A stretch of 64,000 bases of DNA, from assembly GCA_963708075.1 (NCBI GenBank), contig OY970194.1, positions 1,856,001 to 1,920,000 on the forward strand, given 5' to 3'. Origin of the DNA: Sedimentisphaerales bacterium (GTDB taxonomy: Bacteria > Planctomycetota > Phycisphaerae > Sedimentisphaerales > Anaerobacaceae). The position numbers and the translations under genes are program-made. Numbering within the stretch: position 1 is the stretch's first letter; the number at the start of each line of letters is the position of its first letter. Of this stretch, positions 1 through 64,000 are shown piece by piece. Under the pieces are notes generated by a model. That model did not search any database and was not told the origin of the DNA. It saw only the letters and a program-made list of their open reading frames with translations.

Positions 1-371
1 AGCTCCACGCCGCAGACGATCGTCGCGTTGGCCCCGATCGTCGCGCCCCGCCGGATCAGTGTCTTCTCATACAACTCGTGCCGCACGATCTGCGAGCGCG
101 GGTTGGACACGTTCGTCAGCACACAACTGGGTCCGAGGAACACGTCGTCCTCAATGGTCGTGCCGGTGTAGAGCGAGACGTTGTTCTGGACCTTGACATT
201 GTTGCCGATGACCACACCATCGGCGACAAGGACGTTCTGGCCGAAGATGCAGCGTTCGCCGATCACGGCCCCTTTCATGATGTGGCAGAAATGCCAGATC
301 TTCGTCCCCCTGCCGATCCGGCAGCCATCGTCCACATACGCCGATTCATGGGCAAAGTACGCCTTTTCCAT
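1..371 (-). CDS. Hexapeptide-repeat N-acetyltransferase (WbpD/WlbB-like), 3' end outside window
   Basis: Manual translation of the minus strand from ATG at 371: [47 protein letters not shown]...[14 protein letters not shown]...[19 protein letters not shown]...[17 protein letters not shown]. Not in the ORF track because it runs off the edge. Confidence 0.88.
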
Positions 372-503
372 TCCCGACTACCTTCCAAAGGTCATCGAAT
401 TCGGTCCTATCCGTCGCAATGATCTTACTCTGCCCGGACATTCCACGCAACAGCCCCTTCCTACAGGCAGGTTTGTATCCGCTTGTGTGGAAGGGAGCGC
501 CCC

Positions 504-925
504 GATGGGCTTTCTGCGTGAAAGCCTGCTGGTGCGTCTGAACGACGCGGAGGGCCATGTGCTTCGCATTCCCGTGGTGGCTGAGGTCCGCGGCGAGTAC
601 AAGGCGTCACCGGCAGGACCGTCCTTTGGCCGGCCGGTCTACGGCGAACGCATCGTTCGCCCTGGTGTGCGTGGGGATAGGACACGGAGCGGACGAGCTT
701 ACCGCCTTCCAGAAGGAGCAGAACCTGCAGCTTCTCATGGTCCCCGATCCCGAGAAAATCATCTTCCACAGGTTCATCGAGCGCAGCGGCATTCCCCGCA
801 ACTACGTGATCGACCGCAAGGGCACGATCATTTATGCCTCCAGCGGCTACGAGGAGCAGGGGTTCAGCCGGCTCGTCAGGGTGATCGAGCAGGCGATCAG
901 CAGGCCGATCGCAGCGCCCCAGTAG
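504..925 (+). pseudogene. Fragment: C-terminal half of a TlpA/ResA-like redoxin, lacking the CxxC N-terminal half
   Basis: ORF 557-925 ends FALVCVGIG...LLMVPDPEKIIFHRF...GIPRNYVIDRKGTIIYASSGY, a typical redoxin C-half with cis-Pro motif. No CxxC or clean start is present, and the upstream sequence reads as protein-like in a different frame. Confidence 0.5.
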
Positions 926-974
926 CAACCGCTGCGCAATCCTTCGAGCACGGGCTACCCGACAGCATCCTGGC

Positions 975-1862
975 TTACTTGACCGAGTCGTCTTCGGGCA
1001 GGCCTAGTTTCTTGTAGAGGCCGCGGCGGCCTTCCTTGTCACCGTCCATGATCGCGCGGGCGTACTCGGCGACTTCCCGGGCCTTCTCGCGAGGGACGAC
1101 GACGACGCCGTCGCCGTCGGCCATGATCACGTCGCCGGGCCGGACGAGAACACCGCCGCATTCGATGGGACGGTTGACGGATTCGATCTCGTTGCGGCCG
1201 GGACGAATGCCGCGAGTCACGTGGCGCAGGTACAGCGGCATCTGCTCGGTCGCGATCTCGTCGGTGTCACGGCTTCCAACGTTGGTGACCACGCCAACGC
1301 AACCCTGCAACTTCCAGCCCATGATGTTGTTCGAGCCGATGGTGCCAACATCGGAGTCGGGAGCGTCGTCGATGACCAACGCGGTCCCCTTGCGAATCAG
1401 TGGCGTGAATGGCTCCGGCGTCACCTTGCCGTATGTCTCGCCGACCCATTTGTCGAACGGCGCGGTTTCCATGGCCGGAGCAGGAGGCTTGTTAGTCGGG
1501 ACATAGCGGGCGGTGACAGCAATGCCGACAAAGCGGTGCTTGTAGTGCACGGTGTCCTTCCAGGAAGCTTGGATCTCCGGCGACATCAACATCACGTTCG
1601 TCAGACCCACCTTGTCCAGTCCATCGGAGACATCGGAGACCCGCAGACCCTCGAAGAGCTTGAGAGTCTTCAGGTCGTCCTCCTCCGTATAGACCTTCGT
1701 CTCGATGAAGTTCCTGCCGGTCCGCAGGTCATCCGCCGCCGGCCTGGTGCTTTGCTGAGCCACTACAGGGACCGAAACCAGGGCCATCCATATTACAGTG
1801 ACGATGAGCAGACTCACCGCCACGGCCAGGGTCAACGCTCTTCCACTTCTGCGAGTCATCAT
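975..1862 (-). CDS. RraA/HMG-aldolase family protein with N-terminal signal peptide
   Basis: VSDVSDGLD, FVGIAVTARY, GCVGVVTNVGSRDTDEI and ECGGVLVRPGDVIMADGDGVVVVPRE motifs; basic plus hydrophobic N-terminus ending VVA-QQ. Confidence 0.85.
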   Translation of the reverse strand: MMTRRSGRALTLAVAVSLLIVTVIWMALVSVPVVAQQSTRPAADDLRTGRNFIETKVYTEEDDLKTLKLFEGLRVSDVSDGLDKVGLTNVMLMSPEIQASWKDTVHYKHRFVGIAVTARYVPTNKPPAPAMETAPFDKWVGETYGKVTPEPFTPLIRKGTALVIDDAPDSDVGTIGSNNIMGWKLQGCVGVVTNVGSRDTDEIATEQMPLYLRHVTRGIRPGRNEIESVNRPIECGGVLVRPGDVIMADGDGVVVVPREKAREVAEYARAIMDGDKEGRRGLYKKLGLPEDDSVK

Positions 1863-2108
1863 TTCTTACCTCCACGCTCCATCGAAGGAACCATTCGTAT
1901 TGCGGCCGGCCCGTCCAGCCCGCGTCACTACTATACCCCCATCCGCCGCCGCCGGAAAGCGGCAAGACAAGTTTTTGCACACCGGGTGGCAGCGTCAAGA
2001 CCGAAGGTCTTGGCGATGGCTCTTTCGCAAAGCCAGAGGACCATCGCCAGACTGCGATTGAGGATGCCCCCCGCCCAGAGAAGAAGCCTGTTGGGATAGG
2101 CTCTCAGC

Positions 2109-3320
2109 TCATCTCGTCGCGGTTCGTGCGGCTTCCAGGGCGGCCAGGAGGGGTGGGAGTTGGATGGCGGTTTTGTAGGTCACGATGTTCTCGCCGAGGA
2201 CGGCGCCTTCACGGAGGGAGCTTTCGGGCACGGCCAGCAGGATGCTGTGCCGGCGGAACTGGCGGAGGGTCTCCCGCTTGGCGGCGAGATATTCCGGCGT
2301 CCAGAAGCCGACAATCTCCAGGAGGACCTCCGTGCCGTCCTCGTGCCGGAAGGTGAAATCCGGGATGAAGGTCTTCTGGCGATCGTAGAGGATTTGCCCT
2401 TCGCGAATCAACTGCCAGCCGTCGCGCTGGGATCCGAACTTCTTCGCAAAGGACTCCTCCAAGGCCGAGTCGAACTCCTGCGCCGCAGGCAAGTGGCTCG
2501 TGAAACCATCCTTTGCCGTGACGATCAGTTTTGCATGGGTCTTCCACGGCGTCTGCAGGATGGCCTCCATGGTCCATCCTTTGCAGGCCAGCAGGGCCGG
2601 CAGGAACTTCGCGAAATCTACGCCGTACCGCCGGGTCTCGCGCAGGACCGAGGCCGGGCCGGTGAACGTGATCCGATACATGGACGGGCCCGCTCGCACG
2701 ATCTCATGCAGCAGCCGGGCGAACTTGGCGTACCGGACGATGGTCTTGAGGTCCCCCCCTGCCGTGACCGTCACCCTCTCGGCCCGGTACAGCGCCGCCT
2801 GGAGCTGGGCCACATTGTAACGGGACAAAAAGGCACCCGGATTCGCATAGCCTGCGAATTCCTCCAACGTCTGGAAAGCCATCACGTCGGCATACAGGGC
2901 CTGCTCGATCTGCTCCCACGACGTGCCAAGCTCCTCCGCGATTCGCGTCTTCGACGCCTGCTCCTCATGCTCGAACAACCGGTCCGACTCGCGAACCAGG
3001 GGGTGAAAACGCGCGGCCCGGGAGAACACTTCGAGCCGCAGCTTCGCGGACTTGCCGGCGTGGTCGCTCTGATATGCGCTCGCATCGTCCAGGAGTTTGC
3101 AGAATGCCTGGATGCGGCGGATGGGACAGTCGGGCTCATTGGCGAACACAGCCTCGATGTCCCGGTGCAGCCAGCGGCGCTGCCGGCCGATGCCTTCGCG
3201 ATAGATGGCGAGCATCCGCTCGGCATGGTCCATGTAATGCCGATGCACGTTCTGCGTCAGGCGGTCGGGGATGGCCCGGCCCGCCCTATACTCGATTATG
3301 GCGTGTTCGCTCGTAAGCAT
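2109..3320 (-). CDS. DUF790 family predicted PD-(D/E)xK nuclease (Bax1-like)
   Basis: MLTSEH start, RYNVAQLQAALYRA, GPASVL..TRRYG, FDSALEESFA and IPDF...LEIVGFWTPEYL motifs; overlaps the upstream XPB helicase. Confidence 0.85.
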   Translation of the reverse strand: MLTSEHAIIEYRAGRAIPDRLTQNVHRHYMDHAERMLAIYREGIGRQRRWLHRDIEAVFANEPDCPIRRIQAFCKLLDDASAYQSDHAGKSAKLRLEVFSRAARFHPLVRESDRLFEHEEQASKTRIAEELGTSWEQIEQALYADVMAFQTLEEFAGYANPGAFLSRYNVAQLQAALYRAERVTVTAGGDLKTIVRYAKFARLLHEIVRAGPSMYRITFTGPASVLRETRRYGVDFAKFLPALLACKGWTMEAILQTPWKTHAKLIVTAKDGFTSHLPAAQEFDSALEESFAKKFGSQRDGWQLIREGQILYDRQKTFIPDFTFRHEDGTEVLLEIVGFWTPEYLAAKRETLRQFRRHSILLAVPESSLREGAVLGENIVTYKTAIQLPPLLAALEAARTATR

Positions 3321-4704
3321 CGGTCCGTCGCCTCTTTCGTGATCGCTCGACCTCCTTCGTATCCTCGCAGACAACCTCGTAGAGCGTGGCCCGGATGCTG
3401 CCGGACCTTCGCAAGACCCGGCCGAGCCGCTGCGTGGCCTGGCGCGTCGAGCCCTGCCCGCCGATCACCACGGCTACCTTCGCCTCGGGCACGTCCACCC
3501 CTTCATCGAGCACGCGGTTGGCCACGAGCACCGTGATCTGCCCTTTCGCAAACGCGTCCAGCATAGCCAGCCGCTCGCGCTTACGCGTGTGAGACAGAAT
3601 TGTCGGCACGAGGAATCGCTTGGAGACCTCGATGGCCATCGCGTTCGAGCCGGCGAAGATGAGGATTTGCTGACCGTTGTGGAGGCGGAAGATATCCTCC
3701 AACACCCGCAGCTTCTCGGCGGCGCGGTTCTCGATGGCCTGCTTGAGGTAGTACGCCTTTTGTGCATGGCGGGCGCGGGGGTCCTTGCCCGATTCCTTGC
3801 ACAGGTCCCGCCAGGAGTAGCCTGGCACTTCCTTGCGCCGGGACGCGAGGAAGTGGCGGACCACGCGGCCGCACTCGTCATAGCTCGCCTGCTCCCGGTC
3901 CGTCAGCGCGACGGGGATTCGCACCACGTCGAAGTCGGCAAGCGTCGAGCCCTTTGCCTCCTTGAACGCCATGCGATAGACAACGGGGCCGATGAGCCAG
4001 TCGAGGTCCGCGTGCAGGTCGTCGCTGCGCTCGGGCGTGGCCGTCAGCCCCAGGCGCATCACAGCCGTGCTGAGAATCGCCGCCTCGCGACGGCACTTGC
4101 CCGGCAGGTGGTGCTCCTCGTCGAAGACCAGCAGACCGAAGCCCGCCCCCATCTTGTCCATGTGAATATAAGCGCTGTCGTACGTGGTCACCGTGACCGG
4201 CTTGATGTCGAAGAGGTTGTCGCCGACAATCCCTGCGTCGTAGCCGAACGCCGCCAGGATGCGGCGATGCCACTGGTACATCAAGTCTCGCACGGGCGCG
4301 ACGACCAGGGTCGCCACCTTTATCTCGGCCATCATCGCAAGGGCCACTTCGGTCTTCCCGGTTCCCGTCGGCATGATGACCTGCCCGCGCCGGCCGCCGC
4401 GCAGCCAGGCCGCCAAAGCCTCCCGTTGTTCCGGCCGCAACGTCGGCAAGTCCGTTTTCGGCCAGCAGACGCGCTCCGGCTGCAACACACCGTCGTGAAA
4501 CCGCGATGCGAAACACCGGCTCAGGATCGTGCGAACCGCCGCATAGTGGATTGCGTCGCATCGCCACGCCCCCACTCGCGGGTCCCACATCCAGATCGAT
4601 GAGCCCGGCTCGGCCGGCAACTGCCCGCGATCGACACCCATCAATAGCAGCGTGCCCCGATTGAACGACAGCGATATTTGATTCGGTAGTTTGCCATCCA
4701 TCAT
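3286..4704 (-). CDS. XPB/Rad25 (SSL2)-like SF2 DNA helicase
   Basis: WDPRVGAWR N-terminal domain, LRPEQREAL Q-motif, MPTGTGKT Walker A, VTTYDSA, DEEHHL, LGLTATPER, VLDEGVDVPEA, QRLGRVLR. Confidence 0.9.
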   Translation of the reverse strand: MMDGKLPNQISLSFNRGTLLLMGVDRGQLPAEPGSSIWMWDPRVGAWRCDAIHYAAVRTILSRCFASRFHDGVLQPERVCWPKTDLPTLRPEQREALAAWLRGGRRGQVIMPTGTGKTEVALAMMAEIKVATLVVAPVRDLMYQWHRRILAAFGYDAGIVGDNLFDIKPVTVTTYDSAYIHMDKMGAGFGLLVFDEEHHLPGKCRREAAILSTAVMRLGLTATPERSDDLHADLDWLIGPVVYRMAFKEAKGSTLADFDVVRIPVALTDREQASYDECGRVVRHFLASRRKEVPGYSWRDLCKESGKDPRARHAQKAYYLKQAIENRAAEKLRVLEDIFRLHNGQQILIFAGSNAMAIEVSKRFLVPTILSHTRKRERLAMLDAFAKGQITVLVANRVLDEGVDVPEAKVAVVIGGQGSTRQATQRLGRVLRRSGSIRATLYEVVCEDTKEVERSRKRRRTDAYERTRHNRV

Positions 4705-4784
4705 CGACGCGTATCATAGCAGCAAGCGATTGGGTCTGCTATACTATGCCGCGATGTCAAATCCTTGTGTGAAGGGGCAGAGAA

Positions 4785-5657
4785 ATGGATATCAGTGAGC
4801 AGGTCCGGCAGAGGCTGCTGGCGTACCAAAGGAGTGAGATCACCGAGCATCACATCTACCGCAAGCTGGCGGGGACGATCAAATCGCCGGAGAATCGCCG
4901 GGTGCTGGAGCACATTGCCGAGGATGAGCTGCGGCATTACCAGCAATGGCGGGCATACACGCAACAGGACGTGGGGCCGGACCGGCGGAGTATCTGGAAG
5001 TATTACCTGATCAGCCGCGTCCTCGGATTCACCTTTGGCGCCAAGCTCATGGAGGGCGCCGAGAGCAACATCCAGGGCGGCTACGAACAACTACGGGACG
5101 TGATCCCCGAGGCCGAGGCCGTGATGAAGGAAGAGCAGGAGCACGAGAAGGCCCTGCTGCAAATGCTCGACGAGGAGAAACTCCGCTACACCGGCTCCAT
5201 CGTGCTGGGGCTCAATGACGCGCTGGTGGAACTGACGGGCGCCTTGGCCGGTTTAACGCTGGCGTTGCAGAATGCCCGGCTGATCGCCCTGACCGGCTCG
5301 ATCACCGGCATCGCCGCCGCCATGTCCATGGCCGCCTCCGAATACCTGTCCACCAAGTCCGAAGGGGGCGCCAAGAGCCCGCTCAAGGCCTCGGTCTATA
5401 CCGGCGTCGCCTATATCCTCACCGTCCTGGTCCTCATCACACCCTACCTGGTCCTGGGCAATTACTACATCAGCCTCGCCTGCACGTTGGTGGCCGCCGT
5501 CCTGATCATCGCAGGATTCAACTACTACATCGCCGTGGCCAAAAGCGAGCCCTTCCGGGGCCGCTTCCTCGAAATGACCGGCCTGAGCCTCAGCGTCGCC
5601 GCTTTCAGCTTCCTCGTCGGCCTGCTCATGCGAGCTCTCCTCGGCGTGGACATCTGA
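4785..5657 (+). CDS. Rubrerythrin/ferritin-like domain fused to VIT1/CCC1 transporter (MbfA-like iron exporter)
   Basis: ExxH motifs (DELRH, EEQEHE) followed by IVLGLNDALVELTGALAG and AAAMSMAASEYLS, with several TM helices. Confidence 0.88.
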   Translation: MDISEQVRQRLLAYQRSEITEHHIYRKLAGTIKSPENRRVLEHIAEDELRHYQQWRAYTQQDVGPDRRSIWKYYLISRVLGFTFGAKLMEGAESNIQGGYEQLRDVIPEAEAVMKEEQEHEKALLQMLDEEKLRYTGSIVLGLNDALVELTGALAGLTLALQNARLIALTGSITGIAAAMSMAASEYLSTKSEGGAKSPLKASVYTGVAYILTVLVLITPYLVLGNYYISLACTLVAAVLIIAGFNYYIAVAKSEPFRGRFLEMTGLSLSVAAFSFLVGLLMRALLGVDI

Positions 5658-5666
5658 CGGCCGGCG

Positions 5667-5675
5667 TGGTATAAT
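5667..5675 (+). promoter_or_regulatory. Extended -10 element (TGGTATAAT)
   Basis: Perfect TGnTATAAT about 110 nt upstream of the ATG at 5788. Confidence 0.45.
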
Positions 5676-5787
5676 CACCGGCGTGAACCGTCCCTGCAGC
5701 ACTGGTCCGGAGGGCGGGACAATTCTGTGCGTGAGGAATAACGAATGCTGTGAGGACTATTCAGCGACAGTTTTGCGGGAGAAAACC

Positions 5788-6960
5788 ATGCCAGCGATTC
5801 ACTGTAGCCGCCGAGGACTAATCTGCCTTCTTTGCTGTATCACCGCCCTATGGACAATAGAAGCAAGGGCCGCCCTGCCACCCGATCCGGACAATGCCGC
5901 TCTACTGTATTACCGCGCGTTTGCGCTTCGCCCCGAGCCGGATACAGCCACATTCCTGCTTCTGAAGAATGTTCTGCTCCGTGCGGAACCGAACCAGCAG
6001 GTCCGGGCACACATGAAGAAATGTCAAGATACGATCAGACTCGCCGACGCAGGGACACGTCTTTCACAATGCAATTGGGGAATCATGTACTCGCAGGGGG
6101 ACAGCTTCTCGACGGACACGCTGGGCTCATTGAATCAGCTCGCCTTTCTTCTTGAGGTGGATGCGCACATTCTCGCCGCCGATGGAGATTGTCGGGGAGC
6201 CTTCGATAGGATCCTGAGCATACGGCGGCTCGCTGCCCAGATCGCTGACGGGGCACTCATGGAGTACTCTATGGCACGGCAGCTTCAGTATTGTCTCCGC
6301 TCTGTTGAGCACATCTTAGGCCTCATGCCGCCGGATATCGATACGCTCATTTGGCTTCAGGTGCAGCTCAGCACAGTGCAGGGGCCGCTGCTGCCGCCCG
6401 GAAGGACGCTCGAAACGACCCTCGAACAGACCCTTCACCCCGCGTACATCGCAAGGTGGAGGGAACAGCTTGCGGACTCCACGGACGTCAGGAACCGAGA
6501 TTGGCTCCTGGGCGTGACCGAGCCGGCGGCGGTTGACCGCGCGAGGGTGCTGGGTGGCGAGTTCGTGACGGCCGGCCAGCGAGTAATTGGCAGTGACAAG
6601 CCATACGCCGAAAAGCACGCCGACCTTCAGGTGTTAGCGGACGACTTCAAGGCAAGCGACGATCCCGCCGCGCTCTTTTTATTGGGGCCCTGCTACCTCA
6701 GCCGGATTCATGTGTTCTACGACTTATACGTTCGGCATGTCGCCCATTTCAATGCCGTCAGGGCCGCCATCGAAGTGTACATCGAGATCGCAAAGAGCGG
6801 ACAAGTGCCACAGACGCTCCCGGCGCATCTGCCCAAGGACCCGTTCAGCGGCAAGGATTTCGAATACCAGACTACGGACACCGGTTTCATCCTTCGCTGC
6901 CGGGCCAAAGAGATCGGCGAAGACAGAATCTGGGAGTATGAATTTGCAGTCTCAAAATGA
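5788..6960 (+). CDS. Exported all-alpha hypothetical protein
   Basis: GGGAG upstream of ATG 5788; signal peptide ending ARA-ALPPDPDNAALLYYRAF; C-terminal LPKDPFSGKDFEY pseudopilin-like tail. Confidence 0.75.
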   Translation: MPAIHCSRRGLICLLCCITALWTIEARAALPPDPDNAALLYYRAFALRPEPDTATFLLLKNVLLRAEPNQQVRAHMKKCQDTIRLADAGTRLSQCNWGIMYSQGDSFSTDTLGSLNQLAFLLEVDAHILAADGDCRGAFDRILSIRRLAAQIADGALMEYSMARQLQYCLRSVEHILGLMPPDIDTLIWLQVQLSTVQGPLLPPGRTLETTLEQTLHPAYIARWREQLADSTDVRNRDWLLGVTEPAAVDRARVLGGEFVTAGQRVIGSDKPYAEKHADLQVLADDFKASDDPAALFLLGPCYLSRIHVFYDLYVRHVAHFNAVRAAIEVYIEIAKSGQVPQTLPAHLPKDPFSGKDFEYQTTDTGFILRCRAKEIGEDRIWEYEFAVSK

Positions 6961-6974
6961 CTGACCGGGTCTGT

Positions 6975-8078
6975 TCAGGCCTCCGGCGGGTGACGCGAGG
7001 GATCGGTGATGGTCAGTTCCACGAGGACGCCGGGTTTTCCGAGCAGGCCGGGGAAATGGCGGAGGCCGGGGGTGATGTACAGGCGAGTGTTTTCAAATTG
7101 AAACCACCCCTCGTCCAGGAACCGGCCATACTTCGAGCCGATGGGGAAACTACCGATCCACGGAAGGGTGAGCTTGCCGGCGTGCGTGTGCCCCGCGAGG
7201 GCAAGCGGGACGTTCAGCCGGCTGAAAACTTTGATGTTGTCCGGCGTGTGAGAAAGGCCGACAGCAAAGGCCGCCTGCGGAGGTGAGGGCAGAACGCCGC
7301 GGTCCCACGGCCACTCCAGACCGACGATCTCGATGCCGAGTGCCGGCACAACATGCGCCGCATTGGAGAGCAGGACCATCGAGTTTTCTTTCGCAAGGCC
7401 GGCGATCAGCCCGGCACGGTTCCGCTCGAAATCGTGGTTGCCTCGGACGCAGAAGATGCCGTACTTCGGGTGCAGACCCGCAATGGCCCGTATCACGTCC
7501 GGCAACAGTGCTGCATTCTCGCCTAAATCCCCAAGCACGAAGACCATGTCATACTTCGCCTCCGGCAGAGCAGCCATGGCAGCACGCAGCTTCTTTAAGT
7601 TAAACTGCCAGGTGCAGTGCAGGTCGGAAAGCACGAGGCACCGAAGCGAGCCGGGACTTGCAGGCGGCAGTTTCTCCTCCACGGTCACACGGCGCAGGAC
7701 GACCCCGCGCGCGAGGCGATCCTGTGCCATCCTCCCCGCCTTGGGATGGAGAGTCCGGATGCCGAAGCGGTACGGGAACAGGAAATGGAGGATGATCAGC
7801 AGATTGAGCAGCGACGACAGGAGAAGCCAGAACCCCGTCCCGTTGCCCGCCTGCGTCAGCGCCAGCAGGAACGGGATCGCCAGCACTGCACAGGTCAGCC
7901 ACACAACGATGTTCCGCATGACGATCCGTGGCAGCGTGCGGACGTAAGTGCCGAGCACCCTGCTGGACAGCTCGGAATAGAGGCAACACTCGCCAAGGAT
8001 CAGCACGACCAGCGACGTCACGAACGGCGCCGTCGTGATTCGCTCGTACCCGCCAATCCATGCCAATAGAGAATCCAT
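6975..8078 (-). CDS. Membrane-anchored metallophosphoesterase (YkuE/YaeI-like)
   Basis: SDLH, GDLG, GNHD, SHTP and GHTHAG calcineurin-like motifs after about 3 TM helices. Confidence 0.88.
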   Translation of the reverse strand: MDSLLAWIGGYERITTAPFVTSLVVLILGECCLYSELSSRVLGTYVRTLPRIVMRNIVVWLTCAVLAIPFLLALTQAGNGTGFWLLLSSLLNLLIILHFLFPYRFGIRTLHPKAGRMAQDRLARGVVLRRVTVEEKLPPASPGSLRCLVLSDLHCTWQFNLKKLRAAMAALPEAKYDMVFVLGDLGENAALLPDVIRAIAGLHPKYGIFCVRGNHDFERNRAGLIAGLAKENSMVLLSNAAHVVPALGIEIVGLEWPWDRGVLPSPPQAAFAVGLSHTPDNIKVFSRLNVPLALAGHTHAGKLTLPWIGSFPIGSKYGRFLDEGWFQFENTRLYITPGLRHFPGLLGKPGVLVELTITDPSRHPPEA

Positions 8079-8152
8079 GTCTATCCGCTACATTTCAGAA
8101 TTCGTTGATTCAAAGAAAGGGGATACTATCAGAACAGATTGGGACATGCAAG

Positions 8153-9576
8153 CTATCGCAGTTGGCGAAGGATATCCCAGTAGGCGCTCGGGCGCCCCGT
8201 TGGATGGCCTCGACGAGCTCGGTGTTATCGTTGTAGTTGTGATCGGTCGCTTCGGCGCCGGGCTGCTCGGCCATCGGCTCGAAAAACCGCTTGTCGCCGG
8301 CCATGAGATCCTTGACGAGCCTGGCGGGCTCGGGGCCGAGAGCCGGCGAGATGTAGAACGTCGGCCGAAAGAGATCGACCTCGCCCGTGTATTTGCGGCG
8401 CAGGCCCGGATTGTCGATCAAAGACCCCTGCCGTTTCAAGGCATCCACCATGCCTGTGCCGGGATAGATGCGTATGCCGAGGGAGGCGCCGGCGCAGTCG
8501 GGACCGATCTGCTTGACGAAGTTGATCGTCTCGGCAACGGTCTGCGGGGTCTCGCCGGGGCCGCCGAGCAACAGGTCGATCATGACCTTCATGCCGTTCT
8601 CGCGGCACAGGCGGACTGCCGTCGCCAGGTCCTCGCTGCGGTGCGGCTGGCGGTACGTGCTCAGCATCACGCTGCTGGCGGAATCGCCCGTGAAGTTGAT
8701 GCCGACGCAGCCCGCCTTTCGCATGGCGCCGGCAAGGTCCGCGTCGAACGGCGTCACCGCCAAGTATGCGTACCAGCGCACTTTCTCGCCGAGCGAGCGG
8801 CGGATCAGCTCGTCGCAGACCGCCATCGCATGGCTTCGCGGAATGTTGAATTCCGCGTCGCACGTATGCAGCACGTCGATGCCCCGGGCCAGGAGCGACT
8901 CGATCTCATCGGCGATCTCGATGGGTTTTCGCGACCGCGGCACGGGGCCCTTCGCCAGCGGGTCGGCACAGTACAGGCACTGACGATTGCAGCCGCGCTT
9001 CGTCTCGAATCCGCACTGCCCGCCGCGCTCGAAATAGGCGACGTTATCGACCATCTCCCGCCGTGCCGGCAAAGAAAGCTCCGCAGGCCACGCGGGAGCA
9101 TTGCTGTGAATCCGTCCATCCCGGCGCCAGACCAGTCCTTCGACCCGGCTGAAATCGCGTCCGCCCTGCAACTCCCGGTACAGGGAAATCGTCGCCCATT
9201 CGCCGTCGCCGCGAATACCGAAATCCGCGCCGGCGTGCTCGACGATGCGCTCGGCGAACACGGAGAACCCGACGCCGCCGATGACAATCGGTGCGTCGCT
9301 GAGCGTCCGTATCCGTCGCACGAGGTCCGCCAGGTCCGGTACGAACCACTGCGCGCTCGGCCAGAAACAGTCGTCCACGTTGCGAAATGACAAGCCGATG
9401 AGGGCCGGCTCACGAGCGGACAAATGCTCGCGCAGAGCGGCCGCGGGGTCGTCGGCCAGCGCCAAATCCAGGATGCTTACCTCGATGCCCGCGAGGACCG
9501 CCGCCTCGGCTACGTATTCCAGCCCAATCGGCCCAATCGCCGGCACCATCCGATTCGTATTGATCAGCGTCAACAT
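8153..9576 (-). CDS. B12-binding radical SAM protein (apparent 1-nt deletion near 8187)
   Basis: IGPIGLEYVA, GLSFRNVDD, IGGVGFS B12-binding domain and ETKRGCNRQCLYCAD CxxxCxxC. Adding one base at about 8187 gives the natural-looking end GARGAYWDILRQLR* (stop 8153); as given the ORF runs to 8110. Confidence 0.85.
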
Positions 9577-9786
9577 GAGGCGTATGGTATCGTCGCAGCA
9601 GCCCCAATTCAAGCACGGGGTCAGGGCCGCTCAAGACCCCGATTTCTGTTTATCCCAGGGGATGAATCGGGTACAATGGCTCATAATCGCCGATGATGCC
9701 AGGGGCGGGCACCAGCCCGCATGGAGAGTACGGGTATGGTTCTTTGGGAACCGCCAACATAGACGATTTCCGGGGAGTGGGTCGCC

Positions 9787-10572
9787 ATGCGAACTCGAAA
9801 AGGCTTTACACTCATTGAGCTTCTCGTGGTCATCGCCATTATCGCCCTGCTGATGGGCATCCTGATGCCGGCCCTGATGCGAGCCAAAGAGCATGGCAAA
9901 CGTACGGTCTGCGCCAACAACGTGCGGATCCTGGGGATGGCGAATACCATCTACGCCGATGAATGCGACGGCTGGTATGTCCCGGTCGTACACCGACTGA
10001 CGAGTGAGACTCGGACGTGGCCAGGCAACCAGCTCTTCCGGAGACTGGTGGGATACAAGAACCGGCAAAGCGCGGCGGAGAGCGATTGGCACGCCCCGAA
10101 AGAATTCCTGTGTCCCAGCGATGTGATCTCCCTGAAGCAAATCAAAGACGAGCAGTATGACAATTGGCTCAGCTATGGCTACAACTTCACCGACTGGTAC
10201 TATACCGACTGGTACGCCGCCAAATATGCGGGCCATAAGAACACCACGGTCCCCAACCCGGCCGAAGAGCTCGTATTCACAGAGAGTCACGACTGGTGGG
10301 CCTGGTGGAAGGGCGCCAATTACGTCGACGGGTGGGATGTTCTCGGCCAGGACACCATCATGCCGTACAAGCGGGTCGGCTGTGATGGACCGACACTCTA
10401 TCGGCACGCCGAGGGAGTCAATCTCGCTTTCTACGATGGTCATATCCAGTACATGAAGAAAGAGAGGGTGTACAGCATGAAGGACTACCAGGACGGCAAG
10501 CCCGGCATGTGGTCCACCTTCCGCCATTGGCCGCCGACAGACGCCGAGCAGAAGCGCTTGCCAAGACCGTAA
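9787..10572 (+). CDS. Prepilin-type N-terminal cleavage/methylation plus H-X9-DG domain protein (DUF1559-like)
   Basis: [46 protein letters not shown]. Confidence 0.92.
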
Positions 10573-10792
10573 CGACCACTGCCTTCCACGCTCAAGCACA
10601 GCATTTCGGATGAACGAAGCTCCTCGCAAGCCGTGATGTATAAGGAATTTCCTTACAGACCATCTGGCAAATCCTTTGTGTATTGATACTATGGTTGGAT
10701 TGCATGAGAGGAACACCCATTTTAGCCTCGTCAGGGGGCAAGACGCGCGTGCAAATGATCGCCAGCAACGTATGCACAAGTGAGGTCGGACA

Positions 10793-12553
10793 ATGGCCAG
10801 TAACGAGCGGAATGCAAAAAGAGTGAAGGCGGCAACCATCAACAACGACAATGAGTCTCACTTTTCGGAAGAACTCATTGAAGACAGGACCTTCCTGTTG
10901 GCGTCGATCGTGGAGTCGTCCGATGATGCCATCATCACGAAAACTTCCAAGGGGATCATCACGTCCTGGAACAGCGGCGCGGAGAAGATCTACGGGTTCG
11001 CCGCCAGGGAGGCCATCGGCAAGCCGATCTCCATTCTGACCCCTCGGGGCTATACCGATGAGGTGCCGGGAATCCTGGAACGCATTCAACAGGGAGAGAG
11101 CATCCGCCACTACGAGACTGTGCGCCGGAGGAAAGACGGCCAGATCATCAATGTGTCCGTGAGTATTTCGCCGGTGAAGGACAAGGACGGGCGGATCATC
11201 GGCGCCTCCACGATCGCACGGGATATCACGGCCGACGTTGAAGATCGGAAGCAGTCGGCCGCCAAGCTCGGCGCCGCCTCGGAGAGGCTGTTTCTTTTGG
11301 CTTCGATCGTGGAATACTCGGACGACGCCATCATCACCAAGACCTCCAAAGGCGTCATCACATCCTGGAACAGCGGCGCGGAGAGGATTTACGGCTATTC
11401 CGCGAAAGAGGTGCTCGAACAGCCGATTTCCATCCTGATTCCTCCAGGCCAGAGCGACGAGGTGCCTGCTCTTCTGGAACGGATCGAACGGGGCGAGAGA
11501 ATCCGCCATTATGAGACCGTCCGAAGGCGCAAGGACGGTCGCCTCATTCACGTCTCACAGAGCATCTCGCCCATCAAGGATAAAGAGGGCCGGCTCATCG
11601 GCGCCTCCACGATCGCGCGGGATATCACGGCGGAAGTTGCAGCTCGAAAGGAGTCGGAAGAGAAGCTGGCGGCTGCCTCGCAATACGCCCGTAGCCTGAT
11701 CGAATCGTCACTCGACCCGCTGGTGACAATCAGCGCCGATGGGAAGATCACCGACGTCAATGAGGCTACGATCAAGGTCACCGGCGTCTCGCGTGAGCAA
11801 CTGATCGGCACGGACTTTTCCAACTATTTCACGGAGCCGGCCAAGGCCCGGGAGGGGTACCAGCAGGTCTTTGCCAAGGGCTTCGTCACCGACTATCCGC
11901 TGACGATTCGCCACCAGGACGGTCGGTTGACGGACGTGCTCTACAACGCCAGCGTTTACAAGGACACCAACGGCAACGTGCTGGGTGTCTTCGCCGCCGC
12001 ACGGGACGTGACGGTCCAGAAACAGGCTTCTCAGTACGCCCGGAGCCTGATCGAGTCCTCGCTTGACCCCCTGGTGACAATCAGCCCCGACGGCAAGATC
12101 ACCGACGTCAATGAGGCCACGATCCGGGTGACCGGCGTGCCCCGTGAGCAACTGATCGGCGCCGATTTTTCCAACTATTTCACGGAGCCGGAAAAGGCCC
12201 GCGAAGGCTACCAGCAGGTCTTTGCCAAGGGCTTCGTCACCGACTATCCGCTGACGATTCGCCACAAGGACGGCCGGCTCACGGACGTGCTGTACAACGC
12301 CAGCGTCTACAAGGACACTCTTGGCAACGTGCTCGGCGTCTTCGCCGCCGCCCGCGATGTGACGGCCAGAAAAAGGATCGAGGAGGAACTGGCCGAGCAG
12401 CGCCGAAGGGAATTGGACCGCCTGGCAGAGCTGGAGAAATTCCAGAAATTGACAGTAGGCCGGGAGCTCAAGATGGTGGAATTGAAAAAGGAGATCGAGG
12501 AACTCAGAAAGAGCAATGAGGACTTTCGAAAGAGGCTGGGCCAGGGCGCATGA
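10793..12553 (+). CDS. Soluble four-PAS sensor protein with C-terminal coiled coil and no catalytic output domain
   Basis: Two LASIVE.SDDAIITKT...GASTIARDIT PAS domains, two YARSLIESSLDPLVTIS...GVFAAARDVT PAS domains, then ELEKFQKLTVGRELKMVELKKEIEEL. Confidence 0.88.
   Translation: MASNERNAKRVKAATINNDNESHFSEELIEDRTFLLASIVESSDDAIITKTSKGIITSWNSGAEKIYGFAAREAIGKPISILTPRGYTDEVPGILERIQQGESIRHYETVRRRKDGQIINVSVSISPVKDKDGRIIGASTIARDITADVEDRKQSAAKLGAASERLFLLASIVEYSDDAIITKTSKGVITSWNSGAERIYGYSAKEVLEQPISILIPPGQSDEVPALLERIERGERIRHYETVRRRKDGRLIHVSQSISPIKDKEGRLIGASTIARDITAEVAARKESEEKLAAASQYARSLIESSLDPLVTISADGKITDVNEATIKVTGVSREQLIGTDFSNYFTEPAKAREGYQQVFAKGFVTDYPLTIRHQDGRLTDVLYNASVYKDTNGNVLGVFAAARDVTVQKQASQYARSLIESSLDPLVTISPDGKITDVNEATIRVTGVPREQLIGADFSNYFTEPEKAREGYQQVFAKGFVTDYPLTIRHKDGRLTDVLYNASVYKDTLGNVLGVFAAARDVTARKRIEEELAEQRRRELDRLAELEKFQKLTVGRELKMVELKKEIEELRKSNEDFRKRLGQGA
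10892..12365 (+). repeat. Two intragenic tandem duplications of PAS-coding DNA (periods 399 nt and 351 nt)
   Basis: Units start at about 10892/11291 and 11675/12026. The second pair is near-identical over long stretches (e.g. CAGCAGGTCTTTGCCAAGGGCTTCGTCACCGACTATCCGCTGACGATTCGCCAC twice). Confidence 0.9.
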
Positions 12554-13581
12554 TCATGGCGGACGAAACACAGACAATCACCGAATCGGCAAACTTGCGA
12601 GAACGTCTTGCAGCTCTGGAAGAGACGCAGCGAGCGACTCTGAATATCCTGGAAGATTTCGATGACGAGAAGGCGAAGCTCCAGCGGCTCCAGCAGGCCA
12701 CGATGAATCTCCTGGAGGATTTCGATGACGAGCGCCGGAATCTCCAGCGGGTGCAGAAGGCGACCCTGAATCTTCTCGAGGACATGAACGAGGAGCGGGC
12801 CAAATTGAGCGAGACGCAACGTGCCCTGATGAATATCCTGGAAGACGTGGAGGTGGAGCGGGCCCGGGCCGAGCAAGCCAGGGCGCTCCTGGAGGCCGTC
12901 AACCGGGAACTGGAGGCGTTCTCCTACTCGGTTTCGCACGACCTGCGGGCGCCGTTGCGTGCGATCAGTGGGTTCGCCCAGGCGGTGGTGGAGGACTACG
13001 CGCCGCGACTCGATGACGAAGGCAAGCGGTTTCTCGGGCTCATCCAGGACAATGCCCACAGGATGGGCCAGCTCATCGACGACCTGCTGACCTTCTCGCG
13101 GCTTGGCCGCCAACAGCTCGTGCAGACGCAGATCGACATGGAGATCCTGACGACCTCCGCGTTCGAGGAGCTGGCTGCCCAAGCCCCGGACCGCAAGATC
13201 AAGCTCGTGATTTGCCCCGCCCCGCCCGCTCTTGGGGACAAAGCGATGATCCGCCAGGTACTGATGAATCTGCTGTCCAACGCGATCAAGTTCACCAGGC
13301 TCCGACAAGAAGCGGTCATCGAGTTCGGCTATCTGCCGGAGCAAGATCAGGGTGCTTACTACGTGAAGGATAACGGGGTCGGGTTCGACATGCAGTATGT
13401 CGCCAAGCTCTTCGGCGTCTTTCAGAGGCTGCACTCCGTGACGGAATTCGAAGGCACGGGCGTGGGCCTGGCGATCGTCTTTCGGATCGTCACACGCCAT
13501 GGGGGACGGGTATGGGCGGAGGGGGAAGTGGACAAGGGGGCGACCTTTTATTTTACCCTCCCGAAAGGAGACGTATCATGA
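12550..13581 (+). CDS. Cytoplasmic histidine kinase (Cph1-like HisKA + HATPase) with N-terminal 21-aa repeats
   Basis: ELEAFSYSVSHDLRAPLRAI H-box, NLLSNAIKF, DNGVGFD, FQRLH, GTGVGLAIV; ATGA overlap with the PAS gene. Confidence 0.92.
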   Translation: MIMADETQTITESANLRERLAALEETQRATLNILEDFDDEKAKLQRLQQATMNLLEDFDDERRNLQRVQKATLNLLEDMNEERAKLSETQRALMNILEDVEVERARAEQARALLEAVNRELEAFSYSVSHDLRAPLRAISGFAQAVVEDYAPRLDDEGKRFLGLIQDNAHRMGQLIDDLLTFSRLGRQQLVQTQIDMEILTTSAFEELAAQAPDRKIKLVICPAPPALGDKAMIRQVLMNLLSNAIKFTRLRQEAVIEFGYLPEQDQGAYYVKDNGVGFDMQYVAKLFGVFQRLHSVTEFEGTGVGLAIVFRIVTRHGGRVWAEGEVDKGATFYFTLPKGDVS

Positions 13582-14033
13582 ACGATGAGAAAGTGGATAT
13601 CGTCATTGTGGAGGACGATCCGAGCGATGCGGAACTCATCGCACGGGTCTTCCGCAAGCACAATATGATCAACAATATCGTCGTCTTGAAGGACGGCGCG
13701 GAGGCATTGGATTTCTTCTTCGGGAGAAAGGCCAACGATCACTGCAAGGTCGTCTTACTGGATTTGAAACTCCCCAAGGTCAACGGCATCGAAGTCCTGC
13801 AGCGGCTCAAATCGGACGAGCGAACGAAGGACATCCCGGTGGTGGTCCTGACCTCTTCTGCCGAAAACCAGGATATCAAAGACGCCTACAAATACGGCGT
13901 CAACAGCTATGTGACCAAGCCCATTCGATTCGAGGAGTTTGCCAACGCCGTGACGGAACTGAGGCTCTACTGGTTGCTGCTGAACAAACCTTGCGAAGGA
14001 CAAGTCCCCGCCAACGCGAAGGAGGGCCTTTGA
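13578..14033 (+). CDS. Single-domain response regulator (Rcp1-like)
   Basis: IVEDDPSD, LLDLKLPKVNG, LTSS, NSYVTKP; AAGGAG 7 nt before ATG 13578. Confidence 0.9.
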   Translation: MNDEKVDIVIVEDDPSDAELIARVFRKHNMINNIVVLKDGAEALDFFFGRKANDHCKVVLLDLKLPKVNGIEVLQRLKSDERTKDIPVVVLTSSAENQDIKDAYKYGVNSYVTKPIRFEEFANAVTELRLYWLLLNKPCEGQVPANAKEGL

Positions 14034-14035
14034 CG

Positions 14036-14509
14036 ATGGCGGACAGGCACATCCATAACGAAGAACTAGCGATGAGCAAGGTCGAGATTGTCATCGTGGA
14101 AGACAATCCGAACGACGCGGAACTGATTCTGCGCGTCTTTCGCAAGCACAACATGGCCAATCAGGTCATCCTTTTGAAAGACGGCGCCGAGGCTCTGGAT
14201 TTCTTCTTTCCGCCGGAAGGCCCTGCGCCCGGTGTCGCCAACGGTGTCCTCAGGGTCATCCTGTTGGATTTGAAGCTGCCCAAAGTCGACGGAATCGAAA
14301 TCCTGCGCCGGCTCAAGGCGAATGAGCGGACCCGGAGTATTCCCGTGGTCGTCTTGACCTCCTCCACGGAGCAGCGGGACCTCAAGGACGCGTACGACCT
14401 GGGCGTCAACAGCTATGTGGCCAAACCCATCAAGTTCGACGAATTTGCCAAAGCCGTAGCGGACCTGGGGTTGTACTGGCTGATGCTGAATAAGCTGCCG
14501 GCTCGGTAG
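14036..14509 (+). CDS. Second single-domain response regulator (Rcp1-like paralog; start 14036 or 14072)
   Basis: IVEDNPND, LLDLKLPKVDG, LTSS, NSYVAKP; closely similar to the preceding gene. Confidence 0.9.
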   Translation: MADRHIHNEELAMSKVEIVIVEDNPNDAELILRVFRKHNMANQVILLKDGAEALDFFFPPEGPAPGVANGVLRVILLDLKLPKVDGIEILRRLKANERTRSIPVVVLTSSTEQRDLKDAYDLGVNSYVAKPIKFDEFAKAVADLGLYWLMLNKLPAR

Positions 14510-14538
14510 GGTTATCGCTGCAACCTGTGAGTGTTCTC

Positions 14539-16577
14539 ATGGATAAATCAATGCATATCTTGATCCTGGAAGACAATGCGGCAGACGCGGAGTTGATGAA
14601 GCGTGAGCTGCGCAAGGCCGGTCTTGATTTCACGGCTCAGTGGGCCCAGGACAAAGGAGCTTTCCTTGCGGCCCTGGAGACCTCAACTCCGGATCTCATC
14701 CTGGCGGACTATTCCTTGCCGGGATTCGACGGGTTGACCGCTCTGACGTTTGCGAGGCAACGATGGGAACATGTTCCGGTGATCATCGTTTCCGGGGCGA
14801 TCGGCGAGGAGGTGGCCATTGAGAACCCTCAAGGCCGGAGCGACCGACTACGTCCTGAAACAGCGGCTGAGCCGGCTCGGCCCCGTGGTCCGCCGGGCCC
14901 TGCAGGAGGCCAACCAGGTAATAGAGCGAAAACAGGCCGAGGCGGCCCTGCGCGACCGGGAAAAAGAACTGCGTCTGATTATGAACGCGGGGCCGACCCT
15001 GATCGCTTACATCGATGCCGACTGCCGGTATCGCTGGGTCAACGAGAACCTACGAGTTGTGGTTCGGTCTTGCGGCCGAGGAGGTCCGGGGTCGGCACGT
15101 GCGCGACATCCTGGGCGAGCCGGCTTGGCAGGTCGTCAGGCCGTACGTGGAAAGAGCGTTGGCAGGAGAGTTGGTCACTTATGAGCAGCAGGTGCCTCTT
15201 CAGAAGGCCTGCACGCGCTGGCTGCATGCAACGTACACACCCGACGCCGACGACTCGGGGCGCATCCAGGGATTCGTCGTGCACAGCGTCGATGTTACCG
15301 AGCGCAGACAAGCCGAGGATGCGCTACGCGAGACGCACCAGCGATTGCAGTTGCAGGCCGAGGAATTGGCGGCCGCCAATGAAGGGCTGCGGGTAAGTCA
15401 ACAGACCCTCCAGGAACTGACAAGGACGCTGGAGACGAAGGTGACCCAGCGGACGGCGGAGCTGGAGTATCGTGCCAGGCAGTTGCAGAAGCTGGCGCTG
15501 GAGCTATCCGAGGCGGAAGACCGCGAGCGCAGGCGTCTGGCGGAGATTCTGCACGACGACCTGCAACAAATCCTGGCGGCGGCGAAGTTCCATTTGAACT
15601 CAGTGAGGAACCGGGTCAAGTACGATCCATCGCTGCAGGCCACAGCCGCCCAGATCGACCACATGCTCAAGGACGCCATCGACAAATCGCGTGGCCTGTC
15701 CCACGAGCTGAGCCCGGCCGTGCTGCATCACGGCGATTTCAGTGAGACCCTCGAATGGCTGGCCGGCCAGATCCGAGCCAAGCATGGCTTGCTTGTCCAC
15801 GTCGATGCGGCCGACAAGATCGACCTGCAATCCGATGCGCTCAAGACCTTTCTGTACAAGGCGGCCCAGGAACTGCTGTTCAACGTGGTCAAGCATGCCC
15901 GGGCCAGCGAGGCCAGAATCCGTGTACGCCGGTGGGGTCGATGCATTTGCCTGGTGATCTCCGATCGTGGCCGCGGCTTTGACCCGCAAAAGCTTGGGGA
16001 AACCGCCGGGTTCGGACTGTTCAGCATCCGCGAGCGCGTCGAATTGCTTGGCGGCCGGATGAAGATCAAGAGTGCCGAAGGCAAAGGAAGCACATTCCAC
16101 ATCGTCGTGCCCAATGGCGATCTCTCCAAGAAGAATATCACAGGAAAGCAGGAGCCGGATGGTCATGTGAAGGAATCCTGGCACACGCAACGGAAGGGCC
16201 AGCGCCGCTTGCGGGTGCTACTAGCGGACGATCACGAGATCGTGCGGGAGGGCCTGGTTTGCCTGTTAGGCGAAGAGCACACCATCGAGGTTGTTGGCAA
16301 GGCGGCCAACGGCCGCGAGGCGGTGGACCTGGCTGGCCGGCTGCAACCGGACGTGGTGATCATGGACGTGGCCATGCCCCTGATCGACGGTGCCGAGGCC
16401 ACACGGCAAATCAAACAGCATCTGCCGAACACACGGATCATCGCGCTTTCCATGCTGGAGGACCCTGACACGGTCGAGAGAATGTACGCGGCCGGCGCGG
16501 AAGCCTATGTACTCAAGACGGTGCCCTCCGAAGAGCTTCTCGCCGCTATCCAAGGCCGCCAGACCATGGCAACCTGA
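14539..16577 (+). CDS. Hybrid REC-PAS-HisKA_3(NarX-type)-HATPase-REC protein, split by two +1 frameshifts (about 14825 and 15048)
   Basis: Three consecutive frames join into ...EEVAIE/TLKAGATDYVLK...YRWVN/TYELWFG...; ERRRLAEILHDDLQQ H-box, QELLFNVVKHA, DRGRGFD, and a C-terminal receiver (LADDHEIVREG, MDVAMP). Confidence 0.85.
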
Positions 16578-16597
16578 CACGAAGGCCTTCGACGGTC

Positions 16598-17605
16598 TCA
16601 ATCACTTGTCGTGCCGGCGGCCTCTTCCTGCTCTCTGGCTTTGGCCTTTTTCTCGGCGAAAATGGAAAGAACGATGCCAAGCTCGTAGAGAGCATACAGA
16701 GGCACGAGCAGCGCGAGCATAGTGAACGGATCCGGCGACGGCGTGGCCACAGCAGACAGGAACGCCAGGCCGAGGACCACGTATTTGCGGTGGCGGCGAA
16801 GCGTGGCGATGGAAACCAGACCCGTGCGGACCAGGACGAAAACAGCGATCGGGGTCTGGAATGCGAGGCCGAAGACCAGCATCATAAGCGTGATGAAGGA
16901 CACGTACTTCTGCAGAGTCCAGTTGCTCGCGACGCCGACCATGTCGCCAAAGCCCATGAAGAAGCCCAGCGTTACGCGGGCGATGTAGAAGAGAAAGAAC
17001 AACGCGCCTGCGACGAACAGAGCGGTAGAGAAGGGAATGGCCGTGCGGACGTACTTTCGCTCGCTCTCGTACAGGCCGGCGGCCACAAACATCCAGATCT
17101 GGTAGAACACCCAGGGGGACGTGAGGATCAGGCCTGCGATCAGGGAAACCTTCATATACGCGATGAAGGCGTCCGCGGGTCCCAGGGCGACCAGCCAATA
17201 CTGCCGGGGCAGCGCACGTTTCCCTGTCCCCTGCGTCTTCTCCACCCAGTCGCTTGCCGTCTTCTTCGACACACCCTCGATAAAGGCGACCCGCTTAGGA
17301 TCTATTTCAGGCGCATTGGGGTCTGCGGCCAGGCGCTGCGTGAGGTTCGCGAAGAACAGATCGACGAATGCCTCCACCTCGGACTTCACTCGCGGTCTCT
17401 CCTTCTCCGCAAGCCACTTGTTCATCGTCCAGTAATAAGGATACTCGATGAACTTGAGGATCTGCGTGCCGAAGACCAGACTGGCAACAGTTCCGAGGAG
17501 CAGGCCGAGAACGGCCAGGATCAAGCGGCCGCGGAGTTCATCCAGATGGTCGCCCAGACTCATCGTACAATCGATGGGGTTACGGCTCTTTCTGTTCTCA
17601 GCCAT
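16598..17605 (-). CDS. tatC: Twin-arginine translocase subunit TatC
   Basis: MSLGDHLDELRGRL, YQIWMFVAAGLYESE, FGLAFQTP, TPSPDPFTM, LYELGI. Confidence 0.95.
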   Translation of the reverse strand: MAENRKSRNPIDCTMSLGDHLDELRGRLILAVLGLLLGTVASLVFGTQILKFIEYPYYWTMNKWLAEKERPRVKSEVEAFVDLFFANLTQRLAADPNAPEIDPKRVAFIEGVSKKTASDWVEKTQGTGKRALPRQYWLVALGPADAFIAYMKVSLIAGLILTSPWVFYQIWMFVAAGLYESERKYVRTAIPFSTALFVAGALFFLFYIARVTLGFFMGFGDMVGVASNWTLQKYVSFITLMMLVFGLAFQTPIAVFVLVRTGLVSIATLRRHRKYVVLGLAFLSAVATPSPDPFTMLALLVPLYALYELGIVLSIFAEKKAKAREQEEAAGTTSD

Positions 17606-17645
17606 TGTGGTGGACGAAATGAAATGAGGTTGGCCGGTGAAACGG

Positions 17646-17912
17646 TCAGTTCGTGTCGTTCACGCCGGAAGCCCGCTTGGCATCGTTCACGACGTCGGTC
17701 TTGATCTGCTTGACGTCGTCCACCACCTCATCGGTGGATTCCTTCGCCTCGTTGATGCCCTTCTTGAATTCCGTCAGGCTCCTGCCCACGCTGCGCGCGA
17801 GCTCCGGCAGCCGCTTGCCGAAGATCAACAGTGCGATCACGAGAATGACCAGCCATTCCGTATGTCCGGGCATGCTCAGAAACGCCAGTGCGTGCTGTGT
17901 CGATCCAACCAT
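17646..17912 (-). CDS. tatA: Twin-arginine translocase TatA/E
   Basis: [40 protein letters not shown] upstream. Confidence 0.93.
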
Positions 17913-18616
17913 TGTGTTCTCCTTTGAGGCCGTCGCGTCTGAAACGCTAGTGTACTCAATCCTTGGGTTCTACCGGGATTCTTAACTGTGTCCCCCGCTG
18001 CGTAGCGCCTACACGACGCCCTGACAACGCCAAACGAACACGGCTTCAGTGTAGTCATCCCCGGGCCGTGCGTCAAATGAAAATACTACGACTGCCGATT
18101 CGCGCGGGTGCGGAATGGCCCGTTTGCGCCCGGTAAAAGGGCCTCCGATCACCCTGAGAAGCCACCAGCCGTGGTGATTTTGGCATGTTCTTCCACACAC
18201 GCCATGTTCCGTAACTTAAGGTGCTACAATGACTTATGCCTGCCACACAGGATTTTTCTTGCATCGCCGGCCGCTTTTTGCGATAATACACGCGTCGTTA
18301 GAAGTAATAGAATCACTGGGGGGTAGAAACGAATATGGCAAGATTCTACTATAGTACGTGGGTGCCGTTCATATCGCCCAAGAGGAGAATCCTGATCCTG
18401 GCGATCGCCAGCTATCTGGCGCTGTGCTAAGCCTGCGGATGATCCAGCCCCTCACCCGAAATAGCTGCACGGCGCGACCCGCTCCATGCCTGAAGCATGC
18501 GTTTGCAGGCACATTCTTTCCTGCCCTGCGCACGCCCACGGCCGCACGAGGGTTCCCTCCAATCGTTGCTTTGGTATAATCCCCTTCTTTCCAGGATCGA
18601 CCTGTAAGAGGTTCTC

Positions 18617-19162
18617 GTGCCGATTACTCCGTACCATTTCGGCCCCAGCGGCTTCATCGGCCTTCTCCTGAGGAGATGGCTCGATTTGCCCGTCTTCGTG
18701 CTCGCCAACGTGGTAGTCGACATTGAAGTCGCCGCCATCGTCTTATTCCGACTTGGCTATCCGGCCCACCGTTACGCCCATACACTGCTCGGCGGCGCTG
18801 TCGTCGGCATCCTCTGGGGCGTGCTCGCATGGTCGTTGCGGCCCCTGCTCGGCAGACTGATGCGCACGGTCCACCTGCCCTATCAGACCAGTCTTCCCAA
18901 AATGATCCTCTCCGGTGTCCTCGGCGTCTGGCTGCACGTTATCATCGACGCGACGTACCATCCTAACGTCAGACTCGCCTGGCCGATGGATGCCCCGGGC
19001 CTCTGGACGGTCACTTCGCGCTACCTGCCGAGAGATCGTGTCGAGGACATCTGCGTCCTTTTCTTCGTCGCCGGCGTCGTCCTCTACATGGTCCTAATGG
19101 CTATCCAGCGCCGCCGCAACGGGAGCGTGCAAACACAGACGGACCGGACCAAGCAGGCCTGA
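18617..19162 (+). CDS. Membrane protein, putative metal-dependent hydrolase (YdjM/DUF4184-like)
   Basis: PITPYHFGP, NVVVDIE, HRYAHTLLG, WLHVIIDATYH conserved H/D pattern within TM helices; TGGTATAAT at 18572-18580. Confidence 0.7.
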   Translation: MPITPYHFGPSGFIGLLLRRWLDLPVFVLANVVVDIEVAAIVLFRLGYPAHRYAHTLLGGAVVGILWGVLAWSLRPLLGRLMRTVHLPYQTSLPKMILSGVLGVWLHVIIDATYHPNVRLAWPMDAPGLWTVTSRYLPRDRVEDICVLFFVAGVVLYMVLMAIQRRRNGSVQTQTDRTKQA

Positions 19163-22100
19163 GGGCAGCAGCGGGCTGTCCTTTGTGAAGGGACTCCACG
19201 TACTCCACGCGATGCGTTCTCCCGGCGGCAAAGTCTGATCTCCGATAAGGCGGTTCGGCCACAGGTTGGCGACAGTGATCTCCAGCGTGTTTTCGCCGGG
19301 CTTTGCCGCGTCGGTGACTTCCACCTGGAACGGCTGCCTCCAGAGGATGCCCAGATCCTGACCGTTGAGCTTCACCCGGGCACAGACAGCCACTTGGCCG
19401 AGATCGAGCGTCAGCTTCGAATTCTTCGGATCGAGTGCTGGGTCAAGTGAAAACGTCGTGCGATAGGTAGCCTGGCCGCTGAAATACTTCACACGCGGAT
19501 CCGCGTGCTCCGACCAGTCGGTGAGCTGCTCCATGACGATCTTCTCCGGAGCGCCCGACCGGGCTGGAACCGGATCTCCCAGGGCCCCTTTATCTCGGTC
19601 TCCACCGGCGCACTCACCACACCCTGCCCCGACTTCGCAGGCGCGGCGGTCTTCCCGCCGAACACCACGAACACCGAACCGGCCGGTTCCAATGACATGT
19701 GCATCACCGTGCGTCCGTTCTTCTCCCGGAATTTGCCTGCAGCGTGCATCGTGCCGGTCACGGGGTCCCAAATCTCGGGTCGTTTTCCCGCCACGCGGAA
19801 CGTGCACTGTGCCTCCACCGGCTTATCCGCCGGATTGGCCACGAAGTAGATGTCCGTTTTGCCCTCTCGGCGGTGTATGTACCGCAGGGTCGCATCCGAT
19901 TCAAAGTCCGGCGGGACGCCCAGTCGGGCGAGCACTTCGGCAACTGATTCATACGAGCCGTACAACTCCGGAAGCGGCTGCGAGTCGGCCTTGTCGATCA
20001 TGCCCCACGGACGCATGCCCAACTCACCGAGTTCCATCGCCCGCTTACCGGCCTCGACACATTCCCATGTACGGTCGGTCACGATCTTGATCTCGCGGCC
20101 GTCACCAAGGCGGACAAACAGGGCGCCGATCAAGCCGGCCGGGTTAGGCGTGTCGCCACCGTTCCGAGCCAGCACACTCACCCGGTTCGTGCCCGGCTTC
20201 AGCAGCGGTTTCAGGTCAAACGCATATGTCTGCTTGAAGTTGTCTCCCTCGCCAACAGGCTTGTCATTCACTTGTACCTCGAAGGCGTTATCCGCCGTCA
20301 TCACCAGCCAGGCGGATTCCACCGCAGTCCCCTCGTCCAGGTCAAACACGCGATGGAATAGCCGTGTGCCAACCGCGGCACTGGCGGATGGAGCGCCCTC
20401 CGGGTACCAGATCCAGCGAGCCTCGGCAGGAAGCGACGGCCGCTCGGACAGCTTGACAGCGCTCGATGTGGGCTGCTTCACCATCACCACTCGACCCCTG
20501 CCAACCTTGTGTTCTGCCGTATGTTTTCCGTCAGGAGAATCGGGACCCCACAACTCCGCCGCCAGACGCTGCACCTGCTGGTCGCATCTCGGGTAGTCGC
20601 TCAAGCCGGGAGATTTGAGCGGGCGCGGACCGATCACCGTGGCGCCGGCCTTGACCAGGTCCCGAATCTTGCGCAACAATGCAGGGGTCATGGTCTCCAT
20701 GTCCGGCAGAACCAGCACGCGATAGATCGCCCCACTGGGCAGTACTAGTTGCCCCCGCTTGACGGTTGCTCCTGCCAACAACGTCTCAGGCGCGCAGCCA
20801 TCGAAGTTGTAGCCCTTACGGTCGGGGACTGGCCCGGTTCCCGCCAGCGCGGAGGCAGGCGGCCGAAACACGTAGGGAGCGCCTTGCGGTGCGAGGTAAC
20901 AGATGTCCGCCACGGGCCGGCCCCGCCGCAGCATGGCTTGGCAACGGGCAAGGTACGTGTGCCATGCCCCCACCATGGGCCACCAGGTCTGTGTGCGCTC
21001 GTAGTGGACGCCGTAAGGCCCCATCGTCATGCCGGGCCAGCGGTCCAGCCACGGCTGGTGGGCGTAGCGATGGAACACCAGCCGATTGATGCCCATGCAG
21101 AAGGCCCAATCCGCCTGCGGCTTCATCGCCCCCGGGTGCAGTCGCCAGGCCTCCTTGTCGTCGGACGTGAACGACTCTGCCGCCACCACCGGCCGGCCGA
21201 GGGTGTGCGCGATCGAAACCGCCTCGATGCAACTGAACGCGGTATTGAAGCCGTAGCCCTGTGCCCAGAACTCACACATGGGGACATCCGCGACGCCCCC
21301 GAGGCTCAAATCGGAACATGGGTTCATGTCGTAGGGCTCGATAGACAAGCCAAAGCCGTGGCGACGCCCTAAGGCCTTGAGATGCTGAGCATGATTCTCG
21401 ACGACCAACTCCTGGGCCGTCTGGCGGATGTCCCACAGGAATCGTTCGGAGATTTCGAGGCTTTCCACAATCCGGCCGGTCATCGCAGGGAGATACGGGA
21501 GCGGATCGTACCCACGGCGACGCTGAAACTCTTCGCGGAACTTCGCAGTCCAGTTCTGAGCGCCCATCTCCCAACTGTCGATATGCAGCATTGTCCAGCC
21601 CGCCGTGCGATTGCTCGGACGCGGGCCGATTTCGCGCAGCAGCGTGCCGATGAACACATCGAAATGCGCGTCGAGTGCGGCCGGATCGAATTTGTCCGAC
21701 TCAAAGCCCAGTGCCGGCTGAGGCGCCGGTCGCGTGTTGGCTCCCGTGCTTACGCGACCAAAACGCAGAATCGTCCAGCGGCCCTCGGGCACATCCCACG
21801 TGAGCCTGCCGTCGGGCTGCAGACGATCCGTCAAGACCACAATGCGATCACGGGCAATCGCCGCCCCGGCAGGCAGCGCAGGGTATTGTGCCGGAGCGGG
21901 CAAGTACGGTTTCACGCCGGGCTGCGACGAATAGGGCGCTCGCACATACAACGCTTTGTCGTCCAGATCGGTGATACGGTGCTCGCCCTCGGGGGATGGG
22001 AACGCGAGAACGGCGACATCGCGGTAGAAGCTCGCCCAAGACGCTTCCATTTCCTTTGGCACAGGGCCGAAGAATGGCGGCCGCGGTTGCGGCTGCGGAA

Positions 22101-22617
22101 GAATGGCATCGAAATGTTGTCCCCCTGTGACACTGGTTTCGCTGGCGACGATGTGCTGCATGGACTGCTCCGGCTTGACCCACGGGCCCCCGCTGCCCGT
22201 CCAGCCCGGACCGGCGTTCAGCGTGATTTGCAGGCCCAAACGCTCAGCCTCAGTCACCGCGTGTTTGAACAGGGCCCGCCACGGCTCGCTCATGAACTTG
22301 ACCGGGCCCGGCGGAATGCCCACATCCACCTCCATCAGGATCACCCCGCCAATGCCGGCCTGTTGCATCGCTTCAAGGTCCGCCGTGATGCCCTCGCGGC
22401 TGATATTGCCGTCCATGAAAAACCAATATACCCAGGGACGCGCCGATACCGGCGGGTTGCGGAAGTTGTCCGCCGGCTCCCCCGCCCATCCGCGCAAGGA
22501 GATCGCCAGCAGCAGTACAAGAGCCCCCCTTTTCAACCACGTGCCTCCGAAACAAGAACGTTGTACGATGGTTGTCGCGAATCCATTCGCCCGGGTTGAG
22601 TTCAAACTACGACTCAT
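19094..22617 (-). CDS. Secreted GH106-like alpha-L-rhamnosidase (apparent 1-nt deletion near 19555)
   Basis: FRNPPVSARPWVYWFFMDGNISREGITADLEAM, GWTGSGGPWV, HIDSWEMG, PMCEFW, AAESFT. The C-terminal LDLGQV...NLWPNRLIGD...PSGLLGPVRL domain continues in ORF 19094-19807 after QPGR/GAPEK. Confidence 0.88.
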
Positions 22618-22725
22618 CTCTGTCAAACCTCCCACACTCTCATCGTGTCACGGCAAACCCGCGTCGCCGGCTGCCATAAGCTCTATCAGAATCCCGTCCG
22701 CCTGTCACGGATGAATTCCTTTCTC

Positions 22726-23434
22726 CCCCGCGGGGGGGTGCGGTCGGCATTTGGTGGCGGATTCGGATTCCACCCGACACAAGAGCGCAGCCCAGTCTTC
22801 TTTCGCCCCTGCGGGGCTTTGAGATAGGATTGACTATCGTACCCACCGTTGAAACGGTGGGCTAGTGTCGATCGCCCCCGTGGGGCGGACGGGCCGACGC
22901 AAGAGGACTGGAGCGAAGTCCAAGCCCGCAGGGCGATAGAGAATAGCCTTCAGTTTGACAGGACCACGAAGCTCAGCCATGGCGCAGTCCAAGCCCGCAG
23001 GGCGATAGAGAATAGCCCAGCGATTTATCGCTGGGGAACCGGGGCCGAGGACAAAAGCCAGTCCCGTAAGGGACGAAAGAGGCGCAGTCCGCACACGGCG
23101 GCTGCACGCCGCCACCGAATTCCGACCACACCCACAGGGGCGATGCGGCCGCCATTCGGTGGCGGATTCGGGGCTCCGCGTAGGACGAGCGTCCTCGCTC
23201 GTCCTCTTTCGGCTGTGGCCTTGTACAGGATCCAGTCCGTTGCAAGGGCCCGGACTGGTCGTGCGGGGACGCACGACCTACGAAGAGGCTCGCCGATTGC
23301 CACCGTATTCCGACCACACCCCCCCGCGGGGCGTCGTTGGAATATGCCGGCGGTCCACAGAGAAATACCTGCAATTCCCCTATGAGCGGTGTCTGTGAAA
23401 ATAGTAACCGCGTGGGTCAAGGACCCACCCTACG
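22726..23434. repeat. Cluster of REP-like palindromes and short repeats
   Basis: Hairpins CCCACCGTTGAAACGGTGGG, CCCAGCGATTTATCGCTGGG, GTCCCGTAAGGGAC and GTAGGACGAGCGTCCTCGCTCGTCC; direct repeat GTCCAAGCCCGCAGGGCGATAGAGAATAGCC twice (about 22918 and 22987); imperfect inverted pair 22726-22759 / 23298-23331. Confidence 0.75.
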
Positions 23435-23740
23435 AGCCTCGATGGGGCCTGCCCACGGGCAAACGAGCCGTTTTGAGATAGTTTCCAGACAGGGACCGGG
23501 CAAGCCCACGCTGCGGATGTCCCCATGCAAAAAAGCGGGGCTGTAAGTCTCTTCGCCACAGGCACTTGCATGTATTGTCACTATATAACAGATATTTCTG
23601 TAACATTCTGCCCCCGGGAGCGTCTATTCTGTATGGTCTTATGCCCATTGTATGCCCGGCGCGGCCGCGTACAGCCAGACCTGCGGCCATGTTCAAATCA
23701 AAACTCAAACATCAAAAATCATAGATTCCGGAGGTTTCCC

Positions 23741-24694
23741 ATGAGTAGCCAGGCACGAGTCGCCGCCAATCGTCGTAACGCCGCCAAATCCACCGGACCC
23801 CGCACCACAGAGGGCAAGGCCGTCGTGGCCCAGAACGCCGTCAAGCATGGCCTGTGGGCCCGCCAGGCCGTGCTCAGGAACGAAGATCCGCAGGAATTCG
23901 AGCTGCACCGCACCCGGATGCTCCAGAAACTGGCTCCGGATGGGCCGGAGGAAGAGGCGATGGCCGAACGCATCGTGGCCTTGTGGTGGCGGCTCAAACG
24001 GGCCGAACGCATGCAGGATGAGGCCCTCGATTATCTGATCGAGGCGGATCGCCGCGATGGCTGGGTCAAGTGCCGCCGGGAGGACGGCGATCCATCGGCC
24101 AGGGCCGAGTTGGCCTTCGGGCGGGTGGTCGCACGCGACTTCGCCGAGACAAGGACCCTCGACCGGCTATCGATGCACGAACGGCGGATCGAGAGCAGCC
24201 TGTACCGGACGATGAAGGAGCTTCGGCATGTCCGGCGGGAGCAAGAAGGGCAGGATGGGCACGGGGCATCGAGTGCGCACAATTTGAGGAATCACGACGG
24301 GTGGCAGCGGCAAGCGCAGCCTGCGGAGCTTGACGATGCCACCCGGGAGGGGACGCGCGATTGTGTGAAACAAAGCCAATCGGGGGCAGTTTCAAGTTTG
24401 AAGTGTGAAGTGCCAAGTGGGGCTGGTGCGGCGGCCGAGGATAGACCTTCGCGCGAAACAAAGCCAATGGAGGGGGGCATTTCAAGTTTGAGGTGTCAAG
24501 TGTCAAGCAGCGATCCTGCACTTCAAACTTCACACTTGAAACTTGACGCTTTCGGCCAAGCACCTTGCGGCGTCACTACGAACGCGGGCAGCGATGCGAA
24601 ACAAAGCCAATGGCGCGGGCCTGCCGCCGGGGTCGTGCTGCGGACTCGGCCGCGGGTCGCATATCGTTACCATAACGTGGCTAGTTCGTGTTGA
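23741..24694 (+). CDS. Hypothetical protein of the 'ANRRNA..STGP.T.EGK..NA.KHGL' type with repeat-derived C-terminal tail
   Basis: GGAGG upstream of ATG 23741; MSSQARVAANRRNAAKSTGPRTTEGKAVVAQNAVKHGL; helical middle region; the tail overlaps DNA repeats. Confidence 0.75.
   Translation: MSSQARVAANRRNAAKSTGPRTTEGKAVVAQNAVKHGLWARQAVLRNEDPQEFELHRTRMLQKLAPDGPEEEAMAERIVALWWRLKRAERMQDEALDYLIEADRRDGWVKCRREDGDPSARAELAFGRVVARDFAETRTLDRLSMHERRIESSLYRTMKELRHVRREQEGQDGHGASSAHNLRNHDGWQRQAQPAELDDATREGTRDCVKQSQSGAVSSLKCEVPSGAGAAAEDRPSRETKPMEGGISSLRCQVSSSDPALQTSHLKLDAFGQAPCGVTTNAGSDAKQSQWRGPAAGVVLRTRPRVAYRYHNVASSC
24365..24611 (+). repeat. Three 16-bp direct repeats G(C/T)GAAACAAAGCCAAT interleaved with heptamer tandem repeats
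   Basis: Copies at 24365, 24453 and 24596; TTTCAAG-TTTGAAG-TGTGAAG runs near 24390 and 24480; inverse CTTCAAA-CTTCACA-CTTGAAA near 24522. Confidence 0.85.
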
Positions 24695-24884
24695 CCGCCG
24701 GTAAAGACCATCAACAGGCTCGAATCCGCCACCGGCGGCCGGCCGCACCCCTGTGAGCGGTGGTATCCGTGTTCTCATTGACCGTGCCCCCTTGGTGCGA
24801 TAGGATCGGCGACCATCTCCGTTGGACATCAGTGAATGCGATCAAGATGACTGGTATGAAGGTATTCTGTGAAGGGCGAACACC

Positions 24885-26204
24885 ATGCGGGCGAAGGGGA
24901 AGATGCGTCGAATCCTGAACTCTGTAGCGGGTCTTTTCGCCATGCTCTGGCTCTCCGGCGCGGCTTCAAGTGCCCTCGCGGAGGCGCCGAAGGCGCCTAA
25001 AGCCTATGCCGACCTCTACATGCAACTCGAAGCCAAGCTGCGAAGGACGTCTGAGCGAATCGATCGGCAGTGGGACAAGAGCATAGCGCCCGTCGATTTC
25101 TCGGCTGAGATGCTGACGGCGAACTCCAATCGCGGCGTCCAGCTCCTGCAGCCTGTCGCGCTGTCCGGCGTGCGACTGGAGATGCAGCGGCTTGCGGAAC
25201 TGGGAGTCAAGGCCGTGACGCTCAGCATCAACTTCCCGGTGCTGTACGAGCCTTTTCATCAATTCAACGGCACGGACTACCAGGCGTTCCTCGATTTCTA
25301 CAAGCGCGTGGTCGAGGACGCCCGCACGCGCAAGCTGAAGGTGATCATCGAGATGGGGTCGGGCATCTTCCCCGGCGTTTATTCGCGCGGGTCCGGCCTT
25401 AACGCCAAAGGGTTCTACGCCAAGATCAAATCGAATGACGAGTACCGCGATCAGCGCACGGCTATGGCGCTCGCCATCGCCCAGGAGCTGCGCCCGGACT
25501 ACCTGTCCCTCGGCGAGGAACCCGACACAGAAGCGAAGCTGACCGGGCTGCGCGTGAACGATCCGCGGACCTGCACGCAGATCGTGGCCTACGAGGTGAA
25601 GAAACTGCGTGAAGTGGGGATTGGGACGATGAAGATCGGCGCGGGCGTGGGCACGTGGCAGCGCCAGGCCGACGACTGGGTGAGGCGCGATGCGCGGGAC
25701 ACGGGGGTGGACTACATCGCGTTGCACGTCTATCCGGTCAATTCGCTGAGCCCGTCCGGTCGGTACGACCTCCTGTGGCAACTGTTCACGCTGACGGACA
25801 TCGCCGCCGCGAGCGGCAAGCCGGTCGGCGTGGGCGAGTGCTGGCTCCACAAGACGCGGGACCGCGAGCTGCAACGGATCAACAGCGTCACCGATCCTAC
25901 ACTCTTCGAGCGTGACATCTACAGCTTTTGGGAACCGCTCGACGCCGAGTTTCTCCGCGTGATGGTGAAGGGCGCCCACTGGAAGCGATTCGCCTTCCTC
26001 TCGCCGTTCTGGACCCGGATGCTCTACGGCGGGTACGTGGATTACGACGAGGCCCAGCGGGTCACTCGCGGTCCGGAAGGTGCGGTCCGGCTGTTCGCCT
26101 TATCCAACCGCAAGGCCGCCGAAGGCTTGAAGGCCGGTACTTTCAGCCAAACCGGCCAAGTCTACCGCCGGATGATCCAAGGCGACTTCGACGAACGCCA
26201 ATAG
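24885..26204 (+). CDS. Exported putative clan GH-A (TIM barrel) glycoside hydrolase
   Basis: Signal peptide ending ALA-EAP; LAELGVKAVTL, YLSLGEEPD (candidate acid/base), DYIALHVYP, KPVGVGECW (candidate nucleophile). Confidence 0.6.
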   Translation: MRAKGKMRRILNSVAGLFAMLWLSGAASSALAEAPKAPKAYADLYMQLEAKLRRTSERIDRQWDKSIAPVDFSAEMLTANSNRGVQLLQPVALSGVRLEMQRLAELGVKAVTLSINFPVLYEPFHQFNGTDYQAFLDFYKRVVEDARTRKLKVIIEMGSGIFPGVYSRGSGLNAKGFYAKIKSNDEYRDQRTAMALAIAQELRPDYLSLGEEPDTEAKLTGLRVNDPRTCTQIVAYEVKKLREVGIGTMKIGAGVGTWQRQADDWVRRDARDTGVDYIALHVYPVNSLSPSGRYDLLWQLFTLTDIAAASGKPVGVGECWLHKTRDRELQRINSVTDPTLFERDIYSFWEPLDAEFLRVMVKGAHWKRFAFLSPFWTRMLYGGYVDYDEAQRVTRGPEGAVRLFALSNRKAAEGLKAGTFSQTGQVYRRMIQGDFDERQ

Positions 26205-26273
26205 GGTTCCCGGCATACCCTATTCACTGCGCGACGAAACGAGCAACGCGTCCCGCAGGATTCCACATGGCGA

Positions 26274-26666
26274 TCAGATATCGACGATGATCTTGAAGCC
26301 GCCGTAGCTCATGCGTTTCATGTCGAAAGGCATCGCCTTCGGGTCCATCATCTCGGCCAAGCGAGGGTCCTTCATCACCTTGGCGTTGACACGGTCACGA
26401 TGCGCTCGCGATTTGTACACGATCCACGAGAAGACCACGGTCTCACCGGGCTTGAGCTTGACCAGGCGAGGAAACGGCAGGCCCATCTCCACGTCCAGGT
26501 CGTCGCCGATGCATTCGCGGTACTCCAGGGCGCCGTGCTCCCGCCAGACCTTGCCCGCCGTCCGCGCCTGTCGGCGATAGGCATCGAGCTTGCCCTCCGG
26601 AATGACTATGACGAATCCGTCGATGTAGCGACCCGTGCCCACATCGGTTTTGTTGCTCTTTGCCAT
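26274..26666 (-). CDS. DUF1428 (YbaA-like) protein
   Basis: YIDGFVIVIP, VWREHGALEYRECIGDDL, ETVVFSWIVYKSRAHRD, MPFDMKRMSYGGF; AAGGAG upstream of ATG 26666. Confidence 0.92.
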   Translation of the reverse strand: MAKSNKTDVGTGRYIDGFVIVIPEGKLDAYRRQARTAGKVWREHGALEYRECIGDDLDVEMGLPFPRLVKLKPGETVVFSWIVYKSRAHRDRVNAKVMKDPRLAEMMDPKAMPFDMKRMSYGGFKIIVDI

Positions 26667-26980
26667 GATGTTCTCTCCTTTCCCCCGGCTCAATTCTGAG
26701 ACACCGGGGTGTCCGCGTACACTGACGTGGCCCTTCATGTTTTCCTGTTGCTGATCATAGCCATTCGCCTGCATGAGGATATAGGGAAAAGGATTGCCCG
26801 GCCTGCCATGCAAAGCCACTTTGCGACCATGATTAGGAATAGGGCCGGTTTGCATGGGCGGGTATAATCCCTCCAAAAGATTTTTGTCTTTCCGCGCTCA
26901 TTTGGGGCGCGGGGGTACACATATATACGAAAGCTGACGCTGATATCAGCACACCGGTGAGAAGCAGCAAGGTTTGACAC

Positions 26981-27586
26981 ATGAGAATCGAGTCTCTGGA
27001 ACAGAGTGATGCGGTTTTGGTCGAGGCGGCCCAGCAAGGCCGGCTGGACAGCTTCGGCGCTCTTTACCAACGGTATCACAACCCCATTGTGGCCCTGGCG
27101 TACGCCCAGTTGGGCGACAAGCACTCGGCGGAAGATGCGGCACAAGAGGCTTTCGCCATCGCCTGCCGGGACCTGCGGTCGCTGCGGGACCGGGACAAGT
27201 TCGGGGCCTGGCTCGGCGGCATCTGTCGCAATGTGACAAAGCAGATGCTGCGAATCAAGACCCGAACCGCCCCCCTGCCGTGTAGCCCAGCGGCCCCCGG
27301 CTGGGTATCCGACGGGATCACCCCCGAGGGCGGGGGTGCTACAGGGTTGGGCCACGTGGAGCGGGAAGAGCAGTGGGACGCCGTGCGAAAGGCCGTATGG
27401 AAGCTGCCGGAAGCCGAGCGGGAACTGGTCGTGATGAGATACTTCAACGGGTTCTCACAAGCCAAGATCTCCCAGGTGCTGGATATGACCCCGGCGGCAG
27501 TCAACGGCCGGCTCACACGGGCAAAGCGTAGAATCGCAGAGTTGCTGGAACGTGATGGTTTCGGGAGTGAATCATGGGACGCGTAA
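26981..27586 (+). CDS. ECF sigma factor 1
   Basis: SDAVLVEAA, FGALYQRY, AEDAAQEAF, FGAWL (region 2); LPEAERELVVMRYFNGFSQAKIS..L..VNGRLTRA (region 4). Confidence 0.92.
   Translation: MRIESLEQSDAVLVEAAQQGRLDSFGALYQRYHNPIVALAYAQLGDKHSAEDAAQEAFAIACRDLRSLRDRDKFGAWLGGICRNVTKQMLRIKTRTAPLPCSPAAPGWVSDGITPEGGGATGLGHVEREEQWDAVRKAVWKLPEAERELVVMRYFNGFSQAKISQVLDMTPAAVNGRLTRAKRRIAELLERDGFGSESWDA
27281..27343. repeat. GTAG-type REP doublet inserted in frame in the sigma factor 1 linker
   Basis: TGTAGCCCAGCGGCCCCCGGCTGGG ... CACCCCCGAGGGCGGGGGTGCTACA; 63 nt bounded by TGTAGC/GCTACA. Confidence 0.7.
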
Positions 27587-28674
27587 ATGACGACAAATGG
27601 CTGGAAGAGGTATTGAACAAGGCCATCCACTCGGACGACACGCGACCCGACTTCGAGAAGTGGAAGGCGAGTCACCCCGAGGCCGTGGAGATGCTCACCT
27701 CGCGGACGCCGCAAATGCAGCGGCCGCATGTGATATGGAGAATGATCATGAACGCTACACTAGTGAAACTCGCGGCCGCCGCCGTGATTGTCATCGCAGC
27801 CATTGTCGGAATCGCCAAATTCACTCACAACCCCACGAACAATCCGGCCATTATCTCCGATGTCCTCGTGGACGCCAGTCAAAAGATCGTGGGGCCGGCG
27901 ACACACACGTTCGCCGACGGATCCGGCGTCAAGCTGGCTGAGGGCGCAAGCATCCGCGTCTTCCCCCCGGAATCACGGGCCGTACGAGGCTTCGAGCACG
28001 TCGCCGGCCGAATTGAAGTCACCGTCGCCAAGGGCAAAAGCGAGTTCGTCGTCAACAGCCGCTATGGCGACGTGAAGGCCCTCGGCACGCAGTTCACGAT
28101 GGACGTGATGGATGAGGTCGCCGCCAACACGAAAGAACGCGTGCGGTTGCTCGCCGTCAAGGTGACGGAAGGTTCCGTTGAAGTTCGCAGCCGCAAGGGG
28201 ATCACGACTCTGACCGAGAATCAGGACATCATCGTGGTGGCCAATGCCGCCCCGTACGACTTCAACAAGGATGAGAAGCTGCCGAAGGAGCTCAGGGCCC
28301 GGATTCAGTCGATGATCGACGCCCTGAAGGCCAAAGACGGCGCCGCCTGGGTCGCCAACTACAACCTGCCCTATCTGTACAAACTCGCCAAGGGCCAGGT
28401 CGCCTATGATCCGAACCTCTTCGGCGGGACCGCCGAGGATGCCCAGAACTTCCAGAAAGGACTCGGCAATGTCGCCAGTGCTGAGGAACTGGGCAAGATC
28501 GTGGCGTCGAGCCTCAACAGTGACGGCGGCGACATTTACATCACCGCGATCACGATAAGCAAGGCCGGCGACCATGCCATTGCCAAGTGCGTCAGTAAGA
28601 ACGGGAATCGCACGGTCGTCCACAGCCCCCAGTGGCACGACTTCGGCGGCGGCTGGTGGCAGATCGACGACTGA
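27574..28674 (+). CDS. Anti-sigma factor 1: short cytoplasmic domain, TM, FecR-like domain, C-terminal NTF2-like domain
   Basis: Overlaps the sigma 1 stop; KLAAAAVIVIAAIVGI TM; ADGSGVKL, FVVNSRYGDVKALGTQFTMDV, VKVTEGSVEV FecR motifs. Confidence 0.85.
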   Translation: MGRVNDDKWLEEVLNKAIHSDDTRPDFEKWKASHPEAVEMLTSRTPQMQRPHVIWRMIMNATLVKLAAAAVIVIAAIVGIAKFTHNPTNNPAIISDVLVDASQKIVGPATHTFADGSGVKLAEGASIRVFPPESRAVRGFEHVAGRIEVTVAKGKSEFVVNSRYGDVKALGTQFTMDVMDEVAANTKERVRLLAVKVTEGSVEVRSRKGITTLTENQDIIVVANAAPYDFNKDEKLPKELRARIQSMIDALKAKDGAAWVANYNLPYLYKLAKGQVAYDPNLFGGTAEDAQNFQKGLGNVASAEELGKIVASSLNSDGGDIYITAITISKAGDHAIAKCVSKNGNRTVVHSPQWHDFGGGWWQIDD

Positions 28675-28701
28675 TCGTCGCCGTGTACAATCGAGTCTCC
28701 G

Positions 28702-28731
28702 AGCCGGGCTTCTCTCAAGCCCGGCTTTTTT
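28702..28731 (+). terminator. Rho-independent terminator
   Basis: AGCCGGGCTT-ctctc-AAGCCCGGCT followed by a T run. Confidence 0.85.
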
Positions 28732-28838
28732 GTTGCGCCCGCTCCATGCGGGAATCGTTCCCGCCCTGGGAAAACAAAATGCAACTTTCTGAGGTCTCGT
28801 GCATTATGATAGGTGAAGACTGACTCCGGAGCAGTGCG

Positions 28839-29441
28839 ATGGCTGACGACGCGGTAGAGTGCAGCTTGGAATCCAGGACTGAGATGCTCGACGAGGACCA
28901 GACGCTGGTCTCTGCGGCCCGTCAGGACACAGAGGCGGCGGGCCGGCTCTACGACAAGTATTACGGCGAGATCCTTGGCTATATCTACCATTGCACGCTC
29001 AATCGCACAGTGACTGAGGACCTCACGTCGAACGTCTTTCTGGCAGCCTTCCGGCACCTGGATCGCTACAGATGGCAGCAGATTTCCTTCCGGCCGTGGC
29101 TGTACCGGATCGCCACGAACGAGGTGCGGATGCACTACCGCAGGCACAAGCGAATCCGGTCCGTCAGTCTTCAGCCGGAGCATGAGGCCCTCGCCGCTCC
29201 CGCGCCGCCGGATGGCGAAGGGCCGGCGGCCGAGGAAGAGTTTCGCCTGGTGCACAAGGCGCTGCTGCAACTGCGACTGAAGTATCGCACGGCGATCATC
29301 CTGCGGTACTTCGAGGACAAGACAATCGCCGAAATCGCGACGATCACCGGCAATAGAGAAGGCACGATCCGATCCCATCTGCACCGCGGGCTGGCCCAGT
29401 TACAGGAGATCCTGGTGCGTTGGGGCGTTCTGCCGGACTGA
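28839..29441 (+). CDS. ECF sigma factor 2
   Basis: EDQTLVSAA, LYDKYY, EDLTSNVFL, FRPWLYRIATNE; LRYFEDKTIAEIA...GTIRSHLHRG. Confidence 0.92.
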   Translation: MADDAVECSLESRTEMLDEDQTLVSAARQDTEAAGRLYDKYYGEILGYIYHCTLNRTVTEDLTSNVFLAAFRHLDRYRWQQISFRPWLYRIATNEVRMHYRRHKRIRSVSLQPEHEALAAPAPPDGEGPAAEEEFRLVHKALLQLRLKYRTAIILRYFEDKTIAEIATITGNREGTIRSHLHRGLAQLQEILVRWGVLPD

Positions 29442-29456
29442 AACAGGAACGAAACC

Positions 29457-30596
29457 ATGGACAACAACATCGAGAGAATTGAGCGGTACCTGGAGGGCAT
29501 TGTCCCGCCGGTGCATGAATCCGATCGGCATCGCCAACAGTTGCGCCGGCAGGTCCTCACGGGACTCGCAAGGAGAGTTCTTATGCCTGTGAATGCAAGA
29601 ACATGGAAAGTGGCCGCGGTCATTGCTGCCCTGGTGTGCACCGCCGCCGCGGCAACAGCCGTGGTCGGTGTGAAGATTCGTCAATACTATTTCGAGGGAC
29701 AGGACAAGGAGGGTACCTATTTCTTCCGCAGCGAGCCGGAGGCCATCCATGAGAAGACCTATGTGGACGCGAACGGTGTCACGGTGGGTGTGTCCGTGAC
29801 ATCAGGTGGCTCCGTCAGCATGAGGCCGGACAGTCCCGATGAAGCGAACGTCGAGCAGATGCAACGGGATCTGGCGGAAATCGAGATCCTGCGGCAGCAG
29901 GATGCCAGGGAACTGGTGGGCGTCCGTGACGTGAGCGTGAACGGCAACCCATGGAGGGTGTTCACGTTCAAGTACGTGCTTGCCGGCGGCCGGATTCATA
30001 CGGTGAATGAAGCCGACCCCGATGCAGAAAAGCCCGCGCCGCCCGACCAGAAGGACTTCGAGGAGGCCGCGCGTCAGCGAGCCCAGGGCATCAGGGACAT
30101 CGTCGGGGTGATCGACACGGAGGTCGATGGCCAGATGCATCGCACGCTGCAATGCCGGTACGTGCTCAGTGACGGCCGGGAGTTCGAGATGGGCGAGGCG
30201 GACTCCGCCCTGACGCCGCCGACGAAGACACTGAGCCCAGAGCAAATCGATGAGATCTGGCGTCTGAAAATACTGGGCCAGGCGGAGACCCTTGAGCCCG
30301 TCGAGACAGCCATGTACGGCAAGACCTTCGTCTTCGAAAGACACCTGTGCACGCTCGCCGATGGAACAGTCGCAACGCTCTCCGTCGGCAAACTCAAGGG
30401 CGCCGGCAAGAAGAACCTGACCGACGCGGATTGGAAGGAACTGCGTGCCCTCATCGACGCCAACGCCGGTGAATTCCTCGACACCTATGAGCAGGAGATC
30501 AGAGGCAAGGTCTTCGCCTTCGAGCGCAAGCGTTACACTCTGAGCGACGGCACCGAGGTCATCCGGGCCGACGGCACACCCAAAGACAGCCAATAA
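29457..30596 (+). CDS. Putative anti-sigma factor 2: HRQQLRR cytoplasmic helix, TM, four repeated extracytoplasmic units
   Basis: Directly follows sigma 2; KVAAVIAALVCTAAAATA TM; repeated Y(V/T)LSDG-type beta-hairpin motif. Confidence 0.75.
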   Translation: MDNNIERIERYLEGIVPPVHESDRHRQQLRRQVLTGLARRVLMPVNARTWKVAAVIAALVCTAAAATAVVGVKIRQYYFEGQDKEGTYFFRSEPEAIHEKTYVDANGVTVGVSVTSGGSVSMRPDSPDEANVEQMQRDLAEIEILRQQDARELVGVRDVSVNGNPWRVFTFKYVLAGGRIHTVNEADPDAEKPAPPDQKDFEEAARQRAQGIRDIVGVIDTEVDGQMHRTLQCRYVLSDGREFEMGEADSALTPPTKTLSPEQIDEIWRLKILGQAETLEPVETAMYGKTFVFERHLCTLADGTVATLSVGKLKGAGKKNLTDADWKELRALIDANAGEFLDTYEQEIRGKVFAFERKRYTLSDGTEVIRADGTPKDSQ

Positions 30597-30614
30597 ACCC
30601 ATTCCCGAGCGACC

Positions 30615-30653
30615 AGCGAGAGCGGCCATAGCGGAGGTCGCTCTCGCTTTCTT
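30615..30653 (+). terminator. Probable Rho-independent terminator
   Basis: AGCGAGAGCGGCC-loop-GGTCGCTCTCGCT followed by TTCTTGTTCTT. Confidence 0.7.
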
Positions 30654-30791
30654 GTTCTTGCCCCGCCCCTTTTCTCATCGCGAGCTCGCTCTTCCTCTCA
30701 AGAATCTGAAGAATTCCTGTGCCCCAGGCGGGTGTTCATTCGTGATAATAGGGAACAACGATCGTTGTGATGAGAGTAATGGCGTCCGCGA

Positions 30792-31328
30792 ATGATCGAA
30801 GATGAGCTGCTCAAACTGAGATTCAAGGCCGGCAGCATAGACGCGCTGCAGCGGATCTATGAGAAGTACCGCGACTACCTGCTGACGCTGGCGATGGCGT
30901 TGTTGAATGACGCCGCCACGGCCGAGGACGTCGTGCACGATGTGTTCGTCTCCTTCGCGCAGTCCGGCTCACGGTTCCGTCTCTACGGCAGCCTGCGGGC
31001 CTACCTGGCCACCTGCGTGGTCAACCGGATCCGCGACCGGATGCGCAGCCGCAAGCGCCAAGGGCAGACGCTCGACGAACAGATGCCTCTGGAGTCGGAC
31101 TTCGATCCGCCGGACCAGCGTGTCCTGTCCGACGAGCGGTCCCGGCTGGTCGCCCGGGCCCTGGCCCGACTGCCGGACGAGCAGCGGGAAGTCATCGCCC
31201 TGCACCTGAACGGGCAACTGAAGCTCCGGGAAATCGCGCGGCTTCAGGAGGTGCCGCTGACAACGGTGCGCGGCAGGTATCGACATGGAATCGAAAGACT
31301 GCGGTCAATCCTGAATGGGAGGCTCTGA
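30792..31328 (+). CDS. ECF sigma factor 3
   Basis: MIEDELLK, RIYEKYRD, AEDVVHDVFVSFA, SLRAYLATCVVN; LPDEQREVIALH...REIA...TVRGRYRHG. Confidence 0.92.
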   Translation: MIEDELLKLRFKAGSIDALQRIYEKYRDYLLTLAMALLNDAATAEDVVHDVFVSFAQSGSRFRLYGSLRAYLATCVVNRIRDRMRSRKRQGQTLDEQMPLESDFDPPDQRVLSDERSRLVARALARLPDEQREVIALHLNGQLKLREIARLQEVPLTTVRGRYRHGIERLRSILNGRL

Positions 31329-31329
31329 C

Positions 31330-32448
31330 ATGAAACCGGCAGAGGAGATAGAGAGGATCATCAGAGGAATGTCCTTCCGGGCAGGCGATCGAATGGGGCA
31401 GCGACTCTGGGCTGATGCCGCGAAGGCACAGAATGAGTCCGAAAGCGCGAAACGGGTCCCAGACCCGAAGAATACAGGGAGATGGATTATGAAATATCCG
31501 ATCACGAAATTGGCCGCCGCGGCAGCCATAATAACAGCAGCAGTGCTGGGCTTGAACATTGTGGGTGGGCCGGGCATGGCAACCGTTGCGCTGGCGGACG
31601 TAGCAAAGAAGATTGAACAAACAAAGAACTGTGTCTTCAAAAAGACTACAACCGTGTCCTCTGAAGATGGCGTCACTAACGCATTCGATTCACTGGTATA
31701 TTATACCGAAAACGCCGTGAGGGATGATGTCTACGACAATGCGAAGATAATCAGTCAGGTGTATGTCAAATTCCCGGATGGGGTCGTCGTCGCGGTAGAC
31801 CACAAAAGCAGAGTATTCAGGAAGATAAACCTCGCGGATGAGGATATTGAGAGACTGTCTCCGGTAAGCCCAAGGAATCTTGTCGATCTGATCCTGTCAA
31901 AAGGAGAGTACAAGAAGCTGGGCAGAAAGACGGTGGACGGAGTTCTTTCAGAAGGCTTCGAATTTGACGACACAAGAGCAATGCTCAGCATGGATAAAGA
32001 CCAGATCGAGAATATCGTTACGCGTCTTTGGGTCGATGTGAGCACTGATCTGCCGATCCGTGCTGAGGTTGACTGCATTCTGACTGACAACGCAAAGGCT
32101 CGTGTGGTGATGTTCGATCCCCAGTGGAATGTTGAGCTGGAATCCGATTTCTTTGAGCCGAAGATACCGGCCGGCTACGTGGAACCTGAGCAGCGTGGTG
32201 TTATAGGGATCGATCTTGAGAATTGGCCGGCGCTCAAGGTTGTCCCCGGCATGGCCGCAGAAAAGGCGGGAGTCAAGAGTGGAGACGTTGTCCTAAGATT
32301 CAACGGCAACAGCATCTCGCATATTGAATCTTCAAGCGACGCCCTGAGTCTATTGTCCGGCAAGGTTGGGGAAAAGGTCGCGCTTACCGTAAAGCGAGGG
32401 GAACAAATCCTTACCTTTGAGATTGAAAGAGCACCTGCGCCAAAATGA
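31330..32448 (+). CDS. Putative anti-sigma factor 3: TM, LolA-like domain, C-terminal PDZ
   Basis: KLAAAAAIITAAVLGL TM; LGRKTVDGV, RLWVDVSTDLPIRAE, FFEPKIPAGY; GVIGI...GMAAEKAGVKSGDVVLRFNG PDZ. Confidence 0.82.
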   Translation: MKPAEEIERIIRGMSFRAGDRMGQRLWADAAKAQNESESAKRVPDPKNTGRWIMKYPITKLAAAAAIITAAVLGLNIVGGPGMATVALADVAKKIEQTKNCVFKKTTTVSSEDGVTNAFDSLVYYTENAVRDDVYDNAKIISQVYVKFPDGVVVAVDHKSRVFRKINLADEDIERLSPVSPRNLVDLILSKGEYKKLGRKTVDGVLSEGFEFDDTRAMLSMDKDQIENIVTRLWVDVSTDLPIRAEVDCILTDNAKARVVMFDPQWNVELESDFFEPKIPAGYVEPEQRGVIGIDLENWPALKVVPGMAAEKAGVKSGDVVLRFNGNSISHIESSSDALSLLSGKVGEKVALTVKRGEQILTFEIERAPAPK

Positions 32449-32679
32449 GCGGACGGTTTCAGAAGATTGACGGGCCATGCGGAGGTAGAGATTATGCACC
32501 GCGCATCAAGTACTGTACCTATTCATGACCGCGTATCTGGGTATGGAAGCCATAACGGCGCACACGCAGGCCTGGCACCACGACAAGAGGAAGACCAGAA
32601 CTGACGATGCCGGCGGTTCCGCGGTCGTGTCCACCGAACCTCCGTGAGGAAACGGCCCGCCTCAATGACGCCATCACCC

Positions 32680-32713
32680 AAGGCCAAGCCTCCACCGCCT
32701 GGCCTTTTCTTTT
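32680..32713 (+). terminator. Possible Rho-independent terminator
   Basis: AAGGCCA...TGGCCTT followed by TTCTTTT. Confidence 0.45.
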
Positions 32714-32810
32714 GCGCGGGGAAAATCCACCGGCTACTATATACTAAGGACACACGTCGGACGTGGTACATGTGAGAACGGCCGTTTTTTGAGCCTGTGA
32801 GTGAGTGGAC

Positions 32811-33350
32811 ATGCTGGAAGACGAACTGCTCAAGTGGAAATTCCGGCGGGGCAGCCAAGAGGCGCTGGCGAGGATCTATGAGAAGTACCTCGACTCAATG
32901 CTGACTCTTGCGGTGGGCCTGCTGCATGACGTGAGCGAGGCGCAGGACGTCGTGCACGATGTCTTCGTCTCCTTCGCGAAATCCGCAGGCAACTTTCAGA
33001 TACGGGGCAGCCTCGGCGGCTACCTGGCCACCAGCGTCGTCAATCGCATACGGGACCAGAAGAGGCGATTGCGAAGGCAGAGCCGTAGAGATGCGATACC
33101 TTGCGTCTCCAACGACCCGCCGGAGCCTGACCAGACAGTCATCTTCACAGAGCAGGCGAGTCGCCTCAACGAGGCAGTTGCCCAACTGCCGGACGATCAG
33201 CGCGAGGTAGTGTTACTCCGACTCACGGCCGGCATGAAGTTCCGCGATATCGCAAAGCTGCAGCAAATCTCAATCAACACGGTCCAGGGCCGTTACCGGT
33301 ACGGCTTGGATAAGCTTCGGTCCATGTTGAACGGCGAGGTGGACGAATGA
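32811..33350 (+). CDS. ECF sigma factor 4 (paralog of sigma 3)
   Basis: MLEDELLK, RIYEKY, AQDVVHDVFVSFA, LPDDQREVVLLR, MKFRDIA, TVQGRYRYGLDKLRS. Confidence 0.92.
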   Translation: MLEDELLKWKFRRGSQEALARIYEKYLDSMLTLAVGLLHDVSEAQDVVHDVFVSFAKSAGNFQIRGSLGGYLATSVVNRIRDQKRRLRRQSRRDAIPCVSNDPPEPDQTVIFTEQASRLNEAVAQLPDDQREVVLLRLTAGMKFRDIAKLQQISINTVQGRYRYGLDKLRSMLNGEVDE

Positions 33351-35152
33351 AACCCAAAGACAAGGTGGAAGAGATAATCCAAAAGAGACTGCGTTTCACC
33401 GCCGGCTCGACACTGCGCCGCCGATTTCTGGCTGATGTTCTGCACGCACAAGAGGAATCCAGACAAACAGATCCGGCTCTTCACCGGGCCGGCATAGGGA
33501 GAATCATCATGAGAAGTCCATTTATGAAACCGTTCTCCGTCGCCGCCGTTATTGCGATGGCGGTCCTTTCAATCACCTTTTGGGACAAGTGGTCCCCTTC
33601 GGCATACGCCATAGCGCAGACCTATGAGGCGCTCCAGAATGTCCGCTTCCTGCACATCGTACAACGTGATGCAGCAAGGCAGATTACGGATGAACGATGG
33701 ATCGAGATCGGCGACAATGGGTACCAGCTCCGCTACCGGCAGGACAATCCCGCCCCGGTGAATTTCGGCGCCATTGAGGACGGCGAATCCACGGCGGTCT
33801 ATCGCCATGACAAGAAAGCGGTGATCATCTACGACCGCAAAGACCAGCAGTTCCAGTGGGTGGGTCCGCTGGGCGAAATGTTCGAGAATCTTCGCCAGGA
33901 AGGCAAGATCCTCCAGGATAACGCTGAGTACAAGGGCAGGCCGGCTCACAAAGTCTGGTGGCCTTTCCTGAGCGCCGAGTGCTACGTCGATCCCGAGACG
34001 AAGCTGCCCTTCGCCGTCGGAGACACGGAGCTTAGTTACGAGGAGCCTCCGGCGGGAACCTTCGAGATCGTCATTCCGGAAGGCTACGCCGTGCTCGACA
34101 AACGCCCCGGCGTTCCCACAGGGCCGACGCCGGCATGGCTCCTGGAGGACGAAAGCGAAGCAAAGAAGAAGGATGAATGCTTCAACCAGGGAGTCCGTGC
34201 CCTTGTCAGCGGGGACTATGCAAGAGCCGTGGAACAGCTCGAACAAGCCCTTGGCAGCGACAGTTGGGCCGCCTTTTGGCTCGGCAGCGCCTACTACGGA
34301 CTCGGCAAGTATGATCTGGCTATCAAGAACTACAACAAGCTATACGAAGCATTTGGCGGCAATGGGACGGAGGCAGTGCCCTACTGCAGCTACGCCCGGG
34401 GCTTAGCCTACGCGAGAAGCGGTGACATGGAAGCGGCAGAGAAGGATTTCCATGCCTGTCTGCCCGCGATGATCAGAACACTGCAAACCCCCTCCGGCGG
34501 GGCCATGTTCGAGTATGCGGATAACCCTCTTATTCGATTCGGTCGGTATCAGCCCGGCGAACGTGAGATCGTCATCAAGATGATCAATCGCCTCCGGCTC
34601 ATCACCGGACAGGATTTCGGCTATGATCCCAACGCCACGGACGCGGAGAACGAGCCGGCCGTTTCCGCCTGGGAGCAATGGTTCAAGAACGACGGGCAGA
34701 TCCGGTTTACACCCGACGCCAAGCCCCTTCCCATCCTGGCCGAGTGGATCTGTAAGATGGGCTGGGGACGCAAACCGAACCAGGAAATCGCGTCGCGATA
34801 CCGAAGGGAATGGCTGGAGCAGATCACATCCCCCACGGCCTGGCAGAAGACTGGATTTGCCCTCTATGATGCCAGGCGGTACGACGACGCGCTGGCGGCG
34901 TTCGAGAGGATGCAGGAGACGGCCGGCGATGATCCACATACCCAGACAATAGCGACCATCTGGCAGGGACACATGCTGGACCTCCTGGGAAGAAGGAACC
35001 AGGCGGTCGCCAAGTATCGAAGAATCGCAGACGCCGGACTGACGTCGGGCACAACGCACAGCAATTATGGCCTCTCCTACAGCTTCAGCTCCTACGCCCG
35101 GGAACGGATGGACACACCCTTCACACGCATCGAAAACGCGTATGAAGACTGA
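33347..35152 (+). CDS. Putative anti-sigma factor 4: TM, LolA-like domain, TPR repeats
   Basis: ATGA overlap with sigma 4; SVAAVIAMAVLSITFW TM then SAYA; YVDPETKLP; TPR motifs AFWLGSAYYGLGKYDLAIKNY and YARGLAYARSGD. Confidence 0.82.
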   Translation: MKPKDKVEEIIQKRLRFTAGSTLRRRFLADVLHAQEESRQTDPALHRAGIGRIIMRSPFMKPFSVAAVIAMAVLSITFWDKWSPSAYAIAQTYEALQNVRFLHIVQRDAARQITDERWIEIGDNGYQLRYRQDNPAPVNFGAIEDGESTAVYRHDKKAVIIYDRKDQQFQWVGPLGEMFENLRQEGKILQDNAEYKGRPAHKVWWPFLSAECYVDPETKLPFAVGDTELSYEEPPAGTFEIVIPEGYAVLDKRPGVPTGPTPAWLLEDESEAKKKDECFNQGVRALVSGDYARAVEQLEQALGSDSWAAFWLGSAYYGLGKYDLAIKNYNKLYEAFGGNGTEAVPYCSYARGLAYARSGDMEAAEKDFHACLPAMIRTLQTPSGGAMFEYADNPLIRFGRYQPGEREIVIKMINRLRLITGQDFGYDPNATDAENEPAVSAWEQWFKNDGQIRFTPDAKPLPILAEWICKMGWGRKPNQEIASRYRREWLEQITSPTAWQKTGFALYDARRYDDALAAFERMQETAGDDPHTQTIATIWQGHMLDLLGRRNQAVAKYRRIADAGLTSGTTHSNYGLSYSFSSYARERMDTPFTRIENAYED

Positions 35153-35500
35153 AATGTAGAATCCGATCAACGCATCGAGGGAAAGACCGGGGATGGCATG
35201 GCCGGGCCTGTTTGGGCTCGGCCCCTCTTATCCACCCTCGACCCACGAGGGGACGGTCCTGCCTTCTGCGCCATCTACACGCGATCCAGTGAAGACGCCG
35301 GCCCGTTAAGTTGGGACGCACAAGTCTTCTCGGGACAGGGCGGCACCTGGAAGAAGCTGTTCAGCATGGGCAGCACCGGCTTCGCGCGGAGAAAGCACCT
35401 TCCCACCTACCCTTAAAGGTGGGAAAATGGTACAATAGAACCATTGAGGCAGGGATCGTGCCTGGCTGGAGTATGTTTCTCTTTCGGTTGGAGGATATCC

Positions 35501-38197
35501 GTGAGGTGCTTACAGAGTCTCGTCACTCCGTGTGAAAGCCCATGTATCTGGTCACGTCCAAGGGTGATATGGTCAGTAGCTTCGCTCGCGTGCCTGTTCA
35601 TACCGGCCGCATCCGCGTTGGCGGCGATCACCATAGACGGCGTCACGGACAAGAAGGTGTACGCGAATCTCGTCTCGTTTACGGTCCGCTCGGAGGCAGG
35701 GTACGACTATACGGCGGAGTTGAATGGGGAGTCGGTGGCTGTGGGCGTCCCCGTAGAGGTCAACGAGCCGCAATACTATGAACTGAATGTGGAAAGGCGG
35801 CAGAAGTCGTCCGGGGCGCAGGAGAGCCAACTGGTTCGATTCATCGTCCGGGCGACCGACCGGGGCAACAGCGAATGGGGGCTTCCCCCCTGGGTCCCCT
35901 ATCCGGTGATAGACTCGGCCGCGGCGGAGTTCACTGGGGCCCGGCTTATAGTTGTCACACCTGCTAAATTCCCGGTAGGACTCGAAATTCCCGTCATCGC
36001 CCGCATGGAGGACGAGTCCGGGAAGCGAGTTGGTGTCAACGGCGTTGTCACGGCCGATGGCTTCGAGAGATACCCGCTACAACTGCTGCGCGGGGTTGGC
36101 TCCGTCTTTCTGCCGCCAGCGGTTGAACCAGGCGTCATCTCTTATGCCGCCCAGGTCCACTCGCTGCAAACGCCGAAGGATATTGTGATTGAGAGCGTCA
36201 CGAACTGGCAGACGGTCTCGACAGATATTGTCGCTTCGACCGACTGGGGCAAGAACGCCCGCATTCGTGTCATGGGCGATGCCGATGGCGCACTGACGAT
36301 CGCGCTGGGCGCCACGTTGACCATCGGCAGTGGCAGCGTGATCGTAGTCGATCCCGATGTCGAGATTACGGTGGATGGTCATATCGCAGTGAACGGGACC
36401 GTGCAGCAGCCCGTCGTCTTCACCAGCCGGGATCGAACCGAGCCCTGGGGTGGGTTCATCTTTGAGAAGAGCACATCGCGAGGCGAATTCACCGGTACGA
36501 TCCTGACCGGCAGCGGCGCAGACCCAGATTGGTTCGATAACAACCCTGGGCACGGCCACAGCCATCGCAGCGAGCAACCCCTGGTCTTCGTATCCAATGG
36601 AGCCCGCGTAACGTTGACCGACTGCTATCTCACGGAGAACAGCGGGCAGGGAGGACACGGCGAGGGCGGCTACCTCACAATGACGCGGTGCCTGATCCAG
36701 AAATGCATCAGCGCCGGCCAGTATAATGGCGGAGCGGTGACCTTCAGTGACTGCGCACTGATCGAGTTCCCCTCGGCGACAGCCCCCTTTGAAGACAACG
36801 ACAACGATGCCCTCTACCTCACAGGCGGGGCGCATTCATTGAAGGACTGCCTCGTCGGCTGGGCTCTGGATGACGGGATCGACGCCGGGTCGGGCTCAAA
36901 CGGCTCAGTCACGGTCGATCACTGCTGGATCGAATCAACCTATCATGAGGCGCTGGCCTGGTCGGAGCAAGGGACTCGCTCCGCCAGCGACACGGTCACG
37001 ATGAACTGCGGACAGGGAATCGAGTGCGGGTTCGGCTCGCCCAAAGTGGATACGGTGCATTGCCTCAGCACGGGCAACGTCATCGGGGCCCGCTTCGGCG
37101 ACAACTATGACTGGAGCTACAACGGCTTTCTGAAAATCCGCGATTCGCTCTTGCTGTTCAACAAGCGCGACATCTGGGGCCGGGCGTGGGACAACTGGGA
37201 GGTGCATCAATCCCAGATGGATATCAAGGACTGCTACGTCACCACCGCTTACGCTGATTTTCCCGGCAACTGGCTTTGGGACCCTCAGGCTGATCCGAAT
37301 CAGCTCGCTGAGCTGGTGCCGTTCCTGCCCTGCCCTGCCGATACAGTCGGCATCGGCTTTGCAGCGTGGGAGGATGCCGTCGATCTGACCTCGCTGTCCA
37401 AGGGCATTCCCGTCCGCCTGAGCACCTTCACGACTAAGCCGGTCTCGGTGGACTACTCGATTGATACAGCAAAGAAGCAGCTTGCCGGGGGCACGCTGCA
37501 CTTTGTGCCAGGGGAGACTGTGAAGCAGATCGTCTTCGACATCCCGTCCGACCAGGACCTCTGCCAGATCCACGTGACGCTGGGCAATCCGGTCAATGCC
37601 GAGCTGACGGGATATCAACGATTGAGCCACAAAGGAATGTGCGGGACGGTTGTGCCATTGGTCCGTGAAGGCGATCAATGGCGATACTTCAAGGGCACGC
37701 AGGAGCCTCCGGCAACGTGGAATGCCCTGGCATTCGATGACAGCACGTGGCTCACCGGGCCCACGCCCATTGGGTACGAAACGAGCAGCGGCTATGAAAA
37801 GCGGATTGCCACGAATCTCGGCGACATGCGGAACAAGTACATCAGCGTGTACGCCCGCCGGACCTTCTCTGTGGACGATCCATCGCAACTGACCGCCCTG
37901 CTCCTCGCGGTGGATGTTGACGACGGCTACATCGCCTATATCAACGGCGTCCGGGTCAGTGCCCTGGCCGCGCCGGCTTCCCCCAAGTACGATCAGGCGG
38001 CCACTGCCAACCGGGAGGCTTGCTGCGGTACCGGCACGCCGACGGGCCCCTGCCCGCCCGCACAGATCGACCTGAGCAAGTACATCAAGGACCTGGTCCC
38101 TGGAGAGAACGTGCTGGCCGTCCAGGTCCACAACACATCCCTGTCCAGCTCGGACCTGATCTTCATCCCCGAGTTATCCGGCGTGTTCGCTCCGTAG
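35501..38197 (+). CDS. Large exported protein: beta-helix region, Calx-beta-like domain, C-terminal galactose-binding-like domain
   Basis: GGAGG before GTG 35501; signal peptide ending ALA-AITI; LTIALGATLTIGSG..NGTVQQPVVFTS, DNDALYL, DDGIDAG; GTLHFVPGETVKQI; WRYFKG...FDDSTWLTG...DDGYIAYING...GENVLAVQVHN. Confidence 0.75.
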   Translation: MRCLQSLVTPCESPCIWSRPRVIWSVASLACLFIPAASALAAITIDGVTDKKVYANLVSFTVRSEAGYDYTAELNGESVAVGVPVEVNEPQYYELNVERRQKSSGAQESQLVRFIVRATDRGNSEWGLPPWVPYPVIDSAAAEFTGARLIVVTPAKFPVGLEIPVIARMEDESGKRVGVNGVVTADGFERYPLQLLRGVGSVFLPPAVEPGVISYAAQVHSLQTPKDIVIESVTNWQTVSTDIVASTDWGKNARIRVMGDADGALTIALGATLTIGSGSVIVVDPDVEITVDGHIAVNGTVQQPVVFTSRDRTEPWGGFIFEKSTSRGEFTGTILTGSGADPDWFDNNPGHGHSHRSEQPLVFVSNGARVTLTDCYLTENSGQGGHGEGGYLTMTRCLIQKCISAGQYNGGAVTFSDCALIEFPSATAPFEDNDNDALYLTGGAHSLKDCLVGWALDDGIDAGSGSNGSVTVDHCWIESTYHEALAWSEQGTRSASDTVTMNCGQGIECGFGSPKVDTVHCLSTGNVIGARFGDNYDWSYNGFLKIRDSLLLFNKRDIWGRAWDNWEVHQSQMDIKDCYVTTAYADFPGNWLWDPQADPNQLAELVPFLPCPADTVGIGFAAWEDAVDLTSLSKGIPVRLSTFTTKPVSVDYSIDTAKKQLAGGTLHFVPGETVKQIVFDIPSDQDLCQIHVTLGNPVNAELTGYQRLSHKGMCGTVVPLVREGDQWRYFKGTQEPPATWNALAFDDSTWLTGPTPIGYETSSGYEKRIATNLGDMRNKYISVYARRTFSVDDPSQLTALLLAVDVDDGYIAYINGVRVSALAAPASPKYDQAATANREACCGTGTPTGPCPPAQIDLSKYIKDLVPGENVLAVQVHNTSLSSSDLIFIPELSGVFAP

Positions 38198-38302
38198 GGG
38201 CGGGTTTCCAACCCGCCCGCACAGTGGTTGCCACGATTTTTCTGTAGACGGGGCCTCGCTGTTCGTCTTGATTGTGTAAGGGCAGGCTCCAAACCTGCCC
38301 GC
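38194..38302 (+). repeat. Two GTAG-type REP palindromes; the first supplies the TAG stop of the upstream gene
   Basis: GTAGGGGCGGGTTTCCAACCCGCCC (38194) and GTAAGGGCAGGCTCCAAACCTGCCC (38276). Confidence 0.75.
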
Positions 38303-38315
38303 TCAGGAGCTCCGA

Positions 38316-38843
38316 TTGAACGATCCAGCAGACGAAAGCGTGGTCGGTGCCTGCCGGGGTGACGACAATGCGGCGTACGCGATACTCGTGCGAAGGCATT
38401 ACCGGCACGTGTTTGCCTTGTGCCTCGGCATACTCGCGAATGTTCACGATGCCGAGGACGTGGCTCAGGAAACCATGTTGAAAGGGCTTCTGAGCCTTCG
38501 CCGACTGGCCAAGCCGGAACAGTTTGAGTCATGGATTCTGCGGATTGCAAGAAACCTGTGCATCGACCTGCTCCGGCGACGCAAGCGCACGAAGACATCG
38601 CCCGTCGAAGCTGAGACTATCCCGACGCAGAAGGCACAGGAGAACCACGATCTCGAAGGCGCCATTCGCCGGCTGCCTCGGGAGCTTCGTCTGCCTCTGA
38701 CGCTGTTCTACTTCGAGCACAAAGACGCCGGGAGCATCGCGAGGAAGCTGGATATCTCGCCGTCCCTGGTCTACGAGAGAATCCGGACGGCCCGAAAGGA
38801 GCTGCATCGGCTGCTGACCGAAAGGGGTACCCATGAGTCATGA
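38316..38843 (+). CDS. ECF sigma factor 5
   Basis: AGGAG before TTG; DESVVGAC, AEDVAQET, FESWILRIARNLCIDLLRRR, LPRELRLPLTLFYFE. Confidence 0.9.
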   Translation: MNDPADESVVGACRGDDNAAYAILVRRHYRHVFALCLGILANVHDAEDVAQETMLKGLLSLRRLAKPEQFESWILRIARNLCIDLLRRRKRTKTSPVEAETIPTQKAQENHDLEGAIRRLPRELRLPLTLFYFEHKDAGSIARKLDISPSLVYERIRTARKELHRLLTERGTHES

Positions 38844-40380
38844 TTGCCACGCATTCAGGGACCAGATCGCGGACTTCGTCACCGGCATCCTGCCGGAGCC
38901 GGACAGCCGCAGGTTGCAGGACCATTTGAGCACCTGCGCCCCCTGCCGTGACTATCTGCACGCCCTGAAGCAGGAAGATGCCTCGTTGACCGAGTACATC
39001 GCAGGGATCGACGGGGACATGGCACATCGTCAAGAGCGCGCGCTCCAAGTGATCGAGTGTTCCCGCACGAAGGAGAAGACAGACACCACCTCCGTGTGGA
39101 CCGAGATCATGAGAAATCGATACAGCAGACTGGCGACGGCCGCAGTGATTCTCATATTGACCGGCATCTCCATCATTCTCCTGGACAGAATGACATCGTC
39201 GGCCTACGCCTTACATCAGACAGTTGAAGCCTTCAAAAGCATTCGGTTCCTGCACATCGTCGAGCGTGATGAGGCTGGTGGTATCGAGAATGAACGCTGG
39301 ATTGAGGTCGGCCCGGATGGCCGGCAAGTCCGCTACCGGCAGGACAAGCCACCGCACATCCTCGTGATCGACGACGGTGAATCCATAGCCCGCTACCACA
39401 ATCACGGGAATACCATGACCATTTATCATAGCCCCGAGATGCGGTACGAGTGGATCAGGCCTTTGGGACGTGCTTTCGAGAACCTGCTCCGGGCAGGGCT
39501 GATTCTTGAGGAAGATGCCGCCTATCATGACCGGGTTGTCCACAAGGTTTGGTGGCCGGCGATGCGCGGCGTGTGTTACGTGGACCCCGCAAGCAGGCTG
39601 CCTGTCGCCATTGAGGATATGGAGTTGAGCTATGAAGAGCCGCCGGCCGGGACTTTCGAGATCGTCGTTCCCCAAGGTTATACCATTGTCGATGATACTC
39701 AACAGAGCGATTTCTATGCTGCCGTGGAGCTGATTCAACCTGCGACGCCGCTCATGGAAATCGTCAACCGGGACGAGGTCGTCGGACTCCATCGCACGGG
39801 TCCGCGCAGCTATGCGGGGGACCTGGATATAGAGATCACATGCAATACCGACATCACGTGGGCTCTTTCCGTCACGAAAACAGGTTTGGTCCAAGGCGAC
39901 TACTCGTGTTCGATCGACAAGTGGGACATGGCGCCGCCCGGCGGAATCGCAACAGTGGCTGTGGCACTCACGGAAGTGCAGGCGGAGAACGCCCCGAGAG
40001 GCACTCAGGTCGCCCTTGTGACACTGCGCGTCAAACCGAGGCCTGAGCCGATGAATGATGCCCGTGCTCTGAGGACGCTTGGACTTGCGCTTTATGACGC
40101 GAAACGCTACGAGGAAGCCTTGACCGCATTCGAGAGAATAGAGCAGCAAGACAACGCTGACCAGGAGGAACTGGCCATGGCAATCATCTGGCAGGGACAC
40201 ATGTTGGATCTCCTTGACAGGAGAGATGAAGCCATCGGGAGATACGGGAGAGTCGTTGGCATGGGCCTGGAAGGCGGCGTGCATCAGGGCCAATACGACC
40301 TCCGCTACGAGTTCACACCCTACGCCAAAGAGAGAATGATCACGCCCTTCACTCGCGTCGAAAGACTGGACAGTAAATGA
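38833..40380 (+). CDS. Anti-sigma factor 5: zinc-binding ZAS (zf-HC2) domain, TM, LolA-like domain, Ig-like middle, TPR
   Basis: CHAFRDQIADF...HLSTCAPC HxxxCxxC; RLATAAVILILTGISIILL TM then SAYA; C-terminal TPR GLALYDAKRYEEALTAFE. Confidence 0.87.
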   Translation: MSHDCHAFRDQIADFVTGILPEPDSRRLQDHLSTCAPCRDYLHALKQEDASLTEYIAGIDGDMAHRQERALQVIECSRTKEKTDTTSVWTEIMRNRYSRLATAAVILILTGISIILLDRMTSSAYALHQTVEAFKSIRFLHIVERDEAGGIENERWIEVGPDGRQVRYRQDKPPHILVIDDGESIARYHNHGNTMTIYHSPEMRYEWIRPLGRAFENLLRAGLILEEDAAYHDRVVHKVWWPAMRGVCYVDPASRLPVAIEDMELSYEEPPAGTFEIVVPQGYTIVDDTQQSDFYAAVELIQPATPLMEIVNRDEVVGLHRTGPRSYAGDLDIEITCNTDITWALSVTKTGLVQGDYSCSIDKWDMAPPGGIATVAVALTEVQAENAPRGTQVALVTLRVKPRPEPMNDARALRTLGLALYDAKRYEEALTAFERIEQQDNADQEELAMAIIWQGHMLDLLDRRDEAIGRYGRVVGMGLEGGVHQGQYDLRYEFTPYAKERMITPFTRVERLDSK

Positions 40381-40606
40381 GTCCCCACTGTACGTGGCAC
40401 CGTCGTATTGTCCGCTGCTAAGCATTGTGAAACCATGGGAACGCAACTCGTCATGCCAGGCAAGGAAGAAAATCGGTCGCCCCTTATAGCCCGACCTGTT
40501 TCGCACGCAACATCAACAAATCTGCCTTTCCCGGTAGAGGAATCGACCGTCTTCATGCGTTATATTGGTGAATGTTGATGGTTCTGACGTCAGGTCACCA
40601 ACGATG

Positions 40607-41153
40607 ATGCTCGAAGATCGATATCTCGTCTGGCGGCTCAAGCAAGGCAGCCCGCGGGCCTTGTGCCGGATCTACAACCGGTACGAGAACCGACCTGCTC
40701 ACGCTGGCCAGGAGCCTGCTCGGCCGAACAGACCAGGCGGAGGATGTTCTGCAGGACGTGTTCGTCCGGCTCATCGAGTCCATCGATACCTTCGAGCTCA
40801 CGGGCAGCCTGAAAGGCTATCTCGTCACGTGCGTGGCAAATCGCGCACGGGACTACCTGCGGAAAGACCGTCGCCGCACAGGCGAGCCGATGGAAGCGGC
40901 GTACGCCGTCGCGTCGCAGCAGAGCGGGCCGCTCCAAGAGGTCATCGCCGATGAGCAGCAGCAACGGCTGACAGCGGCCCTGGCCGAGCTGCCCTACGAG
41001 CAGCGGGAAGCCGTCCTGCTCCACCTGCAGGCGGGCCTGAAGTTCCGCGAGATCGCCCGTGTGCAGGGCGTGGCCGCCAAGACGGCGTGGAGCCGGTACC
41101 GGTATGGATTGGACAGACTGCGGTCTTTATTGAATGGTCAGGCGGAAACATGA
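40607..41153 (+). CDS. ECF sigma factor 6 (apparent +1 frameshift near 40688)
   Basis: MLEDRYLVWRLKQGSPRALCRIYNRY in one frame continues as DLLTLARSLL...AEDVLQDVFVRL...LPYEQREAVLLH...SRYRYGLDRLRSLL in the next; paralog of sigmas 3 and 4. Confidence 0.85.
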
Positions 41154-42385
41154 TTCGTGCAAGAGATGTTCAGAAGCTGGTGAAAGACCTGCATCATCCA
41201 GCCAGTGTCCAGACGCATGACAGAATTGTCGGCCACCTGCTCGCTGTGCTGAGACGAACGAAACCACAAGCGGCTGGCCAACAGCCGGCTGTAAGGAGAA
41301 CCTTCATGAGAAGTCCGATTATGAAACTCGCGGCAGCGGCCGGCCTCATTCTGGCCGTGATGCTGCCCGTCACTTTGCTTATAAAGTCAACCCCCACTGC
41401 CTCTGCCGCCGTGATCTTTCAACAGGCGGCCGAAGCCATGGAGAAGCTGAAATCTTTTCACATTCAGGTGGAGATGCGCACTCTCCCGCACGACAATTTC
41501 GCTTTGATCGTACTGGATCACGATTTCGTCCCCATCGATTTCTGGAAGCAATTCACCGATGATCCGCGGGGCAAATGGCGACTGGAAGAGCCGGGCCGGG
41601 TCGTCGTCATGGACGGCGGCATGTCCACGATGCTCATCAAACACCTCAACGAGGTCCACGAGGTCGCCGACCCGAATCCGGAGCGGTACTGGGACGAGTG
41701 CCTCGTTGAAGTAGACAAGGTCACGGAGCGGGAGGCCAGGAACGCATCGGAGCACCCGGCGGAGTTCTCCTTGTATCGCGAACAAGGGGAGGACGGCCGC
41801 GAAGAGATCATCATCTCTGTGGAGGTCCAGTCACGCGTGCCGGAGACGGACCACCTCCGAGACAGGTACATCAAGAATTCCGATCACCTGAAGGTTTACC
41901 GGTTTGATGCCCAGACGAAGCTGCTGGAGAACCTTGAGATCTACATGCATCACAAGGGCCAGGACATCCTGGTATTGCGACTGGTGCAGGCTGAGTATGA
42001 TATCGAGCTCGATCCGGCCCTGTTCCGCCTTGATCTGCCCGAGGACGTCATTCGGACTGTGCCTCTGGCCGTCCTGCCGGACAACGCCAGGTACGAACAG
42101 ATGACGCCGGAAGAGGCGGCGACGGCCTTCTTCACGGCCTGTGCTAAGGAGGACTGGGACGAACTGGTCAAGTTCCTGGGCCAGACCGGTGTCCCGCAAC
42201 TGATGAAGGACTACCTCGGCGGGCTGGAGATCATCTCGATCGGAGAGGCGTTCCAATCCGCCAACTATCCGGGCTGGTTCGTGCCCTATGAGGTCAAGCT
42301 CAAGTCCGGCCAGATCAAGAAACACAATCTCGCCATTCGCAAGGACAACCCGGCCAATCGTTTCGAGTATGACGGCGGGATATAG
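41150..42385 (+). CDS. Putative anti-sigma factor 6: TM, LolA-like domain, small C-terminal alpha/beta domain
   Basis: ATGA overlap with sigma 6; KLAAAAGLILAVMLPVTLL TM then TASA; RFDAQTKLLE, LDPALFRLDLPED. Confidence 0.8.
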   Translation: MIRARDVQKLVKDLHHPASVQTHDRIVGHLLAVLRRTKPQAAGQQPAVRRTFMRSPIMKLAAAAGLILAVMLPVTLLIKSTPTASAAVIFQQAAEAMEKLKSFHIQVEMRTLPHDNFALIVLDHDFVPIDFWKQFTDDPRGKWRLEEPGRVVVMDGGMSTMLIKHLNEVHEVADPNPERYWDECLVEVDKVTEREARNASEHPAEFSLYREQGEDGREEIIISVEVQSRVPETDHLRDRYIKNSDHLKVYRFDAQTKLLENLEIYMHHKGQDILVLRLVQAEYDIELDPALFRLDLPEDVIRTVPLAVLPDNARYEQMTPEEAATAFFTACAKEDWDELVKFLGQTGVPQLMKDYLGGLEIISIGEAFQSANYPGWFVPYEVKLKSGQIKKHNLAIRKDNPANRFEYDGGI

Positions 42386-42530
42386 TCGATACATCCACGA
42401 ACAACCCAGGGGTCACAACGGGCCAGGCCACAAGGGCTTGGCCCTTTCCATGTGCCGGCTGAGCCCGGCCGCTGGTGAAATTCTGTTGCCAAAGCTCTGA
42501 TTCTGCCTATAACATGCTTCGGCAGGGACT

Positions 42531-42559
42531 GTAGGGGCAGGTTTCAAACCTGCCCGTAC
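42531..42559 (+). repeat. GTAG-type REP palindrome
   Basis: GTAGGGGCAGGTTTCAAACCTGCCCGTAC, same family as 38194 and 38276. Confidence 0.75.
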
Positions 42560-42590
42560 CTTGGATGCGTGTAGAGCAAGGAGCTTCGGC

Positions 42591-44441
42591 ATGAAGTCAT
42601 GTGGATTGTCTCTGTTGTCCGCCGTTTGTCTGGTCGTCACGGGCGGTTGTGCGGTCCGGCATCTCGCGGGGTTTGATAGGCCCGCCATCTCCGGCGAGTT
42701 GAAACAGTGGCATACTGTCACGCTCACGTTTGCCGGTCCGCCGGCAAGCGAGATTGGCGAGCCGAATCCATTCCTGGATTGTCGGCTGACAATCACGTTC
42801 TCCCGAATTGAGGAAGACTCGGAATCCGATGTAGGGGCGAAACGTGTTTCGCCGGTACTCGTGCCGGGCTACTATGCGGCGGACGGTGACGCGGGTCAGA
42901 CCGGCGCCTCGCTGGGCAACAAGTGGCAGGCGCATTTCCTGCCCCCTGAGCCGGGCCGATGGCGGTACGTCGCTTCGTTCCGGATGGGCAAGGATATCGC
43001 GATCGACCCCTGTGTCGCAGGAGAGCCGATTGCCTTCGACGGGGCCAGAGGGACATTCGAAATCGATCCGACCGACAAGATCGGCCGGGACTTCCGCGCC
43101 CAGGGACTGCTGCGGTACATCGGGCAGCGGTACCTGCAGTTCGCCCACACTCGCACGTACTTCATCAAGGCCGGCGCCGACAGTCCGGAGAACTTCCTGG
43201 CCTATGCCGATTTCGACGGGACCTACGACAGCGGCGCGCTGACCCGCGAGGGCGAGGCGGCAGGCGACGAGTTCATTCACCACTACCAGCCACACGTGCA
43301 GGACTGGCTCACCGGCGACCCCACCTGGAAGGACGGCAAGGGCAAGGGCATCATCGGCGCCCTGAACTATCTCGCCTCCAAAGGCATGAACAGCGTCTAC
43401 TTCCTGACCTACAACGTGGACGGCGGGGACGGCAAAGACGTCTGGCCCTGGATCGATCCGAATGACAAGCTCCACTTCGACTGCAGCAAGCTGGCCCAGT
43501 GGGAAATCGTCTTCTCGCACATGGACAGACTCGGCCTGATGCTCCACGTCGTCACGCAGGAGACGGAGAACGACCAGGGCTTGGACAAGGGCGAGTTGGG
43601 CCGCCAGCGGAAGCTCTACTATCGCGAGTTGATCGCCCGCTTCGCGCACCATCCCGCACTCGTCTGGAACCTCGGCGAGGAGAATACCAACACCGACGAG
43701 CAGCGAAAGGCATTCGCCACGTACATCCGCGACCTGGACCCGTACGATCATCCAATCGTCTGTCATACGTTCCCCGGACAATATGATGCGGTGTACAATC
43801 CCCTCCTTGGATACGGGGATTTTGAGGGCCCCTCTCTGCAGACGAACGATACGCACAACCAGACGGTCAAGTGGATCGATCTATCCGCCAAGGCCGGGCG
43901 GGCGTGGTTCGTCTGCCTCGATGAGATCGGACCATCGCACACGGGGGCCAAGCCCGATAATGACGATTACTGGCACGACGAGGTGCGGAAACAGCATCTG
44001 TGGGGCAACCTGATGGCCGGCGGGGCCGGCGTCGAATGGTACTTCGGCTATCAGTTCCTCCACAATGACCTCAATTGCGAGAACTGGCGTAGCCGCGATC
44101 ACCTCTGGGACCTGACACGATACGCCCTGGACTTCTTCCAGAATCATCTGCGGTTCGCCAGAATGCATCATCACGACGAGCTGACGTCCGCCCCGGATGA
44201 CTATTGCCTTGCCAGCCCTGGGTATATGTATGCGATCTACCTGCCTTCCGGGGGAACGACCGACTTGGAGCTTGGCCCCCCGGCCGGGACGTTCCGCATC
44301 CGCTGGTTCAACCCCAGGCAAGGCGGCCCGATGGAATTGGGAACCCTGGTGTCGGCGACCGGGCCGGGAAAGATCAACATCGGCCAGCCGCCGAGGGATA
44401 CGGACAAGGACTGGGTCGCCCTCATCGACCGGGGCCGGTGA
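42591..44441 (+). CDS. DUF5060-type N-terminal domain, glycoside-hydrolase-like catalytic domain and C-terminal collagen-binding-like domain; probable lipoprotein
   Basis: VVTGGC lipobox-like; GELKQWHTVTLTFAGP, NPFLDCRL, VPGYYAADG, GADSPENFLAY, WNLGEEN, LDEIGP, RWFNPRQGG, DWVALI. Confidence 0.75.
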   Translation: MKSCGLSLLSAVCLVVTGGCAVRHLAGFDRPAISGELKQWHTVTLTFAGPPASEIGEPNPFLDCRLTITFSRIEEDSESDVGAKRVSPVLVPGYYAADGDAGQTGASLGNKWQAHFLPPEPGRWRYVASFRMGKDIAIDPCVAGEPIAFDGARGTFEIDPTDKIGRDFRAQGLLRYIGQRYLQFAHTRTYFIKAGADSPENFLAYADFDGTYDSGALTREGEAAGDEFIHHYQPHVQDWLTGDPTWKDGKGKGIIGALNYLASKGMNSVYFLTYNVDGGDGKDVWPWIDPNDKLHFDCSKLAQWEIVFSHMDRLGLMLHVVTQETENDQGLDKGELGRQRKLYYRELIARFAHHPALVWNLGEENTNTDEQRKAFATYIRDLDPYDHPIVCHTFPGQYDAVYNPLLGYGDFEGPSLQTNDTHNQTVKWIDLSAKAGRAWFVCLDEIGPSHTGAKPDNDDYWHDEVRKQHLWGNLMAGGAGVEWYFGYQFLHNDLNCENWRSRDHLWDLTRYALDFFQNHLRFARMHHHDELTSAPDDYCLASPGYMYAIYLPSGGTTDLELGPPAGTFRIRWFNPRQGGPMELGTLVSATGPGKINIGQPPRDTDKDWVALIDRGR

Positions 44442-44449
44442 AATACCTA

Positions 44450-44477
44450 TTGCAAAACGTTTTGCCGTCCGTATAAT
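44450..44477 (+). promoter_or_regulatory. Sigma70-like promoter
   Basis: TTGCAA-16 nt-TATAAT upstream of the alphaCTD-TPR gene. Confidence 0.55.
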
Positions 44478-44554
44478 ACTCGCTCGTCAAGACTAGGGGT
44501 CTACACGAAACAGAACGAGTTTTGAACTCAAAAAGCAACTGGGAGACGATATCC

Positions 44555-45865
44555 ATGGAGCAGATGACTGAAGTAGGGATTAATCTCTTCGGAGACCAAT
44601 TGCCCTCGATGGAGGAATTGCGGACACTGTCTCATGCCGTGCATGCCAGTGAGGCGAGCCAGGCGAAATTCGCGCAGCAGGTCGAGGAGAACAAGAGCAA
44701 GACATCCGGGCACGTGGCCCTGGCGACCGGGATCGGTCTGTTCATGCTCGGCCGGTACCAGGAGGCGATAGAGAAATTGCGCAAGGGCCAGGACAGCAAG
44801 GAAAGGTACATGTACCTGGCGTTCACTCTGCGGCGCGTGAGACGATACGACGAGGCGATCGAGAGCCTCAAGAAAGCGAAAGACTCCGGGGCAGAGGCCC
44901 TGAATGTGAGCTTGGAGAAAGCCGCGACGTACCGGCAGGCGGGCAATCTGGAGGCGGCCACCAAGGAGATGCAGGCCTGCGCGAACTTCGAGAACGTCAG
45001 TGCCGAGTATCATTACCAGTTGGCCCGTCTGCAGGAGGCGCGAGGAGAATATGACAGGGCGCTGGGCAACTACCGGACGGCCCTTCAACTGGCCCCCGGG
45101 CACCAGCGGGCTCTGTTTCATTTGGCCTACCGTTATGACCTGTCCGGCCAGGAGGATGCGGCCATCGAAACCTACAAGCAAGTGGTAGCATCCTCCCCGG
45201 CGTACGTCAGTGCCCTGCTGAACCTGGCCGTGCTGTACGAAGACCGCGGCGACTTCCTCAAGGCAAGCAACTGCGTGGACAAGGTCCTGGAAGCCCACCC
45301 GAATCACCCGCGGGCCGTCCTCTTCAAAAAGGACATCGAAAGCTCCAAAACCATGTTCTATGACGAGGAGAAGGAAAAGAAGCGAACCCGCAAAAACCAG
45401 ATCCTCGAAACTCCGATCTCCGATTTCGAGCTCTCGGTGCGCAGCCGCAACTGCCTGCGAAAAATGAACATCCGCACGCTCGGGGACTTGCTGAACATCA
45501 CCGAGGCGGAGCTGCTCTCCTATAAGAACTTCGGCGAGACCTCGCTGAGGGAGATCAAGGCCATCCTGGAGCAGAAGGGCTTGCACCTCGGCATGGCCAT
45601 CGAGGACAAGCAGTTCCAGGCGGAGAGCACTCCCGGCGTCGAGACCGTGGAGAACCAGGGGCTGTTGACCAAGACCGTCGATGATCTGCAGTTGTCCGTT
45701 CGCTCTCGCAAATGCCTGCAGAAACTCAATATTCGCACGCTTGCCGAGCTGACACGGACGACGGACGCCGAGCTTCTGGGTTGTAAGAACTTCGGGGTGA
45801 CGAGCCTGAACGAGATCAAAAAGGTCCTGGCCAACGTCGGGCTGTCGCTTCGCAGCCTCGATTAA
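44555..45865 (+). CDS. TPR protein with two tandem RNA polymerase alpha C-terminal domains (not RpoA)
   Basis: TPR repeats, then ISDFELSVRSRNCLRKMNIRTLGDL...KNFGETSLREIK and VDDLQLSVRSRKCL...KNFGVTSLNEIK; no alpha-NTD. Confidence 0.9.
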   Translation: MEQMTEVGINLFGDQLPSMEELRTLSHAVHASEASQAKFAQQVEENKSKTSGHVALATGIGLFMLGRYQEAIEKLRKGQDSKERYMYLAFTLRRVRRYDEAIESLKKAKDSGAEALNVSLEKAATYRQAGNLEAATKEMQACANFENVSAEYHYQLARLQEARGEYDRALGNYRTALQLAPGHQRALFHLAYRYDLSGQEDAAIETYKQVVASSPAYVSALLNLAVLYEDRGDFLKASNCVDKVLEAHPNHPRAVLFKKDIESSKTMFYDEEKEKKRTRKNQILETPISDFELSVRSRNCLRKMNIRTLGDLLNITEAELLSYKNFGETSLREIKAILEQKGLHLGMAIEDKQFQAESTPGVETVENQGLLTKTVDDLQLSVRSRKCLQKLNIRTLAELTRTTDAELLGCKNFGVTSLNEIKKVLANVGLSLRSLD

Positions 45866-45880
45866 CCTGCACCGTCTTCT

Positions 45881-47236
45881 TTGATGGCTCACTGGTTGCG
45901 CAACAAGCTGCTGGCTGGTCGGACGCCCGATGGAACGGTTCGAAGGCCGCGTCATTACTGGCTGTGGTCCTGTTCCATTGGTTTCGCGTGCATGGTTCTG
46001 CTCGCCGTGTTCTTTCACGGCTGTGAGCAGAGGGAGATTGTCCGACCGACGCCGCAGATGGACACCGAGTCCCAGTTCTGGATCCGTGTTCTCCTGGTGT
46101 CGAACACGACCGAGTGCAGCCTGGCGACGCCCTCCGCCGTCAACGTGTCTCAAGGCCGTCTGGGCCCCGCCCTCCAGGCGGGATCCTTACTGGAGCCGAT
46201 TCGCAATCCAACGAAGGTCACCCTTTCCGGCGGCCGGCTTATGCTCGGCGACACGGTCCTGCCCGGCAACGAGGTGATTCTCAGCCCGCAGTCCCCTTAC
46301 GTCTTCAACCTGAACGGCGACGATTATCGCGGCAAGCTCCTGCTCGTCGCCGGCTCGCAGGGACGGGGATTCGACGTGATCAACCTGATTCCGCTCGAGC
46401 CGTACCTGGCGGGCGTCGTGGGCGAGGAGATGCCGGACTACTGGGAGCCGGAAGCCTTGAAGGCGCAAGCCATCGCCGCAAGGACCTACTGCCTCTATAC
46501 GAAGAACCGCTTCGGGGCCGGCCGCAACTGGGATGTCAGCCGCACACAGGCAAGTCAGGTGTACGGCGGCGTCCGGGCGGAATCCTCACAGGTCTGGAAT
46601 GCGGTGAACAGCACCGCCGGCAGGGTCGTAGTGACCCCGGGACAATCATCGGGGCCCCGTTTCGGATCAGAGGGGCTCAGCCGGGCCATTTTTCCAGCGT
46701 ATTTCAGCTCCGTCTGCGGCGGCCATACTACCGACAGCGAGCATGTCTTCGGCGAATCGTTTCCGACATTGAAAGGGGTCGCTTGTCCCTACTGCAAGGA
46801 CGTGGCCAAGCTGGGGTTGTTCTACTGGCCGATGGCCCAGTTTGACCGCGGGACTGTGACGAAGCAGTTGACGCAGCGATACCCAAAGCTCGACGCGATT
46901 GGCGAGATCCAGGATATTGTCGTTACCGAGAAGCAGGATTATGGCGAGTTCTCCCGGTTGACAAGGATCAAGCTCGTGGGAGCAACAGGCAAGACGGACA
47001 CGCTTCGGGCCGAGGACTTGCGATTGGCGATCGATTCGACGGGCCGCAAGATCAAGAGCACGGCCTGCCAGATCGTTTCCTGGGGCGATGGCTGGGCCTT
47101 TCTGTCGGGCAGAGGTTGGGGGCATGGCGTTGGCCTGTGCCAGTGTGGCGCCGAAGGCATGGCGAGGACAGGCCACAACGCGGAGGCGATGCTCCAGTAC
47201 TATTATCCCGGCTGTGAGATTGTAAGCATCTATTGA
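45881..47236 (+). CDS. SpoIID/LytB domain protein (lytic transglycosylase-like)
   Basis: YRGKLL, INLIPLEPYLAGVVGEEMP, EALKAQAIAARTY, SQVYGG, YFSSVCGGHT, GRGWGHGVGLCQCGA, QYYYPG. Confidence 0.92.
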   Translation: MMAHWLRNKLLAGRTPDGTVRRPRHYWLWSCSIGFACMVLLAVFFHGCEQREIVRPTPQMDTESQFWIRVLLVSNTTECSLATPSAVNVSQGRLGPALQAGSLLEPIRNPTKVTLSGGRLMLGDTVLPGNEVILSPQSPYVFNLNGDDYRGKLLLVAGSQGRGFDVINLIPLEPYLAGVVGEEMPDYWEPEALKAQAIAARTYCLYTKNRFGAGRNWDVSRTQASQVYGGVRAESSQVWNAVNSTAGRVVVTPGQSSGPRFGSEGLSRAIFPAYFSSVCGGHTTDSEHVFGESFPTLKGVACPYCKDVAKLGLFYWPMAQFDRGTVTKQLTQRYPKLDAIGEIQDIVVTEKQDYGEFSRLTRIKLVGATGKTDTLRAEDLRLAIDSTGRKIKSTACQIVSWGDGWAFLSGRGWGHGVGLCQCGAEGMARTGHNAEAMLQYYYPGCEIVSIY

Positions 47237-47245
47237 CAGAATCGA

Positions 47246-48388
47246 ATGTCCCACTTGGAAATCCTCAGTACCGACCCGCATTGTGCCGCCCGGCGTGGGG
47301 TCCTGCACCTGGCTCACGGCGACGTCCAGACGCCGGCATTCATGCCGGTGGGGACCGCGGGGGCCGTCAAGGGGGTTGTCCCCAGTCTGCTCGCAGAGAC
47401 TGCCACGGAAATCATTCTGGCGAATACCTACCACCTCATGCTCAGGCCGGGCGTCGACGCGGTGCAGCGCATCGGAGGCCTGCATCGGCTCATGGCCTGG
47501 AATCGCCCGATCCTGACCGACAGCGGCGGCTACCAGGTGTTCTCTCTGAGCGCCCTGACTCGGATTGACGATGAGGGTGTCGAATTCAGCAGTCATATCG
47601 ACGGAGCCCGCGTACACCTGAACGCTGAGATCGCCACCGACATCCAGCACCGGCTCGGAGCCGACATCATTATGTGCTTCGACGAGTGCACTCCATTTCC
47701 AGCGGACCAAGGGCACATAGAGACGGCTGTAAGAAGAACCACTGAATGGGCGAGGCGATGCAAGCGCGAGTTCTCAGTTCTCGGTTCTCAGTTGTCAGCG
47801 GACAACCGGCAACTGCTTTTCGGCATCGTCCAGGGCGGGATCGATCCGGAGCTTCGACGCCGTTGTGCCGAGCAGATCGTGGAAATCGGCTTCGATGGAT
47901 ACGCCATCGGTGGCCTGAGCGTCGGGGAAGGTCACGATAACATGGTGCGCACGGTCGAGTTCACCGCCCCCCTGCTGCCGCATGAGCATCCGCGCTACCT
48001 GATGGGCGTGGGTATGCCGGTGGACATCCTGGCCGCCGTCCGGGCCGGCGTGGACATGTTCGATTGCGTCCTGCCCACCCGCAACGGCCGCAACGCCTTT
48101 GCGTTCACTGAACAAGGCCCCTTGCGACTGCGTAACTCTGTTCATGGCGACTCTACGGAGCCGGTGGAGCCGGGCTGCGACTGCTACGGTTGCCGGCATT
48201 TCACGCGGGGGGCAATCAGGCACTTTTTCAACAGCGGCGAGATGCTCGGCCCGATTCTGCTGTCGCTGCACAATCTGCGGTTCTATCAAAGACTCATGGC
48301 GAATATCCGCAAGCACATTGAGCAAGGCGATTTTGATGCCTGGGCGGCCGCCGAAATGGAGAGGTATGCATGGACCGATAATAAGTAG
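47246..48388 (+). CDS. tgt: Queuine tRNA-ribosyltransferase
   Basis: TPAFMPVGT, ANTYHL, LTDSGGYQVFSL, FGIVQGG, PRYLMGVG, DMFDCVLPTRNGRN, CDCYGC. Confidence 0.97.
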   Translation: MSHLEILSTDPHCAARRGVLHLAHGDVQTPAFMPVGTAGAVKGVVPSLLAETATEIILANTYHLMLRPGVDAVQRIGGLHRLMAWNRPILTDSGGYQVFSLSALTRIDDEGVEFSSHIDGARVHLNAEIATDIQHRLGADIIMCFDECTPFPADQGHIETAVRRTTEWARRCKREFSVLGSQLSADNRQLLFGIVQGGIDPELRRRCAEQIVEIGFDGYAIGGLSVGEGHDNMVRTVEFTAPLLPHEHPRYLMGVGMPVDILAAVRAGVDMFDCVLPTRNGRNAFAFTEQGPLRLRNSVHGDSTEPVEPGCDCYGCRHFTRGAIRHFFNSGEMLGPILLSLHNLRFYQRLMANIRKHIEQGDFDAWAAAEMERYAWTDNK

Positions 48389-48499
48389 ATAGCGTCAGGT
48401 CCACTCTTTTCAACGGCAAATCTCATTTGAATTTGACATTTCCACTCTCCTGATATAGGCTATTGGGTTTGTGGCATGGTCCTTGGAAAGGAACCCATC

Positions 48500-48925
48500 A
48501 TGGATAACGTGTGGATATTGGCACAAACGGAGTCGGGGCAGGCCCCCTCACGAGTCGGTTCAGAGCCCGTGGAGACCGAGGGTGGAGCGACGACCACCGC
48601 GCCGGGTGAACCCCCGCGGCCGACGGACATCCCGCCCAAAAAGCAGGGATCGCCTTTGATGAGCCTGCTGCCGCTGATCTTGATCATGGTATTCATGTAC
48701 CTGCTGTTGTTCCGCGGGCCCCGAAAGCAGCAGCAGCAACAACGCCAGATGGTCCAGACGCTGAAGAAAAACGACCGGGTCCGCACGATCGGAGGGATCA
48801 TCGGGACCATCGTGGAGGTCCGGGACGATGAGGTCCACCTCAAAATCGATGAGGCAAACAATACGAAGATTTGGATCAGTGCTTCCGCCATTGGCAAGAA
48901 TCTCTCCGAGGAGAAAAAGGATTAA
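48500..48925 (+). CDS. yajC: Preprotein translocase subunit YajC
   Basis: TM LLPLILIMVFMYLLLF, LKKNDRVRTIGGIIGTI; between tgt and secDF; TTGACA at 48433. Confidence 0.93.
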   Translation: MDNVWILAQTESGQAPSRVGSEPVETEGGATTTAPGEPPRPTDIPPKKQGSPLMSLLPLILIMVFMYLLLFRGPRKQQQQQRQMVQTLKKNDRVRTIGGIIGTIVEVRDDEVHLKIDEANNTKIWISASAIGKNLSEEKKD

Positions 48926-48985
48926 GAGCGTTTCGTGGATGGTCGAAATAGTTCCGATCTGGAGGCTCACTGAGTAGGAATAGTT

Positions 48986-51900
48986 ATGAATAAGAATCTG
49001 CTGCCGAAATCTGTTTTCATCATCATCCTGGTAGTTCTGGCGATCTACATGCTGTTTCCGCCGAGCAAGACGCTCAAGCCCGGAATCGACCTGGCCGGCG
49101 GGACGAGCCTGATCTATGCCATCGATACCGAAGGCCTCGGCGCCGACGGAAAAAGGGACTTGGCCGAGAAGATGATCCAGATCCTGCGAAGGCGTATCGA
49201 CCCGGCGAACATCCAGAACCTTGTCTGGCGGCCCATGGGCGACACACGGTTCGAGATCCAGATGCCTCTGGCGAGCCAGGAGACGCAGGACCGGCGCAAG
49301 AGCTACGAGACGGCCCTGAACGATCTGCTCGCTCGCAACGTGAATGCCGCGACGATCATGCGCTCGCTTCAACTGGCCCCGGAGGAGCGGACCAAAGCCT
49401 TCCAGAAGATCATGCAGAACGATCCAAACCGGCTGAAGATCCTGGAGGAACTTGCGTCCGTTCACGACGAGCGACAGGCAACGCAGAAGAAGAGGGACGA
49501 GCTGTACGCGAAGGTGGCAGAGACCGAGAAGAAGATCTCGGAAGCCGGCCTGGCACTGGATCGAATCCAGGCGAACAGGAAGGACTGGGTCAAGCTCGAT
49601 GATGAGAAGCTCAAGACGACGCTCAAAGATTTCCTGGGCTCCGAGGAGCACATCGGACTGCTCACGGACTACGTCAAGACAAACTCGGAGCTGACGAGCA
49701 CCCTGAGCCGGCTCACCGATGAGTCGGGCCTCAACGACCGCTACGAAGCGGCGAAACGCGAATTGGATCGGCTCAACCTGACCCAGGAACAGATCAGCTA
49801 CATGCTGGAGTTGCCCGAGAACGCGCCCCGCCGTGTGGAACGTATTGCAGAGTACAAGGCGGAGTTTCCGGACCGCGGAGCGCAGATCGATACGGTCGTG
49901 GCGGCTTTTGACAAGTACCGGGAGTACCAGGGCCGGCTCGATGACCCGAGCGACCTGAAGCGCATGCTCAAAGGCGCCGGCATTCTCGAATTCCGGATTC
50001 TGCCCACGCAGGACCGGACGGAGCTGAGCGGCACCGAGATCGAGCGATACTCGCAGGTCTTGACCGAGAAGGGCCCCAAATCCGCCTCCGACGCCAACTA
50101 CAAGTGGTTCGAGATCGAGAACATGGAGGAGTGGCACAATCCTTACTCGATTATGGGCAAGTTCGGCGACAAGGTCTACGTTCTGGCCAGCAACAGGCCC
50201 GGCGAGAGGATGCTGCACGACGCGACCGGCCGCGATTGGAGGCTGGACAACTCCTACCCCACAAATGACGAGATGGGCAAGAGAGCCATCGGGTTCCATC
50301 TCGACGTCAAGGGCGGGAACCTGTTCTACGACATCACGAGGAAGAATGGCGCGCGGCCCCTGGCCATCCTGCTCGACGACATCGCCATCTCCGCCCCGCA
50401 GATCAACCCCGAACACCCCATCGGACAGAGCGGCATCATCATGGGCAGCTTCACGCAGACGCAAGTCAACGACATGGTGAACAAGCTGAATGCCGGCTCG
50501 CTGCCCGCCCGCTTGATCGAGCAGCCCATCTCGGAAAGGGTCATTGGACCGTCCATCGGCGCCGATAACCTCCAGAAAGGTATCCGCTCGGGCATGATCG
50601 GCCTGGTGCTCGTCATCAGCTTCATGATCGTGTACTACTTCGTCGGCGGCTCCATCGCCGACGTGGCCCTGCTGCTGAACATCCTGTTCACGCTAGCCAT
50701 CATGGCCGGGATTCGATCCACGTTTACCTTGCCCGGTATCGCCGGCTTCATCCTGACGATCGGCATGAGCGTCGATGCCAACGTGCTGATCTTCGAAAGA
50801 ATCCGCGAGGAGCAGGAGCGAGGCGCGGGCATCGCCACGGCCATCAAGAACGGCTATCAACGGGCGTTCAGCGCCATTTTCGACTCCAACCTGACGACCA
50901 TCATGACGGCCGCGATCCTCTACTACGTCGCAGCAGAGGACGTCAAAGGCTTTGCCATCGTCCTGATGCTCGGTATCGCGGCGAGTATGTTCACCTCGAT
51001 CTACGTGACGCGGGTGATCTTCGATATTCTGGTTTCCAAGCGGATCCTCAAGGACCACCTGTTCATGCTCCGGCTCATTCGCACGCCGAACATCGACTGG
51101 ATGGGCCTGCGACCGGTGTTCTTTACCATCTCGGCCATCCTCGTCTTCGGCGGCGTGATCTTGTTCTTGGTCCGCGATGACTCGAAGTATGACATTGAGC
51201 TGACCGGCGGTACGAGCGTTCAGATCAATCTGAAGCCCGAGGTATCGCTCACTCGCCAGGACGTGGAAGACCGCATCGTGCAGATTGCGAAAGAGTCGGG
51301 GAATGCCGATCTGCAGGCGGTCAGCGTCTACAGCGTCGGCGAGTTGAAGAACCCCGACGTGAAGAACATCTACGACGAGTACGAGATTACCACGCCGGCT
51401 GCCAACACGCTTGAGACCACGGTCACATTCGGCGAGGGCAGCACGGAGACGGTCGATACCGTAAGAGCAACCATTCAGAAGGTACAGGCAAAGGAAGCGT
51501 ATGATCTGGGCGAAATCAAGGTGACCGCCGGCGCGGACAGGTCGTTTGTCGTCACGGGCAACCGCATCAACCCGACGGGAGCCCAGACTTTACTCAAGAG
51601 CGCCTTCCCCAATGCCGAAGTCTCGGCATCCACGATCATTGAAGTCGTCTCCAGCGCCGTCCGCAACGCTTTCGAGGGACAGTTGGAGATCCAGCAAAAC
51701 CTTCAACCCACGATCGCTTCGACCGACAAGATCACCAGTGCGATGGTCGAGAAGTATCCTGAGCTTGCGGACTACATCGGCGGCGTCAAGATGGACGTCA
51801 GCCTTGCCAGACCCGCCTCACGGGATGAAATCGATCAGCGACTGAGGCAGTTGCGGTTCCGGCCTGACACACAGGACCTGGCATCGTACCCCTACCAGCT

Positions 51901-52666
51901 CTTCGGCGCCGAGCTGAAGCTCGTCGAGTCTAACCAACCGGCCAACGCAGTCACCTTTGTCAGTATGCAGCCGGACGCCGGCTTGCGAGAGCTCACGCCG
52001 GACGAATGGACGCAATTCGTGGACAACGAAAAGACCCGGGTCCTGCAGGCGACGCAGCACGAAACCTCGCTTCCGCGTGTGACCCAGATTGATCCGTTCA
52101 TCGGGGCCGAGGCACGGACGCGCGCCATCATCTCCATCGTGCTGGCGCTGGCCGCGATTGTAGCCTATATCTGGCTGCGATTCGGCACCTTGCGGTTCGG
52201 CCTGGCGGCTATTATCGCCTTGTTCCACGACGTCTCGGTGGCGCTGGGTGCGATTGCGATCTCGGCGTTCCTCGCCAAGACCGCCATCGGCCAGGCGCTG
52301 CTCATCGGCGACTTCCGGATCAACGGAACGGTCATCGCCGCGATCCTGACCCTGCTCGGCTATTCGCTGAACGATACCATCGTCGTGTTCGACCGAATTC
52401 GCGAGAACCGGCGCAAGGTGCAACTGACAGCGCAATCCATTACGAGCAGCATCAACCAGACACTGTCCCGAACCTTGATCACGGGTATTACGACGATGAT
52501 GGTCGTGCTCGTGATGTACATCTTCGGCGGCCCCGGGCTGAGAGGCTTCAACTTCGTGATCTTCCTCGGCCTGGTCGTCGGTACGTATTCCTCCATCGCC
52601 ATCGCCGCCCCGCTGCTGCTGGTCGGCCTGGGCCGGGCACGGGAAACGGAGAAGATGGCGGCCTGA
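48986..52666 (+). CDS. secDF: Fused protein translocase subunit SecD/SecF
   Basis: GIDLAGG, AGSLP, IGPSIG, TLPGIAGFILTIGMSVDANVLIFERIREE, DIELTGG, GYSLNDTIVVFDRIREN, SINQTLSRT. Confidence 0.96.
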   Translation: MNKNLLPKSVFIIILVVLAIYMLFPPSKTLKPGIDLAGGTSLIYAIDTEGLGADGKRDLAEKMIQILRRRIDPANIQNLVWRPMGDTRFEIQMPLASQETQDRRKSYETALNDLLARNVNAATIMRSLQLAPEERTKAFQKIMQNDPNRLKILEELASVHDERQATQKKRDELYAKVAETEKKISEAGLALDRIQANRKDWVKLDDEKLKTTLKDFLGSEEHIGLLTDYVKTNSELTSTLSRLTDESGLNDRYEAAKRELDRLNLTQEQISYMLELPENAPRRVERIAEYKAEFPDRGAQIDTVVAAFDKYREYQGRLDDPSDLKRMLKGAGILEFRILPTQDRTELSGTEIERYSQVLTEKGPKSASDANYKWFEIENMEEWHNPYSIMGKFGDKVYVLASNRPGERMLHDATGRDWRLDNSYPTNDEMGKRAIGFHLDVKGGNLFYDITRKNGARPLAILLDDIAISAPQINPEHPIGQSGIIMGSFTQTQVNDMVNKLNAGSLPARLIEQPISERVIGPSIGADNLQKGIRSGMIGLVLVISFMIVYYFVGGSIADVALLLNILFTLAIMAGIRSTFTLPGIAGFILTIGMSVDANVLIFERIREEQERGAGIATAIKNGYQRAFSAIFDSNLTTIMTAAILYYVAAEDVKGFAIVLMLGIAASMFTSIYVTRVIFDILVSKRILKDHLFMLRLIRTPNIDWMGLRPVFFTISAILVFGGVILFLVRDDSKYDIELTGGTSVQINLKPEVSLTRQDVEDRIVQIAKESGNADLQAVSVYSVGELKNPDVKNIYDEYEITTPAANTLETTVTFGEGSTETVDTVRATIQKVQAKEAYDLGEIKVTAGADRSFVVTGNRINPTGAQTLLKSAFPNAEVSASTIIEVVSSAVRNAFEGQLEIQQNLQPTIASTDKITSAMVEKYPELADYIGGVKMDVSLARPASRDEIDQRLRQLRFRPDTQDLASYPYQLFGAELKLVESNQPANAVTFVSMQPDAGLRELTPDEWTQFVDNEKTRVLQATQHETSLPRVTQIDPFIGAEARTRAIISIVLALAAIVAYIWLRFGTLRFGLAAIIALFHDVSVALGAIAISAFLAKTAIGQALLIGDFRINGTVIAAILTLLGYSLNDTIVVFDRIRENRRKVQLTAQSITSSINQTLSRTLITGITTMMVVLVMYIFGGPGLRGFNFVIFLGLVVGTYSSIAIAAPLLLVGLGRARETEKMAA

Positions 52667-52677
52667 TACGGTTGCCT

Positions 52678-53205
52678 ATGGGCAAGGACTACAAGATAGG
52701 ATTGGCCTCAGGTTCGGTCGTGGCCGTCATCGCCCTGATCTGGGTGGCGACCCGGCCGAGCCTGAGTCCCGAAGCCAGGATACTTCGGTCGTCGCAAGCG
52801 GCGCCCTCCAGTTCCGGCGTGGGACTTGCGGATCGGCGACCAAGCCAGACCCGCAGCGATGTCACAACGCCGGAAACTCGTGGTTCGCTGGGAAGCGTCA
52901 TAGACTCTCCGCAACAAGGCAAGAAGCAGCAAGCCGGGAACGATGAGTCTCCCGGCCCTGTGGCTCAGGTTCCAGCCCCCAATCCGCAATCCACCACGGG
53001 CCCGGACCTGACGGTCTACGAGAGAGCCGAAAAGATCAAGACCATTCGCTTCCACATCGTCCGCAGAGAGGACACGCTCTCGGCTATCTCGCGGCAATAC
53101 TATGGCACCCCGAACAACTGGAAAAAGGTCCTTGAGGCCAACAAGCGAGTCATCAAGGATCCCAACAAGCTCCAGCCCGGAACGAAGCTGACCATCCCGG
53201 AGTAG
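52678..53205 (+). CDS. Membrane-anchored LysM domain protein
   Basis: N-terminal TM, disordered linker, HIVRREDTLSAISRQYYG...EANK...LQPGTKLTIP. Confidence 0.9.
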   Translation: MGKDYKIGLASGSVVAVIALIWVATRPSLSPEARILRSSQAAPSSSGVGLADRRPSQTRSDVTTPETRGSLGSVIDSPQQGKKQQAGNDESPGPVAQVPAPNPQSTTGPDLTVYERAEKIKTIRFHIVRREDTLSAISRQYYGTPNNWKKVLEANKRVIKDPNKLQPGTKLTIPE

Positions 53206-53234
53206 CAAACCTCTTTAGTGTGGCAAGTCCCACC

Positions 53235-54002
53235 CTACTGGCCGCTGACCACCAGGCTGGCGGCGTCGACGTCGATAAGCCAGATGATCTTGTTCAGCGC
53301 CGGCCACAAAACGTGTATCGGATACTTCACTTCGTCCGGCTCGCTGGTCAGCACCTCCTTGAGGATCTGCGCCTTTTCCTCCCCAGACACCAGCACTGCT
53401 AGCCGCTTGGCCGCCAGCAGCACCGGATGCGTCAGGGTCACGCGATTGAGCGTATCGTCCAGTACATAGACGGCACAGACCAAGTCGCTGACATCGAACG
53501 TGGCATAGGAGCGCGGAAACAAGGATCCGGTATGGCCATCCACCCCCATGCCCAGGATGATCAGATCGAATTCCGGCATCTCCTTGTCGCGCAGGTCGAA
53601 CACCTCGCGGATCGCCCGCTCGTACGTGAGTGCCGCTACGGTGATGTCCTCGTACTCCGTCGGTATCCGGTGGATGTTGCCGGGCGGAATACTGACCTTA
53701 CCCAAAAAGGTATCGGCCGCCAGCTTATAGTTGCTGTGTGGCGAATCCGGCGGAACGTACCGCTCGTCCACCCAGAATATGTGGATCTTCTCCCACGCCA
53801 GGGCGCGAGCATCGGGCGAAGCCGCCAGCATCTCGAAGAAGCGTTTCGGCGTCTGGCCGCCCGAGATCGCCACATGGAATCGGTCGTGCGACCGAATCGC
53901 ATCCAGGGCGGAGGAAACAAACAGTTGCACGGCCTTGCGGGCAAGGCCCTCCGGATCAGAGGCAATCTGCACGTTCGGCTTGTACTGGGTAGTCGTCTCC
54001 AT
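53235..54002 (-). CDS. pgl: 6-phosphogluconolactonase
   Basis: AISGGQTP, FWVDERYVPPDSPHSNY, FDLIILGMGVDGHTGSLFP, RVTLT. Confidence 0.95.
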   Translation of the reverse strand: METTTQYKPNVQIASDPEGLARKAVQLFVSSALDAIRSHDRFHVAISGGQTPKRFFEMLAASPDARALAWEKIHIFWVDERYVPPDSPHSNYKLAADTFLGKVSIPPGNIHRIPTEYEDITVAALTYERAIREVFDLRDKEMPEFDLIILGMGVDGHTGSLFPRSYATFDVSDLVCAVYVLDDTLNRVTLTHPVLLAAKRLAVLVSGEEKAQILKEVLTSEPDEVKYPIHVLWPALNKIIWLIDVDAASLVVSGQ

Positions 54003-54085
54003 GTGAATCGATCCCCGCGAGCAACACCTTTACCTCTCACGAGCACAGTATACCACCCGAAGCACGAGGCCCGAGGCTCACACTT

Positions 54086-54376
54086 CTAAGTAATATCCTG
54101 TATCTCCCACAGGAAGGCTTTGACCCCCTCCGAGCCGTGCGTCTGTCTCATCCGCCGGACGCTGTCCATGGCAACGCGGGCCTTGTCATCCTCGACGATC
54201 ACCAGGGTCGCGTAGTTGATGCCGGGCCACACCTCCGTGTTCAGGTGAGGCTCACTGAGCTGCCCCCGACCCAGGACATCGGCGAATTTCGTGTAGCAGG
54301 CTATGCCCGCCGAGGTCAGAAGATCGTTAACTTCGGCATCGATGGCGGCGTTGTGTACGATCAGAACGGCTTTCAC
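54086..54376 (-). CDS. PII-like transporter-associated protein (PG0541-type)
   Basis: MKAVLIVHN, YTKFADVLGRG, PHLNTEVWPGIN, GVKAFLW; last gene of the RND operon. Confidence 0.8.
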   Translation of the reverse strand: MKAVLIVHNAAIDAEVNDLLTSAGIACYTKFADVLGRGQLSEPHLNTEVWPGINYATLVIVEDDKARVAMDSVRRMRQTHGSEGVKAFLWEIQDIT

Positions 54377-54385
54377 AAGCTCCCT

Positions 54386-57300
54386 TTACTTCAAATCGGA
54401 AACCTTCACACCTTCGAACAGACTGTAAAGCGTCGGCATCAGGACCAGGGTGATGAGCGTGCTGAGCGTCATGCCGCCGATGCTGGCGACGGCAAACGGA
54501 CCCCAGATCTCTGAGCCGGCCCCGTGCGAGATGGTCAGCGGCGCCACGCCCAGCAGCGTGGTCAGCGTCGTGCTCACGATCGGCCGCAGGCGGCTGCGAC
54601 CGCCCTCTATGATCGCCGCCACGGCGTCATAACCGCGATGGCGAAGAATTCCTATGTAGCTGATCAGGACGATTCCGTTGTTGACCACCAGGCCGATCAG
54701 CAAAATCAACGAGATGAACGTCACGATGCTCATGGGGATGCCCGTCAGCGCCAGCACCATGGTCACCCCGACAATGCCGAACGGGACGGACAGGAAGATG
54801 ATGAACGGATCGCGGTAGGACTCGAACTGAGACGCCATGACCATGTACACCAGGACCATGCCCAGCACCATGGCGAGGATCAACAGCCGGAAGGCCTCCT
54901 CTCTCTGCTCCTCCGCCCCCGCGATTTTGTGGCCGAACCCGGGCGGCGCGGGGATCTTCCCGAGGGCCGCTCGAACGTCCGTTGCCACCGAGCCCAGATC
55001 ACGCCCACGGACCTGGCTGGAGACCGTGATATAGCGGGCCTGGTCCTTGCGCTCGATTCGGCTGGGCCCGTACCCCTGCTCCATCTCGGCGAAGTTCGCC
55101 AGGCAGACCTGCCCGCCCAGCGGTGTATTCACATACACGTCCCGCAAGTCCTGAATTCTCTGCCTGTCCTCGGGCCGCAGCCGGATGCGGACATCGTACT
55201 CATCGCCGCCCTCGCGATACCGCGTGGCGGTGGTGCCGGCGAACATAGTCTCCACGGCTTTGCCGATGGTGCGGACATCGAGCCCGAGCCTGGCGGCCTT
55301 CTCCCGGTCCACGATTACCTTGATCTCGGGCTTCTCCTCCGTGCGGCTGATGCTGACATCCTCGATACCGGCGATGCGGGTGATCGCCCGCTGCACCTGT
55401 TCGGCATACTCCATCGCCTTGGCCATGTCATGGCCGTACAATTCGATTGACAGAGCCCCGGCGGTGCCGAAGATCATCTCCTCAAAGGGATCGCGGGCGT
55501 TGTAACGGACCACCGCGCCCGGCATCCCATCGATGACTGGCCGCACCCGCTCGATGATCTCCTTCGGCGACGCATCTCGCTTCTCCTTGTCCACCAGCTT
55601 GACAAAGACCATCCCCATGTAGGTTTCCATGTCCCCGATGAATTCCTGGGCGCCGGCCTCGTCCACCACGCCCCACCGCACGTACACATCCTGGCTCTCC
55701 GGCACATGGGCAGCCACGATCTTGCCTATCTGCTGACCTACGCGGCCGGTCCGCTCGTATCGTGTGCCCACGGGCAGCTCAAACTCCACCTCCAACTGGC
55801 TTTGATCCTCCTGGGGAAAGAACTCGCGTCCGACGAACATGGTCAATCCCAGGCACCAGAGGAAGATCAGCACGCAGGATACGAGCACGGTCTTGCGGTT
55901 GCGAAGCGACCAGGCCAGAAGCCTGCAGTAGCCATCTTCCATCCCGGTCAGGACCCTTTCGCCCCAGCGAGAGAAAAGGCCCAGGCCGGTGGTCCTGCCC
56001 GCCTCTTCGTTCTTGAGGAATTTCGAGCAGAGCATTGGCACGAGCATCAACGACGTCAACAGGGAGGCCACGAGCGACATCGTGACGATCATGGCAAACT
56101 GCCCGAAGATGATCTCCGTGATGCCGCCCACGAACATGACGGGCACGAAGATAGCTATCGTCGTCAACGTGGAGGCCACCACGGCCACACCCACCTCGTT
56201 CGTGCCGTGGATCGCACTTTCGCGAGCCCGCTGGCCTCTCTGATGACGACGGTGAATGTTGTCGACGACTACGATCGCGGCATCCACAACCTCCCCGACG
56301 GCAATGGCCAGGGCCGCCAGGCTCGTCGTGTTGATTGTGTAGCCCGCTATGTGCATCAGCAGAAAGGTGATAATCAGCGAGGTCGGCACGGATGTCGCCA
56401 CGATCAGGCTCGCCCGCAAGCTGCCCACGAAGAACAGGATCACGAAGAAAACGCCGAGGATCGCCCAGAAGACGTTGTCGCGCAGGTTGCGCATGGAGGC
56501 CATGATGAAGTCGGAGTTGTCCATGACCACGCCCATCTTCACGTCGGGCGGCAGGTTCGCCCTGACTTCCTCCAGCTTGGCGCGAACAGCCCGGGAGACC
56601 TCGACGGTGTTGCCGCCGCTTTGTTTTTGCACGAAGACCGCCATCGCCCGCTGGCCGTTGAGCCGGACGTCATAGCCGCGCTCCTTGAAGGCATCCTTGA
56701 TCTCCGCGATGTCCTTCAGCTTGACGGGGATCCCCCCCGGCGAGGCGACGATGACCTCGCCGACTTCCTCGGGAGTGGCAAACTCCTCGGGCGTGCGCAC
56801 GAGGAAATCCTTGTACCCGGTGCGGATGTTGCCGCCCGGGACGCTGATGTTCTGCGAGGCCAGGATCGCCGTGAGCTGCCCGAACGAGAGATTCAGCGCC
56901 GCCAGCCGGTCCTGCTGAATTTCGACCCGGACCTGCCGCTCCAGCCCCCCATGCACGGCAGCCGCGGCCACCCCATCGACCCGCTTCAGTGGATCGGCGA
57001 CCTGATCCTCCACGATCTTCTGCAGCCGGGGATAGCTGTCCCCGGCTGTGATGCCGATGATCATGACCGGGAACATGTCGATGTCGAACTTGAACACGAT
57101 GGGCGTCTCCGCCTCCTCCGGCAGGCGCTCCTTGACCATGTCGAGCTTCTCCCGCACGTCGTTGGCAGCCTCGTCGATGTTCTCGCCCCAGTCGAACTTC
57201 AGGGTGACCGTGGACACCCCTTCCTTGGAGACCGACAGCACCTCATCGACGCGGGAGATCGTGCTGAGGATATCCTCAATGGGCTCAGTGATCAGCGTCT

Positions 57301-57478
57301 CCATTTCCTCCGGTCCCGCCCCTTCATAGAGCGTCACAACAGAAATGGCCGGAATCTCGATCTCGGGCAGCAGATCGATCCCCAGCAAGCTCATGGAGGT
57401 CAGCCCGAGCACCACCATGGCGATGAAGATCATCAACGTCGTGACGGGCTTGTTGACGGAGAATTGCGCCAGCTTCAT
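54386..57478 (-). CDS. RND efflux permease (AcrB/AcrD/AcrF family)
   Basis: 1030 aa; GAGPEEMETLIT, VVDAAIVVVDNI, STLTTIAIFVP, YMVMASQFES, GLVVNNGIVL, RLRPIVSTTLTT. Confidence 0.95.
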   Translation of the reverse strand: MKLAQFSVNKPVTTLMIFIAMVVLGLTSMSLLGIDLLPEIEIPAISVVTLYEGAGPEEMETLITEPIEDILSTISRVDEVLSVSKEGVSTVTLKFDWGENIDEAANDVREKLDMVKERLPEEAETPIVFKFDIDMFPVMIIGITAGDSYPRLQKIVEDQVADPLKRVDGVAAAAVHGGLERQVRVEIQQDRLAALNLSFGQLTAILASQNISVPGGNIRTGYKDFLVRTPEEFATPEEVGEVIVASPGGIPVKLKDIAEIKDAFKERGYDVRLNGQRAMAVFVQKQSGGNTVEVSRAVRAKLEEVRANLPPDVKMGVVMDNSDFIMASMRNLRDNVFWAILGVFFVILFFVGSLRASLIVATSVPTSLIITFLLMHIAGYTINTTSLAALAIAVGEVVDAAIVVVDNIHRRHQRGQRARESAIHGTNEVGVAVVASTLTTIAIFVPVMFVGGITEIIFGQFAMIVTMSLVASLLTSLMLVPMLCSKFLKNEEAGRTTGLGLFSRWGERVLTGMEDGYCRLLAWSLRNRKTVLVSCVLIFLWCLGLTMFVGREFFPQEDQSQLEVEFELPVGTRYERTGRVGQQIGKIVAAHVPESQDVYVRWGVVDEAGAQEFIGDMETYMGMVFVKLVDKEKRDASPKEIIERVRPVIDGMPGAVVRYNARDPFEEMIFGTAGALSIELYGHDMAKAMEYAEQVQRAITRIAGIEDVSISRTEEKPEIKVIVDREKAARLGLDVRTIGKAVETMFAGTTATRYREGGDEYDVRIRLRPEDRQRIQDLRDVYVNTPLGGQVCLANFAEMEQGYGPSRIERKDQARYITVSSQVRGRDLGSVATDVRAALGKIPAPPGFGHKIAGAEEQREEAFRLLILAMVLGMVLVYMVMASQFESYRDPFIIFLSVPFGIVGVTMVLALTGIPMSIVTFISLILLIGLVVNNGIVLISYIGILRHRGYDAVAAIIEGGRSRLRPIVSTTLTTLLGVAPLTISHGAGSEIWGPFAVASIGGMTLSTLITLVLMPTLYSLFEGVKVSDLK

Positions 57479-58611
57479 CGGATGTCCTCTAACCGCACGA
57501 CTTCGACAGCGGTGCCGTCGGCGAGGTGATGCATGCCGTTGACGACGAGACTCTCACCGGACTGGAGGCCGCTGACAATCTCACACTGCGGGCCGTCCGT
57601 CAGGCCGATTTCCACGATGCGTTTTTTCGCGCATCCGTTCTCCGCCACAAAGACGTACGGCGAGTCGATCTTGCCGCCGAGAATGACATCGCGCGCAATG
57701 ACAACCGCCGTGTCCCTGCGATTGAGGACCAGCTTCACACGGGCGAACATCCCCGGCCGAAGCAGCAGGTCGCCGTTCCGCAGCCGGATTTCCAACCGGA
57801 TGGTGTGGGTCTGCTCGTCAAGAGCCGGATAGATGCAGTAGACCTCCGTCTCGAACACGCGGTCCTTGAATGCATCCACAGCGATCTTTACCGCCATGCC
57901 TTGACAAATCTGCGGCGAGTACCGCTCCGGCACGGCGGCCAGCACTTTCACCGTCTTGATATCGGCAAGGCTGACAATCCGCTGCCCCTGAGCGACCAGG
58001 TTGCCCTCATCGATGTACCGGGTGGTGACGAAGCCGTCGATGGGACAGACGATCGTGGACTCGCGAAGATTGATCTTCGCCAATTCGAGATTCGCCATGG
58101 CGAGGTTCAGGCCCGCCGCCGCCAGTTCAGAGGCTGTCACTGCCTGATCTCTCGCCTGCTCCGTGGCCGAGCCCGCCTCAAATAGTCCGACAATTCGCTT
58201 GCTCTCGCGCTGTGCCTCTGCCAGTTGCACTTGCCTGGCCCTGACCTCGGCTTCCGCGACGGCCACCTGCGCCTGATGCATGTCATGGTCGATCACGGCC
58301 AACTCCTGCCCCTGCGAGACAGGCAGGCCGACATCGACACTCTGGCGGCTCCCATCAGGCATCACCACCGCCAGCGACTCGATCCGGCCGGCGACCTTCG
58401 AGGCGAGCTCCACACGCTTGTTTGCCATGATTACGCCCGTCAGCTCCAACGTCTGCTCGATTGGCGCCATGCTGACAGGTTCGACCTCGATGGGCACGGG
58501 CCGCTCCTCGGCAGGCGCTTCCACGGGCTTGCGCACGTAGCCCCACCAGAACGTGCCCAGCACAATGGCCACAGCCGCGGCCCAGTACAATCCTCGCCTA
58601 ACCATTCTCAT
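57475..58611 (-). CDS. RND periplasmic adaptor (membrane fusion protein); start 58611 or 58605
   Basis: N-terminal TM, ASKVAGRI, TIVCPIDGFV, LLRPGMFARV, GLQSGESLVVNG. Confidence 0.92.
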   Translation of the reverse strand: MRMVRRGLYWAAAVAIVLGTFWWGYVRKPVEAPAEERPVPIEVEPVSMAPIEQTLELTGVIMANKRVELASKVAGRIESLAVVMPDGSRQSVDVGLPVSQGQELAVIDHDMHQAQVAVAEAEVRARQVQLAEAQRESKRIVGLFEAGSATEQARDQAVTASELAAAGLNLAMANLELAKINLRESTIVCPIDGFVTTRYIDEGNLVAQGQRIVSLADIKTVKVLAAVPERYSPQICQGMAVKIAVDAFKDRVFETEVYCIYPALDEQTHTIRLEIRLRNGDLLLRPGMFARVKLVLNRRDTAVVIARDVILGGKIDSPYVFVAENGCAKKRIVEIGLTDGPQCEIVSGLQSGESLVVNGMHHLADGTAVEVVRLEDIR

Positions 58612-60079
58612 TCTGCTCGCTCCTGCTCCCCGTCTGCACCTTCGACCCATCCGCCGCCACGCCGCTTGCGATCGTGCCCATCGCCCGCTGCAGAGCGAGC
58701 TTGGCAGCGATGTGGGACCAGATCGCTTGATAATAATTCACGCTCGCAGTGGTCAACGCCGCCTGCGCGTCGATCATCTCCACTTGCGTGTTGATCCCCT
58801 GCTGGTAACCCACCTCGGCCAGACGCAGCCCCTCCTTCGCCCGCGTCAGGTTCAACTGCTGCGACTGCACGAACTCCACCGCGTTCTCCATACTCAGCAG
58901 CGCTTGGGTCAGCTCGTACAGTGCCGTCTCCTCCGTGTCCACCAGGTCGATCTGCGCCTGTCGCAGCCGGGCCTTCTCCTGGATGATCTGGCCCTCGCGC
59001 TGAAAGCCATTGAAGATCGGCCACGCCCCCTGCACGCCCGCCTGCCAGGCTTCGCCCCACGTGGTGTTGGTCTCCACGGAGTGCGGGTCCGGCCTGGCCC
59101 ACGTGTTGCCGAAGAATCCGCTGATATTCGGCAGATAGCGGCTGCGCGCAATCTGGAGTTGCTCTCGTTGCTGGCGAATCTGGTATTCCTGCCTGTACAA
59201 ATCCGGGCGATTCGTAAACGCCTCCCCCACCGCCTGTTCCATCGATACCTCGATGGGGGCGTACACAAGCGCGTCGGAGAGGACGAAATCGCTGTCCTGC
59301 GAAACGCCCATGATCTTGATAAGATTGGCCCGGGCAAGATCGATGGCGTTTTTACTGCGAATGAGATCGGCCTCGAAATTGGACAGCTCCACCTGTGCCC
59401 GCAGGACATCGAAGTCGGACGCCACGCCGCCGGCCCGCCGCTTCTCGACCTGGTCCAGATGGACTTTCGCCGAGCGAACGGCGTCCGTGCTGACATCCAC
59501 CAAGTGCTGGTTGAGCACGAGGTCATAGTACGCCGTCTCAGCGGCGTAGACCACATCCTGCACGGCGGCCCGAACGACCTCGTCGGTGAGCAGGGAAAGA
59601 AGCCGGGCGGCACGCACCTGCGCCGAAATCGCCCCGCCCGCGTAGATCGGCTGGGTGACATTTAAGACCGCCGAGTAATTGTCCAGTGTGCCGAATTGAA
59701 TAGCAGGCATGCCTGCAACAGCGAGGGAGCTGACCTCATCCTTACGCAGGTATTGGCCGGACACGCTGACGTTCGGCAGGTAGGCCGAGCTCGCGATCAG
59801 ACGGGCCCCGCGTGCGATCTCCTTTTCCTCCATCGTCCGCTGGAGCATCTTATTGTGGACCAGCGTGAGCTTGAGGCAGTCCTCCACGCTCAGCTTGCCG
59901 CTGATGCGCGGCTGGGCGATGTCCTCCCGGGCCTTGCGAGTCTCCCACTGCCGGTACGCCGCCTCCCGCGAGAGGCCCACGTCCCTGCGAAATTCCTCCT
60001 GGCTCGTACATCCGCCGAGGAACACCGATCCGGCCGTGACGAACACGGCACGACAGAACACAGCTCGCAGCGTCTTCAT
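58598..60079 (-). CDS. TolC family outer-membrane efflux protein (probable lipoprotein)
   Basis: GGAGG before MKTL; LGGC lipobox-like; QPIYAGG, AYYDL, GVASDFDVLRAQVEL, YQQGINTQVEMIDAQ. Confidence 0.9.
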   Translation of the reverse strand: MKTLRAVFCRAVFVTAGSVFLGGCTSQEEFRRDVGLSREAAYRQWETRKAREDIAQPRISGKLSVEDCLKLTLVHNKMLQRTMEEKEIARGARLIASSAYLPNVSVSGQYLRKDEVSSLAVAGMPAIQFGTLDNYSAVLNVTQPIYAGGAISAQVRAARLLSLLTDEVVRAAVQDVVYAAETAYYDLVLNQHLVDVSTDAVRSAKVHLDQVEKRRAGGVASDFDVLRAQVELSNFEADLIRSKNAIDLARANLIKIMGVSQDSDFVLSDALVYAPIEVSMEQAVGEAFTNRPDLYRQEYQIRQQREQLQIARSRYLPNISGFFGNTWARPDPHSVETNTTWGEAWQAGVQGAWPIFNGFQREGQIIQEKARLRQAQIDLVDTEETALYELTQALLSMENAVEFVQSQQLNLTRAKEGLRLAEVGYQQGINTQVEMIDAQAALTTASVNYYQAIWSHIAAKLALQRAMGTIASGVAADGSKVQTGSRSEQNENG

Positions 60080-60128
60080 ATTCCTCCCTGCTTGTCTCTC
60101 ATGGGCTTTCCGCCGCCCCCGCGAAAGT

Positions 60129-61655
60129 TCATTCCCCTGCTGCCACCTGGCCTTCCTCCGAAGCCTCGCCGCGATTCCAGTCTCCACCAAGCGCCAAGTG
60201 CAGATTGATCCGGGTGACCCAGATCTGCCATTTGAGGAGCACCAACTGCTCCTCTGCTATCCGTAGCTGCCGTTGGGATTCCAGGACGGTGAGAATGTTC
60301 TCGGCGCCCAATTCATATCGTTGCTGCGCCAACTGCTCGCCTGCCTGGGCCTCGCGAACCCGCAGCACGACATGTTCAAGTTCCTCCCGGAGCAACCGCT
60401 CGCTGATCAGGGCGTCCTCGACCTCGCGCATCGCCGTCAGGACGGTGCCGGCATATACCAACGCAAGCTCTTCGAAGCGGGCTTTGGCCGCCCTGACCTG
60501 GGCACGAAGCTGACCGCCCTGGAAAATCGGGGCCGACAAGCTCATGATCGTCGAGTAGACCTCTGATTGAGCGCTGGGCGCCCAGATATCGTTCCAAGTG
60601 GTGCCGCTGAAGCCATAGAGGCCGGTCAGCGCCAGGTCAGGATACAGTTGAGCGATACTGATGCCCACGCGCTCATTGGCAGCCACCAACTGGAACTCAG
60701 CCGTCCTGATGTCGGGCCGCCGATCCAGCAGTGCGGCGGGAACACTCACCGGCACGGCCTCCAGTTCCGGCAGATCGGGCAGGGTCGCAGCCAGTGATGG
60801 CGAGGCACCAGGCGCTTGTGCCAGAAGCACATCGAGCGCATTAGCCGCCGTGGCCAGCGATAGCCGCACGCTCGGCTCCTGTGCCCTGGCCGCTTCCAGA
60901 TTGGTGCGGGCCAGTCGTACGTCCACCGGGCTGATGATACCCTGTTCATACCGACGCTCCGTAATCTCCAGAGTCCGTTCCCAACTCTTGACATTCGCCT
61001 GTGCTATCTCGAACCGCCGTTGCAGCGTGGCGATGTTCACTCGCGCTTGGATGACACTGGCGATCACGGAATTGGTCACTGCCTGTTGTGATGCGCCGGT
61101 CGCCAGCAGAGTCGCCCATGCAGCTCGCTCTGCGTGTCGGAGCTTGCCGAACAAATCCACGAGATACGTCACGGAGATGCTCTGCGACCAGGTCGTGACC
61201 ACCGGGCTGAATTTCAGCCCCGAGAAATCAAAGGGCGAGTTCGGGTCGGGTGGGCCGAAAAGGCTGTCGCTGTCGTCCCCGCCGAAGTTGAAGAACCGCT
61301 TGCTTCGGTCGCCCGTCAGGCCGTAGGAGGCGGTGGGCCAAAGCTGTCCCCTCGCCTGGCCCAACACCGCCTGAGCCTGCAGGACACGAGCCGCCCCGGC
61401 TTTCAAGTCATAGTTCTGCTCCAATGCTCTTTTCACCAGATCGGCGGTGGTCGGATCACCGAAGCGCTCCCACCACTGGTCGGGCTGTCCCACCTCATTG
61501 GCGTCCAGCGTCTTCTGCGGCGCGTTCGCATAGCCATCGACCCGGTTCGCCATTGTCTCCGGCCTCTTGTACTTCGGACCCACCATGCACCCCGCCGTCA
61601 GCCAGAGAAAGACAAGCGCCGTCCACAGTCTCCAATTCCAACCACAATACATCAT
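60129..61655 (-). CDS. NodT/OprM-type outer-membrane efflux lipoprotein
   Basis: TAGCMVGPKYKRP, WWERFGDP, DLFGKLR, LLDRRPDIR.AE, REVEDAL, LHLALGGDW. Confidence 0.93.
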   Translation of the reverse strand: MMYCGWNWRLWTALVFLWLTAGCMVGPKYKRPETMANRVDGYANAPQKTLDANEVGQPDQWWERFGDPTTADLVKRALEQNYDLKAGAARVLQAQAVLGQARGQLWPTASYGLTGDRSKRFFNFGGDDSDSLFGPPDPNSPFDFSGLKFSPVVTTWSQSISVTYLVDLFGKLRHAERAAWATLLATGASQQAVTNSVIASVIQARVNIATLQRRFEIAQANVKSWERTLEITERRYEQGIISPVDVRLARTNLEAARAQEPSVRLSLATAANALDVLLAQAPGASPSLAATLPDLPELEAVPVSVPAALLDRRPDIRTAEFQLVAANERVGISIAQLYPDLALTGLYGFSGTTWNDIWAPSAQSEVYSTIMSLSAPIFQGGQLRAQVRAAKARFEELALVYAGTVLTAMREVEDALISERLLREELEHVVLRVREAQAGEQLAQQRYELGAENILTVLESQRQLRIAEEQLVLLKWQIWVTRINLHLALGGDWNRGEASEEGQVAAGE

Positions 61656-62326
61656 TATTCTCCCGATTCACTCTGGTACGCGCGGATTCCCGCGGCCGAG
61701 AACTTCACAATGTGCTCCACCATTTCCTCCAGGTCCAGCTTCGGCATTGCTGGATGGCTGCCCTCCTCGAACATGCCTTTGGACAGGACGGTCTGCATGA
61801 GCTGGCCTACAACGGACAGGATCACCAGACGCGCACGCCCCTCCTCCAGCCAGGGACAAATCTGTCGCAGTGCCTGTGCGAACGCGCCCATGACCGGCAC
61901 GATCATCTCGTTGAGAAACATGTCGCGAGGAAGATGCGGATCGACCATCTCTCTGGCCATGAGATTCACGAATCGCTCGCTGCGGCCGCCATCGACCAGC
62001 GGCTCGATGAACGAATTCGCGTAGGACCGCAGAAGGTCCTCCAATTGGGGCCGCCCGCCCCTGGACATGACCTCGGCGATGCTGGCAAGCCGGACATCAC
62101 GCAACTCGGCCAGACGACGACGCCAGACCTCTACGTACAGGTTGTCCTTGCCCCCGAAGTAATAGTTCACCGAGGCGATGTTGCAGTCGGCAATGGCGGC
62201 AATATCGCGGACGCTCGTGTCGTTGAATCCACGCTTGCAGAACAACTCCTCCGCCGCCTCTACCAGCCGGTCCTGCACCCCTCTCTCCGCAGGCCCTCCG
62301 TGCGCGTTATGTCCTGGCGTTGTCAT
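61655..62326 (-). CDS. TetR family regulator (YbiH/CerR-like)
   Basis: RLVEAAEELFCKRGFNDTSVRDIAAIADCNIASVNYYFGGKDNLY HTH; first gene of the efflux operon. Confidence 0.93.
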   Translation of the reverse strand: MTTPGHNAHGGPAERGVQDRLVEAAEELFCKRGFNDTSVRDIAAIADCNIASVNYYFGGKDNLYVEVWRRRLAELRDVRLASIAEVMSRGGRPQLEDLLRSYANSFIEPLVDGGRSERFVNLMAREMVDPHLPRDMFLNEMIVPVMGAFAQALRQICPWLEEGRARLVILSVVGQLMQTVLSKGMFEEGSHPAMPKLDLEEMVEHIVKFSAAGIRAYQSESGE

Positions 62327-62337
62327 ACCCTATCTCT

Positions 62338-62387
62338 CCAAACAAACGTTTAATACGCCAGTTTAAAACGCCCGTTTGAAATGTCAA
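62338..62387 (-). promoter_or_regulatory. Promoter with two palindromic putative TetR operators
   Basis: Minus strand TTGACA-16 nt-TAAACT; overlapping AAACG-GG-CGTTT and a second AAACG-TT-TGTTT before the RBS. Confidence 0.65.
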
Positions 62388-62572
62388 GGGATTTGGGGCG
62401 ACTCAACGAACAAATGTACCCGGCCCGCAAAAAAGCATTCTCCCTGGAACCGCTGCCCGTGAATCCGCCTACCGTTCCGAATGACCGGCAGGCGGACACA
62501 TCACCATAACTCCTGTCACCGGCTGAACATACGTGATTTGAGAATTTGCCGCAAATTGTGTTAAAAACCCCG

Positions 62573-62602
62573 TTGACATAACTGCCCTCCAGACGCTATA
62601 TT
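62573..62602 (+). promoter_or_regulatory. Sigma70-like promoter of tRNA-Asp
   Basis: TTGACA-18 nt-TATATT, 18 nt upstream of the tRNA. Confidence 0.65.
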
Positions 62603-62620
62603 ACGGTTTTTGCAGAACTC

Positions 62621-62694
62621 GGGGCCGTAGCTCAATTGGCTAGAGCATCGGACTGTCGATCCGAAGGTTGAGGGTTCGAGCCCCTTCGGCCTCG
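62621..62694 (+). tRNA. tRNA-Asp(GTC), CCA not encoded
   Basis: Acceptor GGGGCCG/CGGCCTC, D-arm GCTC..GAGC, anticodon arm TCGGA-CTGTCGA-TCCGA, T-loop GGTTCGAG. Confidence 0.96.
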
Positions 62695-62794
62695 TTAAGA
62701 AATGCAGTTTTGAGGGTAAGAACGCGGATTATCATTCCGGGTCTTCTCACCAATTCTCATCGTTTCTCACAAATTGCGCCAATATTCTCGACCC

Positions 62795-63193
62795 TCATTT
62801 TCCCTCGGTGCCTGTGGCTCGCAACTTGTTCCTTAGTTTCATCGTTGGCATCTTTGCCACCGCCTCTCTTTTCATGGCCAGCCAGTCGGGGTGGGTGTAG
62901 ATTGCCCCCATCGCCGTCGACTTGTGCCCGAAGATCTGCATAATGATCTGACGGGGGACGCCGCGGCTCTCCAGCCACTCCATCAGCTCCGGCGTCGGCG
63001 GCTGCCCACTCATCCGCCTGGCCTGAAGCGCCTCGACATTGACCGCCCAGATCTCGGCCAGCCGCCTGTCGAGGCACTTCGGCAACGGGATCTTCTGCTC
63101 CCGGCGACCGCGGCGGTCCCTGAAAAAAAGATAGAAGTTCTTTGTGGCATACGAACGACCGCTGCCCCTGGTGTGGTGTTTGCCTACCCTCAT
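62795..63193 (-). pseudogene. Internally deleted tyrosine recombinase/integrase
   Basis: 132 aa: an arm-binding-like N-terminus (KNFYLFFRDRRGRREQKI) joined in frame to the box II tail (GVPRQIIMQIFGHKSTAMGAIYTH); catalytic R and HxxR region absent; adjacent to the tRNA 3' end. Confidence 0.72.
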
Positions 63194-63295
63194 AGCGGTA
63201 CGACTCCTATGAGTAAGGACGGCCCACGGTGCAATGTTCAAGTGAGAGTATTGTGACGTGAACCCGCGGGCCGGTAATCGTCACCGCCGGCACTC

Positions 63296-63514
63296 CTACT
63301 CGAACATCGCGCCTTTAGCCTGCCAGCGGCGCTTCTCCATGTCAAGCCACTTCTGGCGATTGGGACACCGGGCTTCCACCCATCGCTCCACTTCGTCCAC
63401 CCGCCACAGCCTGCGGCCCCCAAGCTTGATGGATTGTGGCCCAAGACGGCCGAGGGCGTCCCACCGATACACCGTGCTTTGCCCGATCCCGAGCCGGTGA
63501 GCCACCTTCGCCAC
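63296..63514 (-). CDS. AlpA-like excisionase/HTH (start uncertain, possibly N-truncated)
   Basis: LIDVAKVAHRLGIGQSTVYRWDALGRLGPQSIKLGGRRLWRVDEVERWVEARCPNR. Confidence 0.8.
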   Translation of the reverse strand: MAKVAHRLGIGQSTVYRWDALGRLGPQSIKLGGRRLWRVDEVERWVEARCPNRQKWLDMEKRRWQAKGAMFE

Positions 63515-63621
63515 ATCAATGAGTCTGGCGAAAAGAAAGGTCGGACAAAGCTTGTCACAACTTAATACGTGATTATAATATGTTATAGTCGCACGTGGTT
63601 TCCAGTTAGGTGGATGTGCAT

Positions 63622-63948
63622 ATGGATGCAAATGCAAAGAGATTCTACGAGTTGAAAGCTGAGATCATCCAAGCGGCCGGCCACCCTATCCGGCTGGCCA
63701 TCATTGAATTCCTGAGCCAGGGTGAGCAGTGTGTCTGCGATATTGTCGAGCATGTCGATGCGCAGCGATCCAATGTGTCCAGACACCTGTCCGTCATGCT
63801 GAAGGCCGGGGTGCTGGAGAGCCGCAAAGATGGCCTGAAGGTGATCTATAGGCTCCGTACCCCATGCATCGTCCAGTTCCTAGCATGCGTCGATCAGGCA
63901 TTGCGGGAAAGGATGCAGCGCGAGGCAGCGCTCTTGAGGAAACTCTAG
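63622..63948 (+). CDS. ArsR/SmtB family regulator
   Basis: AAGHPIRLAIIEFL, EQCVCDI, RSNVSRHLSVMLKAGVLESRKDGLKVIYRL. Confidence 0.93.
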   Translation: MDANAKRFYELKAEIIQAAGHPIRLAIIEFLSQGEQCVCDIVEHVDAQRSNVSRHLSVMLKAGVLESRKDGLKVIYRLRTPCIVQFLACVDQALRERMQREAALLRKL

Positions 63949-64000
63949 CCAAACTCCAATACGACTGAAGGAATTGTCTGTGACCAATATGTGAGTATTA

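Follow-up and report, generated by a model that had tools for sequence, protein, structure and literature searches.

Sigma and anti-sigma gene pairs of the locus

The window, a stretch of 64,000 nucleotides on contig OY970194.1 of a Sedimentisphaerales bacterium (assembly GCA_963708075.1), contains six anti-sigma genes (a1 to a6), and each of them (6/6) lies directly 3' of a co-oriented ECF sigma factor gene (s1 to s6). The genes are as follows.

26981..27586, + strand: ECF sigma factor s1 (Pfam Sigma70_r2 2.2e-13, Sigma70_r4_2 5.1e-13)
27574..28674, + strand: anti-sigma a1; 58-aa head, TM, FecR-type sensor (Pfam FecR 1e-08); start overlaps the end of s1
28839..29441, + strand: ECF sigma factor s2 (sigma profile match 3.7e-50)
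29457..30596, + strand: anti-sigma a2; 42-aa head, TM, sensor without family match
30792..31328, + strand: ECF sigma factor s3 (Pfam Sigma70_r2 2.9e-14)
31315..32448, + strand: anti-sigma a3; MKPxExIE-family head (conserved part from 31330), TM, sensor with terminal PDZ domain (Pfam PDZ_6 8.4e-11)
32805..33350, + strand: ECF sigma factor s4 (sigma profile 2.1e-52; 54% identity to s3)
33347..35152, + strand: anti-sigma a4; 54-aa head, TM, LolA-like domain, TPR repeats (Pfam TPR_2 1.6e-14); ATGA overlap with the s4 stop
38316..38843, + strand: ECF sigma factor s5 (sigma profile 2.9e-45)
38833..40380, + strand: anti-sigma a5; 92-aa zinc-finger (zf-HC2) head, TM, LolA-like domain, TPR (Pfam zf-HC2 3.8e-07; NCBIfam anti-sigma factor 1.4e-06)
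40601..41153, + strand: ECF sigma factor s6; two reading frames, with a switch near 40685
41150..42385, + strand: anti-sigma a6; 52-aa head, TM, sensor without family match; ATGA overlap with the s6 stop

All six anti-sigma proteins have a single uncharged run of 16-29 residues (16-21 in five of them and 29 in a3), and the sensors span FecR, PDZ, TPR, and LolA-like types. The model of the a4/a5-type sensor domain (pLDDT 87.6, pTM 0.78) was matched by Foldseek to LolA (8chx_A, E 4.1e-06) and to 25 chains at E <=0.001, nearly all of them LolA, with TM-scores of only 0.33-0.45; RseB (3m4w_D) followed at 8e-03, a moderate fold match. Among the 23 copies listed genome-wide, the head starts between 17 nt before and 15 nt after the end of the sigma ORF in 21; in the remaining two, one head starts at +200 and one copy has no paired sigma ORF.

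A nested site conserved at the nucleotide level

Within each anti-sigma gene, just 5' of the codons for the membrane anchor, lies a candidate nested start, which would consist of a Shine-Dalgarno (SD) element GGAG(A), an AT-rich spacer of 7 nt, and an in-frame ATG. The sites and the AxA-like sites that follow three of them are listed below.

27737..27750, + strand: a1 nested start, tGGAG-aatgatc-ATG (GGAG 27737-27740, ATG 27748-27750); uncharged run 27769-27816
29572..29585, + strand: a2 nested start, aaGGAG-agttctt-ATG (GGAG 29572-29575, ATG 29583-29585); uncharged run 29610-29672
31478..31491, + strand: a3 nested start, agGGAG-atggatt-ATG (GGAG 31478-31481, ATG 31489-31491); uncharged run 31510-31596
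31588-31596, + strand: a3 AxA-like site, VALA before D
33498..33511, + strand: a4 nested start, agGGAG-aatcatc-ATG (GGAG 33498-33501, ATG 33509-33511); uncharged run 33530-33583
33602-33610, + strand: a4 AxA-like site, SAYA before I
39098..39111, + strand: a5 degenerate site, tGGAc-cgagatc-ATG (GGAC, as TGG ACC, 39098-39101; ATG 39109-39111)
41295..41308, + strand: a6 nested start, taaGGAG-aaccttc-ATG (GGAG 41295-41298, ATG 41306-41308); uncharged run 41327-41383
41399-41407, + strand: a6 AxA-like site, TASA before A

On re-reading the window sequence, all six sites agree letter for letter with the first-pass annotation, which had reported them: the six ATGs are in frame, each spacer is 7 nt, and each ATG lies immediately 5' of the sole hydrophobic segment. 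The sites fall at codons 42-98 of the anti-sigma genes, 5' of TM1. The TM module of a2 is divergent and is missed by profile A1, yet GGAG-N7-ATG is present in it; a5 is the sole copy of the window in which the SD has been lost.

The geometry of these sites is that of the normal gene starts of this genome. Four starts which had been named for comparison do carry GGAG where it was said to be, 7 and 8 nt upstream of 5788 and 13578 (+ strand) and 6 and 8 nt upstream of 17912 and 26666 (- strand). Among 3323 long ORFs, the spacing of GGAG before the first ATG peaks at 7 (184), followed by 8 (156) and 6 (127), so that the 7 nt of the nested sites is the genome-wide SD optimum; GGAG at spacing 7 precedes only 37 of 23309 internal in-frame ATGs. 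The 3' end of the 16S rRNA, ...CACCTCCTTTCT, has the canonical CCTCC tail. SD use is not general in this genome, with about 616 of the 3323 first ATGs having GGAG at 5-9 nt; initiation therefore neither requires a GGAG nor is ensured by one.

Conservation of the nested site holds at the level of nucleotides throughout the order. A search for the membrane module of these genes gave matches in 26 of 31 related genomes, some of which belong to other families of the order, and the motif is present in all 32 module matches found in 30 loci; a single weaker match that comes from another family of the phylum carries it as well. In its own genome, GGAG stands 5-9 nt before the in-frame ATG in 22 of 23 ATG-bearing modules, where 1.84 are expected from the residues and genomic codon usage. 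Sampling of other genomes by sigma-gene synteny gave 112 modules, 92 with the ATG and 20 without; GGAG occurs in 84 of the 92 against 20.9 expected, although these, like most of the module counts, ignore relatedness. Since a5 and 8 of the 92 ATG-bearing modules elsewhere have no full GGAG, the feature is dispensable.

An amino acid motif of the form (W/G/R)-R-x-I-M on the cytoplasmic side of the anchor, acting in topology, protease recognition, or release of the sigma factor, might leave such a trace with the codons being incidental. Basic residues that precede a TM helix match the positive-inside rule, and the Ile at -1 (87/92) and the Met are conserved as residues. However, it is the choice of codons that is constrained. 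Arg at -3 is encoded by AGR in 75 of 75 ATG-bearing modules from other genomes (background in the same ORFs, 35%), and CGN, which according to the first-pass annotation should be found there at background frequency if its proposal were wrong, was never seen where the ATG is present. Its assumption that AGA is rare was borne out too, at 5.4% of the Arg codons (AGG 9.2%) in 3702 long ORFs. Likewise, Ser at -3 is AGY in 7/7 (background 37%), Gly at -4 is GGG in 11/13 (13.5%), and Arg at -4 is NGG in 25/26 (30%), NGG being the only codon form common to W, G, and R. The residues vary (W-R, G-R, R-R, W-S, G-S, R-S) and GGAG stays; even the shifted variants L-E (TTG GAG, spacing 6) and G-D (GGG AGA T, spacing 8) retain it with quite different residues, and modules without the ATG retain the Arg, but as CGN. 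The Met is almost invariant in the module, and the spacing is constant at 7 nt, or 6 or 8 where GGAG lies in a shifted codon frame. A protein motif is therefore highly improbable as the explanation.

The elements of the site co-vary as a unit. Of 20 modules aligned without the ATG, three have GGAG, three a partial SD, and 14 none; in two of these rows (L056|822 and L091|1046), the alignment is off by one codon and an ATG is in fact present. In the own-genome copies in which GTG replaces ATG, the preceding codons read TGG CGG in two of three. Loss of the ATG is thus mostly accompanied by loss of GGAG and a return of the Arg to CGN. On a FastTree tree of the neighbouring sigma genes, the only test that corrects for relatedness, 12 independent pairs differ in the ATG, with GGAG differing in the same direction in about 10 and in the opposite direction in none (median p 0.002), although the sigma tree may differ from the history of the anti-sigma genes due to sensor swapping.

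The surroundings of the site also have features of a start region. GC is 0.36-0.48 at the site versus about 0.6 in the flanks, the MFE is -6.6 versus -10.4 kcal/mol (p 7e-6), codons -5 to +7 include 138 A/T-ending synonymous codons out of 240 against 62.4 expected, and the second codon is AAA in 55 of 92 modules.

The same signal was found in a second family. Among 21 ATG-bearing copies of the BlaR1/M56-type transducers, which are unrelated to the anti-sigmas, 17 have AGG AGR nnn nnn ATG ahead of the last TM. A position immediately 5' of a TM segment in two unrelated families would suit an SD-like elongation pause, which could aid co-translational targeting or folding of the head with no internal start involved. 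SD-like elements proposed to program targeting pauses are described near TM segments within membrane-protein genes of E. coli (Fluman et al., PMC4359368), and in that respect they resemble the site reported here. Unlike the nested sites, in the available part of that study the motifs do not depend on a start codon, occur at codons 16-36 or ahead of TM2 rather than at codons 42-98 before TM1, and are not enriched in proteins with long N-terminal tails, those whose TM1 is preceded by 80 or more residues having shown none (PMC4359368). A pause would need no ATG at 7 nt, yet GGAG and ATG are retained or lost jointly, and both the AT-rich context with its weak folding and the AAA at the second codon point to a start region. 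A pause is decidedly unlikely.

A relic of recombination should also be considered, in which a 'TM plus sensor' unit, joined to different heads, brought its ribosome-binding site and start along; the site would be retained owing to repeated recombination or recent ancestry and would be untranslated today. Modularity is evident: in L051 and L052, the sigma factors are 88% and 87% identical to s3 and the head is of the a3 type, yet the sensor is of the a2 type, which indicates that sensors were exchanged at or near the junction; two kinds of head, zf-HC2 and the short family, have the same TM module. The conservation, however, is punctate and has no homology tract. Information content is 1.4-2.0 bits at GGAG and 2.0 bits at the ATG but 0.1-0.8 bits at spacer positions -6 to -4, and at most 0.5 bits upstream of -12 (own genome), and neighbouring synonymous sites vary. 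The signal persists across the order despite changed residues and decays once the ATG is lost. A stand-alone gene for TM plus sensor was found neither among 126 module hits nor in the own genome; 125 of the 126 hits have at least 45 in-frame codons upstream, and one runs off the end of its locus. It is unlikely that the site is such an untranslated junction. The first-pass annotation had offered a fusion relic as its alternative; a neutral relic does not fit a signal under selection and 0/126 stand-alone genes, but sensor swapping at the junction is real.

Predicted sigma-binding head and hydrophobic segment

Were translation to begin at the internal ATG alone, the head would be just an open frame that is never translated, and the genes would encode exported proteins beside sigma genes. 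Some sites of this kind exist in the genome: of 69 other GGAG-N7-ATG sites that precede a hydrophobic segment, 47 resemble genuine starts of exported proteins with an upstream frame open by chance. The heads, however, start at or overlap the sigma stop, many with an SD of their own, and in all but one of the 126 hits their frame stays open over 45 codons or more. They show coding periodicity (GC1/2/3 = 0.65/0.42/0.68). Four of them have zf-HC2 motifs (Pfam zf-HC2 in a5, HxxxCxxC in three others), and by alignment others belong to a conserved 53-aa family (a3 type, MKPxExIE), the short heads having no family match in Pfam or NCBIfam profile searches.

The heads are also predicted to bind sigma. 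A complex model of s3 with the a3 head scored 0.83 versus 0.00 for the best control; among 157 solved complexes, 116 attain this mark, and among 215 mismatched pairs, 2 do, although solved sigma/anti-sigma complexes exist and the pass may therefore mirror likeness to those. The runs agreed in at least 92% of contacts with a partner pLDDT of at least 76, and residues 3-38 of the a3 head were placed between sigma regions 2 and 4. Overall, the head appears to be a genuine, separate functional part for which sigma binding is predicted, and it is extremely improbable that the internal ATG is the only start.

The segment that follows the ATG had been likened to a Sec signal peptide, and its signal-peptide-like tail is real, with an AxA-like site after the hydrophobic run in a3, a4, a5, and a6. 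By a crude ad hoc rule, such a site scores >=5 in 77 of 91 modules versus 6 of 87 control stretches. It is retained in some modules without the ATG and is therefore independent of the nested start. The n-region of the putative short product reads M-K/R-x4-K. The hydrophobic run of the module (median about 19-20 residues) exceeds that of signal peptides at true gene starts of this genome, and it resembles an anchor more closely than a cleavable signal peptide.

A candidate headless isoform and its relatives

These sites are best read, with a probability of roughly 0.7, as working nested starts from which a headless sensor isoform is made. The inference drawn in the first-pass annotation is thus supported in part: the site is conserved, co-varies, lies at optimal spacing, and came through in its Arg codons, its Met, and its spacing, and a short protein is probably made from it. 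One possible scheme can be described as follows. Initiation at the first ATG, which often overlaps the sigma stop, would give the full anti-sigma factor, composed of a sigma-binding head in the cytoplasm, a single TM helix, and an extracytoplasmic sensor. Initiation at the nested site would give a headless protein that begins with M-K/R-x-x-x-x-K and shares its hydrophobic segment and sensor domain with the full protein. This protein would go to the membrane or the periplasm and would be unable to hold the sigma factor. It may remain anchored or be cleaved at the conserved AxA-like site, and it may act as a partner, decoy, or protector of the full-length sensor, in a role comparable to that of the separately encoded RseB.

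A bolder scheme, which is possible but doubtful, treats anti-sigmas and BlaR1/M56-type proteins, at least two unrelated families in this order, as transducers with two genes in one. The nested frame would by itself encode an entire secretory pre-protein, equipped with a ribosome-binding site, an ATG, an n-h-c signal, and an AxA site of its own. In the long isoform, the head would cause the hydrophobic segment to remain as an uncleaved anchor, while the same segment would be a cleavable signal peptide in the short one. By binding or shielding the anchored sensor, the free periplasmic copy released from the short isoform would then determine the threshold for proteolysis, replacing the need for a gene of the RseB kind.

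In the sigma-E system of E. coli, the single-pass anti-sigma RseA is accompanied by LolA-like periplasmic RseB, a separate gene product. The a4/a5-type sensor domain appears LolA/RseB-like in fold (PDB 3m4w and 2v43 among the matches, within the TM-score range given above). Unlike RseB, the LolA-like domain here belongs to the anti-sigma itself, whose own gene would also supply any free or headless copy.

The anti-sigmas RsiV and RsiP, in which site 1 is cut by signal peptidase (PMC4183432, PMC6066255, PMC8844934), are likewise single-pass proteins with a signal-peptidase-type site shortly past the TM helix, the site being putative in the modules. No internal start is described for them in the accessible text of these reports, and their taxa and sensor domains are unrelated to those of this study.

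Internal initiation itself has a precedent in arcB of E. coli, where an in-frame internal start gives ArcB-C; other internal starts were mapped with retapamulin in the same work (Meydan et al., 10.1101/520783). As the available part of that work describes it, arcB also has an SD-like element and an in-frame start at a domain boundary of a membrane signalling gene, a second product without the N-terminal part, and preservation among species, but a single gene is involved there, and its product ArcB-C, which was shown experimentally, is a soluble cytoplasmic domain (10.1101/520783). In contrast, the short product proposed here is predicted from sequence and would have a membrane anchor and an outer sensor, and its site is kept by about 20 paralogues in each genome throughout an order.

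Within ECF modules, sigma-R/sigma-R' and SigH (ECF12) are isoforms from alternative start codons, with regulatory consequences (PMC7826278). In the portion of that source available, the two starts lie in the sigma gene and the longer form is unstable and conditional (PMC7826278). Here, the two starts lie in the anti-sigma gene, and it is the short form that would lose a part, the one that binds sigma. A description of a nested start in anti-sigma genes was not found in literature searches.

Pairs of an ECF sigma and an anti-sigma are among the commonest signalling devices of bacteria and are modelled as one sigma and one anti-sigma. If the proposed scheme is true, a third player with the same sensor and anchor and without the grip on sigma is added to more than 100 ECF switches in this lineage, and such a headless product would give a simple route to threshold setting or buffering. 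Annotation would be affected as well, since start pickers that prefer a strong ribosome-binding site may choose the short form and lose the sigma-binding head. The same signal in BlaR1-type transducers suggests that 'sensor-only' isoforms may be a wider design principle.

Six sigma/anti-sigma gene pairs

Between 26981 and 42385 of the window, six ECF sigma genes (s1 to s6) are each followed by a gene for a single-pass anti-sigma factor (a1 to a6), all pairs being co-oriented. The host genome is a single contig of 7.5 Mb with 60.4% G+C. In several pairs the sigma stop is overlapped by the anti-sigma start (ATGA), and many anti-sigma starts have their own GGAG or GAGG within the 3' end of the sigma gene. 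Since hairpins directly follow a1 and a2, pairs 1 and 2 look like separate operons. Features in and between the pairs are as follows:

28701-28727: strong terminator-like hairpin, directly 3' of a1
30615-30648: strong terminator-like hairpin, directly 3' of a2
35444-38197: right-handed beta-helix protein of 917 residues between pairs 4 and 5 (Pfam Beta_helix, 4.8e-06)
40601-41153: sigma s6, in two reading frames with the change near 40685

One of the sigma factors could have the beta-helix protein as its target. The first ~29 residues of s6 (MMLEDRYLVWRL...) lie in one frame and the remainder in another, which may point to a frameshift, pseudogenisation or a faulty assembly; the partner a6 is intact. 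The extracytoplasmic sensors are of the FecR (a1), PDZ (a3) and TPR (a4 and a5) types, and those of a2 and a6 matched no family in Pfam or NCBIfam. The N-terminal cytoplasmic part (the head) of a5 is a zf-HC2 zinc finger of 92 residues, and the remaining five heads have 42-58 residues.

The nested site and its conservation

The first-pass annotation described, directly before the hydrophobic run of each anti-sigma gene, an internal GGAG followed after seven nucleotides by an in-frame ATG, and the sequence reads exactly so; in a5, the degenerate case, the ATG is kept and the upstream codons are TGG ACC. The four ordinary gene starts with which these sites were compared also hold, two of them on the minus strand. 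Across 3323 long ORFs of the genome, the spacing of GGAG to the first ATG peaks at 7 nt (184), followed by 8 (156) and 6 (127), and the 16S rRNA has the canonical CCTCC tail at its end. Of 23309 internal ATGs in frame, GGAG precedes only 37 at a 7-nt spacing.

A profile of the juxtamembrane module, i.e. the stretch with the nested site plus the transmembrane segment, found 26 copies in the genome. ATG is present in 23, and GGAG stands 5-9 nt upstream in 22 of these 23, as compared to 1.84 expected from the copies' residues and genomic codon usage. This is the excess of AGA/GGAG over codon usage that had been proposed as a check, and AGA is rare as anticipated (5.4% of Arg codons; AGG 9.2%). 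Directly upstream of the Arg, the codon is invariably TGG, GGG or AGG, encoding Trp, Gly or Arg, so that NGG is the sole common feature; at the Arg position itself it is AGA or AGG, with AGT (Ser) in a single copy. The GTG copies read TGG CGG in two cases and TGG AGA in one. A GTG in place of the Met codon might have hinted that the start remains in use, but this was dismissed as uninformative, because a single substitution can turn Met into Val only through ATG to GTG.

The module is present in 26 of the 31 related genomes searched, and NGG AGR/AGT nnn nnn ATG occurs in all 32 module matches from the 30 loci taken, which include other families of the order. In a phylum-wide run that scored about 19 candidates per genome only, at least 8 of 301 sampled genomes matched at E 1e-5 or better, mostly within the window's own order; one locus from another family (L132) reads GGG AGG ACG ATT ATG. 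A motif-independent sample was also taken, consisting of 79 loci chosen by similarity to sigma s3, with any transmembrane protein downstream accepted. The genomes related by sigma similarity are MAGs; many are labelled Sedimentisphaerales or Phycisphaerae/Phycisphaerales, and many others Pirellulales. This sample gave 112 distinct modules, 92 with ATG and 20 aligned without it. GGAG lies 5-9 nt upstream in 84 of the 92 (20.9 expected), AGGA or GAGG in six, and neither in two.

The codons at the site depart from those used elsewhere in the same ORFs or in the background. Arg at -3, counted in codons before the Met, is AGR in 75/75 (35% elsewhere in the same ORFs) and Ser at -3 is AGY in 7/7 (37% background), while Gly at -4 is GGG in 11/13 (13.5%) and Arg at -4 is NGG in 25/26 (30%). 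GGAG is also found in copies with a shifted register, as L-E (TTG GAG, spacing 6) and G-D (GGG AGA T, spacing 8). Conservation at the nested site is punctate: GGAG carries 1.4-2.0 bits and ATG 2.0 bits, as compared to 0.1-0.8 bits in the spacer (nucleotides -6 to -4) and, in the own-genome copies, at most 0.5 bits upstream of -12. The conserved Leu and Ala residues downstream are encoded by varying codons; therefore, synonymous sites are not frozen.

Of the 20 modules aligned without ATG, two in fact have one, their alignment being off by a single codon; three of the 20 have GGAG, three a partial SD and 14 none. Where the Arg is kept without ATG, it is often CGN, both in the own genome and in others. 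A FastTree phylogeny of the neighbouring sigma factors (138 in all) yields 12 independent pairs with a difference in ATG; in about 10 of them GGAG changes in the same direction, in none in the opposite direction, and in about 2 not at all (median p 0.002). The SD and the ATG thus behave as a single unit. An SD-like element that pauses elongation would likewise place GGAG inside a gene, but such elements, as described in the available text of PMC4359368, do not fit, since they are placed differently and do not depend on a start codon. Overall, the sites observed in the window extend to an order-wide, selected feature.

The surroundings of the nested site also look like a start region. For the 22 own-genome copies, G+C is 0.36-0.48 over -15 to +21 against ~0.6 in the flanks, and predicted folding of -25..+20 amounts to -6.6 kcal/mol as compared to -10.4 for stretches located deeper within these genes (p 7e-6). 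With the residues given, A/T-ending codons number 138 at codons -5 to +7 (62.4 expected, n=240), and 161 in the flanks (122.6 expected, n=515). AAA is the second codon in 55 of the 92 modules of other genomes. A scan for internal promoters of the sigma-70 type only gave four sites in 16 kb, with 4.9 expected, and none in the heads.

Predicted sigma-binding heads and the predicted short product

Coding periodicity is evident in the heads (GC1/2/3 = 0.65/0.42/0.68), and four of them contain zinc-finger motifs. The short heads form a conserved 53-residue family, MKPxExIEKxI...SAxMDxR, without a match in Pfam or NCBIfam (window 31330-31488 and 33347-33508, and loci L051-L129). When s3 was modelled in complex with the a3 head, the score was 0.83, against 0.00 for the best control; 116 of 157 solved complexes attain this level, as do 2 of 215 mismatched pairs. 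Since sigma/anti-sigma complexes have already been solved, the score shows likeness to those rather than binding. Contact agreement between runs was at least 92% and partner pLDDT at least 76, and head residues 3-38 are placed by the model between regions 2 and 4 of sigma. As the head is real, so is the long product. The nested-start product would be without any head residues. In 609 kb of loci, 125 of 126 module hits are preceded by an in-frame stretch of 45 codons or more, and the remaining one runs off the locus end; stand-alone genes for a transmembrane segment plus sensor were found neither in the own genome nor among these hits.

The predicted short product begins with M-K/R-x4-K and continues with an uncharged run (median 19-20 residues), a stretch rich in Gly, Ser, Thr and Pro, and then an AxA-like site (such as SAYA, VVWA or IALA) located 31-38 residues past the Met. 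A crude rule of our own detects this site in 77 of 91 modules and in 6 of 87 control stretches. It stands 8-12 residues past the hydrophobic run in the window genes and their relatives. Those in the window include:

31588-31596: VALA/D (a3)
33602-33610: SAYA/I (a4)
39202-39210: SAYA/L (a5)
41399-41407: TASA/A (a6)

The AxA-like site is retained in some modules without ATG. Therefore, it may belong to the sensor domain or, by analogy with RsiV/RsiP as far as the available accounts describe them, be a signal-peptidase site, which may serve either isoform. In a4 and a5, structure models point to a LolA/RseB-like first extracytoplasmic domain, which matched no Pfam family:

33638-34192: first extracytoplasmic domain of a4
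39220-39774: first extracytoplasmic domain of a5

The model of this domain type has a pLDDT of 87.6; Foldseek matched it to LolA (E 4.1e-06) and less strongly to RseB (E 8e-03), with TM-scores of 0.33-0.45.

Sensor exchange, the probable nested start and a second family

Two loci from other genomes have sigma factors 88% (L051) and 87% (L052) identical to s3, and their anti-sigmas combine an a3-type head with an a2-type sensor. The genes compared are:

L051:3523-4282 and L052:3523-4267: hybrid anti-sigmas
window 29457-30596: a2
window 31315-32448: a3

Sensors were thus exchanged at or near the transmembrane junction. This fits one part of the earlier proposal, in which RBS, ATG, anchor and sensor form a self-contained unit. 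A reading of the RBS as a relic of fusion fares less well, as the selection signals at the site speak for continued use of the start. The most likely mechanism, to which we assign a probability of about 0.7, is a functional nested start from which a headless sensor isoform would be made; we infer the product as well as its fate and role.

In-frame internal starts giving N-terminally truncated isoforms are established, ArcB-C being the nearest signalling case in the available text of 10.1101/520783. In the ECF field, alternative starts have been described for sigma factors such as sigma-R' (available text of PMC7826278); there the alternative start lies in the sigma gene, whereas here the nested start lies in the anti-sigma gene. 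A literature search that covered few subscription journals found no internal or alternative start for anti-sigma factors, either in general or in Planctomycetes, Phycisphaerae or Sedimentisphaerales; the sole apparent match for an internal start (PMC9546586) concerns mCherry.

Two adjacent BlaR1/M56-type transducers of the own genome carry AGG AGR nnn nnn ATG directly before the last transmembrane helix and a beta-propeller sensor:

G000:C1:388203-391511 (L156): Peptidase_M56 5.5e-63, plus PD40
G000:C1:392306-395251 (L157): Peptidase_M56 4.8e-67, plus PD40

Among 22 relatives of this type (L158-L179), ATG is present in 21, and GGAG lies at 7 nt in 17 of the 21; the four ATG-bearing relatives without GGAG are short forms of ~550 residues.
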